Virus record (IMG/VR): IMGVR_UViG_3300026085_000093
Location: 172,367 to 236,366 of that record
DNA: 64,000 nucleotides
Origin: a virus
Taxonomy: Duplodnaviria; Caudoviricetes
Strand: one strand, 5' to 3'
Each line of letters opens with the position of its first letter. Positions within the stretch are counted from its first letter, which is position 1. The position numbers and the translations under genes are program-made. The notes under the pieces were generated by a model, which saw only the letters and a program-made list of their open reading frames with translations, had not been told where the DNA came from and ran no database searches. Positions 1 to 64,000 of this stretch are shown here, piece after piece.

Positions 1-1
1 T

Positions 2-3000
2 AGAAGTTATCTTCGTGCAACATCGCAAAAAGTTCTTAATCAACAGTTAGCACCTACAATATACGGTATCGAAGCAGCAAGAGACGAAATGCTGAAATGT
101 GTTCCTGATACAGATCCTGCTAACTTAGACTATAGATATAACATAATTGAAAACTTTGCAATTATTACAAATACTATTACACAAGGAGATAGCACTGCGG
201 TACCAGATGTAGTGTACAACGAACTTGTAGGTATAGATAGCGGTGTTATAGCAGCAAAAGATAACATTGTACAAAATAAAGATTTTATTATTGACGAAGT
301 TGTAAATTATATTTCAGATCAATTTACAGATTTATCATACGACCAAGACAAGTGTGAAAGAGATGTAAGACAAATCACAACTGCTGTTGCATATGATACT
401 GCATTAGGAACAAACTATTCAAGCGTTACAGCAGGTAGAGCATATGCTCGTGCAAATGCAAGTATAGTTTACCAAAAACAAAAAGTGCAAACTATTGCAG
501 CATACCAATACTTAAAATCACTTATGCTTGCATTACCTAATGTAGTAGCAAGTTCAACTGCTACAAGCAGAGTTAACAATGCTATGGATGAGATTATTGA
601 AATCCTTTCAGCAGGTGATAGCACAAGTGCAGACGATTACACATATCCTTCACCAACAGGTGTTATTGCAGCAAGAGAAAATGCAAGAGATCAACTTGTT
701 AACAACAAAGACTTCATTCAAGAAGAAATTATAAAGTGGGTAGATGAAAATTATCCTACGTTAGATTATGACCAAGATAATTGTTACAAGGATGTAGGAC
801 ATATTGTTGACGGATTAGTTTATGATATTTTATATGGCGGCAATTATGCAACTAGAGATGTAGCACAAGCATATTTTGTAGGTGCAGCAAGTCAATTAGG
901 AGCAGACGAAACTACTGCTACTATTGCAGCATATGGTAGATTAAAAGAAATTACAACACAGATTTTGCAAGGAGATCCAGTATTTAGGTCTTCCGGCAAC
1001 TTGTTAGTACAAGATACATCAGCAGCAAATGCAACAGGTGTTGAAGCAGAACGTGCAGACGAATATATTGATATTATTATTGAAGTAATTAACACAGGTG
1101 CATTGACAAACTTACCTGAAGTACAATATCCAAGTGTGCTTTGGGCAGCAGCAGATGTACAAGCAGCAAGAAGTTCATTGTTTGCAGCACAAGATAATTT
1201 TGCAACTAATATTACAAGTTATTTGCTTACAACATATCCAAACTTTACATATGATAGAACAAAGTGTAAAAGAGATGTAGAACTTATTTTAGATGCTGTT
1301 GTAAGAGATGTTAAACTAGGCACAAACCACAATAGTATTCAAGCAGGACAAGCATATCAAAGAGCAACAGCAACATATTTTGATGTTGCACAAAAACCTG
1401 CAACAATTATTTCAATTAGATATCTAAAAACACTTGCCGCAGCAGGTGCAGCAGGTAGCAGTGTTGCTGTTGAAAGAGTCAATGACAGATTTGATATTAT
1501 TCTAAACTTAATTGAATTTGCAGATCAAACTTTAACTACTGTACCAGATGGAGGCTTTGGTGCACAAACTGCATTACCTAGTGAAGGTAGAACATTCCCT
1601 GCACCGACACCAGCAAGTCAAGAATTAATCGATGCCAATAGATTATTACAAGCAAACAGAGATTTCTTAGTTGAAGATACAATTGCGTATATTGCAAATA
1701 ACTATTTTGTTTACGATAGTGCAAAGTGTGCTAGAGACACTGCATTAATTCTAGATGCTGTAACATATGACTTAGTTTTAGGTACAAATTACAATAGTAT
1801 TCAAACAGCACTTGCATATTATAATGCTAATGCATCTTTAGTGATAAGTGATCAACTTACAGAAACTGTTGCAGCAATTACATATTTAAGAACAGAAGTT
1901 GCTACATTAGTAGCAGCAGACGGACCAAGTGTAGCAGCATGTAATGCATTGTTTAATGAAATTATCGACATTCTGCAAAATGGTGTCGGTAATGCAGATC
2001 CTTTGACATTCACCGATCCGGGTGCAGACGTAAACAAAGCATATGCAAGAACATTACTACAAGCAAACCGTACATTTATTATTAGTGAATTAATTGCTTG
2101 GATTAATTTAAGTTTTCCAACTTTAGTCTATGATCAAGCAAAATGTGAAAGAGACACAGGATACATTATTGATGCTGTATCGCATGATATACAGTACGGT
2201 ACAAACTTTGCAACAAGAACAGCAGCACTAGCATATTTTGAAGGTACTGCATCACAGATTCCTGCGTCACAAAAAGATGAAACAATTGCTTCATATCAGC
2301 AGTTAATTGATATTGCCGATGATGTAATTATAGAAAACAGAGCAGGACAAATTCTTACAGGTAATCCAGCAAGTTCAGCAGAAATGGATGAACTAGCAGG
2401 GTTAGTTACCTACATTGTTGATGTTTTACAAGAAGAAAGCACAGAAAATCTTCCATCACTTTATGAGCCTGATCTAACTTGGGTTGCTTCTAACTTAACA
2501 GACTCAAGAGATTTAATTTTAGCAAGCGGTGACAGTTCTCAATCAGATCTTGTACAAAGTGTAATTGATTATATTAACATAAGTTTAAATGGATTAAGTT
2601 ACGACGAAGCAAAATGTCGTAGGGACAGTGAATATATTATTGACAGTGTGTCACACGATATGCTGTACGGCGGAAACAGAAGTATACTAATTAGCACTAG
2701 AGCATATTTTGATGACGGTGTTTCTACTATTGTTGGACAAGAGTTCCAAACTGCTGATGCTATTGAACACTTGAGAGATATTAGTGTTAGTATCATTGAA
2801 GGTGTTCCAATTGCTGTACAACCTGGAAACGGCGAAACACAAGATCTAAGCGGAACATTTGGTACTTCAACAGAAAGCGAAGTTGCAAACGAACTTTATA
2901 ATATTTTAATTCTTGCAATCACAGACAGTTTAGGACTGGGTACTACTCCACAAAATACTAATCCAGATTATAGCTGGATTAGTAGTAGTCTTGTAGAAGC

Positions 3001-5563
3001 AGCAGACAATATCCTTACAAATAGCACAACATATCAGCAGCAAGTAATTGATTATATTACTGCAAATATAATCGGTTTTAGATATAATGTAGAAAAGTGT
3101 AGAAGAGATACAAATTACATTATTGATGCAGCAGTTTATGATATGATGTATGGCGGTAACAAGCAAACACGTAGAGCAGCAGAAGCTTATTATAGTGGTA
3201 CAATTCTAAGTGCAGCAACCGTAGGTAATGCAGATCAACAAGATATAACTGAATTTACATATAAGCATCTAGCAAGAGTGTTAAGCGATGTTGCACAGAA
3301 CATAGATATTACACCTAGCGGCACACCTACCTTACTGCAAGAAACAGACGGTACAAATGGTAGTGCAGCAGCAGGATTAATTCTAAAAACTCTTGTATAT
3401 AAAATTGCTGAAGTTATTGAAACTACTGTAATTTCTGATTCAGGAAACACAGTATATCTTCCTATCGAACAAGATCACAACTATGAAGGCCTAGCATCTA
3501 TGGAAGACTATGCTGACAGACAATTGATTATGTTCAAAGCACAAGACATTGAAGATGAAGCAATTAGATTACTAAACTTAGAATATGGTGGTGTTGCAGA
3601 ACTTACATTATTCCCAGGTGTACTATCTGTAGAAAAAGGTACACTTGGTAACATGCAACGTGTAAGTACTGTATCAACTTCAGGACATGCATTTGAATAT
3701 GTTGGCGCAGGTATCACTTACAATGCACTTCCGTTCTTTGGCGGTTCACCGATTGCTGCAAACGAAATTGTTGAAACAAACACTGGTAAGGTATTTGCAG
3801 GCGGTACTGTTGACCAAATTGGTAACTTTAGAGTTGGTAATTTCTTTGCAGTTAATGCTCTAACAGGTGCTATTACTCTTAATGCTAACCAAATTGATTT
3901 AACAGGTATTGCAAGCATTGGTCCTTTCCAAAGATTTGGTATTCCAGTTGGTGTTGAATTAAAAGAAGTAAGTAATAATACAAACCTTATAGCAAGCACA
4001 GGTGCAGCAGATATCAATACTGTACCTACACAAAACGCTGTAGTACAATTCCTAAGCAACAACTATCTAAATAAAATCACAGGCGGCACAGTTGAAGGCG
4101 ATGTTACTTTTGAACTAGACATTGCGGTCGATGGCGGAGACTTAACAACTACTGCAAGTGAGTTTAACCTAGTTAATGATAATGCTAATACTGTTAACTT
4201 TGCTGGCGGCGCTGCAAACATTAACATTGGTGATTTGATTGGTACAACAACTATTAACAACAGCCTAGTTGTTAAAGATGATATCAAATTAGGAGAAAAT
4301 CCTACTACTAATGTTACAACTGATTCATTAATTGTAAACTTACTAAACACAACAGTAACAACAGTAAATGCAATGGGCGACGCGACTACAATTGTTATGG
4401 GTGCAGATACTGGTACGATGACGATCAACAACGACTTTGTTGTTATTGATAGTGATAAAAGTATTCAAGTACCGGTAGGAGATACAAGTGCTCGTCCGTC
4501 TGTACCAGTAATCGGTCAAGTACGCTTCAACACAGACTTACAGTTTTATGAAGGTTATAACGGTGTAAACTGGAGTTCACTAGTTGGCACTATCGATGCT
4601 GATCAAGATACATTTATTAGACCAGAAGTTGGCCCAGGTACTGACGAAGATACATTAGAATTCTACGCTGATGGTACAAAGAGAATGTTCTTAAATTCAA
4701 GCACATTGAATATTGATGAGACAATTGATGTTATAATTAACAGCGATACACAATCAAGAAGTACTGAAAGCGGTGCAGTTGTTGTTACAGGCGGCATGGG
4801 TATAGGTGGCAACTTATATGTTGGCGGCACGATAGGCGGTGATATTCAAATTGGCCATTTAGGAACAAGCACTCTTACAATTAGAGGCGAGACTGTTTAT
4901 GCTCCTGACACAATTAGACTTATTACAGATGCACCTGATAGCGCAGCAGATGATATTGTATATCCGTTAACACTTGCACACCATACTACCACTGGTGCAA
5001 TTACTGCCGGTGCTGGTACTGGTATGAAGTTTGAGTTAGAAACATTCCTAAACAACTTTGAAACCGCAGCACAAGTTGATGTTGTTAGCACAGATGTAAC
5101 AGGTGGTGGTGAAGACTTTGATATGATTATTAGCACCATGCACAATGGATTGCTAACTGAAAAGTTTAGAATCAGCGAACTAACTTCAACATTAACAACA
5201 AGTTTAGCGATTGAACAAAATCTTACTGTAACAGGTATATTAGATGCAGCAGCGTTTACTGGTTCTTTATTTGCAGATGACAGTACAGAAATTATTGATG
5301 CAATTAATAACAAATTAACTGTTGTAAATGCTGACATTGGAACGCTTATTTTAACTACTGATCTTGAAGTACAATATGGTGGTACTGGTGTAAGCACATT
5401 CACTGAAAACGGTATACTATATGGAAACATAGCAGACCCTGTACAAGTTACTGATGCAGCAGGTACAAGTGATATTAACGAGTCATTCCAAATACTAACT
5501 GTAACCAGCGATGTTGATTCAACACCAGTTTGGACTGATACAATCGATGGTGGTAGTTTCTAA
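2..5563 (+). CDS. Giant virion fibre/structural protein (VrlC-like), 5'-truncated by the window edge; 7 tandem helical C-x-R-D repeats, then fibre-type C-terminus
   Basis: Frame is open from base 2 (RSYLRATSQK...), so ATG 89 is internal. Repeats YDxxKCxRD...YD...GxN. Domain SGHAFEYVGAGITYNALP...GNFRVG is shared with the next ORF. Fibre motifs PVGDTSARP/GQVRFNTD; ends IDGGSF. Confidence 0.8.
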   Translation, partial: RSYLRATSQKVLNQQLAPTIYGIEAARDEMLKCVPDTDPANLDYRYNIIENFAIITNTITQGDSTAVPDVVYNELVGIDSGVIAAKDNIVQNKDFIIDEVVNYISDQFTDLSYDQDKCERDVRQITTAVAYDTALGTNYSSVTAGRAYARANASIVYQKQKVQTIAAYQYLKSLMLALPNVVASSTATSRVNNAMDEIIEILSAGDSTSADDYTYPSPTGVIAARENARDQLVNNKDFIQEEIIKWVDENYPTLDYDQDNCYKDVGHIVDGLVYDILYGGNYATRDVAQAYFVGAASQLGADETTATIAAYGRLKEITTQILQGDPVFRSSGNLLVQDTSAANATGVEAERADEYIDIIIEVINTGALTNLPEVQYPSVLWAAADVQAARSSLFAAQDNFATNITSYLLTTYPNFTYDRTKCKRDVELILDAVVRDVKLGTNHNSIQAGQAYQRATATYFDVAQKPATIISIRYLKTLAAAGAAGSSVAVERVNDRFDIILNLIEFADQTLTTVPDGGFGAQTALPSEGRTFPAPTPASQELIDANRLLQANRDFLVEDTIAYIANNYFVYDSAKCARDTALILDAVTYDLVLGTNYNSIQTALAYYNANASLVISDQLTETVAAITYLRTEVATLVAADGPSVAACNALFNEIIDILQNGVGNADPLTFTDPGADVNKAYARTLLQANRTFIISELIAWINLSFPTLVYDQAKCERDTGYIIDAVSHDIQYGTNFATRTAALAYFEGTASQIPASQKDETIASYQQLIDIADDVIIENRAGQILTGNPASSAEMDELAGLVTYIVDVLQEESTENLPSLYEPDLTWVASNLTDSRDLILASGDSSQSDLVQSVIDYINISLNGLSYDEAKCRRDSEYIIDSVSHDMLYGGNRSILISTRAYFDDGVSTIVGQEFQTADAIEHLRDISVSIIEGVPIAVQPGNGETQDLSGTFGTSTESEVANELYNILILAITDSLGLGTTPQNTNPDYSWISSSLVEAADNILTNSTTYQQQVIDYITANIIGFRYNVEKCRRDTNYIIDAAVYDMMYGGNKQTRRAAEAYYSGTILSAATVGNADQQDITEFTYKHLARVLSDVAQNIDITPSGTPTLLQETDGTNGSAAAGLILKTLVYKIAEVIETTVISDSGNTVYLPIEQDHNYEGLASMEDYADRQLIMFKAQDIEDEAIRLLNLEYGGVAELTLFPGVLSVEKGTLGNMQRVSTVSTSGHAFEYVGAGITYNALPFFGGSPIAANEIVETNTGKVFAGGTVDQIGNFRVGNFFAVNALTGAITLNANQIDLTGIASIGPFQRFGIPVGVELKEVSNNTNLIASTGAADINTVPTQNAVVQFLSNNYLNKITGGTVEGDVTFELDIAVDGGDLTTTASEFNLVNDNANTVNFAGGAANINIGDLIGTTTINNSLVVKDDIKLGENPTTNVTTDSLIVNLLNTTVTTVNAMGDATTIVMGADTGTMTINNDFVVIDSDKSIQVPVGDTSARPSVPVIGQVRFNTDLQFYEGYNGVNWSSLVGTIDADQDTFIRPEVGPGTDEDTLEFYADGTKRMFLNSSTLNIDETIDVIINSDTQSRSTESGAVVVTGGMGIGGNLYVGGTIGGDIQIGHLGTSTLTIRGETVYAPDTIRLITDAPDSAADDIVYPLTLAHHTTTGAITAGAGTGMKFELETFLNNFETAAQVDVVSTDVTGGGEDFDMIISTMHNGLLTEKFRISELTSTLTTSLAIEQNLTVTGILDAAAFTGSLFADDSTEIIDAINNKLTVVNADIGTLILTTDLEVQYGGTGVSTFTENGILYGNIADPVQVTDAAGTSDINESFQILTVTSDVDSTPVWTDTIDGGSF

Positions 5564-5586
5564 AAACTACCACTATTAATTTCCTT

Positions 5587-5594
5587 GATAAATA
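5587..5594 (+). promoter_or_regulatory. T4-late-like promoter box GATAAATA upstream of the tail fibre gene
   Basis: Variant of T4 TATAAATA in intergenic DNA; AGGAG Shine-Dalgarno before ATG 5670. Confidence 0.6.
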
Positions 5595-5669
5595 CATTTA
5601 GCAATTTCTATTGCTTTAACGTGGGCGTCTACATAGACTTGACCCGTACCTTGATAGGAGATAAGCCTT

Positions 5670-8600
5670 ATGGCAACCAGAATTAGACACAAGCGAAGTG
5701 CGGTCGCTGACAAGAAACCTATAGTTTCACAATTAGACAGCGGCGAATTAGCAATTAACACAGCAGACGGTAAAGTTTTCCTACTTAGAGATGACAATAC
5801 TGTTCAAGATATTACAAGAAGAATTTTTTCTAAAGATACTGAATTAGCAGTTAACGAACCTGATGATAGTACATCTGGCACCATTGATATGACAATTGAC
5901 GGTGAAAAGAAATTTATCGGTTCTATTAGCGACTTAGAATTTCTTGATGATGTTACTATTGACAATGCTAAGTCACTGAAGATGAGAGAAGCAACTGCTT
6001 CAGGTCTTGACAGTATTAATATTAAAGCGCCTACTACTATTCCAAGTTCATATGATATTGTTTTACCAACAGAAAATGGAATCGATGGACAGGTTTTACG
6101 TCTAACAAGTGATGGTTCTTTAGCATTTGAAAACCCAGATGTTTACGGTGGTAACGTTGTGTATGTGTCTGCAGAACGTGGTAATGATGCTAATGATGGT
6201 TTGAACAAACCTGTAAGAACAATCAAACGTGCGTGTCAAATTGCTTCTGGTTTAGTTTATAATGTAGACGGTACAACAAACGGTATACGTGTAAACGTCA
6301 AAATTGCTGTAGGTGATTACGAGGAACAAAACCCGGTTATTGTTCCAGACAACACAGTTATCAAAGGTGACGGTTTGCGTGGTTGTATTATCCGTCCTGC
6401 AAACGCAAACCAAGATATTCTACGTGTTAGAAACGCTTGTTATTTTGGTGAATTTACATTTAGAGATAAGGTTGATGCTAACTTTGTTCCTTTATGGACT
6501 GGTGATTATTGTGTTGCATTTGACGATCCGAATGATGCAACTGTAGATAGAACAGGTTACACTAACCTACCTGATACTGCTCCATTCATTACTGTTTCGC
6601 CATATGTACAAAACTGTTCAATTCTTTCTTTCCTTGGTCTAAACGGTGCAAAAATTGACGGTGCTAAGATTGTTTCTCCAAACATTGGTCTAATTCCATT
6701 AGAACAAGAAAATCCAGTGCTCGGTGCTACTCCTGAACAAGGTAAGTCTATGGTTGCTAACGCATTTACTATGCTTAGTTTCGGTGGTACAGGTTGGCGT
6801 CTACTAAACGATGCTTATGCACAGATCGTTTCTTGTTTCCAAATTTTCCTACTAAACGGTGTTTATACACAGTCAGGCGGTTATTGTTCAATTACTAACT
6901 CTGCTACAAACTTTGGTTTGTATTCACTACGTTCATCAGGTTATTCACCTAAAGCATTCGTTTTTGACCGTGCTTTTGTTACAGCAACAGGTCAAAGTGA
7001 AGGCTTACAAACAGTTAGTATTGTTGGTTTAAATCGTACTGCACCAGTTGAAGAATTCGTTTTACGCTTTAGAGATCCTGAATATAAAATTGCTTACGAT
7101 CTTATTCAAGGCGAAACACAAAATATTATTGACGATACTATAACTTATATCACAAACAGTGTTGCAGCCGCAACGCCTGGCGATATATGGTATTTGTTTA
7201 ATTACGACGAAGCAAAGTGTCGTAGAGATTTAAGTATTATTTTAGATGCTGTTAGTAGAGATACATGGGCAACTGCTAATGCTTTGACTAGACAGGCAGC
7301 ACTTGCATACTATTCTCAACGTATTGCAGATAGTTCTAACATTACTATCAGTGGACAAGAAGAACAAACAATTGATGCAATTGAAGAAGCAAGTAGACTA
7401 ACAGGTATTGTACTTACAGATCTTGATAGTGAACCTAGAGCATACGTAGATGAACTATTTGATTTGGTTAAAAATGCAATTGCAGATCCGGACAGTATTC
7501 CGGCATCGTTTGACGTAAGTTCAGAAGGTGAAATTACAAACCAATTTAAAGATCCGCCCGATGAAGTTTTATTTAATGGTGGATCAGGTGTTTCTGAAAT
7601 TACAAATATTTTTACAAAAACAGCACACGGACTTGTAAATGGTGAACAAGTTGTATATAGTGCTAACGGAAATGTTCCAATTCAGGGACTTGACGAAGAG
7701 CAAACCTATTATGTGAAACTAATTAATGTAAATGAATTTAGTTTGACATTTGATGACAGTTTAGAGTTTGATGTTAATATTATTGCAACATCTAGCGGTA
7801 CTCACAAATTCCTTACAAACATCAAAGAATTCTTTGTAAAAGAAATTATTTCAAGTCACACAACATATCAAAAGCTTATTTTACCTTCAGGTAGTGAAGG
7901 TTACGCATTTGTTCCAGGTAGACAAATTACTGCTACAACAGGTGCAGCAAATAACCGTGCTATTGTTTATAGTTGGACACCTAACCTTAGAGAACTTGTA
8001 GTTTCAATCGAAGAAGTTGCAGTAGGTGAATCTACACAGAGAGTACAATTTAGTAATTTAAGTATTATTGATGACGATCACACACCTAGTCCTAACACAA
8101 ATATCGGTGTAAGTGAAGTACAACCATTTGTCGGTTATTCAACCGCAACATTTACAATTGAACCTACAGTTGCAGGCGAACTACTAACAAATCTTGTCGC
8201 GCTTCCTGAGAAAGCAATTTGGTTACATAGACCTTCAATTGTTAACAGTTCATCACACACTTGGGAATTTGCAGGGTCGGGTACAGACTATAACGCCTTA
8301 CCACAAAACGGCGGTAATACAAGAACAGAATACGAACAGTTTGAAGAATTACCAGGACGTTGTTACTCATCAGGTACAAACGAACTTGGTGACTTTAAAG
8401 TTGGTGACTTTATTACAGCGTTTAACAGAACTGGTAACATTACGTTTAGAAACAAAGTTCAGGTGGACGAACTTGATGCTTTGAGACTAAGTCTTTCTAA
8501 TGTTGCCATTGAAGAAATTTCAACAAGTGTTAACTTAGGTGACGATGAAATTGGCGGTCCGAGTGATTCAAGACTATCTACACAGTTAGCAACAAGAAGT

Positions 8601-11600
8601 TTCTTATCAAACAGATTAGGAGGATTTATTGATAAATCTGTTTCAACTGCGGCAGTTCCTGGTGCTATTGTTCAGTTGAATACTAATGGTCAGTTGAATC
8701 CAGATTTGATTCCTGCTACACGACAGTTTACAAGTACAAACACAGATGGATATGAATCAAGACTTACACAAGTTGACGAAATTCCAGCAATCGATCTAAA
8801 AGCAGGTGATATCGGTACAGAAGAATATGATCAAATCGAATTAACATTTTCATCACCAATTTCAGCAAATGACGGTGATTTAATTACACAACCTGTAACA
8901 GGCGCTAGGGGTTTAGCAAAAGGTAATTATGCTTCATCAACTAACTTATTAGTTGCTAGTGAAGATAACCAATTCAAGCCAGGTGAGGACTCAACAGGCA
9001 CCGACTTTGATACTACAAACAATATCTTCATTGCGGGGGTTGACACTGGACAAGCACCATTAACACTTGGTTCGGTATCAGAAATTACTGATAACTTCTT
9101 CTTAAAAAGTTCTAACTCTAGTCAGTATCTTGTATTAGATTCAAGTGGTGCGCCTTTCAACTTTACAGTTGAAACAATTACTAATGTTGAAAGAACAGGC
9201 AATGTTGCTACAATTACAACAAGCGGCAACCATAACCTTGCAATTGGTAACAATGTTGAAGTTGAGTGTAATGATACACTTTACAACGAAAACGGCCTAG
9301 TTACAGGTGTACCTAGTACAACAACATTTACAATAGAAAACACAGGATCTAATGAAGGCAGCAAAGCAGCAACAGGTACAGTAAGGACCATTGTTACTTC
9401 TGCAGACGGCAACGCACAAGGTGCAGTTACAGAAACACGTTTTGGTGTATGTACGAACGTGGATAACGCTAATATCACTGGCGGTAGTGGTTATACACCT
9501 ACACTAGGTACTCTTGTTTACGAAATGGTAGACTTACAAGCAAAAACTGGAGTAGGTACAGGTGCAAAAGCAGATATTACTGTTACAGCAGGACAAATCA
9601 GTGATGTGGATCTACGTAGAGGCGGTACAGGCTATGCAGCAGGTGATTTACTAGAAGTAAATGCAAGTGATGTAGGCGGTACAGGTAGTGGTTTTGAAAT
9701 TGAAATTGCTGCTATCGAAGATAGAGCATATGTAAACATTTTAGGTGGCGAACTTTACGTGGCAAGTGCATCATCGATTGACTTTATTGAAGACAATGAT
9801 GCAGTAAGTTCTAAAATTACTACTACACTAGATGACAGCATTGTGAATCAGTTTTTAGCAGGTACTATAGCAGGCGGCGGCGATGTTGACTATACAACCT
9901 ATAGAATTACAATGACCGCCCATGGATACTCAGACGGTGATCCTATTAGATATAATACATTAGGTAATGTTGCAATCGGCGGATTACTAAATGGTAGTGT
10001 GTATTATGCAAAGCGTATTGACGCAAATACTATCGAAGTATACGAAGATTTTAGTTTGTTAAATCAAATTGAATTCTTAACAACTCCTGCTAACAACGCC
10101 CATCAATGGACAAGATTTAACGTTAACATTTATGATAACAGTATTATTGTTCTAAACCACGGCTTAACAACTGGTGACGCTATTAGAATAGAAGAAGAAG
10201 ATGATGGAAGTTCAGGAACTGGACTATTTTCTATAAACGGTACTCAAGTTATAACAGGTTCAAGATTCTTTATTGGTTCTGTTACAACTAACAGTTTCAC
10301 CCTACATACACTACGTTCAGATGCTTTAAGCAGTATTAACGGACTTGTAACAAATGCTTCGGATATTACTGCAACCGGTACAGGTGATGCAGATGTTATT
10401 CCAAATAATGTGCAAGTTAACACAGTAGTCAATACATCGAGTAGATTGAAAGCAAACTGGAATACACTTGCTGTTACAAACATTGATGCAAGTAACATTA
10501 TTTCAGGTACTGTATCGCCGAGCAGATTAGGTTCAAGTGGTATTGCAAGTAGTGATACATTCTTAAGAGGTGATAGTGCTTATGCTGTTGCAGTTCAAAC
10601 ACTTACAAAAGCCAGCACAACTGACAATCCAATTACACTTACTGGTCCAAACACCAGTGGCGACTATTATGGTGCAGTCGATATCGGTATTGCTAATGTT
10701 GATTATGACCCAGGCGGTACATATTCTACACTAGGTACAAGTAGATTCTTCCAACAACAATTTGATGTTGACGCTGCTGGCACAGGTCAAGTGTTTATCA
10801 AAGATGGTGTAGTTGATGCAGGCACATTAGACGGTTTAGATAGCAGTTATTTCCTTAACCCTGCTAACCTAACAAGCAATGTGCCTGTTAACAGAGGCGG
10901 TACTAACCTAAGTACATATGCTGACGGTGACTTGATTTATGCACAAACATCAGGTACACTAAATGCCCTTAATATTGGTAGACAAGGAAATATACTTGTA
11001 GTAAACAGTGGTTATCCTGTATGGGGTGATGCCGTTGATGTCTTAAATAATTTAGATATAGGTGCAGCAGATACAAGTTCTAAGAGTACTGCTACTGGTA
11101 AAGTTTACAATGAAAATCTTACAACTGTTGAAATAAGCGGTGAAGCAGATGTTACTAGAATTGGTGCAAGTACATCAACTAGAGCAATTACTTCATTTAT
11201 TGACGGATATGATGCTGCAACAAGTCAAGTTGTTGCTATCAATTTAAATAGTTTTACAAGAAACACAAATGAAAACGTAAACAACACAGACGACTTTATT
11301 CCGCTTTCTAGCACAGCAACAATTGAAGTTGGCATGGTTGTTACAGGAAGTGCAAGTTTACAAGCAAACACAGTAGTAACAGGTGTTTCAGATGATGTAG
11401 TATATATTGACAAACCTACAACAGGCACTATTCCAACAACATCTACTTTAACTTTTACTTACACACCAGAAGTACTAGGTATTAGAGCAGGCGATTTTGT
11501 TACTATTGCAAGTAGCGGTGTTGCTTCATTAGATGGTACATGGCCAGTATTAGGTGCAACAGTCAATGCAACTTCGTTTACTATACAAACAGAATTAAAT

Positions 11601-14600
11601 GTTACAGTAAGTAGTTCAGGCGGCGTTGCAGGTAGTGCAGTAATTAATAATAAACTAATTGTTAAACATCGAAAAGTAATTTTTGGCGATGCAGAAGCAA
11701 GTGCAACACCAGCAGATGTAGAAATACATGGCGCAGCAGGTATCGGTACAGACATCGGCGGCGGCGAAATTAAAATTGTAGGCGGTCTTGGAACTGGTGC
11801 AGGTACAGGTGGAGACTTTGTTGTAGAAACTGGCACAGTTACAACAACAAGCGATTTCCTACAAAGTCCATCAGAAAGATTGCGTATCGATACAAGCGGT
11901 GTTTTAACTTATACAGGTTATGCAAAATTTACAACTACTGCTGGTATAAAAATTCCAGTAGGTACAAGCGCACAACGTCCAGGCGCACCTGGTGTAGGTA
12001 CAGCAGCAGCGCAAGGCCAAATTCGTTATAATACTAGCGACAGTACATTTGAAGGTTACGATGGAAGTAACTGGGGTTCATTGGGCGGTGTTAAAGACGT
12101 TGACCAAGATACCAAAATTGAAGCTGAATCTAGTGCTGGAGTAGATAATGATCAGTTAGATTTCTATACAGCAGGCACACAGCGTATGCAAATCGGTGCA
12201 ACTGGTGACCTAGCATTTGGTGATTCGTTGAATAAGTTTACTGTTGCTTATGCAACTGGTACTGCAACATTTGCAGGAGACTTAACAGTTTCAGGTAACC
12301 TAACAGTAGATGGTACAACTGTTACACTAAACACAACAACACTAGACGTTGAAGATATCAACATCACAGTAGCAAAAGGCGCAGCGAATGCTGCCGCAGC
12401 AGACGGCGCTGGTCTTACAGTAGACGGTGCAAATGCAACATGGACTTATGATGCATCAAACACTAGTTGGGATTCAAGTGAAGATATTAATCTTGTAAGC
12501 AGTAAAGCATATTTTATCAATGACGTAAGTGTTCTAAACTCTACAACACTTGGTGCAAATATTGTAAACTCTAGTTTAACTGTTGTAGGAACACTTAATA
12601 CTGGTTCAATAAGTTCAGGCTTTGGTAATATTAATATTGGATCATCAAATCTAACAGCAACAGGCACAATAAGCCTAGGTGCAACTAGTTTCAACGATAA
12701 TAATATTACAAACGTTGGTACAATTAGTTTAGATACAATCCAAAAAGATGCAGGCACAGGAATCAACTTTGCATCAGGAACAATTGTAACAGTAAGCGAC
12801 ACAACTGAATCTACAATAGCAACAGATGGTGCATTAATTGTTTCAGGCGGTGTTGGTATTGCTAAAAAACTAAGAGTTGGCGGTGTTATATACGGCGATG
12901 GTAGCGGACTAACAAATCTAAATGCGTCACAGTTACTAAGTGGTACTATTCCGGATGCAGTGCTTCCTACTTCACAAACAGGAAAAACATTTACAAGTGA
13001 TATCACAGTAAATGGACACTTGATCGGTGAAGGCGGTGGAAGCAGTGCTACTAACTTCTTTGCAGGAGGAGGTGCTGCTGTAACAACTGGTATAGACTCA
13101 GTCGGTGTAGGAGACGGTGTATTTGGTGCTGTATTAACAGGCAATCAAAACACCGGTGTTGGTAAAGATGCTCTTGCATTAGTTACTGCATCAGCAAACA
13201 ACACAGCAATGGGTGCATACACACTTTCACAGATTGATGCAGCAACAGGCGGCAACACAGCAATCGGTGCTGAAAGTATGCAGAACTCAATTACTGCTAA
13301 TGCAAACGTTGCTATTGGTTATAAAGCACTAGAAATTGCAAATGCAAGTAACAACGTAATTATTGGATACGGCGCAGGTGCGACAATTACAACAGGTAGT
13401 AACAACATTGTTATTGGTAAAGATGCTGCACCAACAGCAAATACCACAGACAATGAAATTACATTAGGTACTTCTTCGCATACAAATCTAAGAATACCAG
13501 GTGTAGGACTAACTGTTAACACTACAACATTGTCATTTAGTGGTACTACTGGTTTTGCAGGTGTCGGTACTTCACTTACTGCACTTAATGCAAGCCAACT
13601 TACAAGTGGAACTGTACCAGATGGTAGAATTTCAAGTTCAAGTGTAACACAGCACGAAACTGACATTGATGCTGTAGGTACACTAAACGCAGGTGCAATT
13701 AGTTCTGGCTTTGGTAACATTGATATTGGTACAAGCACATTTACTGGTAACGGTAGTGGTCTAACATCACTAAACGCAAGTAACTTATCAAGTGGTACTG
13801 TTGCAGGTACAAGACTAGGCGGCAACCAGTCAATGAGTGGTATTAAGACGTTCTCAAACACTACTGAAGCAAGCAGCACAACAACAGGTGCTGTTAAAGT
13901 AAGTGGTGGTGTTGGTATTGCTAAAAACCTACATGTTGGCGGAACAATTACAGGTAATGGTAGTGGTCTAACATCACTAAACGCAAGTAACTTATCAAGT
14001 GGTACAGTACCTAACGCAAGAATTAGCGGTAGTTACACAGGTATTACTGGTACTGGCGCACTAGATGCAGGTCAAATTACCAGCAACTTTGGTAACATTA
14101 ACATTGGTACAAGTACATTTACTGGTAACGGTAGTGGGCTTACAAATGTTAGTGCAGATACGCTAGATGGTATTGATAGCACACAGTTCTTACGTTCGGA
14201 TGCTAACGATACAGCAAGTGGCGTTATTAGTTTAGTAGGTGCAGGCGCACAAAGACTTGTTATTAGAAACACAACAAACGCAGGCGGTGCTAGAATTGAC
14301 TTTACTGACCATGCATCTAATACGCAATATGGTAGACTAAACTTTGAGCATTCAGACAGTGCGTCACCTGGCAGTGCATATGGTGCAGTATTCAAATTCC
14401 AAACAACAGAAACAAACTTAGCAGTTACTATTGATGGACCGGGTGACTTCTATGTCAACGGAAACAAAGTATGGCATGCTGGTAACGATGGTGCAGGTTC
14501 AGGACTAGATGCTGACACAGTTGACGGACAAGACATTGGCGATTTTGTTAACGGCGCAGGAGTAGACAACGGACTTACTACAATTAGAGTAAACGATGCA

Positions 14601-15791
14601 GACTTTATTGTTCAAGATACTACAGACACCACAACAAACTATATATGGAGAGATCATAGTGAAAACGCCTTGTATTTAGGTACAGCAAATGCTGTTGTTA
14701 CACTGCGATCAACATTAGACTTAAACTCAAATAATCTCACTAACGGTGGTACTATTAGTGGTACGTTTAGTGGTAATGGCGCAAGTATTACAGATATCAA
14801 TGCTGGTAACATTACATCTGGTACATTCCCAGATCTATTTAGTTCTAGTACACGCTACAACATTGGTCTTATTGATGGCTACGGAGCAAACAGTTACGAT
14901 AAGATCAGAGTTTGGAATTCGAGTTCATATACAATTGGTATGACAAGTGCTCAAAGTTATGGTTGGCTAAATGACTATGCAATGACATTTACTATGAACG
15001 ATGATACTGATAGAGGCTTCTTATGGAGAGATACCAGTGATGTAGCATCAGATGGTGCTATGTCACTTACTACAAACGGTAACTTGATGGTTAAGAATGC
15101 TATTGGTTTAGCAGGTAATACTGGTGCTTATATCCAAGCAGCAAACACTCAAAACTACGGTACTATAAGAGTAGAAGGTTCCAACGGCACCAGCGGATCA
15201 TACGCAGGTTATTCAGTTAGAGATGACTGGGTTATGATGTCAAGCAGCGCAAGTAACTGTGGACTTTATAATGATACTGACAACGAATGGGCATGGTATG
15301 CACAACAAAACTCTTACACATACATCTACTATAATGGTTCATGGAGAGCAAGAGCACAAAACGAAGGTTGGTATGTAAACGGTCAATTGCTTGCAACAAG
15401 CGAAGTTACAGCATACTACTCAGACGAACGTTTGAAAACATTCACAGGTAAACTAGAAGGTGCCCTTGATAAAGTAAAAGCACTCAATGGTTATCTATAT
15501 GTTGAAAACGAAACTGCTAAGAAGTACGGATACAACAATGACAATTCACAAGTAGGTGTTAGTGCCCAAGAAGTACAAAAGGTACTACCAGAAGCAGTTG
15601 TTGCTGCACCGTTCGACTTAGACGAAGATGGTAACAGTAAGTCAGGTGAAAACTATCTAACAGTTAAGTATGAGCGTATGGTTCCGTTGTTAATTGAAGC
15701 AGTAAAAGAAGCAGATGACAAAATTGAAGCACAGGCTGCTGAGATTGCTGAACTAAAAGCAATGGTGCAAAAATTAATTGAAAAAAATTAA
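5670..15791 (+). CDS. 3373-aa long tail fibre/adhesin with C-terminal intramolecular chaperone (peptidase S74)
   Basis: N-terminal fibre anchor (KRS...GELAINTADGK), VYVS...GNDANDG...RTIKRA motif, G/T/S/N-rich beta repeats, C-terminal SDERLK...GVSAQEV...YERMVPLLIEAVKE plus coiled coil. Confidence 0.85.
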   Translation: MATRIRHKRSAVADKKPIVSQLDSGELAINTADGKVFLLRDDNTVQDITRRIFSKDTELAVNEPDDSTSGTIDMTIDGEKKFIGSISDLEFLDDVTIDNAKSLKMREATASGLDSINIKAPTTIPSSYDIVLPTENGIDGQVLRLTSDGSLAFENPDVYGGNVVYVSAERGNDANDGLNKPVRTIKRACQIASGLVYNVDGTTNGIRVNVKIAVGDYEEQNPVIVPDNTVIKGDGLRGCIIRPANANQDILRVRNACYFGEFTFRDKVDANFVPLWTGDYCVAFDDPNDATVDRTGYTNLPDTAPFITVSPYVQNCSILSFLGLNGAKIDGAKIVSPNIGLIPLEQENPVLGATPEQGKSMVANAFTMLSFGGTGWRLLNDAYAQIVSCFQIFLLNGVYTQSGGYCSITNSATNFGLYSLRSSGYSPKAFVFDRAFVTATGQSEGLQTVSIVGLNRTAPVEEFVLRFRDPEYKIAYDLIQGETQNIIDDTITYITNSVAAATPGDIWYLFNYDEAKCRRDLSIILDAVSRDTWATANALTRQAALAYYSQRIADSSNITISGQEEQTIDAIEEASRLTGIVLTDLDSEPRAYVDELFDLVKNAIADPDSIPASFDVSSEGEITNQFKDPPDEVLFNGGSGVSEITNIFTKTAHGLVNGEQVVYSANGNVPIQGLDEEQTYYVKLINVNEFSLTFDDSLEFDVNIIATSSGTHKFLTNIKEFFVKEIISSHTTYQKLILPSGSEGYAFVPGRQITATTGAANNRAIVYSWTPNLRELVVSIEEVAVGESTQRVQFSNLSIIDDDHTPSPNTNIGVSEVQPFVGYSTATFTIEPTVAGELLTNLVALPEKAIWLHRPSIVNSSSHTWEFAGSGTDYNALPQNGGNTRTEYEQFEELPGRCYSSGTNELGDFKVGDFITAFNRTGNITFRNKVQVDELDALRLSLSNVAIEEISTSVNLGDDEIGGPSDSRLSTQLATRSFLSNRLGGFIDKSVSTAAVPGAIVQLNTNGQLNPDLIPATRQFTSTNTDGYESRLTQVDEIPAIDLKAGDIGTEEYDQIELTFSSPISANDGDLITQPVTGARGLAKGNYASSTNLLVASEDNQFKPGEDSTGTDFDTTNNIFIAGVDTGQAPLTLGSVSEITDNFFLKSSNSSQYLVLDSSGAPFNFTVETITNVERTGNVATITTSGNHNLAIGNNVEVECNDTLYNENGLVTGVPSTTTFTIENTGSNEGSKAATGTVRTIVTSADGNAQGAVTETRFGVCTNVDNANITGGSGYTPTLGTLVYEMVDLQAKTGVGTGAKADITVTAGQISDVDLRRGGTGYAAGDLLEVNASDVGGTGSGFEIEIAAIEDRAYVNILGGELYVASASSIDFIEDNDAVSSKITTTLDDSIVNQFLAGTIAGGGDVDYTTYRITMTAHGYSDGDPIRYNTLGNVAIGGLLNGSVYYAKRIDANTIEVYEDFSLLNQIEFLTTPANNAHQWTRFNVNIYDNSIIVLNHGLTTGDAIRIEEEDDGSSGTGLFSINGTQVITGSRFFIGSVTTNSFTLHTLRSDALSSINGLVTNASDITATGTGDADVIPNNVQVNTVVNTSSRLKANWNTLAVTNIDASNIISGTVSPSRLGSSGIASSDTFLRGDSAYAVAVQTLTKASTTDNPITLTGPNTSGDYYGAVDIGIANVDYDPGGTYSTLGTSRFFQQQFDVDAAGTGQVFIKDGVVDAGTLDGLDSSYFLNPANLTSNVPVNRGGTNLSTYADGDLIYAQTSGTLNALNIGRQGNILVVNSGYPVWGDAVDVLNNLDIGAADTSSKSTATGKVYNENLTTVEISGEADVTRIGASTSTRAITSFIDGYDAATSQVVAINLNSFTRNTNENVNNTDDFIPLSSTATIEVGMVVTGSASLQANTVVTGVSDDVVYIDKPTTGTIPTTSTLTFTYTPEVLGIRAGDFVTIASSGVASLDGTWPVLGATVNATSFTIQTELNVTVSSSGGVAGSAVINNKLIVKHRKVIFGDAEASATPADVEIHGAAGIGTDIGGGEIKIVGGLGTGAGTGGDFVVETGTVTTTSDFLQSPSERLRIDTSGVLTYTGYAKFTTTAGIKIPVGTSAQRPGAPGVGTAAAQGQIRYNTSDSTFEGYDGSNWGSLGGVKDVDQDTKIEAESSAGVDNDQLDFYTAGTQRMQIGATGDLAFGDSLNKFTVAYATGTATFAGDLTVSGNLTVDGTTVTLNTTTLDVEDINITVAKGAANAAAADGAGLTVDGANATWTYDASNTSWDSSEDINLVSSKAYFINDVSVLNSTTLGANIVNSSLTVVGTLNTGSISSGFGNINIGSSNLTATGTISLGATSFNDNNITNVGTISLDTIQKDAGTGINFASGTIVTVSDTTESTIATDGALIVSGGVGIAKKLRVGGVIYGDGSGLTNLNASQLLSGTIPDAVLPTSQTGKTFTSDITVNGHLIGEGGGSSATNFFAGGGAAVTTGIDSVGVGDGVFGAVLTGNQNTGVGKDALALVTASANNTAMGAYTLSQIDAATGGNTAIGAESMQNSITANANVAIGYKALEIANASNNVIIGYGAGATITTGSNNIVIGKDAAPTANTTDNEITLGTSSHTNLRIPGVGLTVNTTTLSFSGTTGFAGVGTSLTALNASQLTSGTVPDGRISSSSVTQHETDIDAVGTLNAGAISSGFGNIDIGTSTFTGNGSGLTSLNASNLSSGTVAGTRLGGNQSMSGIKTFSNTTEASSTTTGAVKVSGGVGIAKNLHVGGTITGNGSGLTSLNASNLSSGTVPNARISGSYTGITGTGALDAGQITSNFGNINIGTSTFTGNGSGLTNVSADTLDGIDSTQFLRSDANDTASGVISLVGAGAQRLVIRNTTNAGGARIDFTDHASNTQYGRLNFEHSDSASPGSAYGAVFKFQTTETNLAVTIDGPGDFYVNGNKVWHAGNDGAGSGLDADTVDGQDIGDFVNGAGVDNGLTTIRVNDADFIVQDTTDTTTNYIWRDHSENALYLGTANAVVTLRSTLDLNSNNLTNGGTISGTFSGNGASITDINAGNITSGTFPDLFSSSTRYNIGLIDGYGANSYDKIRVWNSSSYTIGMTSAQSYGWLNDYAMTFTMNDDTDRGFLWRDTSDVASDGAMSLTTNGNLMVKNAIGLAGNTGAYIQAANTQNYGTIRVEGSNGTSGSYAGYSVRDDWVMMSSSASNCGLYNDTDNEWAWYAQQNSYTYIYYNGSWRARAQNEGWYVNGQLLATSEVTAYYSDERLKTFTGKLEGALDKVKALNGYLYVENETAKKYGYNNDNSQVGVSAQEVQKVLPEAVVAAPFDLDEDGNSKSGENYLTVKYERMVPLLIEAVKEADDKIEAQAAEIAELKAMVQKLIEKN
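13752..14005 (+). repeat. Exact 47-bp direct repeat in the distal fibre (13752-13798 and 13959-14005)
   Basis: ggtagtggtctaacatcactaaacgcaagtaacttatcaagtggtac occurs twice. Confidence 0.9.
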
Positions 15792-15800
15792 AAAAAGTTC

Positions 15801-15829
15801 TTGACAAAGATTCTATTTGCAGTTAGTAT
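15801..15829 (+). promoter_or_regulatory. Sigma70-type promoter
   Basis: TTGACA-17 nt-TAGTAT preceded by an A-tract. Confidence 0.75.
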
Positions 15830-15858
15830 GTATATATTAACTGTAGATAGGATCACTT

Positions 15859-16032
15859 ATGGCATTACCTCCAACAGGATCACAAATTACTATGAGCGAA
15901 ATTAGAAACTATTTTGGCTCTTCAACAACCCCAATTACAATGAGTTTTTTGGGTAGCTACTTGGGTATCTCAAGTGGTACAACAATTCCTATGAGTTCAA
16001 CATTTGGCGGTTTAGGAACTCCAGGAGTATAA
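15859..16032 (+). CDS. 57-aa small protein (MALPPTGSQITMSEIRNYFG...), absent from the ORF track
   Basis: Clean ORF filling the gap after a promoter; AGGA 6 nt before ATG; resembles MAL(P/Q)xSGxI(S/T)(L/M)xxI small proteins often found next to phage fibres. Confidence 0.75.
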   Translation: MALPPTGSQITMSEIRNYFGSSTTPITMSFLGSYLGISSGTTIPMSSTFGGLGTPGV

Positions 16033-16056
16033 CTAGCAAAGTAAAGGAGCAGACGT

Positions 16057-16455
16057 ATGCTAACACGTTATCAAATTGAAAATATCGAACTTGCAAATGA
16101 ATACAGCAAGGCACGCAAATTAACTAAACTTTCATCACTTGAAGTAGATGAAAGTATTCTAACAGAAATCAAAGACGCTATTCTTGACGGTGAAAAAGAA
16201 ACTGATGTAATGGCGCGAGCAGCAGATGACGATAGAGAACATTGGATTCGTGCTATCGGTAAAAAAGCCGCTGCTGATCTACTAACACTTGGTAAGGTTC
16301 AGCCTGAAACAATGCTTGAAATGGGCAACCTTCCATCCGAAGATTTCCGCGAAGCAGTAAAAGTAGCAACTGGTACTGCAAGACAGTGGAATAATGATAC
16401 TGTGGCTGCAGAGCAAGAACTAAACACAGACACAGTTGATGATTCTCTAGTTTAA
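16057..16455 (+). CDS. Hypothetical helical protein
   Basis: AAGGAG Shine-Dalgarno; typical codon use. Confidence 0.75.
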   Translation: MLTRYQIENIELANEYSKARKLTKLSSLEVDESILTEIKDAILDGEKETDVMARAADDDREHWIRAIGKKAAADLLTLGKVQPETMLEMGNLPSEDFREAVKVATGTARQWNNDTVAAEQELNTDTVDDSLV

Positions 16456-16456
16456 G

Positions 16457-17068
16457 ATGAGAATCGCGATTTGTATTCCAGCACGGGATACAGTTCACAC
16501 AGGATTTGCTTTATGTTTAGCAAATCTCACAGCACGTCTGCAACGAGACGGAATAGAATTTGTTGTTCTATTCAATCTTGGCAGTGTGATTGCCAACCAA
16601 AGAAACTCGCTAGTTTGGGATGCCTTTGCCAAAGGGGCATCCCACATACTTTGGTTAGATAGCGATATGCACATACCATCAAATGTTGTTGATGTGTTCC
16701 TTAAACATAAAAAAGATATTGTTGCTGCAACCTACAGCACACGAGTCAAACCGCAACGCAGTGTTGCGTTTACCGATCAATACAACTTAGACAGTAGACT
16801 GACAGAGTCAAAAGGTTTACACGAAGTTTTTGCAGTAGGTCTTGGATGTATGTTAGTTGATAGAGATGTGTATCGTGTATTAGATGCACCTTGGTTTAAC
16901 TATACATGGAACGAGGACACACACGACCTTAGCGGTGAAGATATTCACTTTTGTAAGTTAGTCAGAGATAATGGTTATAAAATATATGTAGATGCTGATA
17001 TAAGTGAAAAGGTTGCACACTTCGGCACTAAGGCATATATGTTAAGAGAAACAAATGAATTCAGTTAG
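16457..17068 (+). CDS. GT-A fold (GT2-like) glycosyltransferase
   Basis: IAICIPAR start, ILWLDSDM (DxD), GLGCMLV, PWF, GEDIHFC motifs. Confidence 0.7.
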   Translation: MRIAICIPARDTVHTGFALCLANLTARLQRDGIEFVVLFNLGSVIANQRNSLVWDAFAKGASHILWLDSDMHIPSNVVDVFLKHKKDIVAATYSTRVKPQRSVAFTDQYNLDSRLTESKGLHEVFAVGLGCMLVDRDVYRVLDAPWFNYTWNEDTHDLSGEDIHFCKLVRDNGYKIYVDADISEKVAHFGTKAYMLRETNEFS

Positions 17069-19583
17069 TAGATTTGAAAGATTTAGTAAAAACATTTATA
17101 ACGGACAAGATGTCCTAAAAAATCACATTTTTCAATGTTATCCAATACTACACACAGACGATGTAGAAGATTATGAACAAGTAAGAGATTATGCAGAAGT
17201 TGCTGATTATGTTTGGCTTGTTGACAAATCAATTAAAGTATTAAATACATTTCCTTGGCATTTTAGGCCAAGCATTGAACAAAGTAACGGCATTCACTTG
17301 TTTCCGTATGTAAGAAAAAAGAGTAGACATCCTAAAAGTTGGAATAAAGTACAACTAGTTCCAACAAAGTTTGATGCAAAAAAGAAATATACTCACAACA
17401 ATATTTGTGGTGTATATGATCCATATTACGGTAAAGAAAAATTTGATATATTCTTCTTAGGTAGCCGTAAAGATAGCGAATATAAAAAATTAAAAGAAAA
17501 ATACAATATACAAATTGTTGACACTTATAGTCAAGCACAAGAACTAACTTCGACTGATATGTTTTGGTTAATACCAAATGATGTTACAGTATCAGAAAAC
17601 TTCGACTTTTCTTTTGAACCAGACGAATGGAGTTACAAATATAATCATGTGTTTGGAAATGGAAAAAGAAATCAATTTGACGGCATATTTTTGTGTAACA
17701 AATTCTATAATCCCTCAAATAGAGAAATTGACTATAGATTTTTAATTAACAAAAAAGAAGTCCGTATGATTGCAAGTACACCTAAGCCATATGACTTTTT
17801 TGAAATTGATAATTATGACGAATACAAAACTGCACTTGAATCATCTACAACAGAAATGTTTTGGATGAGCAGTAAAAATATAAAAGTTAATATTGATCTT
17901 GACTTTTATATTTCACACCATGAAAAAGATCTTAAAAACAAAACACATGCATTTTTGCATAGCAATAACAAGTACAATGGATTATTTTTGTGTTCTAAAA
18001 ACAAAGTACTCTCAGAAAAAGAAGTTACTTATAGATTTCCTGTAGAACGCATTGAACATGATATTGTAGCAACAGGACCTGTAACTTATGATAGATTCTA
18101 TGTTGATTCGTATGAAGAATATGAATATGCACTGAATAATTCCAAAACAGAAATGTTTTGGATGGACAGTAAAAACATCAGCAGCGATATACCAGAGATA
18201 TATTTTGACTTTGAAAACGAATACGACAGACAAACAAATCATGCTTTTGTACACGATGCTGATGGAAGGCAATTATACAACGGCTTGTTCCTTTGTTCAA
18301 CAAAAAAACCTCTTAACAAAAAAGAAGTTGAACACAGACACATCATTGAAAGAAAAGAATGGAAAGTTATTGGCTCAACAGGAGTCAAGTATGAAAAATT
18401 TTATATTGACACTTATGGTGAATATCTAAATGCGCTAGAGCAAAGCAAAACAGAGATGTTTTGGGCATTAAGTAGAAATATAAAAATAAAGAAAAACTTT
18501 AAATTCGACAAGTATTTTACACACGACAATATGTTTGATAGAAAAATTAATCATGCGTTTTTACATGATGTTGATGGTGAAAAACTTTATAGTGGTGTAT
18601 TTTTATGTAGCAAGTACTCAAAGCTTTCTAAAAAAGAAATAGAATTTAGACATCCGGTAAACCGTAAAGAATGGAATGAAGTTGCAAGTACAAAAACTAG
18701 ATATGATGTATTTGATATAACATCGTACGATGATTACTTAGATGCAATGCAAAAATCTAAAACAGAAATGTTTTGGGGTAAGTTACAAAATTTATCAGTT
18801 ATTGATGAATCAATTTTTGATTTGTATTTTACACATGACAATACGTTTGATAGAAAGACCAATCATGCGTTTTTACATAAAGTAAATGATAAACTAACTT
18901 ATGACGGACTATATTTGTTTTCAAAACATAAGCCTGTAACTAAAAAAGAAATTGATTACAAACATATTGTTGAAAGAAAAGAGTATGAACGAGTAATAAG
19001 TGGACCTGTTCTTTACGACATTTTTGACGTAGATAATTATGATGAATACTTGGAAGCACTAAGCAAATCTACAACAGAAATGTTTTGGATTAAAAGTAGA
19101 AATGTTGAAATTGATCCTAACTTTAAGTTTGATTTATTCTTTGATAACAGAGACAATGAATTTGAATACGAAAGAAATGAAAATCATGTTTTTGTACACA
19201 AAGTAGGAAATAAAGAATACTATAACGGTGTGTTTTTAATGAGCAAAAACAAACCTGTAAGTAAAAAAGAAATTGAACATAGACATCTTGTTACTAGAAA
19301 AGAATGGAATACTGTTGCAAGTGGGCCTGTAGAATATGATAGATTTATTATTGATACCTATGAAGACTATCTTAAAGCACTAGATGAATCTACAACAGAA
19401 ATGTTTTGGGCTATTTCGTCAAACGTTGATACAAGTAATTTTAACTTTGATATTTACTTTACACACGATAATGAATATGATAGAAGTACTTCTCATTCAT
19501 TCATACACGAAGTCGAAGGTAAGCAATATCATAATGGTATTTTTCTATTACCAAAAAATGTATCAAGAGATAAGATTAATTAA
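17055..19583 (+). CDS. 842-aa protein built from 7-8 tandem ~100-aa repeats (degenerate GT-A-like units)
   Basis: T(E/D)MFW seven times, each with YDxFxIDxYxxYxxAL, NH(A/V)F(L/V)H, Y(N/S/D)G(L/V)FL and KKE(I/V)xxRH. Confidence 0.75.
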   Translation: MNSVSRFERFSKNIYNGQDVLKNHIFQCYPILHTDDVEDYEQVRDYAEVADYVWLVDKSIKVLNTFPWHFRPSIEQSNGIHLFPYVRKKSRHPKSWNKVQLVPTKFDAKKKYTHNNICGVYDPYYGKEKFDIFFLGSRKDSEYKKLKEKYNIQIVDTYSQAQELTSTDMFWLIPNDVTVSENFDFSFEPDEWSYKYNHVFGNGKRNQFDGIFLCNKFYNPSNREIDYRFLINKKEVRMIASTPKPYDFFEIDNYDEYKTALESSTTEMFWMSSKNIKVNIDLDFYISHHEKDLKNKTHAFLHSNNKYNGLFLCSKNKVLSEKEVTYRFPVERIEHDIVATGPVTYDRFYVDSYEEYEYALNNSKTEMFWMDSKNISSDIPEIYFDFENEYDRQTNHAFVHDADGRQLYNGLFLCSTKKPLNKKEVEHRHIIERKEWKVIGSTGVKYEKFYIDTYGEYLNALEQSKTEMFWALSRNIKIKKNFKFDKYFTHDNMFDRKINHAFLHDVDGEKLYSGVFLCSKYSKLSKKEIEFRHPVNRKEWNEVASTKTRYDVFDITSYDDYLDAMQKSKTEMFWGKLQNLSVIDESIFDLYFTHDNTFDRKTNHAFLHKVNDKLTYDGLYLFSKHKPVTKKEIDYKHIVERKEYERVISGPVLYDIFDVDNYDEYLEALSKSTTEMFWIKSRNVEIDPNFKFDLFFDNRDNEFEYERNENHVFVHKVGNKEYYNGVFLMSKNKPVSKKEIEHRHLVTRKEWNTVASGPVEYDRFIIDTYEDYLKALDESTTEMFWAISSNVDTSNFNFDIYFTHDNEYDRSTSHSFIHEVEGKQYHNGIFLLPKNVSRDKIN

Positions 19584-19994
19584 TTCAAACACAGTTTGTA
19601 ATTTGTTTTGATTAGTTTTACTACGCAAAGTATTGGCTAAGCCTTGATGTAAAGGCTTAGGCCATTTTCCAAATTCTACCCATGCATATCCATCGTGTTC
19701 TACATTTAAAATAGGCAAAAATTCATCTTGAACTACACAAAGATATGTATGAAAGTGAAAATGTTCATCGTTACTAACAAAAGTTTCTAAAGGAATAGTT
19801 TTTTTTATTTCAGGAAGAAATCCTATTTCTTCTTTGATTTCTCTTTTAAGTGCTTCCCAAGCAGTCTCATTTTCTTCATTAGTACCTCCTACTAATCCCC
19901 ATACTGAATTTTTCTTTGCTGTTCTGTGTAAGGTAAGAAATCTTTTAGTCGAGAGGGTATAAAACAATGCACCACTACATATTATCTTTTTCAT
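19563..19994 (-). CDS. NUDIX hydrolase
   Basis: Nudix box GGTNEENETAWEALKREIKEEIG. Confidence 0.85.
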   Translation of the reverse strand: MKKIICSGALFYTLSTKRFLTLHRTAKKNSVWGLVGGTNEENETAWEALKREIKEEIGFLPEIKKTIPLETFVSNDEHFHFHTYLCVVQDEFLPILNVEHDGYAWVEFGKWPKPLHQGLANTLRSKTNQNKLQTVFELINLIS

Positions 19995-20002
19995 AAAAAT
20001 AA

Positions 20003-21487
20003 TTAGCCGTCTAAGAATAGCATCCAGTTACCTCCTGAATACTCACCTTCCCAACTCTTAATCCAATCAGTACCTGTCCATTTATACTGTATACCAGTAT
20101 TAAGATTCTTAATATGTGTTATATCAGTTGTTGCACTAGCGTCAAACACAACTTGCCATGCTGTACCAGTCCATTCAATAATATCGTTTGCTTCTGCAAC
20201 AGGATCACTTGTGTCTGTATTTTTCCATGCATCAGGACCATCATATCCTGCTTTACCTACTTGATCGCTTGGATTAATATCACTTACTATTAATACTCTT
20301 AATCCTGTTGTTTTATATGAAGTTGGATTCCATTTTGAAGGCTCTATTACATAATCTATGCTTGTATAACTTGCAGGATTTCTAGCAGGTCCTGTGATTA
20401 CATCATTGCTAGGTAATGTATCAGAATCCCATGTAACACTAATAATTCTTTCATCAAGCGGATTTAAAGCAAATGTACCAACAATAAAGTTATCAGATCC
20501 TTCAGTTCGCATCCTAATTTGACTTAAACCTGCTGTGTACGTTCCTGGATATGCTTCTAGTAATACTCTCCAGTTAGTTGTTCCTACTTCACGATTATAA
20601 ACAATACGTGCTTGTGTACCTTCAACATACAACCCATAATCTCTAAATGTCGTGCTTTGTGTTACTCTCTCATTCAATAATGGATCTACTTTTCTTTGTG
20701 TCTCAATATCAACTTCACCCGAAGAATCTGTCGATTGTGTAGTTTGTTCTATAGGATGCAGTGCATCTTTATATGCACCTAATTCTGCTTCGCTATTACC
20801 TAGGTCAATGTCACCATTTTCTTCGTTAAAGATGTTTGCAATGATATTTGTAATTACGCCTAGTCGTTTAACTTTAGCAGGCGCACTTAGATAGATAGGA
20901 GTAGAAAATCCTAAAGTTGCAATATCTATTTCACTATCAACGCCTACTGGCACATTTCTATTACTAAAATTTACTAATTCTAAGTTGACTACACTTAAAC
21001 TTGTCCAGTCAATAAAATTGTCTGTTGTTTGAATTTCTAAACTAGGATTAAACAGTGTTAAAATTTGCTCCATAATTTGCAACTTCATTTCTGTGTTAGT
21101 TGCCCATATGTCAGCATTTACACTCAATGTATACGGAGCAGGATGTAGTCTCTCAACTGTATAGTTTTTGCCTTGTTCGTTTAAGTATTCTTTTCCTTGT
21201 GAATCGTATGCACGTTCTCTAATATTAACTTTGTTAACATAACTTGCATCGCTTAATCTTTGCCTATCTAATTCAATCCCTGTAATATAAACTGCCATCC
21301 GTGGCGCACTAGGAATTTTATTTTCGCTGTTGTCACGTATAATACTTGCAACTTGTCTTGTTAAATCACCGTATGTCACAGGTATTTGACGCAATTGACC
21401 ATCACCGTCTTGGTAACTAAAATTACTCAGTAAGCGTATAATCTGTGTTAGATATCTACGTATTTGTCCGTCATAAAAAAACTGCAT
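20003..21487 (-). CDS. gp15: Tail sheath stabilizer/terminator (T4 gp15-like) with C-terminal extension
   Basis: FFYDGQIRRY...F, VTYG, PRMAVYITG, PAPYTL, QIMEQILTLFNP motifs; adjacent to gp14. Confidence 0.75.
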   Translation of the reverse strand: MQFFYDGQIRRYLTQIIRLLSNFSYQDGDGQLRQIPVTYGDLTRQVASIIRDNSENKIPSAPRMAVYITGIELDRQRLSDASYVNKVNIRERAYDSQGKEYLNEQGKNYTVERLHPAPYTLSVNADIWATNTEMKLQIMEQILTLFNPSLEIQTTDNFIDWTSLSVVNLELVNFSNRNVPVGVDSEIDIATLGFSTPIYLSAPAKVKRLGVITNIIANIFNEENGDIDLGNSEAELGAYKDALHPIEQTTQSTDSSGEVDIETQRKVDPLLNERVTQSTTFRDYGLYVEGTQARIVYNREVGTTNWRVLLEAYPGTYTAGLSQIRMRTEGSDNFIVGTFALNPLDERIISVTWDSDTLPSNDVITGPARNPASYTSIDYVIEPSKWNPTSYKTTGLRVLIVSDINPSDQVGKAGYDGPDAWKNTDTSDPVAEANDIIEWTGTAWQVVFDASATTDITHIKNLNTGIQYKWTGTDWIKSWEGEYSGGNWMLFLDG

Positions 21488-22641
21488 CAGTTATCCGTCT
21501 TTATCTTCAATGCTTTTGATAGTGATTGTCTTTCTTGAACAATTTCACCGCCAATAGTACTTGTGTTTGTGTTATTAATGAACGTACCTTTTTGATGCGC
21601 TCTTGTTGATGTATTAGTTAGTGTTTGTCTTACGTTATCTTCAACCTTCACCCATCTTCTCCCATCATATCTAAATAGTCTGTTTGGAAAAAAGTCCGTT
21701 CTTAAAAAATAATCTCCAGATGCACTTGCATCAGGAAATGATAACCCACTGCCAAACGGTGAACCATTTGGTGCAAGTCCATCTCCTATTAGATAACCAT
21801 CATAACCTTCACGTATAGGAGTATCTAAGATAGAGTCTGCAAGTTCACCGCCGCTTGCATCTATTTCTGTTGTATCTGCTGTCCTTAATGTAGGTACACC
21901 ATTATCGTCTACTGCTACTGTAAAAAAGTGACTTGTTTCATATCCTGCGGCTTTTGCATTTGCTTCTGCTTGTTGTACAATAGCATTATTGATATTCATT
22001 TCAGTTTCAAATGTGCTCAGTACATCACGTAGTGTGTTTCCTGCTTCATCACCTGCAGGTAGATCAAGTATGTCTTTAAACTCTTGTGAATCGAATATTT
22101 GTTTTAGTTTAACTCTATATAAATGAGGATACCAAGTCTGTGAAAAACCTTCTGCTGCACGAGTAATTTCATCAACTACATAAAAACGTTTTAGTGCAAC
22201 ACTGTAGTCATTTGCAGCATACTCGTCTTTTAGGTGAGGTAATTCAAATACATCACCCGCCATAATTTTTCTACCAAGAGTTTTTACACTTTCATTTATA
22301 TGAATTGTCATAAACAACGTGTCGTTGCTTAAAAACAAACCAAACTGACTTAAATTAAAATCGTTATCTATAACATTATAAATGCCACGTATTGTGTAGA
22401 TATCTTGATCATATTTTCTATCTCTATTTTCTAAGAACAACATGTCTTGAATGTTAGTCTCTTTAACTGCGTCATACCGCGGCTGTTCTGCTGTTGCTTC
22501 TTCTTCTGTAGGATTTCTTGGCCCTAAGTACTTGTGTACATTCACGTCGGTGCCGCCGATGTAAAATTGTTCTCTAATTACATCATCTAAAAATGTATAA
22601 TCATTTGTTTTATTTGGTCTATATAAGCTTAAGCGTGGCAT
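21487..22641 (-). CDS. gp14: Neck protein (T4 gp14-like); start reassigned to ATG 22641 (MPRLSLY)
   Basis: IGGTDVNVHKY, LSQFGLFLSND, GDVFELPHL, GFSQTWYPHLY motifs; late box just upstream. Confidence 0.7.
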   Translation of the reverse strand: MPRLSLYRPNKTNDYTFLDDVIREQFYIGGTDVNVHKYLGPRNPTEEEATAEQPRYDAVKETNIQDMLFLENRDRKYDQDIYTIRGIYNVIDNDFNLSQFGLFLSNDTLFMTIHINESVKTLGRKIMAGDVFELPHLKDEYAANDYSVALKRFYVVDEITRAAEGFSQTWYPHLYRVKLKQIFDSQEFKDILDLPAGDEAGNTLRDVLSTFETEMNINNAIVQQAEANAKAAGYETSHFFTVAVDDNGVPTLRTADTTEIDASGGELADSILDTPIREGYDGYLIGDGLAPNGSPFGSGLSFPDASASGDYFLRTDFFPNRLFRYDGRRWVKVEDNVRQTLTNTSTRAHQKGTFINNTNTSTIGGEIVQERQSLSKALKIKTDN

Positions 22642-22646
22642 ACATA

Positions 22647-22668
22647 TATTTATCGCAACGAATAAATA
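22647..22668. promoter_or_regulatory. Back-to-back late promoter boxes for gp14 (minus, GATAAATA 22654-22647) and gp13 (plus, AATAAATA 22661-22668)
   Basis: Two TAAATA boxes on opposite strands in a 44-bp intergenic gap. Confidence 0.65.
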
Positions 22669-22685
22669 CAATACGGAGAACTTTT

Positions 22686-23447
22686 ATGGCAGCAAACTAC
22701 ATTGAACAAAAACAGGAAGTTTTCGACTATGTAAAGGCCTTTTTAGGCGGTGGTATGGTCGATGTTGAACTTGATCCAATACATTATGAAACTGCATTAA
22801 CTAAGGCACTTAGTAGATATAGACAACGTGTTGATCATAGTGTAGAAGAAAGTTATGTTACATTAACTTTAGTCGAAGATCAAAACGATTATATTCTTCC
22901 AAATGAAATACAGGAAGTAAGACAGTGTTTTAGAAGAAGTGTAGGTAGTAGATCTGCCGGAGGCGACGGAGGAACAATATTCGAACCGTTTAATCTTGCA
23001 TACACTAACACATATTTGTTAGCAAGTTCTGCTGTAGGTGGACTTGCAACTTATTATATGTTTGCAAGTTACCAAGAATTAGTAGGTAGAATGTTTGGTT
23101 CTTTTATTGAGTTTACATGGAACAATCCTACAAAAAAATTAACAATACTACAACGCCCGAGAGCAGATGAAGAAATTTTGTTATGGTGTTATAATTTTCG
23201 CCCTGACTCGCAACTGTTGGAAGACTATCTTTCAAAACAATGGATTAAAGATTACACATTAGCAGCATGTAAGTATATGTTAGGCGAAGCACGTGAAAAG
23301 TTTGCAACTATTGCCGGGCCACAAGGCGGCACAAGTTTAAACGGTGCAAGTTTAAAAGCAGAAGCACAAGCAGAAATGGAAAAACTTGATGCAGAAGCAG
23401 CATTGGCTGTTGCAGGCGGCGTAGGTTATAGTTTTGTTATAGGATAA
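22686..23447 (+). CDS. gp13: Neck protein (T4 gp13-like); start reassigned to ATG 22686
   Basis: LGGGMVDVELD, WIKDYTLA..KYMLGE.R.KF..IAGPQGGTSLNG; GGAG Shine-Dalgarno. Confidence 0.8.
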   Translation: MAANYIEQKQEVFDYVKAFLGGGMVDVELDPIHYETALTKALSRYRQRVDHSVEESYVTLTLVEDQNDYILPNEIQEVRQCFRRSVGSRSAGGDGGTIFEPFNLAYTNTYLLASSAVGGLATYYMFASYQELVGRMFGSFIEFTWNNPTKKLTILQRPRADEEILLWCYNFRPDSQLLEDYLSKQWIKDYTLAACKYMLGEAREKFATIAGPQGGTSLNGASLKAEAQAEMEKLDAEAALAVAGGVGYSFVIG

Positions 23448-23472
23448 ACTACGCATTTAATATAAATACACT

Positions 23473-24165
23473 ATGCAACAATTTAGCAGTAGTGTAATTC
23501 AATTTCTAAACGGTTTAGAATTTTTATACCCTGAAAACGTGACTGTATCTCAACTTAAACGAACTTTACATAAATTTCCTCAAGTTGAATATGCAATGGT
23601 AGATGCGTATAGTTTAGGACAATTGAAAAGTAAAAAATGGATGATAGAAAATTTGCCTAATGATATGGGTATAGTTTTCATATGTGCAGGTTGGTTTGGC
23701 ACTCTTGCAGGTATGATGTTTGAACACATTCCTGATAAGTTTGAAAAGATTAGAAGCTTTGATATAGATCCTAGTTGTGCAGATGTTGCTGATAATATTA
23801 ATCGTCCTTATGTAATGGATGGATGGCAATTTAAAGCAAGTACACTAGATATTAGAAAAATGACTTACCCAACTACACATGAAACTTTTAGAGCAAATGG
23901 TACAAGTTTAGAACTTACTGAAATGCCTAATACAATTATTAATACAAGTTGCGAACATATAGAAGACTTTACACAGTGGTATAATAACATTCCGTCAGGA
24001 ACAATTGTTGCACTACAAAATAACAATTATTATGAACATGACCAACATATAAATTGTGTACCTAATTTACAAACCTTTGCTGAACAAACGCCTATGCATG
24101 TTTTTTATGAAGGCGAGTTATCTTTAACAAAATACACTAGATTTATGCGGATAGGCATGAAATGA
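23473..24165 (+). CDS. Class I SAM-dependent methyltransferase-like protein
   Basis: FICAGWFG glycine loop, IRSFDID acidic motif II, IINTSCEH; TATAAATA at 23461-23468. Confidence 0.6.
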   Translation: MQQFSSSVIQFLNGLEFLYPENVTVSQLKRTLHKFPQVEYAMVDAYSLGQLKSKKWMIENLPNDMGIVFICAGWFGTLAGMMFEHIPDKFEKIRSFDIDPSCADVADNINRPYVMDGWQFKASTLDIRKMTYPTTHETFRANGTSLELTEMPNTIINTSCEHIEDFTQWYNNIPSGTIVALQNNNYYEHDQHINCVPNLQTFAEQTPMHVFYEGELSLTKYTRFMRIGMK

Positions 24166-24644
24166 ATATCGAACAAACAATCAAATACAAAGGAAAACCT
24201 AATAGAAAACATTTTTTAAATTGGTGGATAAAAAAACACAATATTAAAACAATGACTGAAGTAGGTGTAAGAGATGGTAGAACAACATTTCATTTGTTAG
24301 ATAACAATCCTGATCTTGTAATGTATGCAATAGATAAAAGCATTAAAGGATTTTATAATAAAGAAGTTCAAGAAAAGTACGGAGATAGGCTAAGGCCATT
24401 TGCAGGGTTAAGCGACTATTGTGCAAAAAATATTCCTGATAATTCTCAAGATTTAGTTTTTATAGATGCAGATCACAGTTATCCGTGGGTATGCAGAGAT
24501 ATAAAGGCATACACACCTAAGGTAAAAAAAGGCGGCTGGCTAACCGGACACGATATAGATTATGAAGGTGTTTATAAAGCAGTTAATGAACTTATAGTGA
24601 ACTATGACATTGGTACAAATAATGTTTGGCTAAAACAACTATAG
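24162..24644 (+). CDS. SAM-dependent methyltransferase (Methyltransf_24-like)
   Basis: EVGVRDG, LVFIDADHSY, KKGGWLTGHD motifs. Confidence 0.75.
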   Translation: MNIEQTIKYKGKPNRKHFLNWWIKKHNIKTMTEVGVRDGRTTFHLLDNNPDLVMYAIDKSIKGFYNKEVQEKYGDRLRPFAGLSDYCAKNIPDNSQDLVFIDADHSYPWVCRDIKAYTPKVKKGGWLTGHDIDYEGVYKAVNELIVNYDIGTNNVWLKQL

Positions 24645-24914
24645 ATCGTTATCATGCACATATAACTGTATAAGTGCATAATGCAAAATTTTCATTAAAT
24701 CTTTACGAGCATCATCCCGTGTACCTTTTTTACCATAACGATTAGAATACTTGTCAACATTGCCCATGCAAAATCCAGTTCCATGTCCTCTATCAATGAT
24801 TACTTCAGTTGACTGAAATTTATTTGTACTATAATGCCCGTCATATGTTTTATCAATATATGCTTGAAATTCTTCAATATATTTGTTTTCGTCAAACTTG
24901 TAATCTATGCTCAT
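24639..24914 (-). CDS. Conserved T4-like phage protein (DUF3310-like); start reassigned to ATG 24914
   Basis: HY...GHG.GFC.GN..KY..RYGKK...RKDL.K..HY pattern; AGGAG Shine-Dalgarno. Confidence 0.65.
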   Translation of the reverse strand: MSIDYKFDENKYIEEFQAYIDKTYDGHYSTNKFQSTEVIIDRGHGTGFCMGNVDKYSNRYGKKGTRDDARKDLMKILHYALIQLYVHDNDL

Positions 24915-24936
24915 AATATCTCCTAAGTTATTCGTA

Positions 24937-24965
24937 ATTGTAGCAAAAAATCTTATATTTGTCAA
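24937..24965 (-). promoter_or_regulatory. Sigma70-type promoter (minus strand)
   Basis: TTGACA-17 nt-TACAAT with TG extended -10. Confidence 0.75.
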
Positions 24966-25016
24966 CTATAAAGTGCGTGTTTTACCACTGATTTTAGGTA
25001 TATTTCTAGGCATACT

Positions 25017-25024
25017 GGTAAATA
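25017..25024 (+). promoter_or_regulatory. Late promoter box GGTAAATA for the tail sheath gene
   Basis: TAAATA box 40 nt before ATG; AAGGAG Shine-Dalgarno. Confidence 0.6.
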
Positions 25025-25063
25025 TAATATAGCAATAGTGAAATCCCAAAGGAGATTAAAAAA

Positions 25064-28000
25064 ATGGCTTTAACATCACCAGGCGTACAGGTCAGCGTTA
25101 TAGATGAGAGTTTTTACACTCCTGCTGAACCAGGTACAACACCACTAATTTTTGTGGCAACAAAACAAGATAAATCAAATCCTGCAGGCACAGGTATTGC
25201 CCCAGGTACAACAGCAGCAAATGCTGGCAAAGTATATTTAATAAGTTCACAGCGTGAACTATCAGAAACATTCGGCGATCCATTGTTCTACACAGATAAC
25301 AATGGTGCTTCGATTCATGGGGGCGAACAAAACGAATACGGTTTACAAGCAGCATACAGTTTCTTAGGCGTAGCAAATAGAGCCTATATTGTAAGAGCAC
25401 CAGTAGACACAAATGCAATCACAGCAAGTGCAACAGAAACAGCAGGTAAGCCTGCTAATGGTGCATGGTGGTTTGATACAAATGATTCATTCTACGGTGT
25501 GTTTGAATGGAACGGTGCAGCGGCTACTACAACAGGCGGACAAACATTTACTAACAAAGTTCCAACTGTAATTACAGATACAACAAAAGTTGTTGACTAT
25601 GCAGGCGCAGACTATACACCAAAAACATCAGTAGGTGCTGTAGGTGACTATGCACTAGTAGCAGTTACAACTACTAACAAACTATGGTACAAAAATGCAG
25701 ACGGTACTTGGGTAGAAGTAGGCGGTGCTGCATGGAGAAAAAGTTGGCCAGCAGTAACTGGTACAGCAGCAAATCCAACACTAACAATTGGTCAAGAACT
25801 AATTATTCGTGTTGAAGAAGCAAATAGTACTTCAACAGAGCATACAATTACACTTACAGGTACAACTGTTACATCTTTGGTTAGCCAAATTAATGTAGAT
25901 GCAGGACTTATAGCCGCAGGTGTTACTGCAAAAAATAACAACGGAAGACTTTCACTATATAATGCTGGTGGTACAACTGGCGGCAAGGGCGACTTGATCG
26001 ATGTTTTTGGTGATGCAGCATTGTTAAGTGCTCTAGGCATTACAGCTGGCGAATATTACTCACCAGAACTAACTATTGCTCCACATACAAGTGTTCCAGA
26101 GTATAAAACAAATGACACAGAACCAAGACCAACAGGTTCTATTTGGGTCAAAACAACAACACCTAATTTGGGTGCAAACTGGAATGTAAAACAGTACAGT
26201 TCAGCAACAGATGCTTGGACAACTGTAAGTGCTCCAATCTATGCAAATAACCACACAGCAATTTATCAAATGGATTCATCGGGTGGCGGCGCTGGTATTG
26301 CAGAAGGTGCTATCTATGTACAAAGTAACACAAGTGAAGAAGATTACGACAACTTAGCAAACTTTAAGATCTATCGTAAGAGTGGAAGCGGTGCAGTTAC
26401 AATTACATCAGCAAAAATTACAGCATCTACATTTCCAGCAGGCACATATTCATTTACAATGTCAGAAAGTTTATCAGGACAAAACTCAATGGATAGTGCA
26501 AAAACAATTTCGTTTACAGCAGCAGGTGCAACTGCTGATGCAGATACACTAGCAGGTGATATTAACTCAGCAGGATTTACAAATGTAAGTGCAAGCGTAG
26601 ATTCACAAAACAGAGTTGTTATTTCACATGCACTAGGTGGCGAAATTCGTATTGTTGATACAGACGGCATTGTTGATAACGCATATACAGTGTTTGATTC
26701 AACAGATGCTACAACTACTACAAACTTCTATTACACACCAGGTACTGACTCTAGCACATCACCTAAGCAATATATTGTTACATGGTGGAAAGCATTGTCA
26801 TATACTGCTTCAGAAGGTGCACCTACAAGTACACCAGCAGACGGTGCTCTATGGTACAGCAGCGTAGTAGATGAAGTAGACATGATGATTCATAATGGTA
26901 CATCATGGGTTGGTTATCATAATTTTGACCACACAGGCGGCGGCTTAGTAGGCGCAAGTAGCACAAACGATCCAGCAGGACCGATTGTTGCAGCAAGTGC
27001 TCCAACACAACAGTCAGACGGAAGTGCGCTAGTTGTTGGTGATCTTTGGATTTCAACAGCAGACTTAGAAAACTATCCACAAGTTTACAGATGGACAGCA
27101 GCAGGTGTTTGGGCATTACTAGACAACACAGATCAAACAACTGAAAACGGTGTACTATTTGCAGATGCACGTTATAACACAGCGGGTGCAAACAGTGACG
27201 AAGCAGGCACAATTGCAGATCTACTAGTAAGCAACTACTTAGACCCAGATGCTCCAGATCCAGCACTATATCCAAAAGGTATGTTGCTATGGAATACACG
27301 TAGAAGTGGGTTCAACGTAAAAGAATTCAAGCGTGATCATATTGATATCAATGCTGAAAACGCTCGTAATGGCGACGAATCTATGGCAGGCTACTATGCT
27401 AACCGTTGGGTAACAAAATCAGCAAACAACGAAGATGGTTCAGGATCATTTGGACGTAAAGCACAACGTAAAATTGTTGTACAAGCGTTACAAGCAGAAA
27501 TGAACAGCAACCAAGATATCCGTGATGACGAATCAAGAATCTTTAACTTGATTGCAACTCCAGGCTATCCAGAACTTATTGGTGAAATGGTAACACTAAA
27601 CAACGATCGTGGATTAACAGCGTTTGTTGTGGGTGATACTCCAATGAGACTAACACCTGATAGCACATCATTAACAAACTGGGCAAACAACATTGCAGGC
27701 GCAGTAGAAGATAATGATGACGGTGCAGTTACTAGTGATGAATACTTAGGCATGTATTATCCAGCAGGATTTACAAGTGATAACGCAGGAAACAACATTG
27801 TTGTTCCAGCATCACACATGGCACTAAGAACAATTGCATTAAACGACCAAGTTGCGTTCCCCTGGTTTGCTCCAGCAGGCACAAGACGTGGTAGTGTAAC
27901 TAATGCTACAGCATCAGGATATATCACAAGTGAAGGTGAGTTCCAAAGTGTTGCACTTAACGAAGGACAAAGAGATACATTATATTCTAAGAATATTAAC

Positions 28001-28393
28001 CCTATTTCGTTTATTAACGGAGCAGGACTTGTTGTCTTTGGACAAAAAACTCGTGCAGCAAATGCAAGTTCACTAGATAGAGTTAATGTTGCTAGACTTG
28101 TAGTTTACTTACGTAGTCAACTTAAAACACTTGCTAAACCTTTTATCTTTGAACCAAATGATAAGATTACAAGAGATAGTATCAAAGGACAAGTTGAAAG
28201 TCTACTAATTGAACTTACATCACTAAGAGCAATTTTTGACTACCTAGTTGTGTGTGACGAAACAAACAACACTCCGACAAGAATAGATAAAAACGAACTA
28301 TATGTAGACGTTGCTATCGAACCAGTTAAGAGTGTTGAGTTTATTTACATTCCACTACGCCTTAAAAACACAGGAGAAATTGCAAGTCTATAA
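25064..28393 (+). CDS. gp18: Tail sheath protein (T4 gp18-like), enlarged to 1109 aa by internal insertions
   Basis: MALTSPGVQV..IDES, LSETFGDP, PWFAPAGTRRG, RDTLYSKNINPI, FGQKT, LDRVNVARL, FEPND...TR, IEPVKSVEFIYI. Confidence 0.93.
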   Translation: MALTSPGVQVSVIDESFYTPAEPGTTPLIFVATKQDKSNPAGTGIAPGTTAANAGKVYLISSQRELSETFGDPLFYTDNNGASIHGGEQNEYGLQAAYSFLGVANRAYIVRAPVDTNAITASATETAGKPANGAWWFDTNDSFYGVFEWNGAAATTTGGQTFTNKVPTVITDTTKVVDYAGADYTPKTSVGAVGDYALVAVTTTNKLWYKNADGTWVEVGGAAWRKSWPAVTGTAANPTLTIGQELIIRVEEANSTSTEHTITLTGTTVTSLVSQINVDAGLIAAGVTAKNNNGRLSLYNAGGTTGGKGDLIDVFGDAALLSALGITAGEYYSPELTIAPHTSVPEYKTNDTEPRPTGSIWVKTTTPNLGANWNVKQYSSATDAWTTVSAPIYANNHTAIYQMDSSGGGAGIAEGAIYVQSNTSEEDYDNLANFKIYRKSGSGAVTITSAKITASTFPAGTYSFTMSESLSGQNSMDSAKTISFTAAGATADADTLAGDINSAGFTNVSASVDSQNRVVISHALGGEIRIVDTDGIVDNAYTVFDSTDATTTTNFYYTPGTDSSTSPKQYIVTWWKALSYTASEGAPTSTPADGALWYSSVVDEVDMMIHNGTSWVGYHNFDHTGGGLVGASSTNDPAGPIVAASAPTQQSDGSALVVGDLWISTADLENYPQVYRWTAAGVWALLDNTDQTTENGVLFADARYNTAGANSDEAGTIADLLVSNYLDPDAPDPALYPKGMLLWNTRRSGFNVKEFKRDHIDINAENARNGDESMAGYYANRWVTKSANNEDGSGSFGRKAQRKIVVQALQAEMNSNQDIRDDESRIFNLIATPGYPELIGEMVTLNNDRGLTAFVVGDTPMRLTPDSTSLTNWANNIAGAVEDNDDGAVTSDEYLGMYYPAGFTSDNAGNNIVVPASHMALRTIALNDQVAFPWFAPAGTRRGSVTNATASGYITSEGEFQSVALNEGQRDTLYSKNINPISFINGAGLVVFGQKTRAANASSLDRVNVARLVVYLRSQLKTLAKPFIFEPNDKITRDSIKGQVESLLIELTSLRAIFDYLVVCDETNNTPTRIDKNELYVDVAIEPVKSVEFIYIPLRLKNTGEIASL

Positions 28394-28402
28394 TCAGTTA
28401 AA

Positions 28403-28430
28403 TTTAGGGTCAGCGAAAGTTGACCCTAAA
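28403..28430. terminator. Stem-loop after the sheath gene (TTTAGGGTCAGC-GAAA-GTTGACCCTAAA)
   Basis: 12-bp stem with one G-U pair and a GNRA loop; symmetric A/T flanks. Confidence 0.65.
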
Positions 28431-28432
28431 CT

Positions 28433-28440
28433 GATAAATA
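28433..28440 (+). promoter_or_regulatory. Late promoter box GATAAATA for the tail tube gene
   Basis: Immediately follows the hairpin; AGGAG Shine-Dalgarno downstream. Confidence 0.65.
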
Positions 28441-28463
28441 CTTGTGAATAGGAGAAATATTAA

Positions 28464-29081
28464 ATGGCAATCTCATCATTAACAAAATTAAGTGTTCCAT
28501 TAGCAAGCGATCAGAGTGCAACATCTGAAGGCTTATTAATGCCTAAATTACAATATCGTTTTAGAGTAAACTTTATTAACTTTGGCGTCACTGCATCAAC
28601 CACAGAATTAACAAAACAAGTAATTGATGCTGCAAGACCAAACTTGACGTTTGAAAACATGCCAATTCCAGTTTACAATTCAACTGTACATTTAGCAGGT
28701 AAACATACATGGAACCCAATTACAATTACGCTTCGTGAAGATGTAAACAACAGTGTTCAAAAACTAGTTGGCGAACAGCTTCAGAAACAATTTGACTTTA
28801 TTAACCAAGCAAGTGCTGCATCTGGTATTGATTATAAGTTCCAAACTAACATTGAAATTTTAGATGGTGGTAACGGAGCAGCAGAAGCAGGTGTACTAGA
28901 AACTTGGGAAATTTATGGTTGCTACTTAACAGAAGTTAACTACAATTCTTTAGCATATGCAAACAGTGAACCAGTACAAACATCAATTACAATACAGTAT
29001 GATAATGCTGTACAAACACCAAATGGTGAAGGAGTAGGAGCAGCAGTTCCTAGAACTATTGGAACAAGTACAACTGGTTAA
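28464..29081 (+). CDS. gp19: Tail tube protein (T4 gp19-like)
   Basis: PKLQYRFRV, RPNLTF, LAGKHTWNPITITLR, WEIYGCYL..VNY..L, ITIQYDNA; follows the sheath gene. Confidence 0.88.
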   Translation: MAISSLTKLSVPLASDQSATSEGLLMPKLQYRFRVNFINFGVTASTTELTKQVIDAARPNLTFENMPIPVYNSTVHLAGKHTWNPITITLREDVNNSVQKLVGEQLQKQFDFINQASAASGIDYKFQTNIEILDGGNGAAEAGVLETWEIYGCYLTEVNYNSLAYANSEPVQTSITIQYDNAVQTPNGEGVGAAVPRTIGTSTTG

Positions 29082-29104
29082 TAGCAAATAAGAGATTGCT
29101 TTAG

Positions 29105-29130
29105 AAAAGGGAACTTCGGTTCCCTTTTTT
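29105..29130 (+). terminator. Intrinsic terminator AAAAGGGAAC-TTCG-GTTCCCTTTTTT
   Basis: Perfect stem, cUUCGg tetraloop, U-tract. Confidence 0.88.
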
Positions 29131-29166
29131 ATTATCTACACACTTTACATAAACGATAAATACAGT

Positions 29167-30378
29167 ATGGCATTTAACGGATTTTTTGATAATATAAAAA
29201 ACTATAATGGTCCTAAAGGTAATTTAGGAGATTATGATCATGCATCTAGAGTATTCCGCTCTAACAATATGCGTCTTGCTCCTAAGCACAAGTTTCTGTA
29301 TCATGTTGTGTTAAACATAAATCCAGATGTTAAACCAGATACACTTATAGATAATTTTACACAAGAAGATATTCATATTTTGGCAAAAAGTGCTGACTTA
29401 CCAAAATACAGACCGCAAGTAGAAGTTTTAAATCAATATAATAGAAAAAAACTTTTACAAACAAGAATAGATTATCAGCCAGTTAGAATTGAATTCCATG
29501 ACGATAATGCAGGGTTGACAACATTGTTATGGGAAGCATATTTTAGATATTATTATGCAGACGGTGATCATCAAAAACAAAGTGCGTCAGCAGCCCCAGA
29601 TATTGCACCAGACGAAAGATATAGAAGAAGTGCATTTGGATCTAACAATACATATTTTACAAACTTTACCCATAGATATGGTTTAGATAAACCAAATAAA
29701 ACCTATCAGTTTTTTGATTCTATTCAAATTTTTCAATTGCATCCTTTGAATAAAAAATCACATTATACATGCTTTACTTTAGTTAATCCTTTAATAGAAG
29801 ACTTTTCTCATGATAATGTACAATCTGAAGGTAGCGAATTTTCGACTAATACAATGACAGTTGCATACGAAACAGTTCATTACGAAAGAGGAGAACTATT
29901 AGAAGGCGTAGCACCTACATCTTTTGCAGACCCAAGACACTATGATACTAGACCAAGTCCTATACAAGAAGGAGGCAGTAGTTTCGGAACCAGTAAAGTT
30001 ACAACTACACCATTTGGCAGTGTTTCACCACAAAAAGGAAGAACTAATTCTATAGAAGCGTTTGCAAAAAGTTTCCTAAAAACATCTGCTTCTAAATTTT
30101 TAGGAGATAAGATAAATTTAGATAGATTAGGTTTACAACCTAATGCAAATGCAGGACTTACATCTAGAGGAATAAATCAGTCAGGACAAGGCGGTATTAA
30201 TTGGGCAAACACAAAATCATCAGGATCAGAACAACGATCTGCAAAACAAAGAACTGATTTGACAGATAATTTACCTGCTAACTCAAGACCTTTTAAGGGC
30301 AGTTACAATAATAGAAATGAAAAATTAGTTAATGTAAACGGAAAAACTTATGTTGTACCTAGAGAGGAATCTGCATAA
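29167..30378 (+). CDS. Tail-tube-fold baseplate protein (gp48/gp54-like)
   Basis: ADLPKY...NQYNRK...YQPVRIEFHDD, LVNPLIEDFSHD, VAYE tube-fold motifs; GATAAATA at 29155-29162. Confidence 0.6.
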   Translation: MAFNGFFDNIKNYNGPKGNLGDYDHASRVFRSNNMRLAPKHKFLYHVVLNINPDVKPDTLIDNFTQEDIHILAKSADLPKYRPQVEVLNQYNRKKLLQTRIDYQPVRIEFHDDNAGLTTLLWEAYFRYYYADGDHQKQSASAAPDIAPDERYRRSAFGSNNTYFTNFTHRYGLDKPNKTYQFFDSIQIFQLHPLNKKSHYTCFTLVNPLIEDFSHDNVQSEGSEFSTNTMTVAYETVHYERGELLEGVAPTSFADPRHYDTRPSPIQEGGSSFGTSKVTTTPFGSVSPQKGRTNSIEAFAKSFLKTSASKFLGDKINLDRLGLQPNANAGLTSRGINQSGQGGINWANTKSSGSEQRSAKQRTDLTDNLPANSRPFKGSYNNRNEKLVNVNGKTYVVPREESA

Positions 30379-30833
30379 TGTCTACATACGAAAACATAAC
30401 AGTAGTCAATGATAGTAATTTAGACACACGAAGAACTTTTAATTCATTCTTTGATAAATCACTTCATTACAACTCATCAGATATTGATGCAGTAATTGGG
30501 TTTTTTGTAAAAAGAGGATTTGAAGAACTTTCTTCTATAAGCATAGCATCAGTTATACTTTCACAAGCAAAAGCGGACGGAATACCTGTTTTTGATTTAT
30601 TAGATACCTTAAAGGGTTATGATAAGGTACAATTAACAAATTTAGTAGCAGTTATATTAAATAACAGTAGAAGTTCTATAACAAAATTAGGATTTAAGGC
30701 AGATATAGATGTAGCAAATAATTTTGAAGCACGGAACGTTGATAGCTTTAATTTTCCATTGTTACCAGAACCCACAGAAGAAACAAGTGGATACATAACT
30801 CCGGGATATGTTGCCCCTGGATATGTAGCGTAG
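30378..30833 (+). CDS. Hypothetical protein (C-terminus YITPGYVAPGYVA)
   Basis: Translationally coupled ORF in the structural cluster. Confidence 0.7.
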   Translation: MSTYENITVVNDSNLDTRRTFNSFFDKSLHYNSSDIDAVIGFFVKRGFEELSSISIASVILSQAKADGIPVFDLLDTLKGYDKVQLTNLVAVILNNSRSSITKLGFKADIDVANNFEARNVDSFNFPLLPEPTEETSGYITPGYVAPGYVA

Positions 30834-30843
30834 GAGAAATAAA

Positions 30844-32565
30844 ATGGCAATTACGTTAAGAACAGTCAAAGGATCGACACTTACATTTGACGAATTAGAC
30901 GGTAACTTTACCGATCTTAATACTCGTGTTATTGCATTAGAAGGCGGCACACTTGCAAGTCTATCTGATGTTGCAAGTGTAGCACCAAATGTAGGCGAAG
31001 TGTTAAAATGGAACGGTGACGAATGGGCACCAGCAGCCGGCGGCGGCACGGATGCAGACACCCTAAATGGACAAGACGGTTCGTACTATCTAGATTGGGC
31101 AAACGTAACAGGTGCTCCGACAATTCCAACAGATATCAATCAGTTAAGCGATGTATCAAGTTTATTGTTTAGCGGTGTATATAACGACTTGACGGGTACT
31201 CCTACTATTCCTACAGATATTGCTCAACTTAATGATGCAAGTGATTTGTTATTTGACGGATTATATAGTAGTCTTACTGGCAAGCCTACAATTCCAACAG
31301 ATATAAACCAATTGACTGATGCAAGCAATCTTTTATTCGACGGTTCCTATTCTAGTTTAACAGGAAAACCTACTGTTCCTACAAGTATACAAGATTTAAG
31401 TGATGTTGCAGGTGATGCAAGTACAACCGCACTTACAGGACAAGTTTTGAAATGGAATGGGTTTGAATGGGCAGCAGCAGACGATGTAACATCAGGAGGA
31501 GGCGGCTTAGATGCTAGTACTCTTAACGGACAACCAGGTAGTTATTACATAGATTATACAAATTTTGTAAATGTTCCTAACATTCCTGCAGATGTTAATG
31601 ATTTAACTGACAACAGTAGTTTACTTTTCAGTGGATCATTTAATGATTTAGTAGATGTTCCTCCAATTCCTGACATTGCAAATTTTGAATTTTCTGCAAA
31701 CACAATTGATACAGACGACTCTAGTCAAATTATTATTGTTCCTAGTGTTAACTTCCAAAGCGGAATATATGTAGATGATGTTGTAAACTGTGCAGATTTA
31801 GAAATTCAAGGTACTGGACCATTCTATCTTAGAGCAGGTAATGATCTTATTCTAGCGGCTACAAATAGAACACAAGTAACTTCTCCGTTGAATTTAAATA
31901 ATGTTACTACTACAGAAAGAAATGCATTACTAGCAACAGATGGTGATGTAATTTATAATACTACTACATCAAGTATAGAAGTTTATGATGGATTAGCATG
32001 GGTAGCATTAGGTGCGTCAGGTGGCGGCTTAACAGATATTGTACAAGATACAACTCCACAATTAGGTGGTACGTTAGATGCTAACCTTAACGACATTGAC
32101 ATGGGCACAAACATAATTACTGATGCAAAAGTAGGACAATGGGACACTGCATTTGGATGGGGAGATCACAGCACAGCAGGATATGTTAGTGCAGCATCTC
32201 CAACTGTTACAAACGATATTACTATGGACGGTGCTGTTACAAGACATATTTTTGATGTTGTAGATGACGGACTAAACACAGCATTTACAATAAGTGACAG
32301 TGGAAATAATTGGTTTCCGGTAGCAGAAGATAATCCTGTACTATATCTAAGACGTGGTGAAAGATATGATTTTTCAGTAAATGCAACAGGACATCCATTT
32401 GATATTAGAGTAAGCAACGGCGGTGCGCAATATAACACAGGTGTGACAGGAAATGGCACTGCTGTAGGAACTGTTAGTTTTACAGTTCCAATGAGTGCTC
32501 CTAGCACACTTTACTACCAATGTCAAAACCATTCTGTAATGGGTAACACAATAAACATTATTTAA
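30844..32565 (+). CDS. Fibre-like structural protein with 28-aa tandem repeats and a C-terminal cupredoxin-like domain
   Basis: MAITLRTVKGSTLTFDELDGNF N-terminus; LLFxGxYxxLTGxPTIPTDIxQLxDxS repeats; HPF...YYQCQNHSVMG. Confidence 0.7.
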   Translation: MAITLRTVKGSTLTFDELDGNFTDLNTRVIALEGGTLASLSDVASVAPNVGEVLKWNGDEWAPAAGGGTDADTLNGQDGSYYLDWANVTGAPTIPTDINQLSDVSSLLFSGVYNDLTGTPTIPTDIAQLNDASDLLFDGLYSSLTGKPTIPTDINQLTDASNLLFDGSYSSLTGKPTVPTSIQDLSDVAGDASTTALTGQVLKWNGFEWAAADDVTSGGGGLDASTLNGQPGSYYIDYTNFVNVPNIPADVNDLTDNSSLLFSGSFNDLVDVPPIPDIANFEFSANTIDTDDSSQIIIVPSVNFQSGIYVDDVVNCADLEIQGTGPFYLRAGNDLILAATNRTQVTSPLNLNNVTTTERNALLATDGDVIYNTTTSSIEVYDGLAWVALGASGGGLTDIVQDTTPQLGGTLDANLNDIDMGTNIITDAKVGQWDTAFGWGDHSTAGYVSAASPTVTNDITMDGAVTRHIFDVVDDGLNTAFTISDSGNNWFPVAEDNPVLYLRRGERYDFSVNATGHPFDIRVSNGGAQYNTGVTGNGTAVGTVSFTVPMSAPSTLYYQCQNHSVMGNTINII

Positions 32566-32574
32566 GGACATACC

Positions 32575-34134
32575 ATGAGTGAAAAAGAATATATTGTAAC
32601 ATTAAACAAAGGTGTAGATCCTGCTAGTTTTGCAGCAGAAATGACACAAAGTACAGGCTCATCTACTGTTCCTAATAGAAGTGTTGATGTTGCAAATGCA
32701 AGATTAGCAAGTCAACGTAACACTCACTATGTTTTGTCTGAAGCAGAAGCAGAAGCACTTAAAAATGATTCTAGAGTAATGGATGTAGCAGTGCCACCTG
32801 ATCAAGATGATACATTACAAATTGGACATTTTGCAACACAAGATGCTAACTGGCAAAAGACAAGTAGCGACACAGGTGATTACACAAACTGGGGGTTGTA
32901 TCGTTGTCATTTTGCAAATAATCCTTATCCTAACACATTGGACGCAACACCTAATTCTACCGAACCGTTTAGATATAGTTTAGATGGATCAGGTGTAGAT
33001 GTTGTTATTCAAGACAGTGGATTGCAAATGGATCATCCTGAATTTACGGATGAATTTGGCGGGTATAGAACACAAGCAATTGATTGGTATGATGGATTTA
33101 GCGGCGGCGGCACTCAAAGTGTAAATCATTATAGAGATTACAATGGGCATGGCACACACTGTGGAGGTATTGCAGCAGGTAAAACATACGGCTGGGCAAA
33201 AGCAGCAGAAATTTATAGTGTAAAAGTTAGCGGCTTGGAAGGTTCTGGCGACAGTGGCACTGGTATTAGTGTCACTGATTGCTTTGATGTTATTAAAGAA
33301 TGGCACACAAATAAACCTGTAAGTCCTAGTACTGGCAAGAAAAGACCAACTGTTGTAAACATGAGTTGGGGATATGGTAGAAGTTACACAAGCGTAAGTG
33401 AAATAAACTATAGAGGTGTTTCAGAAACAGGCGCAGCCATCGCAACTACATCACAATGGTACGATTTTGGTTTAGTGCCTAATCTAATAGGATTGTCAAC
33501 TTATCGAACAAACGTGCGGATTGCTAGTGTAGACGCAGATGTAGAAGAACTAATAGATGCAGGAGTTCATGTTTGTATTGCAGCAGGAAATAGAGCACAT
33601 AAGGTAGATATAAGTGGTGGTTTAGATTATGATAATTTTGCTGTGCTTAGTAGCGGTACAACATACTATCATAGAGGAAGTTCACCATATAGCACACGAG
33701 CATTAATGACAGGTAATGTAGAAGCAGACATGCATAACGATACATTAGAAAAATTAAGATCCTCTTCTGAAAAAGGTCCAGGTGTTGATATCTATGCACC
33801 AGGTTCAGATATTATGAGTGCTTGTAGTACAACAAATGAATTTACAACAGGCGCTTATCATTTGAACAGTGCTTATAGACAAATGAATATTAGCGGAACT
33901 AGTATGGCCGCACCACAAGTTTGTGGTGTAATTGCTACTATACTGCAAGCAAATCCAGGAGCAACACCTGAACAAATAAGAAATTATATTCATAATAACG
34001 CACAGACTGGAAAACTTTATACTGATGGTACTACAGACAATTACACAGACACATCTGGTATATTAAATGGTCCTAATAGATTTTTATATACACCATTCAA
34101 CCTATCTATAGTAGGACAAATAGGTAGAACATAA
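32575..34134 (+). CDS. Subtilisin-like serine protease (S8) with N-terminal prodomain
   Basis: Catalytic triad D147 (VVIQDSG), H192 (GHGTHCGG), S443 (GTSMAAP); oxyanion motif AAGN. Confidence 0.9.
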   Translation: MSEKEYIVTLNKGVDPASFAAEMTQSTGSSTVPNRSVDVANARLASQRNTHYVLSEAEAEALKNDSRVMDVAVPPDQDDTLQIGHFATQDANWQKTSSDTGDYTNWGLYRCHFANNPYPNTLDATPNSTEPFRYSLDGSGVDVVIQDSGLQMDHPEFTDEFGGYRTQAIDWYDGFSGGGTQSVNHYRDYNGHGTHCGGIAAGKTYGWAKAAEIYSVKVSGLEGSGDSGTGISVTDCFDVIKEWHTNKPVSPSTGKKRPTVVNMSWGYGRSYTSVSEINYRGVSETGAAIATTSQWYDFGLVPNLIGLSTYRTNVRIASVDADVEELIDAGVHVCIAAGNRAHKVDISGGLDYDNFAVLSSGTTYYHRGSSPYSTRALMTGNVEADMHNDTLEKLRSSSEKGPGVDIYAPGSDIMSACSTTNEFTTGAYHLNSAYRQMNISGTSMAAPQVCGVIATILQANPGATPEQIRNYIHNNAQTGKLYTDGTTDNYTDTSGILNGPNRFLYTPFNLSIVGQIGRT

Positions 34135-34571
34135 TGACCAAATATGCTCAGGGTAAATTCAGGCCAAAAAACCCTGACAAGTATATAGGCGGATCAATGC
34201 CAACTTATAGAAGTAGTTGGGAATTTCACTTTATGAAGTTTTGCGATGAGAATCCAAGTATATACAAGTGGGCTAGTGAAGCAATAAAGATTCCGTATAG
34301 AAATCCTTTCACTGGCAAACAAACAATTTATGTTCCTGACTTTTTTATACACTATGTAGATCAAAACGGTAAACAAAAAACAGAATTAATAGAAATTAAG
34401 CCTGAAATGCATACATTAAAAGAAAAAACAGGACGTAATAGAAGAAATCAATTGCATTGGGCATTGAATCAAGTAAAATGGGAAGCGGCTAGAAACTATT
34501 GTAAATCTAAAGGAATTGCTTTTAGAATCATAACTGAAAAAGATATGTTCCACACAGGGAATAGGCGCTAA
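34134..34571 (+). CDS. gp4: Head completion nuclease (T4 gp4-like, PD-(D/E)xK fold)
   Basis: QGKFRPKNPDKY.G, YRSSWE..FM.FCD.NP, WASE..KIPY, YVPDF, EIKP, NQVKWEAA. Confidence 0.85.
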   Translation: MTKYAQGKFRPKNPDKYIGGSMPTYRSSWEFHFMKFCDENPSIYKWASEAIKIPYRNPFTGKQTIYVPDFFIHYVDQNGKQKTELIEIKPEMHTLKEKTGRNRRNQLHWALNQVKWEAARNYCKSKGIAFRIITEKDMFHTGNRR

Positions 34572-34578
34572 ATATTAT

Positions 34579-35076
34579 ATGAATAAAAAACTAGAAGATC
34601 TTTTAAACTTGCCAGATTCAAAAGAAATAATCAAAGAGCAAGAACGTCGACAAAGAAAAGAAGACAAACAGGCACTTGTACAACAAGAGCAAACTTTTCG
34701 TGACATAGAAGAATTTGATAAAATAGCAAGTGCATTACCCGCTGTTAAAGGCCTAGGGGAAATGGCAGATAAAGAATTAAACGAAGTAGCAGATAGAGCT
34801 ATGCAAGCATACGAAGATCTAATGGATTTGGGTATGAATGTTGAGTCACGTTATTCTGGTAGAGTATTTGAAGTTGCAGGTGCAATGCTTAAAACCAACC
34901 TAGATGCAAAAACTGCTAAAATTGATAAAAAATTAAAAATGATAGAATTGCAACTTAAGAAGCAAAAACTAGATAGCGATACTGTCGACCATGGATTTAC
35001 AGAAGGTGACGGCTATGTTGTGACTGATAGAAATAGCCTACTAGAAAAGTTAAAAGGCATGGATAAGGATAAATAA
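34579..35076 (+). CDS. Probable terminase small subunit (gp16-like)
   Basis: Helical; GRVFEVAGAMLKT resembles the gp16 PRAYEVxxxLxKT segment; lies upstream of terL; GCTAAATA at 34567-34574. Confidence 0.5.
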   Translation: MNKKLEDLLNLPDSKEIIKEQERRQRKEDKQALVQQEQTFRDIEEFDKIASALPAVKGLGEMADKELNEVADRAMQAYEDLMDLGMNVESRYSGRVFEVAGAMLKTNLDAKTAKIDKKLKMIELQLKKQKLDSDTVDHGFTEGDGYVVTDRNSLLEKLKGMDKDK

Positions 35077-35099
35077 TACTAGTAACAGGATCCATTACT

Positions 35100-35645
35100 A
35101 TGAAACAATTTAAAGAATATTTAACAGAAGCCAAGAAAACCTATCCTTTTAAAATAGGAGTAGCAGGTGATTTGGCTGATGATTTTGAATCTAAAATGAA
35201 AGCGTGTTTAGGAAAATTTGAAGTAGCAAATTGCAGCGCAGGCAAAAAAACACCTATTCAAGAACGTCCATTAGATTTTCCACAACTAGAAAACATGGAA
35301 GTAACTTATTGGGAGTGTGAATTAGGCTATCCAACTACCACTTTAGTTTTACAAGAATACATTGAAAAATGCTGTTCATGCCAGCCAGGATACGTAATTG
35401 TACGCAGTCCAGGAGAAGCACAAGAACAATACCAAGAACAAGTAGAAGAAAAAACATATGAGCCTATGCTAACTAAAGAAGAATTAGAAGGCGAATCTGC
35501 ACAAGATCAAGTAGGCGAAAAAAGAATAATGGATCTTTTAAAAGAATTAGAAACGGCTCGTAAAGAAAAAGACGAAGGCAATGCTCACAAAGCAGAACCA
35601 GTTAAAGAAGAGCCACAAAACACAGAAAGTGTAATAGGAGGTTAG
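35100..35645 (+). CDS. Hypothetical, possibly head-associated protein
   Basis: [11 protein letters not shown]-terminus; late box at 35068-35075. Confidence 0.65.
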
Positions 35646-35646
35646 T

Positions 35647-36753
35647 ATGGCTGATCAAAAAATGCTGAACATTTTACAAGGTTTTGACAGCGTTGAAAAG
35701 AAAACTTTAAACGAGTCATTTGTTGTAGAATGTCCACCAGATATGACAGAAGCAGAAGGCCCACTAACAATTAATATTTCTGGTGATACAGAATCGATGG
35801 CACAAGTAATGCAAGCACTAGCAGGCATTAAAGGTGGATCAATGCGTATACCAGCAGCAATGGACGATGATCCAAATATTCCAGGTATCGATGATGTACC
35901 AGACGATATGGATTTAAAAGCAGGAATGTTAGGTAAATTAGGCGGCGCAGCCGTTGGCGGATTAGCAGGCGGTGCATTAGGCGGACTACCTGGTGCAGCA
36001 TTAGGAGCATTAGGCGGCGCAGCAGCAGGTGACGAGATCACAGATGTAGATTACGACGATCCAAACATTCCAGGAAGAGATGGAGATCCAGATGATCAAG
36101 ACCTTTCAGCAGGTGCAATTTCGGACTTTGCAAAAGGTGTAATGGACAAAGGTGCAGAAATTGGTAGCAACGTTGGAAAATCAGTAGGTCAAGCAGCAGG
36201 CGCAGCAATTGGTGCTACAAAAGCAGGACCATTGGGCGCAGCAGGTGGTGCATCAATGGGTGCTACAAAAGGTGCAGAAATTGGTGCAAAAATTGGTAAG
36301 TATGCTCCAGCGGCAGCAGCAGCAGGCGCAGGCGCAGCAGGCGCAGCAGCACTAATGAGAAAAGACAAAGATGAAGAATCAGTTGAAGAATGGGAAAACA
36401 CTCCAGCAGGTTCAGAAGGTGAAGAGTCATACATGGATACACAGTATATGACAAAGGCTCTTTCGAGCGGTCTTAATAGATCTAAAAAAATGTATAAGCC
36501 AGCAGCAGCAGGGGATAATCCAATGGCAACAGAAATGAAGTCTAGGTTACTAGCAGCATTAAATGAAAAGAAAAATAAACTTGATCCAGTTGGTAAAGAA
36601 GACGATGATGTTAACAATGATGGTAAAAAAGATAAAACTGATGACTATCTAAAAAATCGTCGTGAAAAGATAGCAAAAGCTATTTCTAAAGACAAACCAC
36701 AGAAAAACGAACAAGAAGCATTGAACTTGCTAACAAAACTAGCAGGTCTTTAA
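35647..36753 (+). CDS. Low-complexity Gly/Ala-rich protein with glycine-zipper segments, probably head-packaged
   Basis: Two DDPNIPG..D..PDD.DL.AG modules, GxxxG runs, and [28 protein letters not shown] motif. Confidence 0.6.
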
Positions 36754-36768
36754 GTCCCCCCAGACATC

Positions 36769-36793
36769 AATAGCGCCTTAGGGCGCTATTTTT
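36769..36793 (+). terminator. Intrinsic terminator AATAGCGCC-TTAG-GGCGCTATTTTT
   Basis: 9-bp perfect stem with U-tract. Confidence 0.85.
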
Positions 36794-36808
36794 GTGGCTA
36801 AATATTGT

Positions 36809-38395
36809 ATGAGCAAATCACTTGATGGCGTATTAGTCAAAAAGGCTAATAAACAAGAAACATATACCGAATCACAAGTACAAGATTTAATGCAATGCAT
36901 GGATCCTGATTTAGGGTATCTATACTTTGCCGAACACTTTGCCTACATTCAGCACCCTGTAAAAGGCAAATTGTTATTTGCACCGTATGAATATCAATTA
37001 CGATTGATGAATAGTTATCATAGTTATAGATTTAATATCAATATGATGCCTAGACAAACAGGCAAAACTACTTGTGCAGCAATATATCTTGCGTGGTACG
37101 CAATGTTTAATCCAGATCAAACTATTCTTATTGCTGCACACAAATACACAGGTGCGCAAGAAATTATGCAACGTATTAGGTATGTATATGAACTTTGTCC
37201 TGATCATATTAGAGCAGGTGTTGTATCCTATAACAAAGGCTCAATAGAATTTGAAAATGGCAGCAGAATAGTAAGTCAGACAACAACAGGCACTACAGGG
37301 CGTGGTATGAGTATTTCATTACTATACTGTGACGAGTTTGCATTTGTGCAACCTAACATTGCAGATGAATTTTGGACTTCGATTTCACCTACACTTGCAA
37401 CAGGCGGTCGTGCTATTATTACAAGCACACCTAACTCAGACGAAGATACATTTGCTAATATTTGGAAACAAGCAGAAGATAAGTTTGACGAATTTGGAAA
37501 CGAAAGCGAAACAGGTAGAAACGGATTTCATAGTTTTCTTGCTAGTTGGGACGAACATCCTGATCGTGATAAAAAGTGGAAAGAAGACGAAATTGGACGT
37601 ATAGGAGAAGAACGTTTTCGTAGAGAATATGGTTGTGAATTTTTGGTATTTGATGAAACACTTATATCAAGTTTACACCTTGCAACTATGGAAGGTATTT
37701 CACCTACTATCAACATGGGGCAAACACGTTGGTATAAAAAGCCTAGTGCCAAATATAACTATGCTATTGCATTAGATCCATCAATGGGCACAGGAGGTGA
37801 TAACGCAGCAATACAAATCGTAGAACTACCTACATATGAACAAGTAGGAGAATGGCAACACAATACAACAGGTATTCCAGGACAAATTAGAGTTCTTAGA
37901 GATATTTGCACGTACTTAGAATCAGAAAGAAAAACTGATAACGGTATATATTGGAGCGTTGAAAATAACGGATTAGGCGAAGCAGCATTGCTTGTTATTT
38001 CTGATCTAGGCGAAGATCAAATACCTGGACTGTTTATAAGTGAACCTATTAGAAAAGGCCACGTTCGTAAATTCCGCAAAGGATTTAACACAACGCACAG
38101 TGCAAAAGTTACTGCATGTGCTAGAATGAAAACTATGATAGAAAACAATAAACTAATTGTTCGTAGCAAACCATTTATATCAGAACTAAAAAACTATGTT
38201 GCAACAGGAAGCAGTTATCAAGCAAAGCCGGGTCAAACAGATGACTTAGTAAGCAGTATGTTACTTGCTTTACGAATGATAAATGTAATGAAAGATTGGG
38301 ATGTAAACATTTACAATTCTTTTTCACAAATGGACGGACCAGGAGAAGAAGACTATGAAATGCCGATGCCTATCTTTATTAGCAGCAACTATTGA
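36809..38395 (+). CDS. gp17: Terminase large subunit (T4 gp17-like); start reassigned to ATG 36809
   Basis: RQTGKTT Walker A, LLYCDEFAF Walker B, IITSTPN, IALDPSMG and DDLV nuclease residues; GCTAAATA at 36797-36804. Confidence 0.95.
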   Translation: MSKSLDGVLVKKANKQETYTESQVQDLMQCMDPDLGYLYFAEHFAYIQHPVKGKLLFAPYEYQLRLMNSYHSYRFNINMMPRQTGKTTCAAIYLAWYAMFNPDQTILIAAHKYTGAQEIMQRIRYVYELCPDHIRAGVVSYNKGSIEFENGSRIVSQTTTGTTGRGMSISLLYCDEFAFVQPNIADEFWTSISPTLATGGRAIITSTPNSDEDTFANIWKQAEDKFDEFGNESETGRNGFHSFLASWDEHPDRDKKWKEDEIGRIGEERFRREYGCEFLVFDETLISSLHLATMEGISPTINMGQTRWYKKPSAKYNYAIALDPSMGTGGDNAAIQIVELPTYEQVGEWQHNTTGIPGQIRVLRDICTYLESERKTDNGIYWSVENNGLGEAALLVISDLGEDQIPGLFISEPIRKGHVRKFRKGFNTTHSAKVTACARMKTMIENNKLIVRSKPFISELKNYVATGSSYQAKPGQTDDLVSSMLLALRMINVMKDWDVNIYNSFSQMDGPGEEDYEMPMPIFISSNY

Positions 38396-38406
38396 TAAAT
38401 AATACT

Positions 38407-39813
38407 ATGCAGAACTTTGACAACATAGCATCTGACCTATTTAATAAAATCAGAGGTCGTTTTCCTAGCGTAACAATCGGCAACGAAAACGGCGAAATAA
38501 CCAACGAACCAAAAGAAGCACGTTTTTTTGATTTTGGTTATTATAACGAAGGACGTGATTTAGGCAAGGTAAGTATCAATTTAGATACTGAAGACGGACT
38601 AGTGGTAATTGTAGGTAGAGACATTGTATCAAATGAAGAGCAAAATGTACAAACAGAATGGTATAACTTTCTAAAAGAATTACGTACATTTGCTAAAAAA
38701 AGGCTTATGAAGTTTTCAGTAAGAGACATTAACAAATCAAATCTAAACAAAAGAGATTATGACTTTTTAGCCACAAATCGCAAATCGGAGAATCCCATGT
38801 CAGAATCGAGAATGTATGGAACTAACAAAACAAGTTATCAAAAAATAGGTAATGCAAGACTTGCTATTAAACATACAGCACCAATTGAAGAAGGCGAAAA
38901 TCGTACTAAAAAAATTGGTGCTATTTACATTGAAAGTGCAGGCGGCGAAAGATTTAAATATCCTTTTAACCATCTAAGCGGTGCGAGAGCAATGGCAAGA
39001 CATGTTAGTGAAGGCGGAAATGCTTATGATTCATTTGGCAAATATATCTCCGGTTTGTCAGAAGAATTAAGTAAACTAAATTCATTTAAAAAGTATATGA
39101 ATCGTTCAAGCGTAATGGCTGAAAGTTTAGCAGGCTATATGGATGTAGTAAGTGAAAGAGTAAACGAAGTTAGAAAAACAATTCAAAATTTACAAAAAGA
39201 ATCATACTATTCACAGGCTGTAGAAAATTTTGTAGAAACAGAAGCAAAAGAAGTTCCAGAAGATATTGCAGATAGCTGGATTGATCAACTTACAATTAAG
39301 CAGTTCAACGAAGAACTAAAAGATGTATTTCCTTATATCTATAACTTAGTAGGCGAATCAATGAAGCCAGAAGAATTAGGTCCAGATGATTTACTAGGCG
39401 AAGAAAGTGCTAGTGTAGAGGCTGAAGAACGTAAGGAAAAAGCAAAACAAGAATCAATCGATGATATGTTAGAAGCAGGAATTGCTGCCCTAATGGGACA
39501 ATTTGCTGAAGGCGAAGATGATATGCCAACAATGACTATTGCTCCGCCCGATCAAGAGCCTATGCAACAAAAACCAAAAACACCAATTGGAGAATTTATT
39601 CTAAGTTATTTTGACAGAGAAACAGGCAAATTTCCAAAAGGCGAGACAGCAGTATTAACTGCGGTGCAAAAAGATTACGGCGACGAATATGTCAAACCTG
39701 CCGCTAAAATGATTAAAAAAGTAGAGGCTATGGTTGCGCAACGTAAGGCTAACGAATTACGTAATAGTATGCATCCTGAAACAGACGCAATCAAAACGTT
39801 AGCAGGAGTTTAG
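38407..39813 (+). CDS. Conserved hypothetical protein downstream of terL; start reassigned to ATG 38407
   Basis: Long ORF; GATAAATA at 38394-38401; contains GERFKYPF.HL.GARAMARHV..GG. Confidence 0.75.
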   Translation: MQNFDNIASDLFNKIRGRFPSVTIGNENGEITNEPKEARFFDFGYYNEGRDLGKVSINLDTEDGLVVIVGRDIVSNEEQNVQTEWYNFLKELRTFAKKRLMKFSVRDINKSNLNKRDYDFLATNRKSENPMSESRMYGTNKTSYQKIGNARLAIKHTAPIEEGENRTKKIGAIYIESAGGERFKYPFNHLSGARAMARHVSEGGNAYDSFGKYISGLSEELSKLNSFKKYMNRSSVMAESLAGYMDVVSERVNEVRKTIQNLQKESYYSQAVENFVETEAKEVPEDIADSWIDQLTIKQFNEELKDVFPYIYNLVGESMKPEELGPDDLLGEESASVEAEERKEKAKQESIDDMLEAGIAALMGQFAEGEDDMPTMTIAPPDQEPMQQKPKTPIGEFILSYFDRETGKFPKGETAVLTAVQKDYGDEYVKPAAKMIKKVEAMVAQRKANELRNSMHPETDAIKTLAGV

Positions 39814-39882
39814 AATTTCTTACAAAAATTCTCTTATTATCGATCTACGCGAAAGATATTAAGACCTTTTTGTAGAAACAGT

Positions 39883-39942
39883 GACAGTGCCAGGGGCTCC
39901 CAACCGTCTGCTTAGGTGGACAAATGAGGCCCCGGCGCAGTC
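39883..39942. ncRNA. Candidate structured RNA or cis-element: 60-nt, about 65% GC extended hairpin
   Basis: Nested stems GAC/GTC, GTGCC/GGCGC, GGGG/CCCC, CTC/GAG and GTCTGC-TTAG-GTGGAC in otherwise AT-rich intergenic DNA; no family recognised. Confidence 0.45.
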
Positions 39943-39966
39943 CAAGTTAAAAAATAAAAAAAACAG

Positions 39967-39995
39967 TTGACAAGATAAATAACTTTGTGTAGTAT
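39967..39995 (+). promoter_or_regulatory. Sigma70-type promoter of gp32
   Basis: A-rich UP element, TTGACA-17 nt-TAGTAT; a GATAAATA box also lies in the spacer. Confidence 0.8.
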
Positions 39996-40056
39996 AAAGA
40001 TAATGTGCTACACATAAAGGCACATAGAACATAGGCATATATAAGGAGGCATTACT

Positions 40057-41031
40057 ATGGCATCACTAGCAGAAATTCGTGCAAAGTTAAAAGAACAAGA
40101 AAATCGCCCAAGTGGCACGACATCAGGCGGCGATAACGCAATTTACCCATTTTGGAATATCAAGGAAGGCGATAGTGTAACTATGCGCTTCTTGCCAGAC
40201 GGCGATGATTCAAACACTTTCTTTTGGAAAGAACGTTTGATGATCAAACTGCCGTTTGCAGGAATTAAAGGTCAAACTGATTCACGTCCAGTACAAGTAC
40301 AAGTACCTTGTATGGAAATGTATGGCGAATCATGTCCAATCTTGGCAGAAGTTCGTGGTTGGTTTAAAGATCCAAGTCTTGAAGATATGGGTCGTAAGTA
40401 TTGGAAAAAACGTTCTTATATCTTTCAAGGATTTGTATCAGATAATCCATTGGCAGATGACAATACTCCAGAGAATCCAATTCGTCGATTTATTATTGGT
40501 CCTCAAATCTTTCAGATCATTAAGCAGGCTCTTATGGATCCTGATATGGAAGAATTACCAACAGATTATACTGCTGGTGTGGATTTCCGTCTTAATAAAA
40601 CTTCAAAAGGTGGTTATGCTGATTACGGTACATCAACTTGGGCACGTAGAGAGCGTCCACTAAGCGATACTGAAATGGCAGCAGTGAACACACACGGCTT
40701 GTTTAATCTCAATGACTTCCTACCTAAAAAGCCAGGTGAAGTAGAAATTAAAGTTCTTACTGAAATGTTTGAAGCAAGCGTTGACGGTGAAGCATATGAT
40801 GCAGATCGTTGGAGCAATTACTTCCGTCCAGCAGGTATGTCAGCAGCAACAGGTGATCCAAATGTAGCACCTGCTAGTCCTGCACCACAGCCAGTAACAG
40901 CACCTGCTCCAGTAGCGGAAACTGTAAGTGACACTGGTTGGCAAGATCCTGCTCCAGCAGCAGCACCTGCACAAGAAAGCGGAAACGCACAGGACATTCT
41001 TGCAATGATCCGTGCAAGACAAAACCAATAA
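40057..41031 (+). CDS. gp32: Single-stranded DNA-binding protein (T4 gp32-like)
   Basis: MASLAEIRAKL, RFLP, VPCMEMYG..CPI, YWKKRSY, G.DF...KT.KGGYADY..S; AAGGAGG Shine-Dalgarno. Confidence 0.85.
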   Translation: MASLAEIRAKLKEQENRPSGTTSGGDNAIYPFWNIKEGDSVTMRFLPDGDDSNTFFWKERLMIKLPFAGIKGQTDSRPVQVQVPCMEMYGESCPILAEVRGWFKDPSLEDMGRKYWKKRSYIFQGFVSDNPLADDNTPENPIRRFIIGPQIFQIIKQALMDPDMEELPTDYTAGVDFRLNKTSKGGYADYGTSTWARRERPLSDTEMAAVNTHGLFNLNDFLPKKPGEVEIKVLTEMFEASVDGEAYDADRWSNYFRPAGMSAATGDPNVAPASPAPQPVTAPAPVAETVSDTGWQDPAPAAAPAQESGNAQDILAMIRARQNQ

Positions 41032-41045
41032 TATAGGAGACAAAG

Positions 41046-41237
41046 ATGCAAGTATCTGACAAACTAAAATCTATTGACAATTATTTCAGTGTGAATATTC
41101 TAGATAACGGATATTTCATTGAAGTCTCGGGTAGAAATCATGAAGATGATTATGCTACAGCCAAAGTAATGTACAATACTGCCGATGAAATGATCGAAGG
41201 TGTACGTTCACTTACATCAATGGACTTGGGTGACTAA
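41046..41237 (+). CDS. Hypothetical 63-aa protein
   Basis: AGGAG Shine-Dalgarno; stop overlaps the uvsX start. Confidence 0.7.
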   Translation: MQVSDKLKSIDNYFSVNILDNGYFIEVSGRNHEDDYATAKVMYNTADEMIEGVRSLTSMDLGD

Positions 41238-42319
41238 TGGCAATTAAGGCATTTGATCCGAGTAAATTCCGTAAAGACTTGACAAAGTCAATTAGCGGAA
41301 TGAGTGCAGGTTTCAATGATCCGACTGATTGGATCAGCACTGGTAACTATGCACTCAACTATTTGATCTCAGGGGACTTCCATAAGGGAGTCCCATTGGG
41401 AAAAGTTACTGTTTTCGCTGGCGAGTCTGGCGCAGGCAAATCTTACATTTGTTCAGGCAACATTGTTAAGGCTGCACAAGATCAAGGTATCTTTGTAGTT
41501 CTTATCGATTCTGAGAATGCACTCGACGAGTCATGGTTGAAAGCACTTAATGTAGATACAAGTGAAGAAAAATTACTTAAACTAAACATGAGTATGATCG
41601 ATGACGTTGCTAAAACTATTTCAGTATTCATGACAGACTATAAATCTATGGCAGAAGAAGATCGTCCAAAGGTACTATTTGTAGTCGACTCATTAGGTAT
41701 GTTACTAACACCTACTGATATTGATCAGTTTAACAAAGGTGATATGAAAGGTGATATGGGTCGTAAGCCTAAGCAATTGACCGCACTTGTTCGTAACACT
41801 GTTAACATGATCGGTAGTTGTAATGTAGGCTTAGTATGTACTAATCACACTTATGCATCACAGGATATGTTCGATCCAGATGATAAGATCAGTGGTGGTC
41901 AAGGCTTTATCTATGCATCATCTATCGTAGTAGCAATGAAAAAATTGAAACTAAAAGAAGATGAAGATGGTAATAAAGTTAGCGAAGTACGTGGTATTCG
42001 TGCAGGTTGTAAGGTAATGAAAACACGTTACGCAAAACCTTTCGAAGGCGTACAAGTAAAGATTCCATACGAAACAGGTATGAATCCTTATAGTGGACTT
42101 GTTGATTTGTTCGAAGCAAAAGGCATGATTGAAAAACAAGGCAATAGATTAAAATATACAACAAGCACAGGCGAAGAATTGTTAGAATATCGTAAAAACT
42201 GGAAAGGCGAATTACTCGACAGGGTCATGACGGATTACCTCGAAAAAGAACGTAATGTGGTAAATACCGGCACTACAGAAGAAGTAGATGACCACGAGGA
42301 GTTAGTCGAAAATGAATGA
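41237..42319 (+). CDS. uvsX: RecA-like recombinase UvsX
   Basis: ISTGNYALN, AGESGAGKS Walker A, IDSENA, VVDSLG, GGQGFIYASS, KTRYAKP. Confidence 0.93.
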   Translation: MAIKAFDPSKFRKDLTKSISGMSAGFNDPTDWISTGNYALNYLISGDFHKGVPLGKVTVFAGESGAGKSYICSGNIVKAAQDQGIFVVLIDSENALDESWLKALNVDTSEEKLLKLNMSMIDDVAKTISVFMTDYKSMAEEDRPKVLFVVDSLGMLLTPTDIDQFNKGDMKGDMGRKPKQLTALVRNTVNMIGSCNVGLVCTNHTYASQDMFDPDDKISGGQGFIYASSIVVAMKKLKLKEDEDGNKVSEVRGIRAGCKVMKTRYAKPFEGVQVKIPYETGMNPYSGLVDLFEAKGMIEKQGNRLKYTTSTGEELLEYRKNWKGELLDRVMTDYLEKERNVVNTGTTEEVDDHEELVENE

Positions 42320-42533
42320 AGAGCAGGCATGCGACATTTGGGACGTTTTTAAGATACACTTAGACAAAAAAGAAATAGAAGCCGCTGCAGAGCGATATGT
42401 TGATCTTTTAGTAGACTACGGGTTTGATGATGTGCAATTAGAAGAAATTCTAGGGCACGATAAAGTATTAGACAACGCTATCCTTTATTTCCTTGAAATG
42501 GATGAAGAAGATCAAGATGATTATGAGGAATAG
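42312..42533 (+). CDS. Hypothetical acidic protein
   Basis: Coupled ORF between uvsX and uvsY. Confidence 0.7.
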   Translation: MNEEQACDIWDVFKIHLDKKEIEAAAERYVDLLVDYGFDDVQLEEILGHDKVLDNAILYFLEMDEEDQDDYEE

Positions 42534-42535
42534 AT

Positions 42536-42991
42536 ATGGGATGGTACTCAGAAGTATCAAGAAATATTTCTAAAATTCCAGACGCAATTTTGTACTTTGA
42601 AAAAGAGTTACAAGATGCACGTCAAGAATGTAAACTTGTAGGAAATGTTGAAAAGTCAGCAGCAGCAATGCCTGGTATTGTTGAACATAGATTTAATCAA
42701 CTTCAAGAAATTGAAGCAATACTCAACTATCTAAATATTGAGCTACGTAGATTGCGTAGCTCATTTTTCAAAAAATATCTTGAAAATTATCAACGTGCGC
42801 TATCAAGTCGCGATGTTGAAAAATATGTCGACGGCGAAGCAGATGTTGTAGACTATGAAAAAATTATTAATGAATTTGCATTAATGCGTAACAAGTGGTT
42901 AGGTGTTTTAAAAGCACTTGATCAAAAACAATGGCAAATCACTAACGTTGTAAAGTTACGTGTAGCAGGTATGGAGGATGCAACACTTTGA
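42536..42991 (+). CDS. uvsY: Recombination mediator UvsY
   Basis: Helical; YLENYQRALSSRDVEKYVDGE.D, KALDQKQWQI.N.VKLRVAGME. Confidence 0.85.
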   Translation: MGWYSEVSRNISKIPDAILYFEKELQDARQECKLVGNVEKSAAAMPGIVEHRFNQLQEIEAILNYLNIELRRLRSSFFKKYLENYQRALSSRDVEKYVDGEADVVDYEKIINEFALMRNKWLGVLKALDQKQWQITNVVKLRVAGMEDATL

Positions 42992-43548
42992 CTGCAACTG
43001 AATGGTTTTATAAAGAAATTGGTAAAGATATCAAAGATGGATATTTTATTGAGATTGGCGTAATGAATGGCAAAACTCAAAATACTACAAAAGTTTTAGA
43101 ATTCAAAGGATGGAAAGGTTTACTAATTGAACCTGTTCCTTCAAATGTAAGAGCAATTAAGAAAAATAGAACAACACCAGTTATTCAAGGTGCTGTGTGG
43201 AAAGAAGATGGGTATGTTGATATTATCGACGTAGGAGTAAGAGGACACACAGGTATAAAAGAAACACATGCTTATCCTGAAAAAGCAATTAAAACAATAA
43301 AGGCAAAAAGTTATAAATTTAGTAGTTTGCCTATTCCTAAACATATCAACTACTTGCAAATTGATACAGAAGGTAGTGAACTAGAAATACTAGGTGCTAT
43401 TGAAGATGATTATACAATAGATTATATTTGTATAGAAGATAATGCAGGTGTACAAAATAATGATAGTACATATCATAATTTTATGACTGATTGGGGGTAT
43501 AAATTAATTTTTTCTGTCGCACAAGATAAAATTTATTGGAAAGGTTAA
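42988..43548 (+). CDS. FkbM-family methyltransferase
   Basis: FIEIGVMNG, GLLIEP, INYLQIDTEGSELEIL, YICIE. Confidence 0.8.
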   Translation: MTATEWFYKEIGKDIKDGYFIEIGVMNGKTQNTTKVLEFKGWKGLLIEPVPSNVRAIKKNRTTPVIQGAVWKEDGYVDIIDVGVRGHTGIKETHAYPEKAIKTIKAKSYKFSSLPIPKHINYLQIDTEGSELEILGAIEDDYTIDYICIEDNAGVQNNDSTYHNFMTDWGYKLIFSVAQDKIYWKG

Positions 43549-44519
43549 TTGTATCTTTCCATATCTGCTTGTACCATCATTGTAATTAATTCTTCAAAAC
43601 TTACACTAGGCTCCCAGCCTAGTTTTTCTTTGGCTTTTGTACTGTCGCCTTTTAGATAATAAAGTTCTGCAGGTCTTACAAATGCAGGATTTGTTACGAT
43701 TTTATCTTCCCAATTATCTATTCCAGCAGCACTAAATGCAGCATTACACAATTCTTTAATGCTCCAAGTTTTGCCTGTTGAAATTACATAATCTTCTGGT
43801 GTATCTTGCTGCATCATTAGCCACATTGCTTCAACGTAATCACCTGCAAATCCCCAGTCTCTTCTAGGATCTAAATTTCCTAATTCAATTGTATCTTGTA
43901 GTCCTGCTTTAATGCGAGCGACACCGTCTGTAATTTTACGTGTAACAAATTCTTTACCTCTAATAGGCGATTCGTGGTTAAACAAAATGCCACTAGTTGC
44001 GTATAAACTATAACTATCTCTATAATTTACAACCGCATTGTGTGCAAATACTTTACTAAAACCGTAAGGTGATCTAGGACGCATAGGTGTAAGTTCGTTT
44101 TGTGTATGATTATCTTCATAACTATTGCCATACATTTCGCTTGTGCTTGCTTGATAAAATTTTGTATCAGGTGAATGTTGTCTCAAAGACTCCATGATAT
44201 ACAATGGACCCATTGCATCAACATTTGCTGTATGGATTGGCTCTTGCCAACTTAGACCTACAAAACTCATGGCTGCAAGATTATAAAATTCGTGCGGTCT
44301 AGAAACTTTAATAGCATGATTAACACTACTAATATCAGTTACATCGCCATGTACAAATTTAATTTTTCCAGTGATGCCTAAATAATCAGTATTTGAATAA
44401 TTTTGGTTGACTCGTCTACTTGCAAAACCATATACTTCATAGTCTTTTTCTAATAACAGTTTTGCTAGATAAGCACCATCTTGTCCTGTGATGCCTGTAA
44501 CTAATGCACGTTTTTTCAT
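43545..44519 (-). CDS. gmd: GDP-mannose 4,6-dehydratase
   Basis: ALVTGITGQDGAYLA, YNLAAMSFV, FYQASTSEMYG, PRSPYG.SK, LFNHESP.RG.EFVTRKI, RDWG.AGDYV. Confidence 0.95.
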   Translation of the reverse strand: MKKRALVTGITGQDGAYLAKLLLEKDYEVYGFASRRVNQNYSNTDYLGITGKIKFVHGDVTDISSVNHAIKVSRPHEFYNLAAMSFVGLSWQEPIHTANVDAMGPLYIMESLRQHSPDTKFYQASTSEMYGNSYEDNHTQNELTPMRPRSPYGFSKVFAHNAVVNYRDSYSLYATSGILFNHESPIRGKEFVTRKITDGVARIKAGLQDTIELGNLDPRRDWGFAGDYVEAMWLMMQQDTPEDYVISTGKTWSIKELCNAAFSAAGIDNWEDKIVTNPAFVRPAELYYLKGDSTKAKEKLGWEPSVSFEELITMMVQADMERYN

Positions 44520-44591
44520 GTTATGCTCCGAACTTTTAATACGCAGTTATTTATTTACTAAATATACGTACTTAATTGAATAAGGATTCTC

Positions 44592-45356
44592 ATGCGAACT
44601 TATAGAGTAGTTACATCACAACACGAACCGTACTACAATCAAATCGGAAAAGATTGTATTACTAGTTTTTTAGAATATTGGCCTGAAAATATTTCAATAG
44701 AATTATGGGCTGAAGGGTTTGTACCTGACATTGATAATCCTAGATTGATTGTAAAAGATTTTGAAAAGGTTCGTAATGACTTAGATAAATTTTTAGAATT
44801 AATATATCCACATGTACCGCATGATCCTAAGGGAAAAGATTTATTTTCTAGATACAAATTTAGTTGGATTAAAGGCCATGTAATTACAGCAGCATTACAA
44901 GAATGTGAACAAGATGTTTTTATATGGTTAGATAGTGATGTAATTACCAATAAAAAAATACCTTTAGAGTTTATAGAAAACTTATTACCAGAAGACACAC
45001 TTTCTGTTGATATTCCAGCAGGCGGCAAAGTAAAAGGAAAAGAAGCAGAAACTGGATTTTTTATGCTTAATATGAAAGATAAAAATATACAACATGTTAT
45101 TGACTTTTACAAATTGTGTCATAATTCCCTACAAATATTAAAAGTAAGTAGGAGACTAGATACAGGTGTATGGTGGACTGCTATACATACTGCTGAAAAG
45201 AAAGGCTCTAAATTAAAACATCTTGCAACAGCAGTTGATAGTATTGTACCTTTTATGCACACAGAATTAAAAGAATATTTAAGACACTGGGTAACGAAAG
45301 CTAACAAGAGTAACTATCAAAAAGGTAAAGAAGTTACCATAGAGGAGAAATTATGA
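44592..45356 (+). CDS. Putative GT-A glycosyltransferase (paralog of the 51117 and 51956 ORFs)
   Basis: FIWLDSDV DxD motif, ETGFFMLN. Confidence 0.6.
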   Translation: MRTYRVVTSQHEPYYNQIGKDCITSFLEYWPENISIELWAEGFVPDIDNPRLIVKDFEKVRNDLDKFLELIYPHVPHDPKGKDLFSRYKFSWIKGHVITAALQECEQDVFIWLDSDVITNKKIPLEFIENLLPEDTLSVDIPAGGKVKGKEAETGFFMLNMKDKNIQHVIDFYKLCHNSLQILKVSRRLDTGVWWTAIHTAEKKGSKLKHLATAVDSIVPFMHTELKEYLRHWVTKANKSNYQKGKEVTIEEKL

Positions 45357-46657
45357 AAACAGTAGCATTTGTACCTGCAAAAGGAACTAGTGAAAGAATT
45401 GAAAATAAAAATTTACAAGTATTAGACGGAGAATATCTGTTTAAGCGTAAATTGAGACAGTTATTAGAATGTGAAGAAATAGACGAAGTTTGGCTAGACA
45501 GCGAAAGTGAAGAATTGCATAGATTAGCAAGAGACTTACCTATTAAACATCACTATAGAGATCCTAACCTAGCAAACAACAAAACCGACGGACATGCAAT
45601 GTTTGCTAATGAATCTAGAGTTACAGATGCAGACATAGTGGTGCAAGTATTATGCACAGCACCGTTTATAGACAAATCTGTGATTGATCCTGCACTAAGA
45701 GATCTAAAGAAAAGTCCTACTACAAGTTTAGTTGCTGTATCTGAGCAAAAATTATACTTATGGGACGATCACAAACCTGCATATGGCAATAGTATTCCTA
45801 ATAGTGTAGATTTGCCAAATCACATCATCGAAGCAATGAGTTTCTATGCTGTAAAAACAAATGGTCAGCCTGTTGAAAAACGTTATACAGATAATGTTAT
45901 GTTATGGCCTGTTACACCTTTACAATTAGTAGATATCAACAATCAAGAAGATCTTGTATTTGCAAGGGATATTTGTGCAGGACAAAGAGCAAAAAAAGTA
46001 CAACAACTTAAAATGTTAAGTAAAAGTATTAGTAGTTGTTTGTTAAGTGATATTTGCAAAGAAAACGGTATTGATCATTTTTTAAGCAGTGAAATAAAAT
46101 CTATGAACAACGGTACATTTTTAGGATATGCAAAAACTCTAAAACTAAAAGAATTACCACAAGATCAAAAAGACCCTGCATTACCGCATTGGGAAGGCAT
46201 ATTTGATGCATTAGGAAGTTATGAATTTGTTGCACCGGGTGATGTAATTATAGTTTCTACAGATGTAAAAGACAAAGCATACTTTGGTGATTTAAATGCA
46301 CATTTTGCATATAGAAGCGGAGCAGTGGGTGTTGTTGTAGATGGACCAACACGTGATGTAGATAGAGTTACACAAATTGGTTTACCATTATTTGCACATA
46401 CTAGAATGCCTGACGATATTAGATACGAAGGCACACTTGAAGAAATGAATATGCCAGTAATTGTTAACGGTGTTAAAGTACGTAACAATGATATTATTTT
46501 TGGTGATCCTGACGGTGTTGTATGCATACCAGCAGAAAAATGGCAGTTTGTTTTTGAAGAAGTAAAAGCAGCACTTAAAAAAGAAATGCTTGTGAAATTT
46601 GAAGCAACGTTTGGCTCAGATCCTTTTGATGTACTAAACAATGTCGGACTCTTTTAA
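45353..46657 (+). CDS. Fusion: acylneuraminate/NeuA-like cytidylyltransferase plus RraA/HMG-aldolase domain
   Basis: N-terminal FVPAKGTSERIENKN, TAPF, DIN; C-terminal GDVIIV, FGDL, VVDGPTRDVD, DIIFGDPDGVVCIP. Confidence 0.75.
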   Translation: MKTVAFVPAKGTSERIENKNLQVLDGEYLFKRKLRQLLECEEIDEVWLDSESEELHRLARDLPIKHHYRDPNLANNKTDGHAMFANESRVTDADIVVQVLCTAPFIDKSVIDPALRDLKKSPTTSLVAVSEQKLYLWDDHKPAYGNSIPNSVDLPNHIIEAMSFYAVKTNGQPVEKRYTDNVMLWPVTPLQLVDINNQEDLVFARDICAGQRAKKVQQLKMLSKSISSCLLSDICKENGIDHFLSSEIKSMNNGTFLGYAKTLKLKELPQDQKDPALPHWEGIFDALGSYEFVAPGDVIIVSTDVKDKAYFGDLNAHFAYRSGAVGVVVDGPTRDVDRVTQIGLPLFAHTRMPDDIRYEGTLEEMNMPVIVNGVKVRNNDIIFGDPDGVVCIPAEKWQFVFEEVKAALKKEMLVKFEATFGSDPFDVLNNVGLF

Positions 46658-47399
46658 TACCTATATTATAAACTATAATATGCCAGAGCATACAGACAAA
46701 ATGTATCGTATGCTTTGTAGATCAATGTTAGAAGAAGATATCTATATATTAGATAACGGTTCTGACAAAGAAACTATTCATCCTAGAACACGGATTCCAT
46801 TACCGACAAATAGAAAAGTAAGTGGCGCTTATAGAGTTATTTTTGATAGAGAAATAATTCAAAAAAAATCTTTCTTTGTTACTATTACTACTAGTGCAAC
46901 ATTATTAAAACAAAACTATAAAAAAACTATTGTAAAAACTACAAAATCTTTAAAGAAAGAAAAATGGAGTGCAATATATTCTAAAATAGAAAATGTTGAT
47001 GGTTGGGTAGATGTTGCTATACCTGAACAAATAGGAGTTGATAATTTTATTAAAAATCCTATGTTTGCTCAGCCTATACTTACAATATGGAATACAAAAT
47101 ATATCAGCGAACTAAAAAGAAAAAAACATGGCTGGTATGATGTTGCATATCACCACGGACAAGGTGCAACTGAAGATATGCGTATGTACAATTTAAATAC
47201 AGGATGGGATGAATTTACTACGCCATTGTTAAGTATAGATTGGTATAGAAATAGTACATTTAGAGAAGGCAGAGGAGAACATTCTCAGAGAGAATATTTT
47301 AAGCATAATAAACAAGAATTTAATGCTAGATTCAAAGAAAAATTTAACATGACACATCACCAAGTAAATGATTTTTTAAGTAAAAATAGGCGTAAATAA
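46641..47399 (+). CDS. Glycosyltransferase-like hypothetical protein
   Basis: IINYN...YILDNGSD GT2-type N-terminus; no clear DxD motif. Confidence 0.45.
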   Translation: MSDSFNTYIINYNMPEHTDKMYRMLCRSMLEEDIYILDNGSDKETIHPRTRIPLPTNRKVSGAYRVIFDREIIQKKSFFVTITTSATLLKQNYKKTIVKTTKSLKKEKWSAIYSKIENVDGWVDVAIPEQIGVDNFIKNPMFAQPILTIWNTKYISELKRKKHGWYDVAYHHGQGATEDMRMYNLNTGWDEFTTPLLSIDWYRNSTFREGRGEHSQREYFKHNKQEFNARFKEKFNMTHHQVNDFLSKNRRK

Positions 47400-47402
47400 A
47401 CT

Positions 47403-47954
47403 ATGATTACTTGGCAAGAACTTTGGGCACGTGATGATTACATTCACGGAAAGACTGTAAATTTTAATATAGTTGATTCCTATATTAAATTTAAACCTAA
47501 ATGTATCCTTGATATAGGATGTGGCTTTGCTACTGAATCAAAATTATTTCAAGAAAAATACGGAAGTGAATTATATTTACTAGATGGTGAATTTTCTGAA
47601 AGCAATGGCACTAGACAAGTTAGATACGGGTCTGTTGAAAACATGTCTTTTTATAATAAAATTACAGACTTAAAACGTTATTACGATAGTCAAAATATGC
47701 AATATAATTTTGTAGATGCAAACAATATTCAAATAGATGAAAATGTAACATTTGATCTTGTTTATAGTTTTTTAAGTTGTGGATTTCATTATCCTGCAAA
47801 TACATATATGGATCTTATCAACAAACATACAAATGAAAACAGTTTTATTATTATGGACATACGTAATTTAGAATCACAACAGAACATAGAAATTTTAGAC
47901 GAAATTGTTGCACAACAAAAAAGTAGAAAATATCGAATACGTTTTGTTTTTTGA
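47403..47954 (+). CDS. Class I SAM-dependent methyltransferase
   Basis: ILDIGCG, YLLDG, FDLVYSFLSCGFHYP; CGTAAATA at 47391-47398. Confidence 0.75.
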   Translation: MITWQELWARDDYIHGKTVNFNIVDSYIKFKPKCILDIGCGFATESKLFQEKYGSELYLLDGEFSESNGTRQVRYGSVENMSFYNKITDLKRYYDSQNMQYNFVDANNIQIDENVTFDLVYSFLSCGFHYPANTYMDLINKHTNENSFIIMDIRNLESQQNIEILDEIVAQQKSRKYRIRFVF

Positions 47955-48011
47955 TATACTAGGATACAACCAATAAACTTTTTTTAAGTTATATACGTAT
48001 ATAAATACAGT

Positions 48012-48782
48012 ATGGAAAAAATTGTATTAGTAACAGGTGGTTTTGATCCACTTCACTCAGGTCATATTGATTATATGAAATCAGCAAAAGAACTTGGTGA
48101 CAAGTTATTTGTCGGAATCAACAGTGACGAATGGTTAACACGAAAAAAAGGAAGACCATTTATGCCGTTTACAGAACGTGCAGCCATTATTGAAAATCTT
48201 AATTTTGTAGATAGAATTGTTGCGTTTGACGATAGTGATAATAGTGCCTGTGGAGCAATTTTTAAAACTATGTCAACAACTGGAAAGACTAAAATTATAT
48301 TTGCAAATGGTGGAGATAGAGACAGTGCTACAAACACACCAGAATATAAAACATTTGGCGATCATGCAGATGTAGAATTTGTTTGGGGTGTAGGCGGTAC
48401 AGACAAGAAAAATTCAAGCAGTTGGATACTTAGTAATTGGGATAAACCTATAACAAAACGTGCTTGGGGAGAATACAAAGTATTAGACCGAAACGGAGAA
48501 TGGCAAGTCAAAGAACTTACATTTTACCAAGGCAAAGCGTTAAGTGATCAAAGACACTTTAAACGTAGTGAACACTGGCATGTTGTAGACGGTGTTATCA
48601 ATATGTTTTTAGAAGATAAACAAGGTAAAAGAACTAGCACACTGTTAACACCAGGTGATAGTATTGATATACCTGTCGGCTGGTGGCATAAGGCAGTAAA
48701 CATAGATAACAAAGACGCTAAAGTAATCGAAGTGTGGATGGGTAAAGAATTATCAGAAGACGATATTGAAAGAAGAGATTAA
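48012..48782 (+). CDS. Fusion: HxGH cytidylyltransferase (RfaE-II/TagD-like) plus cupin (ManC/PMI C-terminal-like)
   Basis: GGFDPLHSGH, GINSDEWLTRKKG, ANGGDR; RAWGEY, QRHFKRSEHWHVV, IPVGWWH; TATAAATA at 48000-48007. Confidence 0.8.
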   Translation: MEKIVLVTGGFDPLHSGHIDYMKSAKELGDKLFVGINSDEWLTRKKGRPFMPFTERAAIIENLNFVDRIVAFDDSDNSACGAIFKTMSTTGKTKIIFANGGDRDSATNTPEYKTFGDHADVEFVWGVGGTDKKNSSSWILSNWDKPITKRAWGEYKVLDRNGEWQVKELTFYQGKALSDQRHFKRSEHWHVVDGVINMFLEDKQGKRTSTLLTPGDSIDIPVGWWHKAVNIDNKDAKVIEVWMGKELSEDDIERRD

Positions 48783-49465
48783 TGAAGATATTTGTAGGTT
48801 ATGATACTAGAGAAGATATTGCGTATCAAGTTTGTAAACATAGTATACTAAGCAAACAGCCAGCAGCTGATATACGTCCGTTAAAGCAGCAAGAATTAAG
48901 AGATTCAGGCTGGTATAAAAGAAAGGCTGATAAACTTGCTAGTACAGAATTTACATTTACAAGATTTTTGATCCCTGAACTTACAGATTTCAAAGGCTGG
49001 GCACTGTTTATGGATTGTGACATGATTCTTACAACAGACATTAAAGAATTGTTTGATCAAGCAGATGACAAATATGCTGTAATGTGTGTGAAGCATGATT
49101 ACACACCTAAAGAAGGTACAAAGATGGACGGGCAAAAACAAACTATCTATCCACGTAAAAATTGGTCAAGTGTAATGTTGTTTAACTGTGCGCATCCTAG
49201 TAACAAAGCATTGACACAAGACCTTGTAAATAATCCGGAAATAAACGGTGCATACTTGCATAGATTTAGTTGGTTAAATGATGAAGAAATTGGAGAACTG
49301 GATCACACTTGGAATTATCTTGTTGGTGTTTATGACGATGTAGAGACACCAAAATTAATACATTATACAGAAGGTGGTCCTTGGTTTGAAAACTACCGTA
49401 ACTGCGAATTTGCTGATCTATGGAAAAAAGAACTATACGAGATGATGGATGATATGTCTCTCTAA
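48782..49465 (+). CDS. GT8-like glycosyltransferase
   Basis: IFVGYD.RE, STEFTFTRFL, ALFMDCDM, RKNWSSVMLFN, WNYLVG, IHYTEGGPW. Confidence 0.75.
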   Translation: MKIFVGYDTREDIAYQVCKHSILSKQPAADIRPLKQQELRDSGWYKRKADKLASTEFTFTRFLIPELTDFKGWALFMDCDMILTTDIKELFDQADDKYAVMCVKHDYTPKEGTKMDGQKQTIYPRKNWSSVMLFNCAHPSNKALTQDLVNNPEINGAYLHRFSWLNDEEIGELDHTWNYLVGVYDDVETPKLIHYTEGGPWFENYRNCEFADLWKKELYEMMDDMSL

Positions 49466-50219
49466 AAATAAAACTGATCAATTTATTAATTTATTTGCAA
49501 AAGGATCTGGATTAGAAATTGTAACATCGCCCGGAACAAAAGGTGATATTATATTTAGATCTATGGTAAAAAGAAAATTAATAAAAGAATGTTGGGAAAC
49601 AGGTAGACAGTTTTATTATATGGACAGCGGATATATAGGAAATTATAAATCTCCAGGCAATCCATTAGGTTGGAAAGTTTGGCACAGAATTGTAAAAAAT
49701 GATTTACAGCACAATCACATTATAGATCGACCAGATGATAGATGGCTTAGATTAGGACAAGAAATACATAAACCTAAAAAAGGCAAACATATATTGTTAG
49801 TAACACCTAGTGAAAAACCTTGTAAGTTTTACGGCATAGATAGAGACAATTGGGTCAAGGAAACAGTAGAAAAAATCAAACAATACACAGATAGACCTAT
49901 AGTGATTAGAGACAAAGCATCTAGACCAGAACGTATTGTAAAAACAATATATGATGATTTAAATAACTGCCACGCATTAGTAACCTATCAAAGTATAGCA
50001 GCAGTAGAAAGTGTGTTATATGGAGTACCTGCATTTACTCTAGCACCAACAGCAGCAGATGTTGTATGTGATCAAGACTTGAGTTTGTTAGAAAATCCTA
50101 CAATGCAAGAAGAAGAAAAGATATATAAATGGGCATGTCACTTAGCCTACGGACAATTTCATACAGAAGAACTTAAAAGTGGCAAAGCATATAGGATGTT
50201 GTTAAATGAAAAAAGTTAG
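49449..50219 (+). CDS. KpsS/KpsC-like (Capsule_synth-like) putative sugar transferase
   Basis: IVIRDK, LVTYQSIAAVESVLYGVPAF, WACHLAYGQF. Confidence 0.5.
   Translation: MICLSKNKTDQFINLFAKGSGLEIVTSPGTKGDIIFRSMVKRKLIKECWETGRQFYYMDSGYIGNYKSPGNPLGWKVWHRIVKNDLQHNHIIDRPDDRWLRLGQEIHKPKKGKHILLVTPSEKPCKFYGIDRDNWVKETVEKIKQYTDRPIVIRDKASRPERIVKTIYDDLNNCHALVTYQSIAAVESVLYGVPAFTLAPTAADVVCDQDLSLLENPTMQEEEKIYKWACHLAYGQFHTEELKSGKAYRMLLNEKS

Positions 50220-64000: not shown

Follow-up and report, generated by a model that had tools for sequence, protein, structure and literature searches.

Tandem phycobiliprotein-like repeats with a putative pigment site in a giant tail-fibre-like protein from a marine jumbo phage known only as uncultured DNA

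The window, the whole 64,000-nt stretch of DNA analysed here, covers positions 172,367 to 236,366 of the IMG/VR record IMGVR_UViG_3300026085_000093, a 236-kb contig with a CheckV completeness of 66%. The phage is an uncultured marine jumbo phage, and the window opens within one of its giant genes, which encodes a tail-fibre-like protein (Table 1). The complete open reading frame encodes 2,334 aa (genome positions 170925 to 177926) and begins ~1.44 kb upstream of the window; the ATG at window position 89 is ruled out as the gene start, since the frame is already open from window base 2. A 96%-identical protein of 2,328 aa is known elsewhere, and a megablast search with the gene against cultured phages gave no match. 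The sequence-only reading described the product as a virion fibre; its prediction as a tail-fibre protein is supported by the position of the gene in a tail module and by matches to the PHROG "tail fiber" families 5342 (E 2e-73) and 4527 (E 2e-66). The neighbours in this module are a second fibre gene and genes for the sheath, the tube, the baseplate connector and the terminase. Within the C-terminal part of the first fibre protein, matches to PHROG families 3442, 25721, 24138 and 1325 fall at aa 1181-1504 of the frame translated from window position 89. The N-terminal domains of the two fibre proteins share 32% identity (E 1.5e-37), and the second protein contains a single phycobiliprotein-like repeat (window 7035-7484; repeat HMM E 2.8e-21, aa 460-609).

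Table 1. Features of the two giant fibre genes in the window (motif residues in one-letter code; positions in nt)
Feature	Position	Strand	Basis
3' 5.5 kb of the 2,334-aa giant tail-fibre-like gene	2..5563	+	Frame open from window edge
Repeat, second of eight in the gene; Cys codon 353; K-C-E-R-D	164..613	+	HMM aa 26-175, E 1.5e-57
Repeat, long form; Cys codon 782; N-C-Y-K-D, Arg replaced by Lys	593..1093	+	HMM aa 169-335, E 3e-66; PF00502 E 0.0098
Repeat; Cys codon 1265; K-C-K-R-D	1076..1528	+	HMM aa 330-480
Repeat 4, short form; Cys codon 1727; K-C-A-R-D; modelled unit	1538..1987	+	PF00502 E 5.4e-4; AF2, Foldseek, VIA-align
Repeat, long form; Cys codon 2144; K-C-E-R-D	1961..2443	+	HMM aa 625-785; two-repeat model with preceding repeat
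Repeat, long form; Cys codon 2615; K-C-R-R-D	2414..2923	+	HMM aa 776-945
Last repeat; Cys codon 3098; K-C-R-R-D	2909..3424	+	HMM aa 941-1112
C-terminal part of the first fibre-like protein, free of globin repeats	3425..5563	+	No repeat HMM matches beyond aa 1112
Second giant fibre gene, 3,373 aa	5670..15791	+	PHROG tail-fibre families; N-terminal domain common to first fibre

The repeat unit comprises ~150 aa with one motif cysteine. Seven units lie inside the window, and an eighth, partial unit lies upstream of it because the gene runs past the window edge. When the frame is translated from window position 89 and every cysteine is listed, the motif cysteines stand at aa 89, 232, 393, 547, 686, 843 and 1004, exactly as first reported, as does the count of six C-x-R-D units and one C-Y-K-D unit; two more cysteines, aa 4 and 618, fall outside the motif. 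The cysteine list, a MAFFT alignment and an HMM built from the units all confirm the seven tandem helical repeats. Pairwise identity among the seven is 22-35%, with Y60, C65, D68, I72, D79, G83, N85, A94, Y95, T111 and L118 invariant in the alignment, and the HMM recovers each unit at E values of 1e-51 to 1e-66. Related loci were sought by degenerate DNA motif scans. The family contains ~1,600 clusters at 50% identity, and its wider alignment shows no conserved stretch of 7-10 columns. At least eight units are fused in this protein, and related proteins have as many as 37.

The AF2 model of repeat 4 has a pLDDT of 89.2. Foldseek comparison of this model with the PDB returns phycobiliproteins for every one of the top 50 matches, with TM scores of 0.60-0.70. 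An exhaustive VIA-align search gives Z-scores of 14-17 for ApcE, APC, PC and PE, followed by photocobilin (13.8), RsbR (13.0) and heme globins (at most 12.6), values that are inflated for helical folds in general. The six-helix phycobiliprotein-type globin core is thus found in the models (pLDDT 89-91) by both structure searches. A two-repeat model reaches a pLDDT of 91.2 and a pTM of 0.88, with a well-ordered linker. The first 27 residues of the single-unit model are non-helical (pLDDT 59-68). In phycobiliproteins, an N-terminal X-Y helix hairpin builds the alpha-beta monomer; this hairpin is absent from the repeats, where the same segment forms the ordered linker of the two-repeat model.

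At the sequence level, repeat 4 scores 20.4 bits against Pfam PF00502 (E 5.4e-4), below the gathering threshold of 22.2 bits. Repeats 4 and 2 are both matched in the correct register (E 5e-4 and 1e-2), a six-frame PF00502 search of the genome gives 18.3 bits, and ~10 homologous proteins have precomputed PF00502 matches. A repeat profile searched against PDB sequences finds phycocyanin alpha chains at the top, with C/R/D placed on Cys84/Arg86/Asp87. Comparison by hhalign with 112 CpcA sequences gives a probability of 86-87% (P 4e-6, 121 columns), against 0.1% for a reversed control and a weak 7.7% for CpcB. In this alignment C64/R66/D67 fall on CpcA Cys84/Arg86/Asp87 with posteriors of 0.999-1.0, and the same pairing appears when HMMER aligns the repeats to 6jpr_A and 1f99_A. 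The claim that C-x-R-D is the positional counterpart of this triad therefore stands, since the hhalign, HMMER and Pfam registers agree. Identities with CpcA outside the motif are G89-Y90, Y97, G102-G103 and A132, and the reliable alignment begins near residue 40 of the repeat.

The likeness proposed for the surrounding helices holds in part. Repeat 4 resembles CpcA helix E without gaps, as described, at 12 of 21 positions when the CpcA of a Thermosynechococcus contig is used; the figure of 11 of 21 had been counted on a variant of that helix. The flanking helices align with hhalign posteriors of 0.3-0.6 (A/B) and 0.5-0.9 (G/H), compared to at least 0.95 for helix E. The repeat HMM detected neither phycobiliproteins nor repeats when run on 5 cyanobacterial genomes and subsequently on 301; plain HMMER cannot bridge the repeats to the phycobiliproteins. 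A single repeat found no usable match in a protein atlas. Since the Pfam, hhalign and AlphaFold/Foldseek results agree, it is strongly supported, for fold and homology, that the repeats are true phycobiliprotein homologues, nearest to the alpha-phycocyanin type.

Across 2,404 distinct repeats, the C/R/D site is the best-conserved part of the unit: Cys is kept in 91%, Arg in 91% and Asp in 97%, alongside D78 (98%), Y94 (96%) and T110 (89%). The other site residues are kept in 98% of cases in Cys-bearing repeats versus 49% in Cys-less ones, and this gap persists within bins of equal overall divergence; by these counts, the site is lost as a unit. A Tyr and a Thr/Ser of the repeat align with Tyr110 and Tyr129 of CpcA, which we take to be chromophore pocket positions. 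Judged from the alignments, each unit seems to keep the ancestral chromophore pocket, consisting of Lys-Cys-x-Arg-Asp on helix E together with the Tyr and the Thr/Ser.

[quoted passage not shown] CpeS and psbA are also absent from the record, pmoC, looked for as a host marker, is absent, and psbA occurs in none of 32 repeat contigs. Only two genomes in the sample are complete and contain repeats: G330, of 364 kb, and G323, of 271 kb. Each carries adjacent, overlapping HO and FDBR genes, and G323 also encodes CpeT. G330 belongs to the same clade as this phage, whose tail sheath is 53-59% identical to the sheaths of that clade. The contig is collinear with G330 8.5-198 kb and so lacks a counterpart of the cassette-bearing part. 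In G330, the cassette is located at 287 kb next to ClpS, HSP20 and CsgG, at least 80 kb away from the repeat genes at 53, 67 and 206 kb; its flanking genes are mostly absent or relocated in this phage. The flanks of 80 FDBR loci show no nucleotide similarity to this genome.

Repeats are present in all six further FDBR-bearing contigs of at least 100 kb from the G330 clade. No FDBR was found in the 43 contigs that bear repeats but are partial, at 12-64% completeness, which indicates that the cassette occurs at best in a subset or is systematically distant from the fibre genes. Among cultured phages, FDBR is found in 27 of 50,697 records. Pelagibacter phage Mosig has HO and PcyX and no repeats, and P-SSM2, which presumably carries bilin genes, likewise has none; phage bilin synthesis thus does not require the repeats. 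As no S-type lyase was found, attachment would be autocatalytic, as in ApcE and smURFP, or performed by the host. On the role of HO and pcyA/X genes in phages of non-photosynthetic hosts, the authors of PMC11480375 "can only speculate"; apart from the repeats, no phycobiliprotein-like proteins were seen in such genomes. The idea that the repeats accept phage-made bilins gains indirect support from the two complete genomes and the six further FDBR-bearing contigs. A shared aquatic or cyanobacterial niche alone could account for the co-occurrence.

In a tblastn search of cultured phages, repeats occur in 69 records, all of them cyanophages; no repeats occur in the closest jumbo relatives in culture, whose hosts are heterotrophs. 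S-PM2 contains nine copies, P-HM1 and P-HM2 four each and P-RSM6 six. The Cys is kept in the repeats checked in P-HM2 and S-PM2, and degenerate repeats without the site persist in P-SSM4. P-HM1, P-HM2 and S-PM2 are reported to adsorb only in the light (PMC6628666, and Jia 2010 cited therein). P-SSM2 and P-SSP7 adsorb in the dark. P-SSP7, like P-SSM2, lacks repeats. The presence of repeats therefore matches the phenotype in five of five cyanophages for which it is published, two of which are near-identical.

The repeats, their fold and their homology are observed, as are a site that is conserved or lost together and its distribution among phages; from these we infer pigment binding, a pigment source and an effect of light as follows. 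A phage lineage would have captured an alpha-phycocyanin-like domain, removed its N-terminal X-Y hairpin and amplified it into rigid head-to-tail arrays, which would make up the shaft in giant virion proteins of the tail-fibre type. The Cys of each repeat would, as its most likely function, carry a covalent bilin. In cyanomyoviruses, the bilin would come from the cyanobacterial host; some jumbo phages of this clade would make it with an HO and a bilin reductase of their own. Such a fibre would carry pigment and might respond to light. Taken as a whole, this explanation of phycobiliprotein-derived fibre arrays with a covalent bilin on the Cys is tentative, its chance lying somewhat short of even.

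A purely structural exaptation is possible, if rather doubtful. The captured phycobiliprotein would here act as a rigid helical brick without a chromophore, and the Cys/Arg/Asp/Asp/Tyr/Thr cluster would stabilise the fold or the contacts between repeats or chains. The confidently rigid two-repeat model agrees with this, as do the missing bilin genes in this record and in most repeat-bearing contigs and the persistence of site-less degenerate repeats such as those of P-SSM4. Position 73, an Asp in 81-84% of repeats, aligns with CpcA Arg93, which we take to be an alpha-beta interface residue, and points in the same direction. A brick alone explains less readily why the ancestral chromophore triad is best conserved in units otherwise ~20% identical to phycobiliproteins, why an extracellular protein retains a single Cys without a partner in 91% of repeats and why the site is lost as a unit.

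An improbable alternative is that the pocket is kept for another use: binding of a small ligand or metal, adhesin-like binding of a host-surface ligand, or modification or cross-linking of the Cys by the many tailoring enzymes that this phage encodes near its tail genes. A radical-SAM thioether (C-x-x-D) and a thioester or ester cross-link were considered as possible forms. The invariant polar D78, N84 (85%) and, in long-form repeats, Q139 (95%), absent from phycobiliproteins, suggest a remodelled site, and a synteny table shows that the ORFs adjoining the fibre genes match paralogous families in G330. T4-like cyanophages, however, have the same site without a tailoring cluster, HO-FDBR cassettes occur in two repeat-bearing lineages, and we know of no family that uses K-C-x-R-D on globin helix E except for bilin. 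Convergence of a generic helical bundle on a coincidental motif is very improbable: although each sequence score against the phycobiliproteins is marginal singly and helical folds inflate structural Z-scores, three independent lines give one register, phycobiliproteins fill the top of both structure searches above other globins, the reversed profile fails and the identities extend beyond the motif.

Phycobiliproteins are known from the light-harvesting antennae of cyanobacteria and algae, and a few cellular paralogues have been described recently. A large branch specific to phages, in which tandem units build virion fibres, places this fold in a new context. That the fibre repeats are bilin-loaded, light-responsive modules is unlikely, but such modules in cyanomyoviruses (S-PM2, P-HM1/P-HM2) would represent the long-sought "light-sensitive tail fibres" of light-dependent adsorption. 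In jumbo phages with non-photosynthetic or unknown hosts, the repeats would be the missing acceptor for bilins made by phage HO and a PcyX-type reductase. They would also be the first photoreceptor or pigment-protein in a virus particle. Against a bound pigment, no pigmented cyanophage particles have, to our knowledge, been reported. The purpose of phage bilin genes and light-dependent adsorption become directly testable, and repeats that attach bilins to themselves might provide compact, concatenable fluorescent tags.

Compared with CpcA and the PF00502 family, the repeats have helices A, B, E, F, G and H in common and carry K-C-x-R-D at the position of K83-C84-x-R86-D87, with a TM score of 0.65 and family Z-scores of up to ~17. 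They differ in the lack of the X-Y hairpin, in ~20% identity below the Pfam threshold and in the additional invariant D78, N84 and T110. Eight to 37 copies are fused in a virion protein, in contrast to the alpha-beta discs of the phycobilisome.

The closest structural counterpart is ApcE, with a Z-score of 16.9 for 4xxi_A, and smURFP is also among the Foldseek matches. ApcE and smURFP, the latter derived from allophycocyanin alpha, are phycobiliprotein-fold proteins to which the bilin is attached without a lyase, a reaction that the phage repeats would need as well. The ApcE domain, like the repeats, is part of a large multidomain protein; it is a single domain followed by linker repeats rather than a tandem array, in an intracellular antenna component.

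Bilin biosynthesis-associated globins (BBAGs) and the globin domains of photocobilins belong or are related to the phycobiliprotein fold but have no antenna role, and BBAG-1 and photocobilins are found among the structural matches. These globins occur in non-photosynthetic bacteria and are linked to bilin synthesis genes (PMC10151467). They are single-domain, cellular proteins encoded beside FDBR genes. The phage repeats resemble CpcA more closely than they do these globins. A BBAG is recognised as a single globin adjoining FDBR or HO; the repeats are tandem units of giant proteins, and in G330 a distance of 80 kb or more separates their genes from the cassette.

The literature searched contains no note of phycobiliprotein-like domains in cyanophage fibre proteins and no paper describing phycobiliprotein-like phage fibre repeats. 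The same repeat family is present in giant proteins of T4-like cyanophages: S-PM2p091, PSSM4_080 ("gp7") and the 4,458-aa and 3,682-aa ORFs of P-HM2. This phage, in contrast, is not T4-like, its sheath being nearest to those of Atu_ph07, PA5oct and G330. Annotations of the homologues in cyanophages read tail fibre or virion structural protein, and the giant fibre genes there come in pairs, as in this phage.

The ∼150-residue repeats in the first giant ORF of the window are very probably homologous to phycobiliproteins and share their fold. Translation from the ATG at 89 confirms cysteines at residues 89, 232, 393, 547, 686, 843, and 1004, as read from the sequence alone, with six in a C-x-R-D motif and one in C-Y-K-D. 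The seven units show pairwise identities of 22 to 35% with eleven invariant alignment columns, and an HMM built from them recovers each one (E values of 1e-51 to 1e-66). The window edge truncates this gene; the full ORF in the 236-kb record encodes 2,334 aa and contains an eighth, partial repeat upstream of the window. Long-form repeats carry an insertion of ∼20 aa with a glutamine 95% conserved at profile position 139, which is missing from short-form repeats such as repeat 4.

The Pfam family PF00502 (Phycobilisome) is the best match for repeat 4 (E value of 5.4e-4; 20.4 bits, just under the 22.2-bit cutoff) and for repeat 2 (E value of 0.0098, likewise under the cutoff). These matches reproduce the register proposed in the sequence-only reading, and precomputed PF00502 matches exist on ∼10 homologous giant proteins. 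Profiles of 7 or 123 repeats have phycocyanin alpha chains as top PDB sequence matches, and their alignments uphold the proposed placement of the repeat Cys, Arg, and Asp on Cys84, Arg86, and Asp87. Profile-profile comparison (hhalign) with CpcA (112 sequences) and CpcB (91 sequences) taken from cyanobacterial contigs gives a probability of 86 to 87% for CpcA (P ∼4e-6; 121 columns) and 83% for CpcA and CpcB combined, compared to just 7.7% for CpcB alone; a reversed repeat profile reaches 0.1%. Tyr110 and Tyr129 of CpcA are taken here to line the alpha-84 bilin pocket.

Features of the window and residues of the repeat profile aligned with CpcA
Feature	Position	Remark
First giant ORF, open frame	window 2-5563	
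Long-form repeats (examples)	window 593-1093, 1961-2443	
Second giant fibre gene, 3,373 aa	window 5670-15791	one phycobiliprotein-like repeat at 7035-7484
Sheath stabiliser, 1,109-aa sheath, tube, baseplate connector, large terminase	downstream of fibre genes	PHROG searches
Tail sheath, unusually long (1,109 aa)	window 25064-28393	also present in Atu_ph07, Phosso, and G330-type jumbo phages
Repeat K63/C64/R66/D67	CpcA K83/C84/R86/D87	posterior 0.97 (K63), >=0.999 (C64, R66, D67)
Repeat G69-Y70	CpcA G89-Y90	posterior high
Repeat Y77	CpcA Y97	posterior high
Repeat G82-G83	CpcA G102-G103	posterior high
Repeat Y94	CpcA Y110	posterior 0.34
Repeat T110	CpcA Y129	posterior 0.77
Repeat A113	CpcA A132	posterior high

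For repeat 4, an AlphaFold2 model that drew on 123 diverse repeats reaches a pLDDT of 89.2. In line with the fold first proposed, its best 50 PDB matches in Foldseek are all phycobiliproteins or derivatives (TM of 0.60 to 0.70). An exhaustive VIA-align search gives Z scores of 14 to 17 for ApcE, allophycocyanin, phycocyanin, and phycoerythrin, with photocobilin (13.8), RsbR (13.0), and heme globins (≤12.6) ranking lower. Further matches are phycobilisome proteins and a bilin biosynthesis-associated globin in AlphaFold DB clusters and cyanophage proteins labelled "structural" and "tail" in BFVD. The X-Y hairpin of phycobiliproteins is absent from the phage unit. Modelled as a pair, two repeats give a confident overall prediction (pLDDT of 91.2; pTM of 0.88) with an ordered linker, which indicates a predicted rigid array.

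Both giant ORFs are assigned as tail-fibre proteins by PHROG searches, in keeping with the proposed virion-fibre identity. They share an N-terminal domain of ∼290 aa (32% identity), and the C terminus of the 3,373-aa ORF matches PHROG tail-fibre families. A two-gene giant fibre layout is also found in a T4-like marine phage contig (2,532 aa and 3,793 aa, with Peptidase_S74). By sheath, the closest relatives overall are the uncultured ∼360-kb phages G330, G338, and G339 (53 to 59%); the closest cultured ones are Atu_ph07 and Phosso (44 to 46%) and PA5oct (49% over part of the protein), all jumbo phages of heterotrophs. Metagenomes containing the DNA are marine, aquatic, and salt-marsh.

In a library of 1.8 billion proteins, the repeat family comprises 1,639 clusters (50% identity), and single proteins have as many as 37 repeats. 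Conservation across 2,404 distinct repeats is highest at D78 (98%), D67 (97%), and Y94 (96%), followed by C64 and R66 (91% each), T110 (89%), and N84 (85%). Repeats retaining the Cys keep the R/D/D/Y/T set at 97 to 100%, except for T110 (94%), compared to 29, 62, 76, 53, and 28% in Cys-less repeats. This contrast survives binning by conservation at 24 control columns (92 to 99% versus 43 to 77%). Judged from these alignments, the ancestral chromophore site behaves as a unit under selection, and the co-loss pattern fits a site for a ligand or a reaction and not independent structural residues. The leading hypothesis, put forward tentatively, is that the putative pocket still binds bilin. Purely structural reuse of the phycobiliprotein domain, for which co-loss of this kind would be less fitting, is a somewhat less likely alternative in a fibre predicted to be a rigid array. 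That the pocket serves another ligand or modification is unlikely. Searches of the literature turned up no account of phycobiliprotein-like domains in the fibres of phages.

The link of the repeats to bilin synthesis is real but partial. The repeats had been suggested as acceptors for phage-encoded bilin synthesis, and no heme oxygenase (HO), ferredoxin-dependent bilin reductase (FDBR), or CpeT gene is found in the 236-kb record. Read in reverse orientation, this record is collinear with 8.5 to 198 kb of the 364-kb genome of G330 and therefore has no counterpart of G330 199 to 364 kb, which holds a third repeat protein (200 to 208 kb) as well as adjacent HO and FDBR genes (287 kb). The left end of the record coincides with the site of this third repeat-rich fibre gene, which suggests a break in the assembly at the repeats. 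ORFs at 69 to 101 kb of the record match paralogous enzyme families located at G330 240 to 264 kb.

G330 and the 271-kb uncultured phage G323 (IMGVR_UViG_3300034050_000451) are the only complete genomes in the sample, and in both, overlapping HO and FDBR genes score above Pfam cutoffs. G323 additionally encodes CpeT and lacks psbA. The G330 pair is surrounded by ClpS, HSP20, and CsgG-SH3 genes (7280-12330 of G330:277000-296999), and the G323 pair adjoins a GroEL-like chaperonin gene. A protein of 2,778 aa encoded at 52 to 59 kb of G323 contains 13 repeats of the short form, which span just profile positions ∼24 to 133. The G323 record may contain duplicated sequence, because 143- to 148-kb contigs with identical genes are rated 81 to 84% complete. 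A close relative of the G330 FDBR is found on 376 IMG/VR contigs; repeats occur on 6 of 6 further such contigs of at least 100 kb and on 3 of 13 of 66 to 96 kb. Counting against the link being general, none of 43 partial repeat contigs (30 plus 13; summed completeness of >10 genome equivalents) carries an FDBR gene. Among cultured phages, FDBR is found in 27 records, 26 cyanophages and the Pelagibacter phage Mosig; this rarity makes the HO-FDBR cassette in two independent repeat-bearing lineages notable, and the co-occurrence may reflect shared ecology. Mosig, which likewise counts against the link being general, has HO and PcyX and no phycobiliprotein-like repeat anywhere in its genome. Its HO-PcyX pair (within 35653-44330) lies directly upstream of neck genes and is preceded by ferrochelatase and four 2OG-Fe(II) oxygenase genes. 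PMC11480375 explicitly does not settle what phage hemO and pcyX are for.

A tblastn search with repeats 4 to 7 matches 69 of 50,697 cultured phage records, all cyanophages. With the repeat HMM, no repeat is detected in Atu_ph07, Phosso, PA5oct, or SCTP-2, nor in the set of 301 cyanobacterial genomes searched. A motif scan of IMG/VR returned 80 loci, all true repeats (80/80), mostly on fragments for which CheckV completeness implies genomes of 200 to 400 kb. The psbA gene occurs in 0 of 32 repeat contigs of at least 40 kb; therefore, the repeat family extends beyond the classical psbA-bearing cyanomyoviruses.

Among cultured cyanophages, P-SSM2 and P-SSP7 can adsorb without light, but P-HM1 and P-HM2 cannot (PMC6628666). 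The same source describes S-PM2 adsorption as light dependent and independent of host photosynthesis. The repeat HMM counts nine repeats in S-PM2, across two giant ORFs, four each in P-HM1 and P-HM2, and none in P-SSM2 or P-SSP7. Repeats of both S-PM2 and P-HM2 retain the Cys, in most cases within K-C-x-R-D; P-SSM4 has degenerate repeats. In this small set, which includes a podovirus (P-SSP7) and a near-identical pair (P-HM1 and P-HM2), the presence of repeats is concordant with the adsorption phenotype in 5 of 5 phages.
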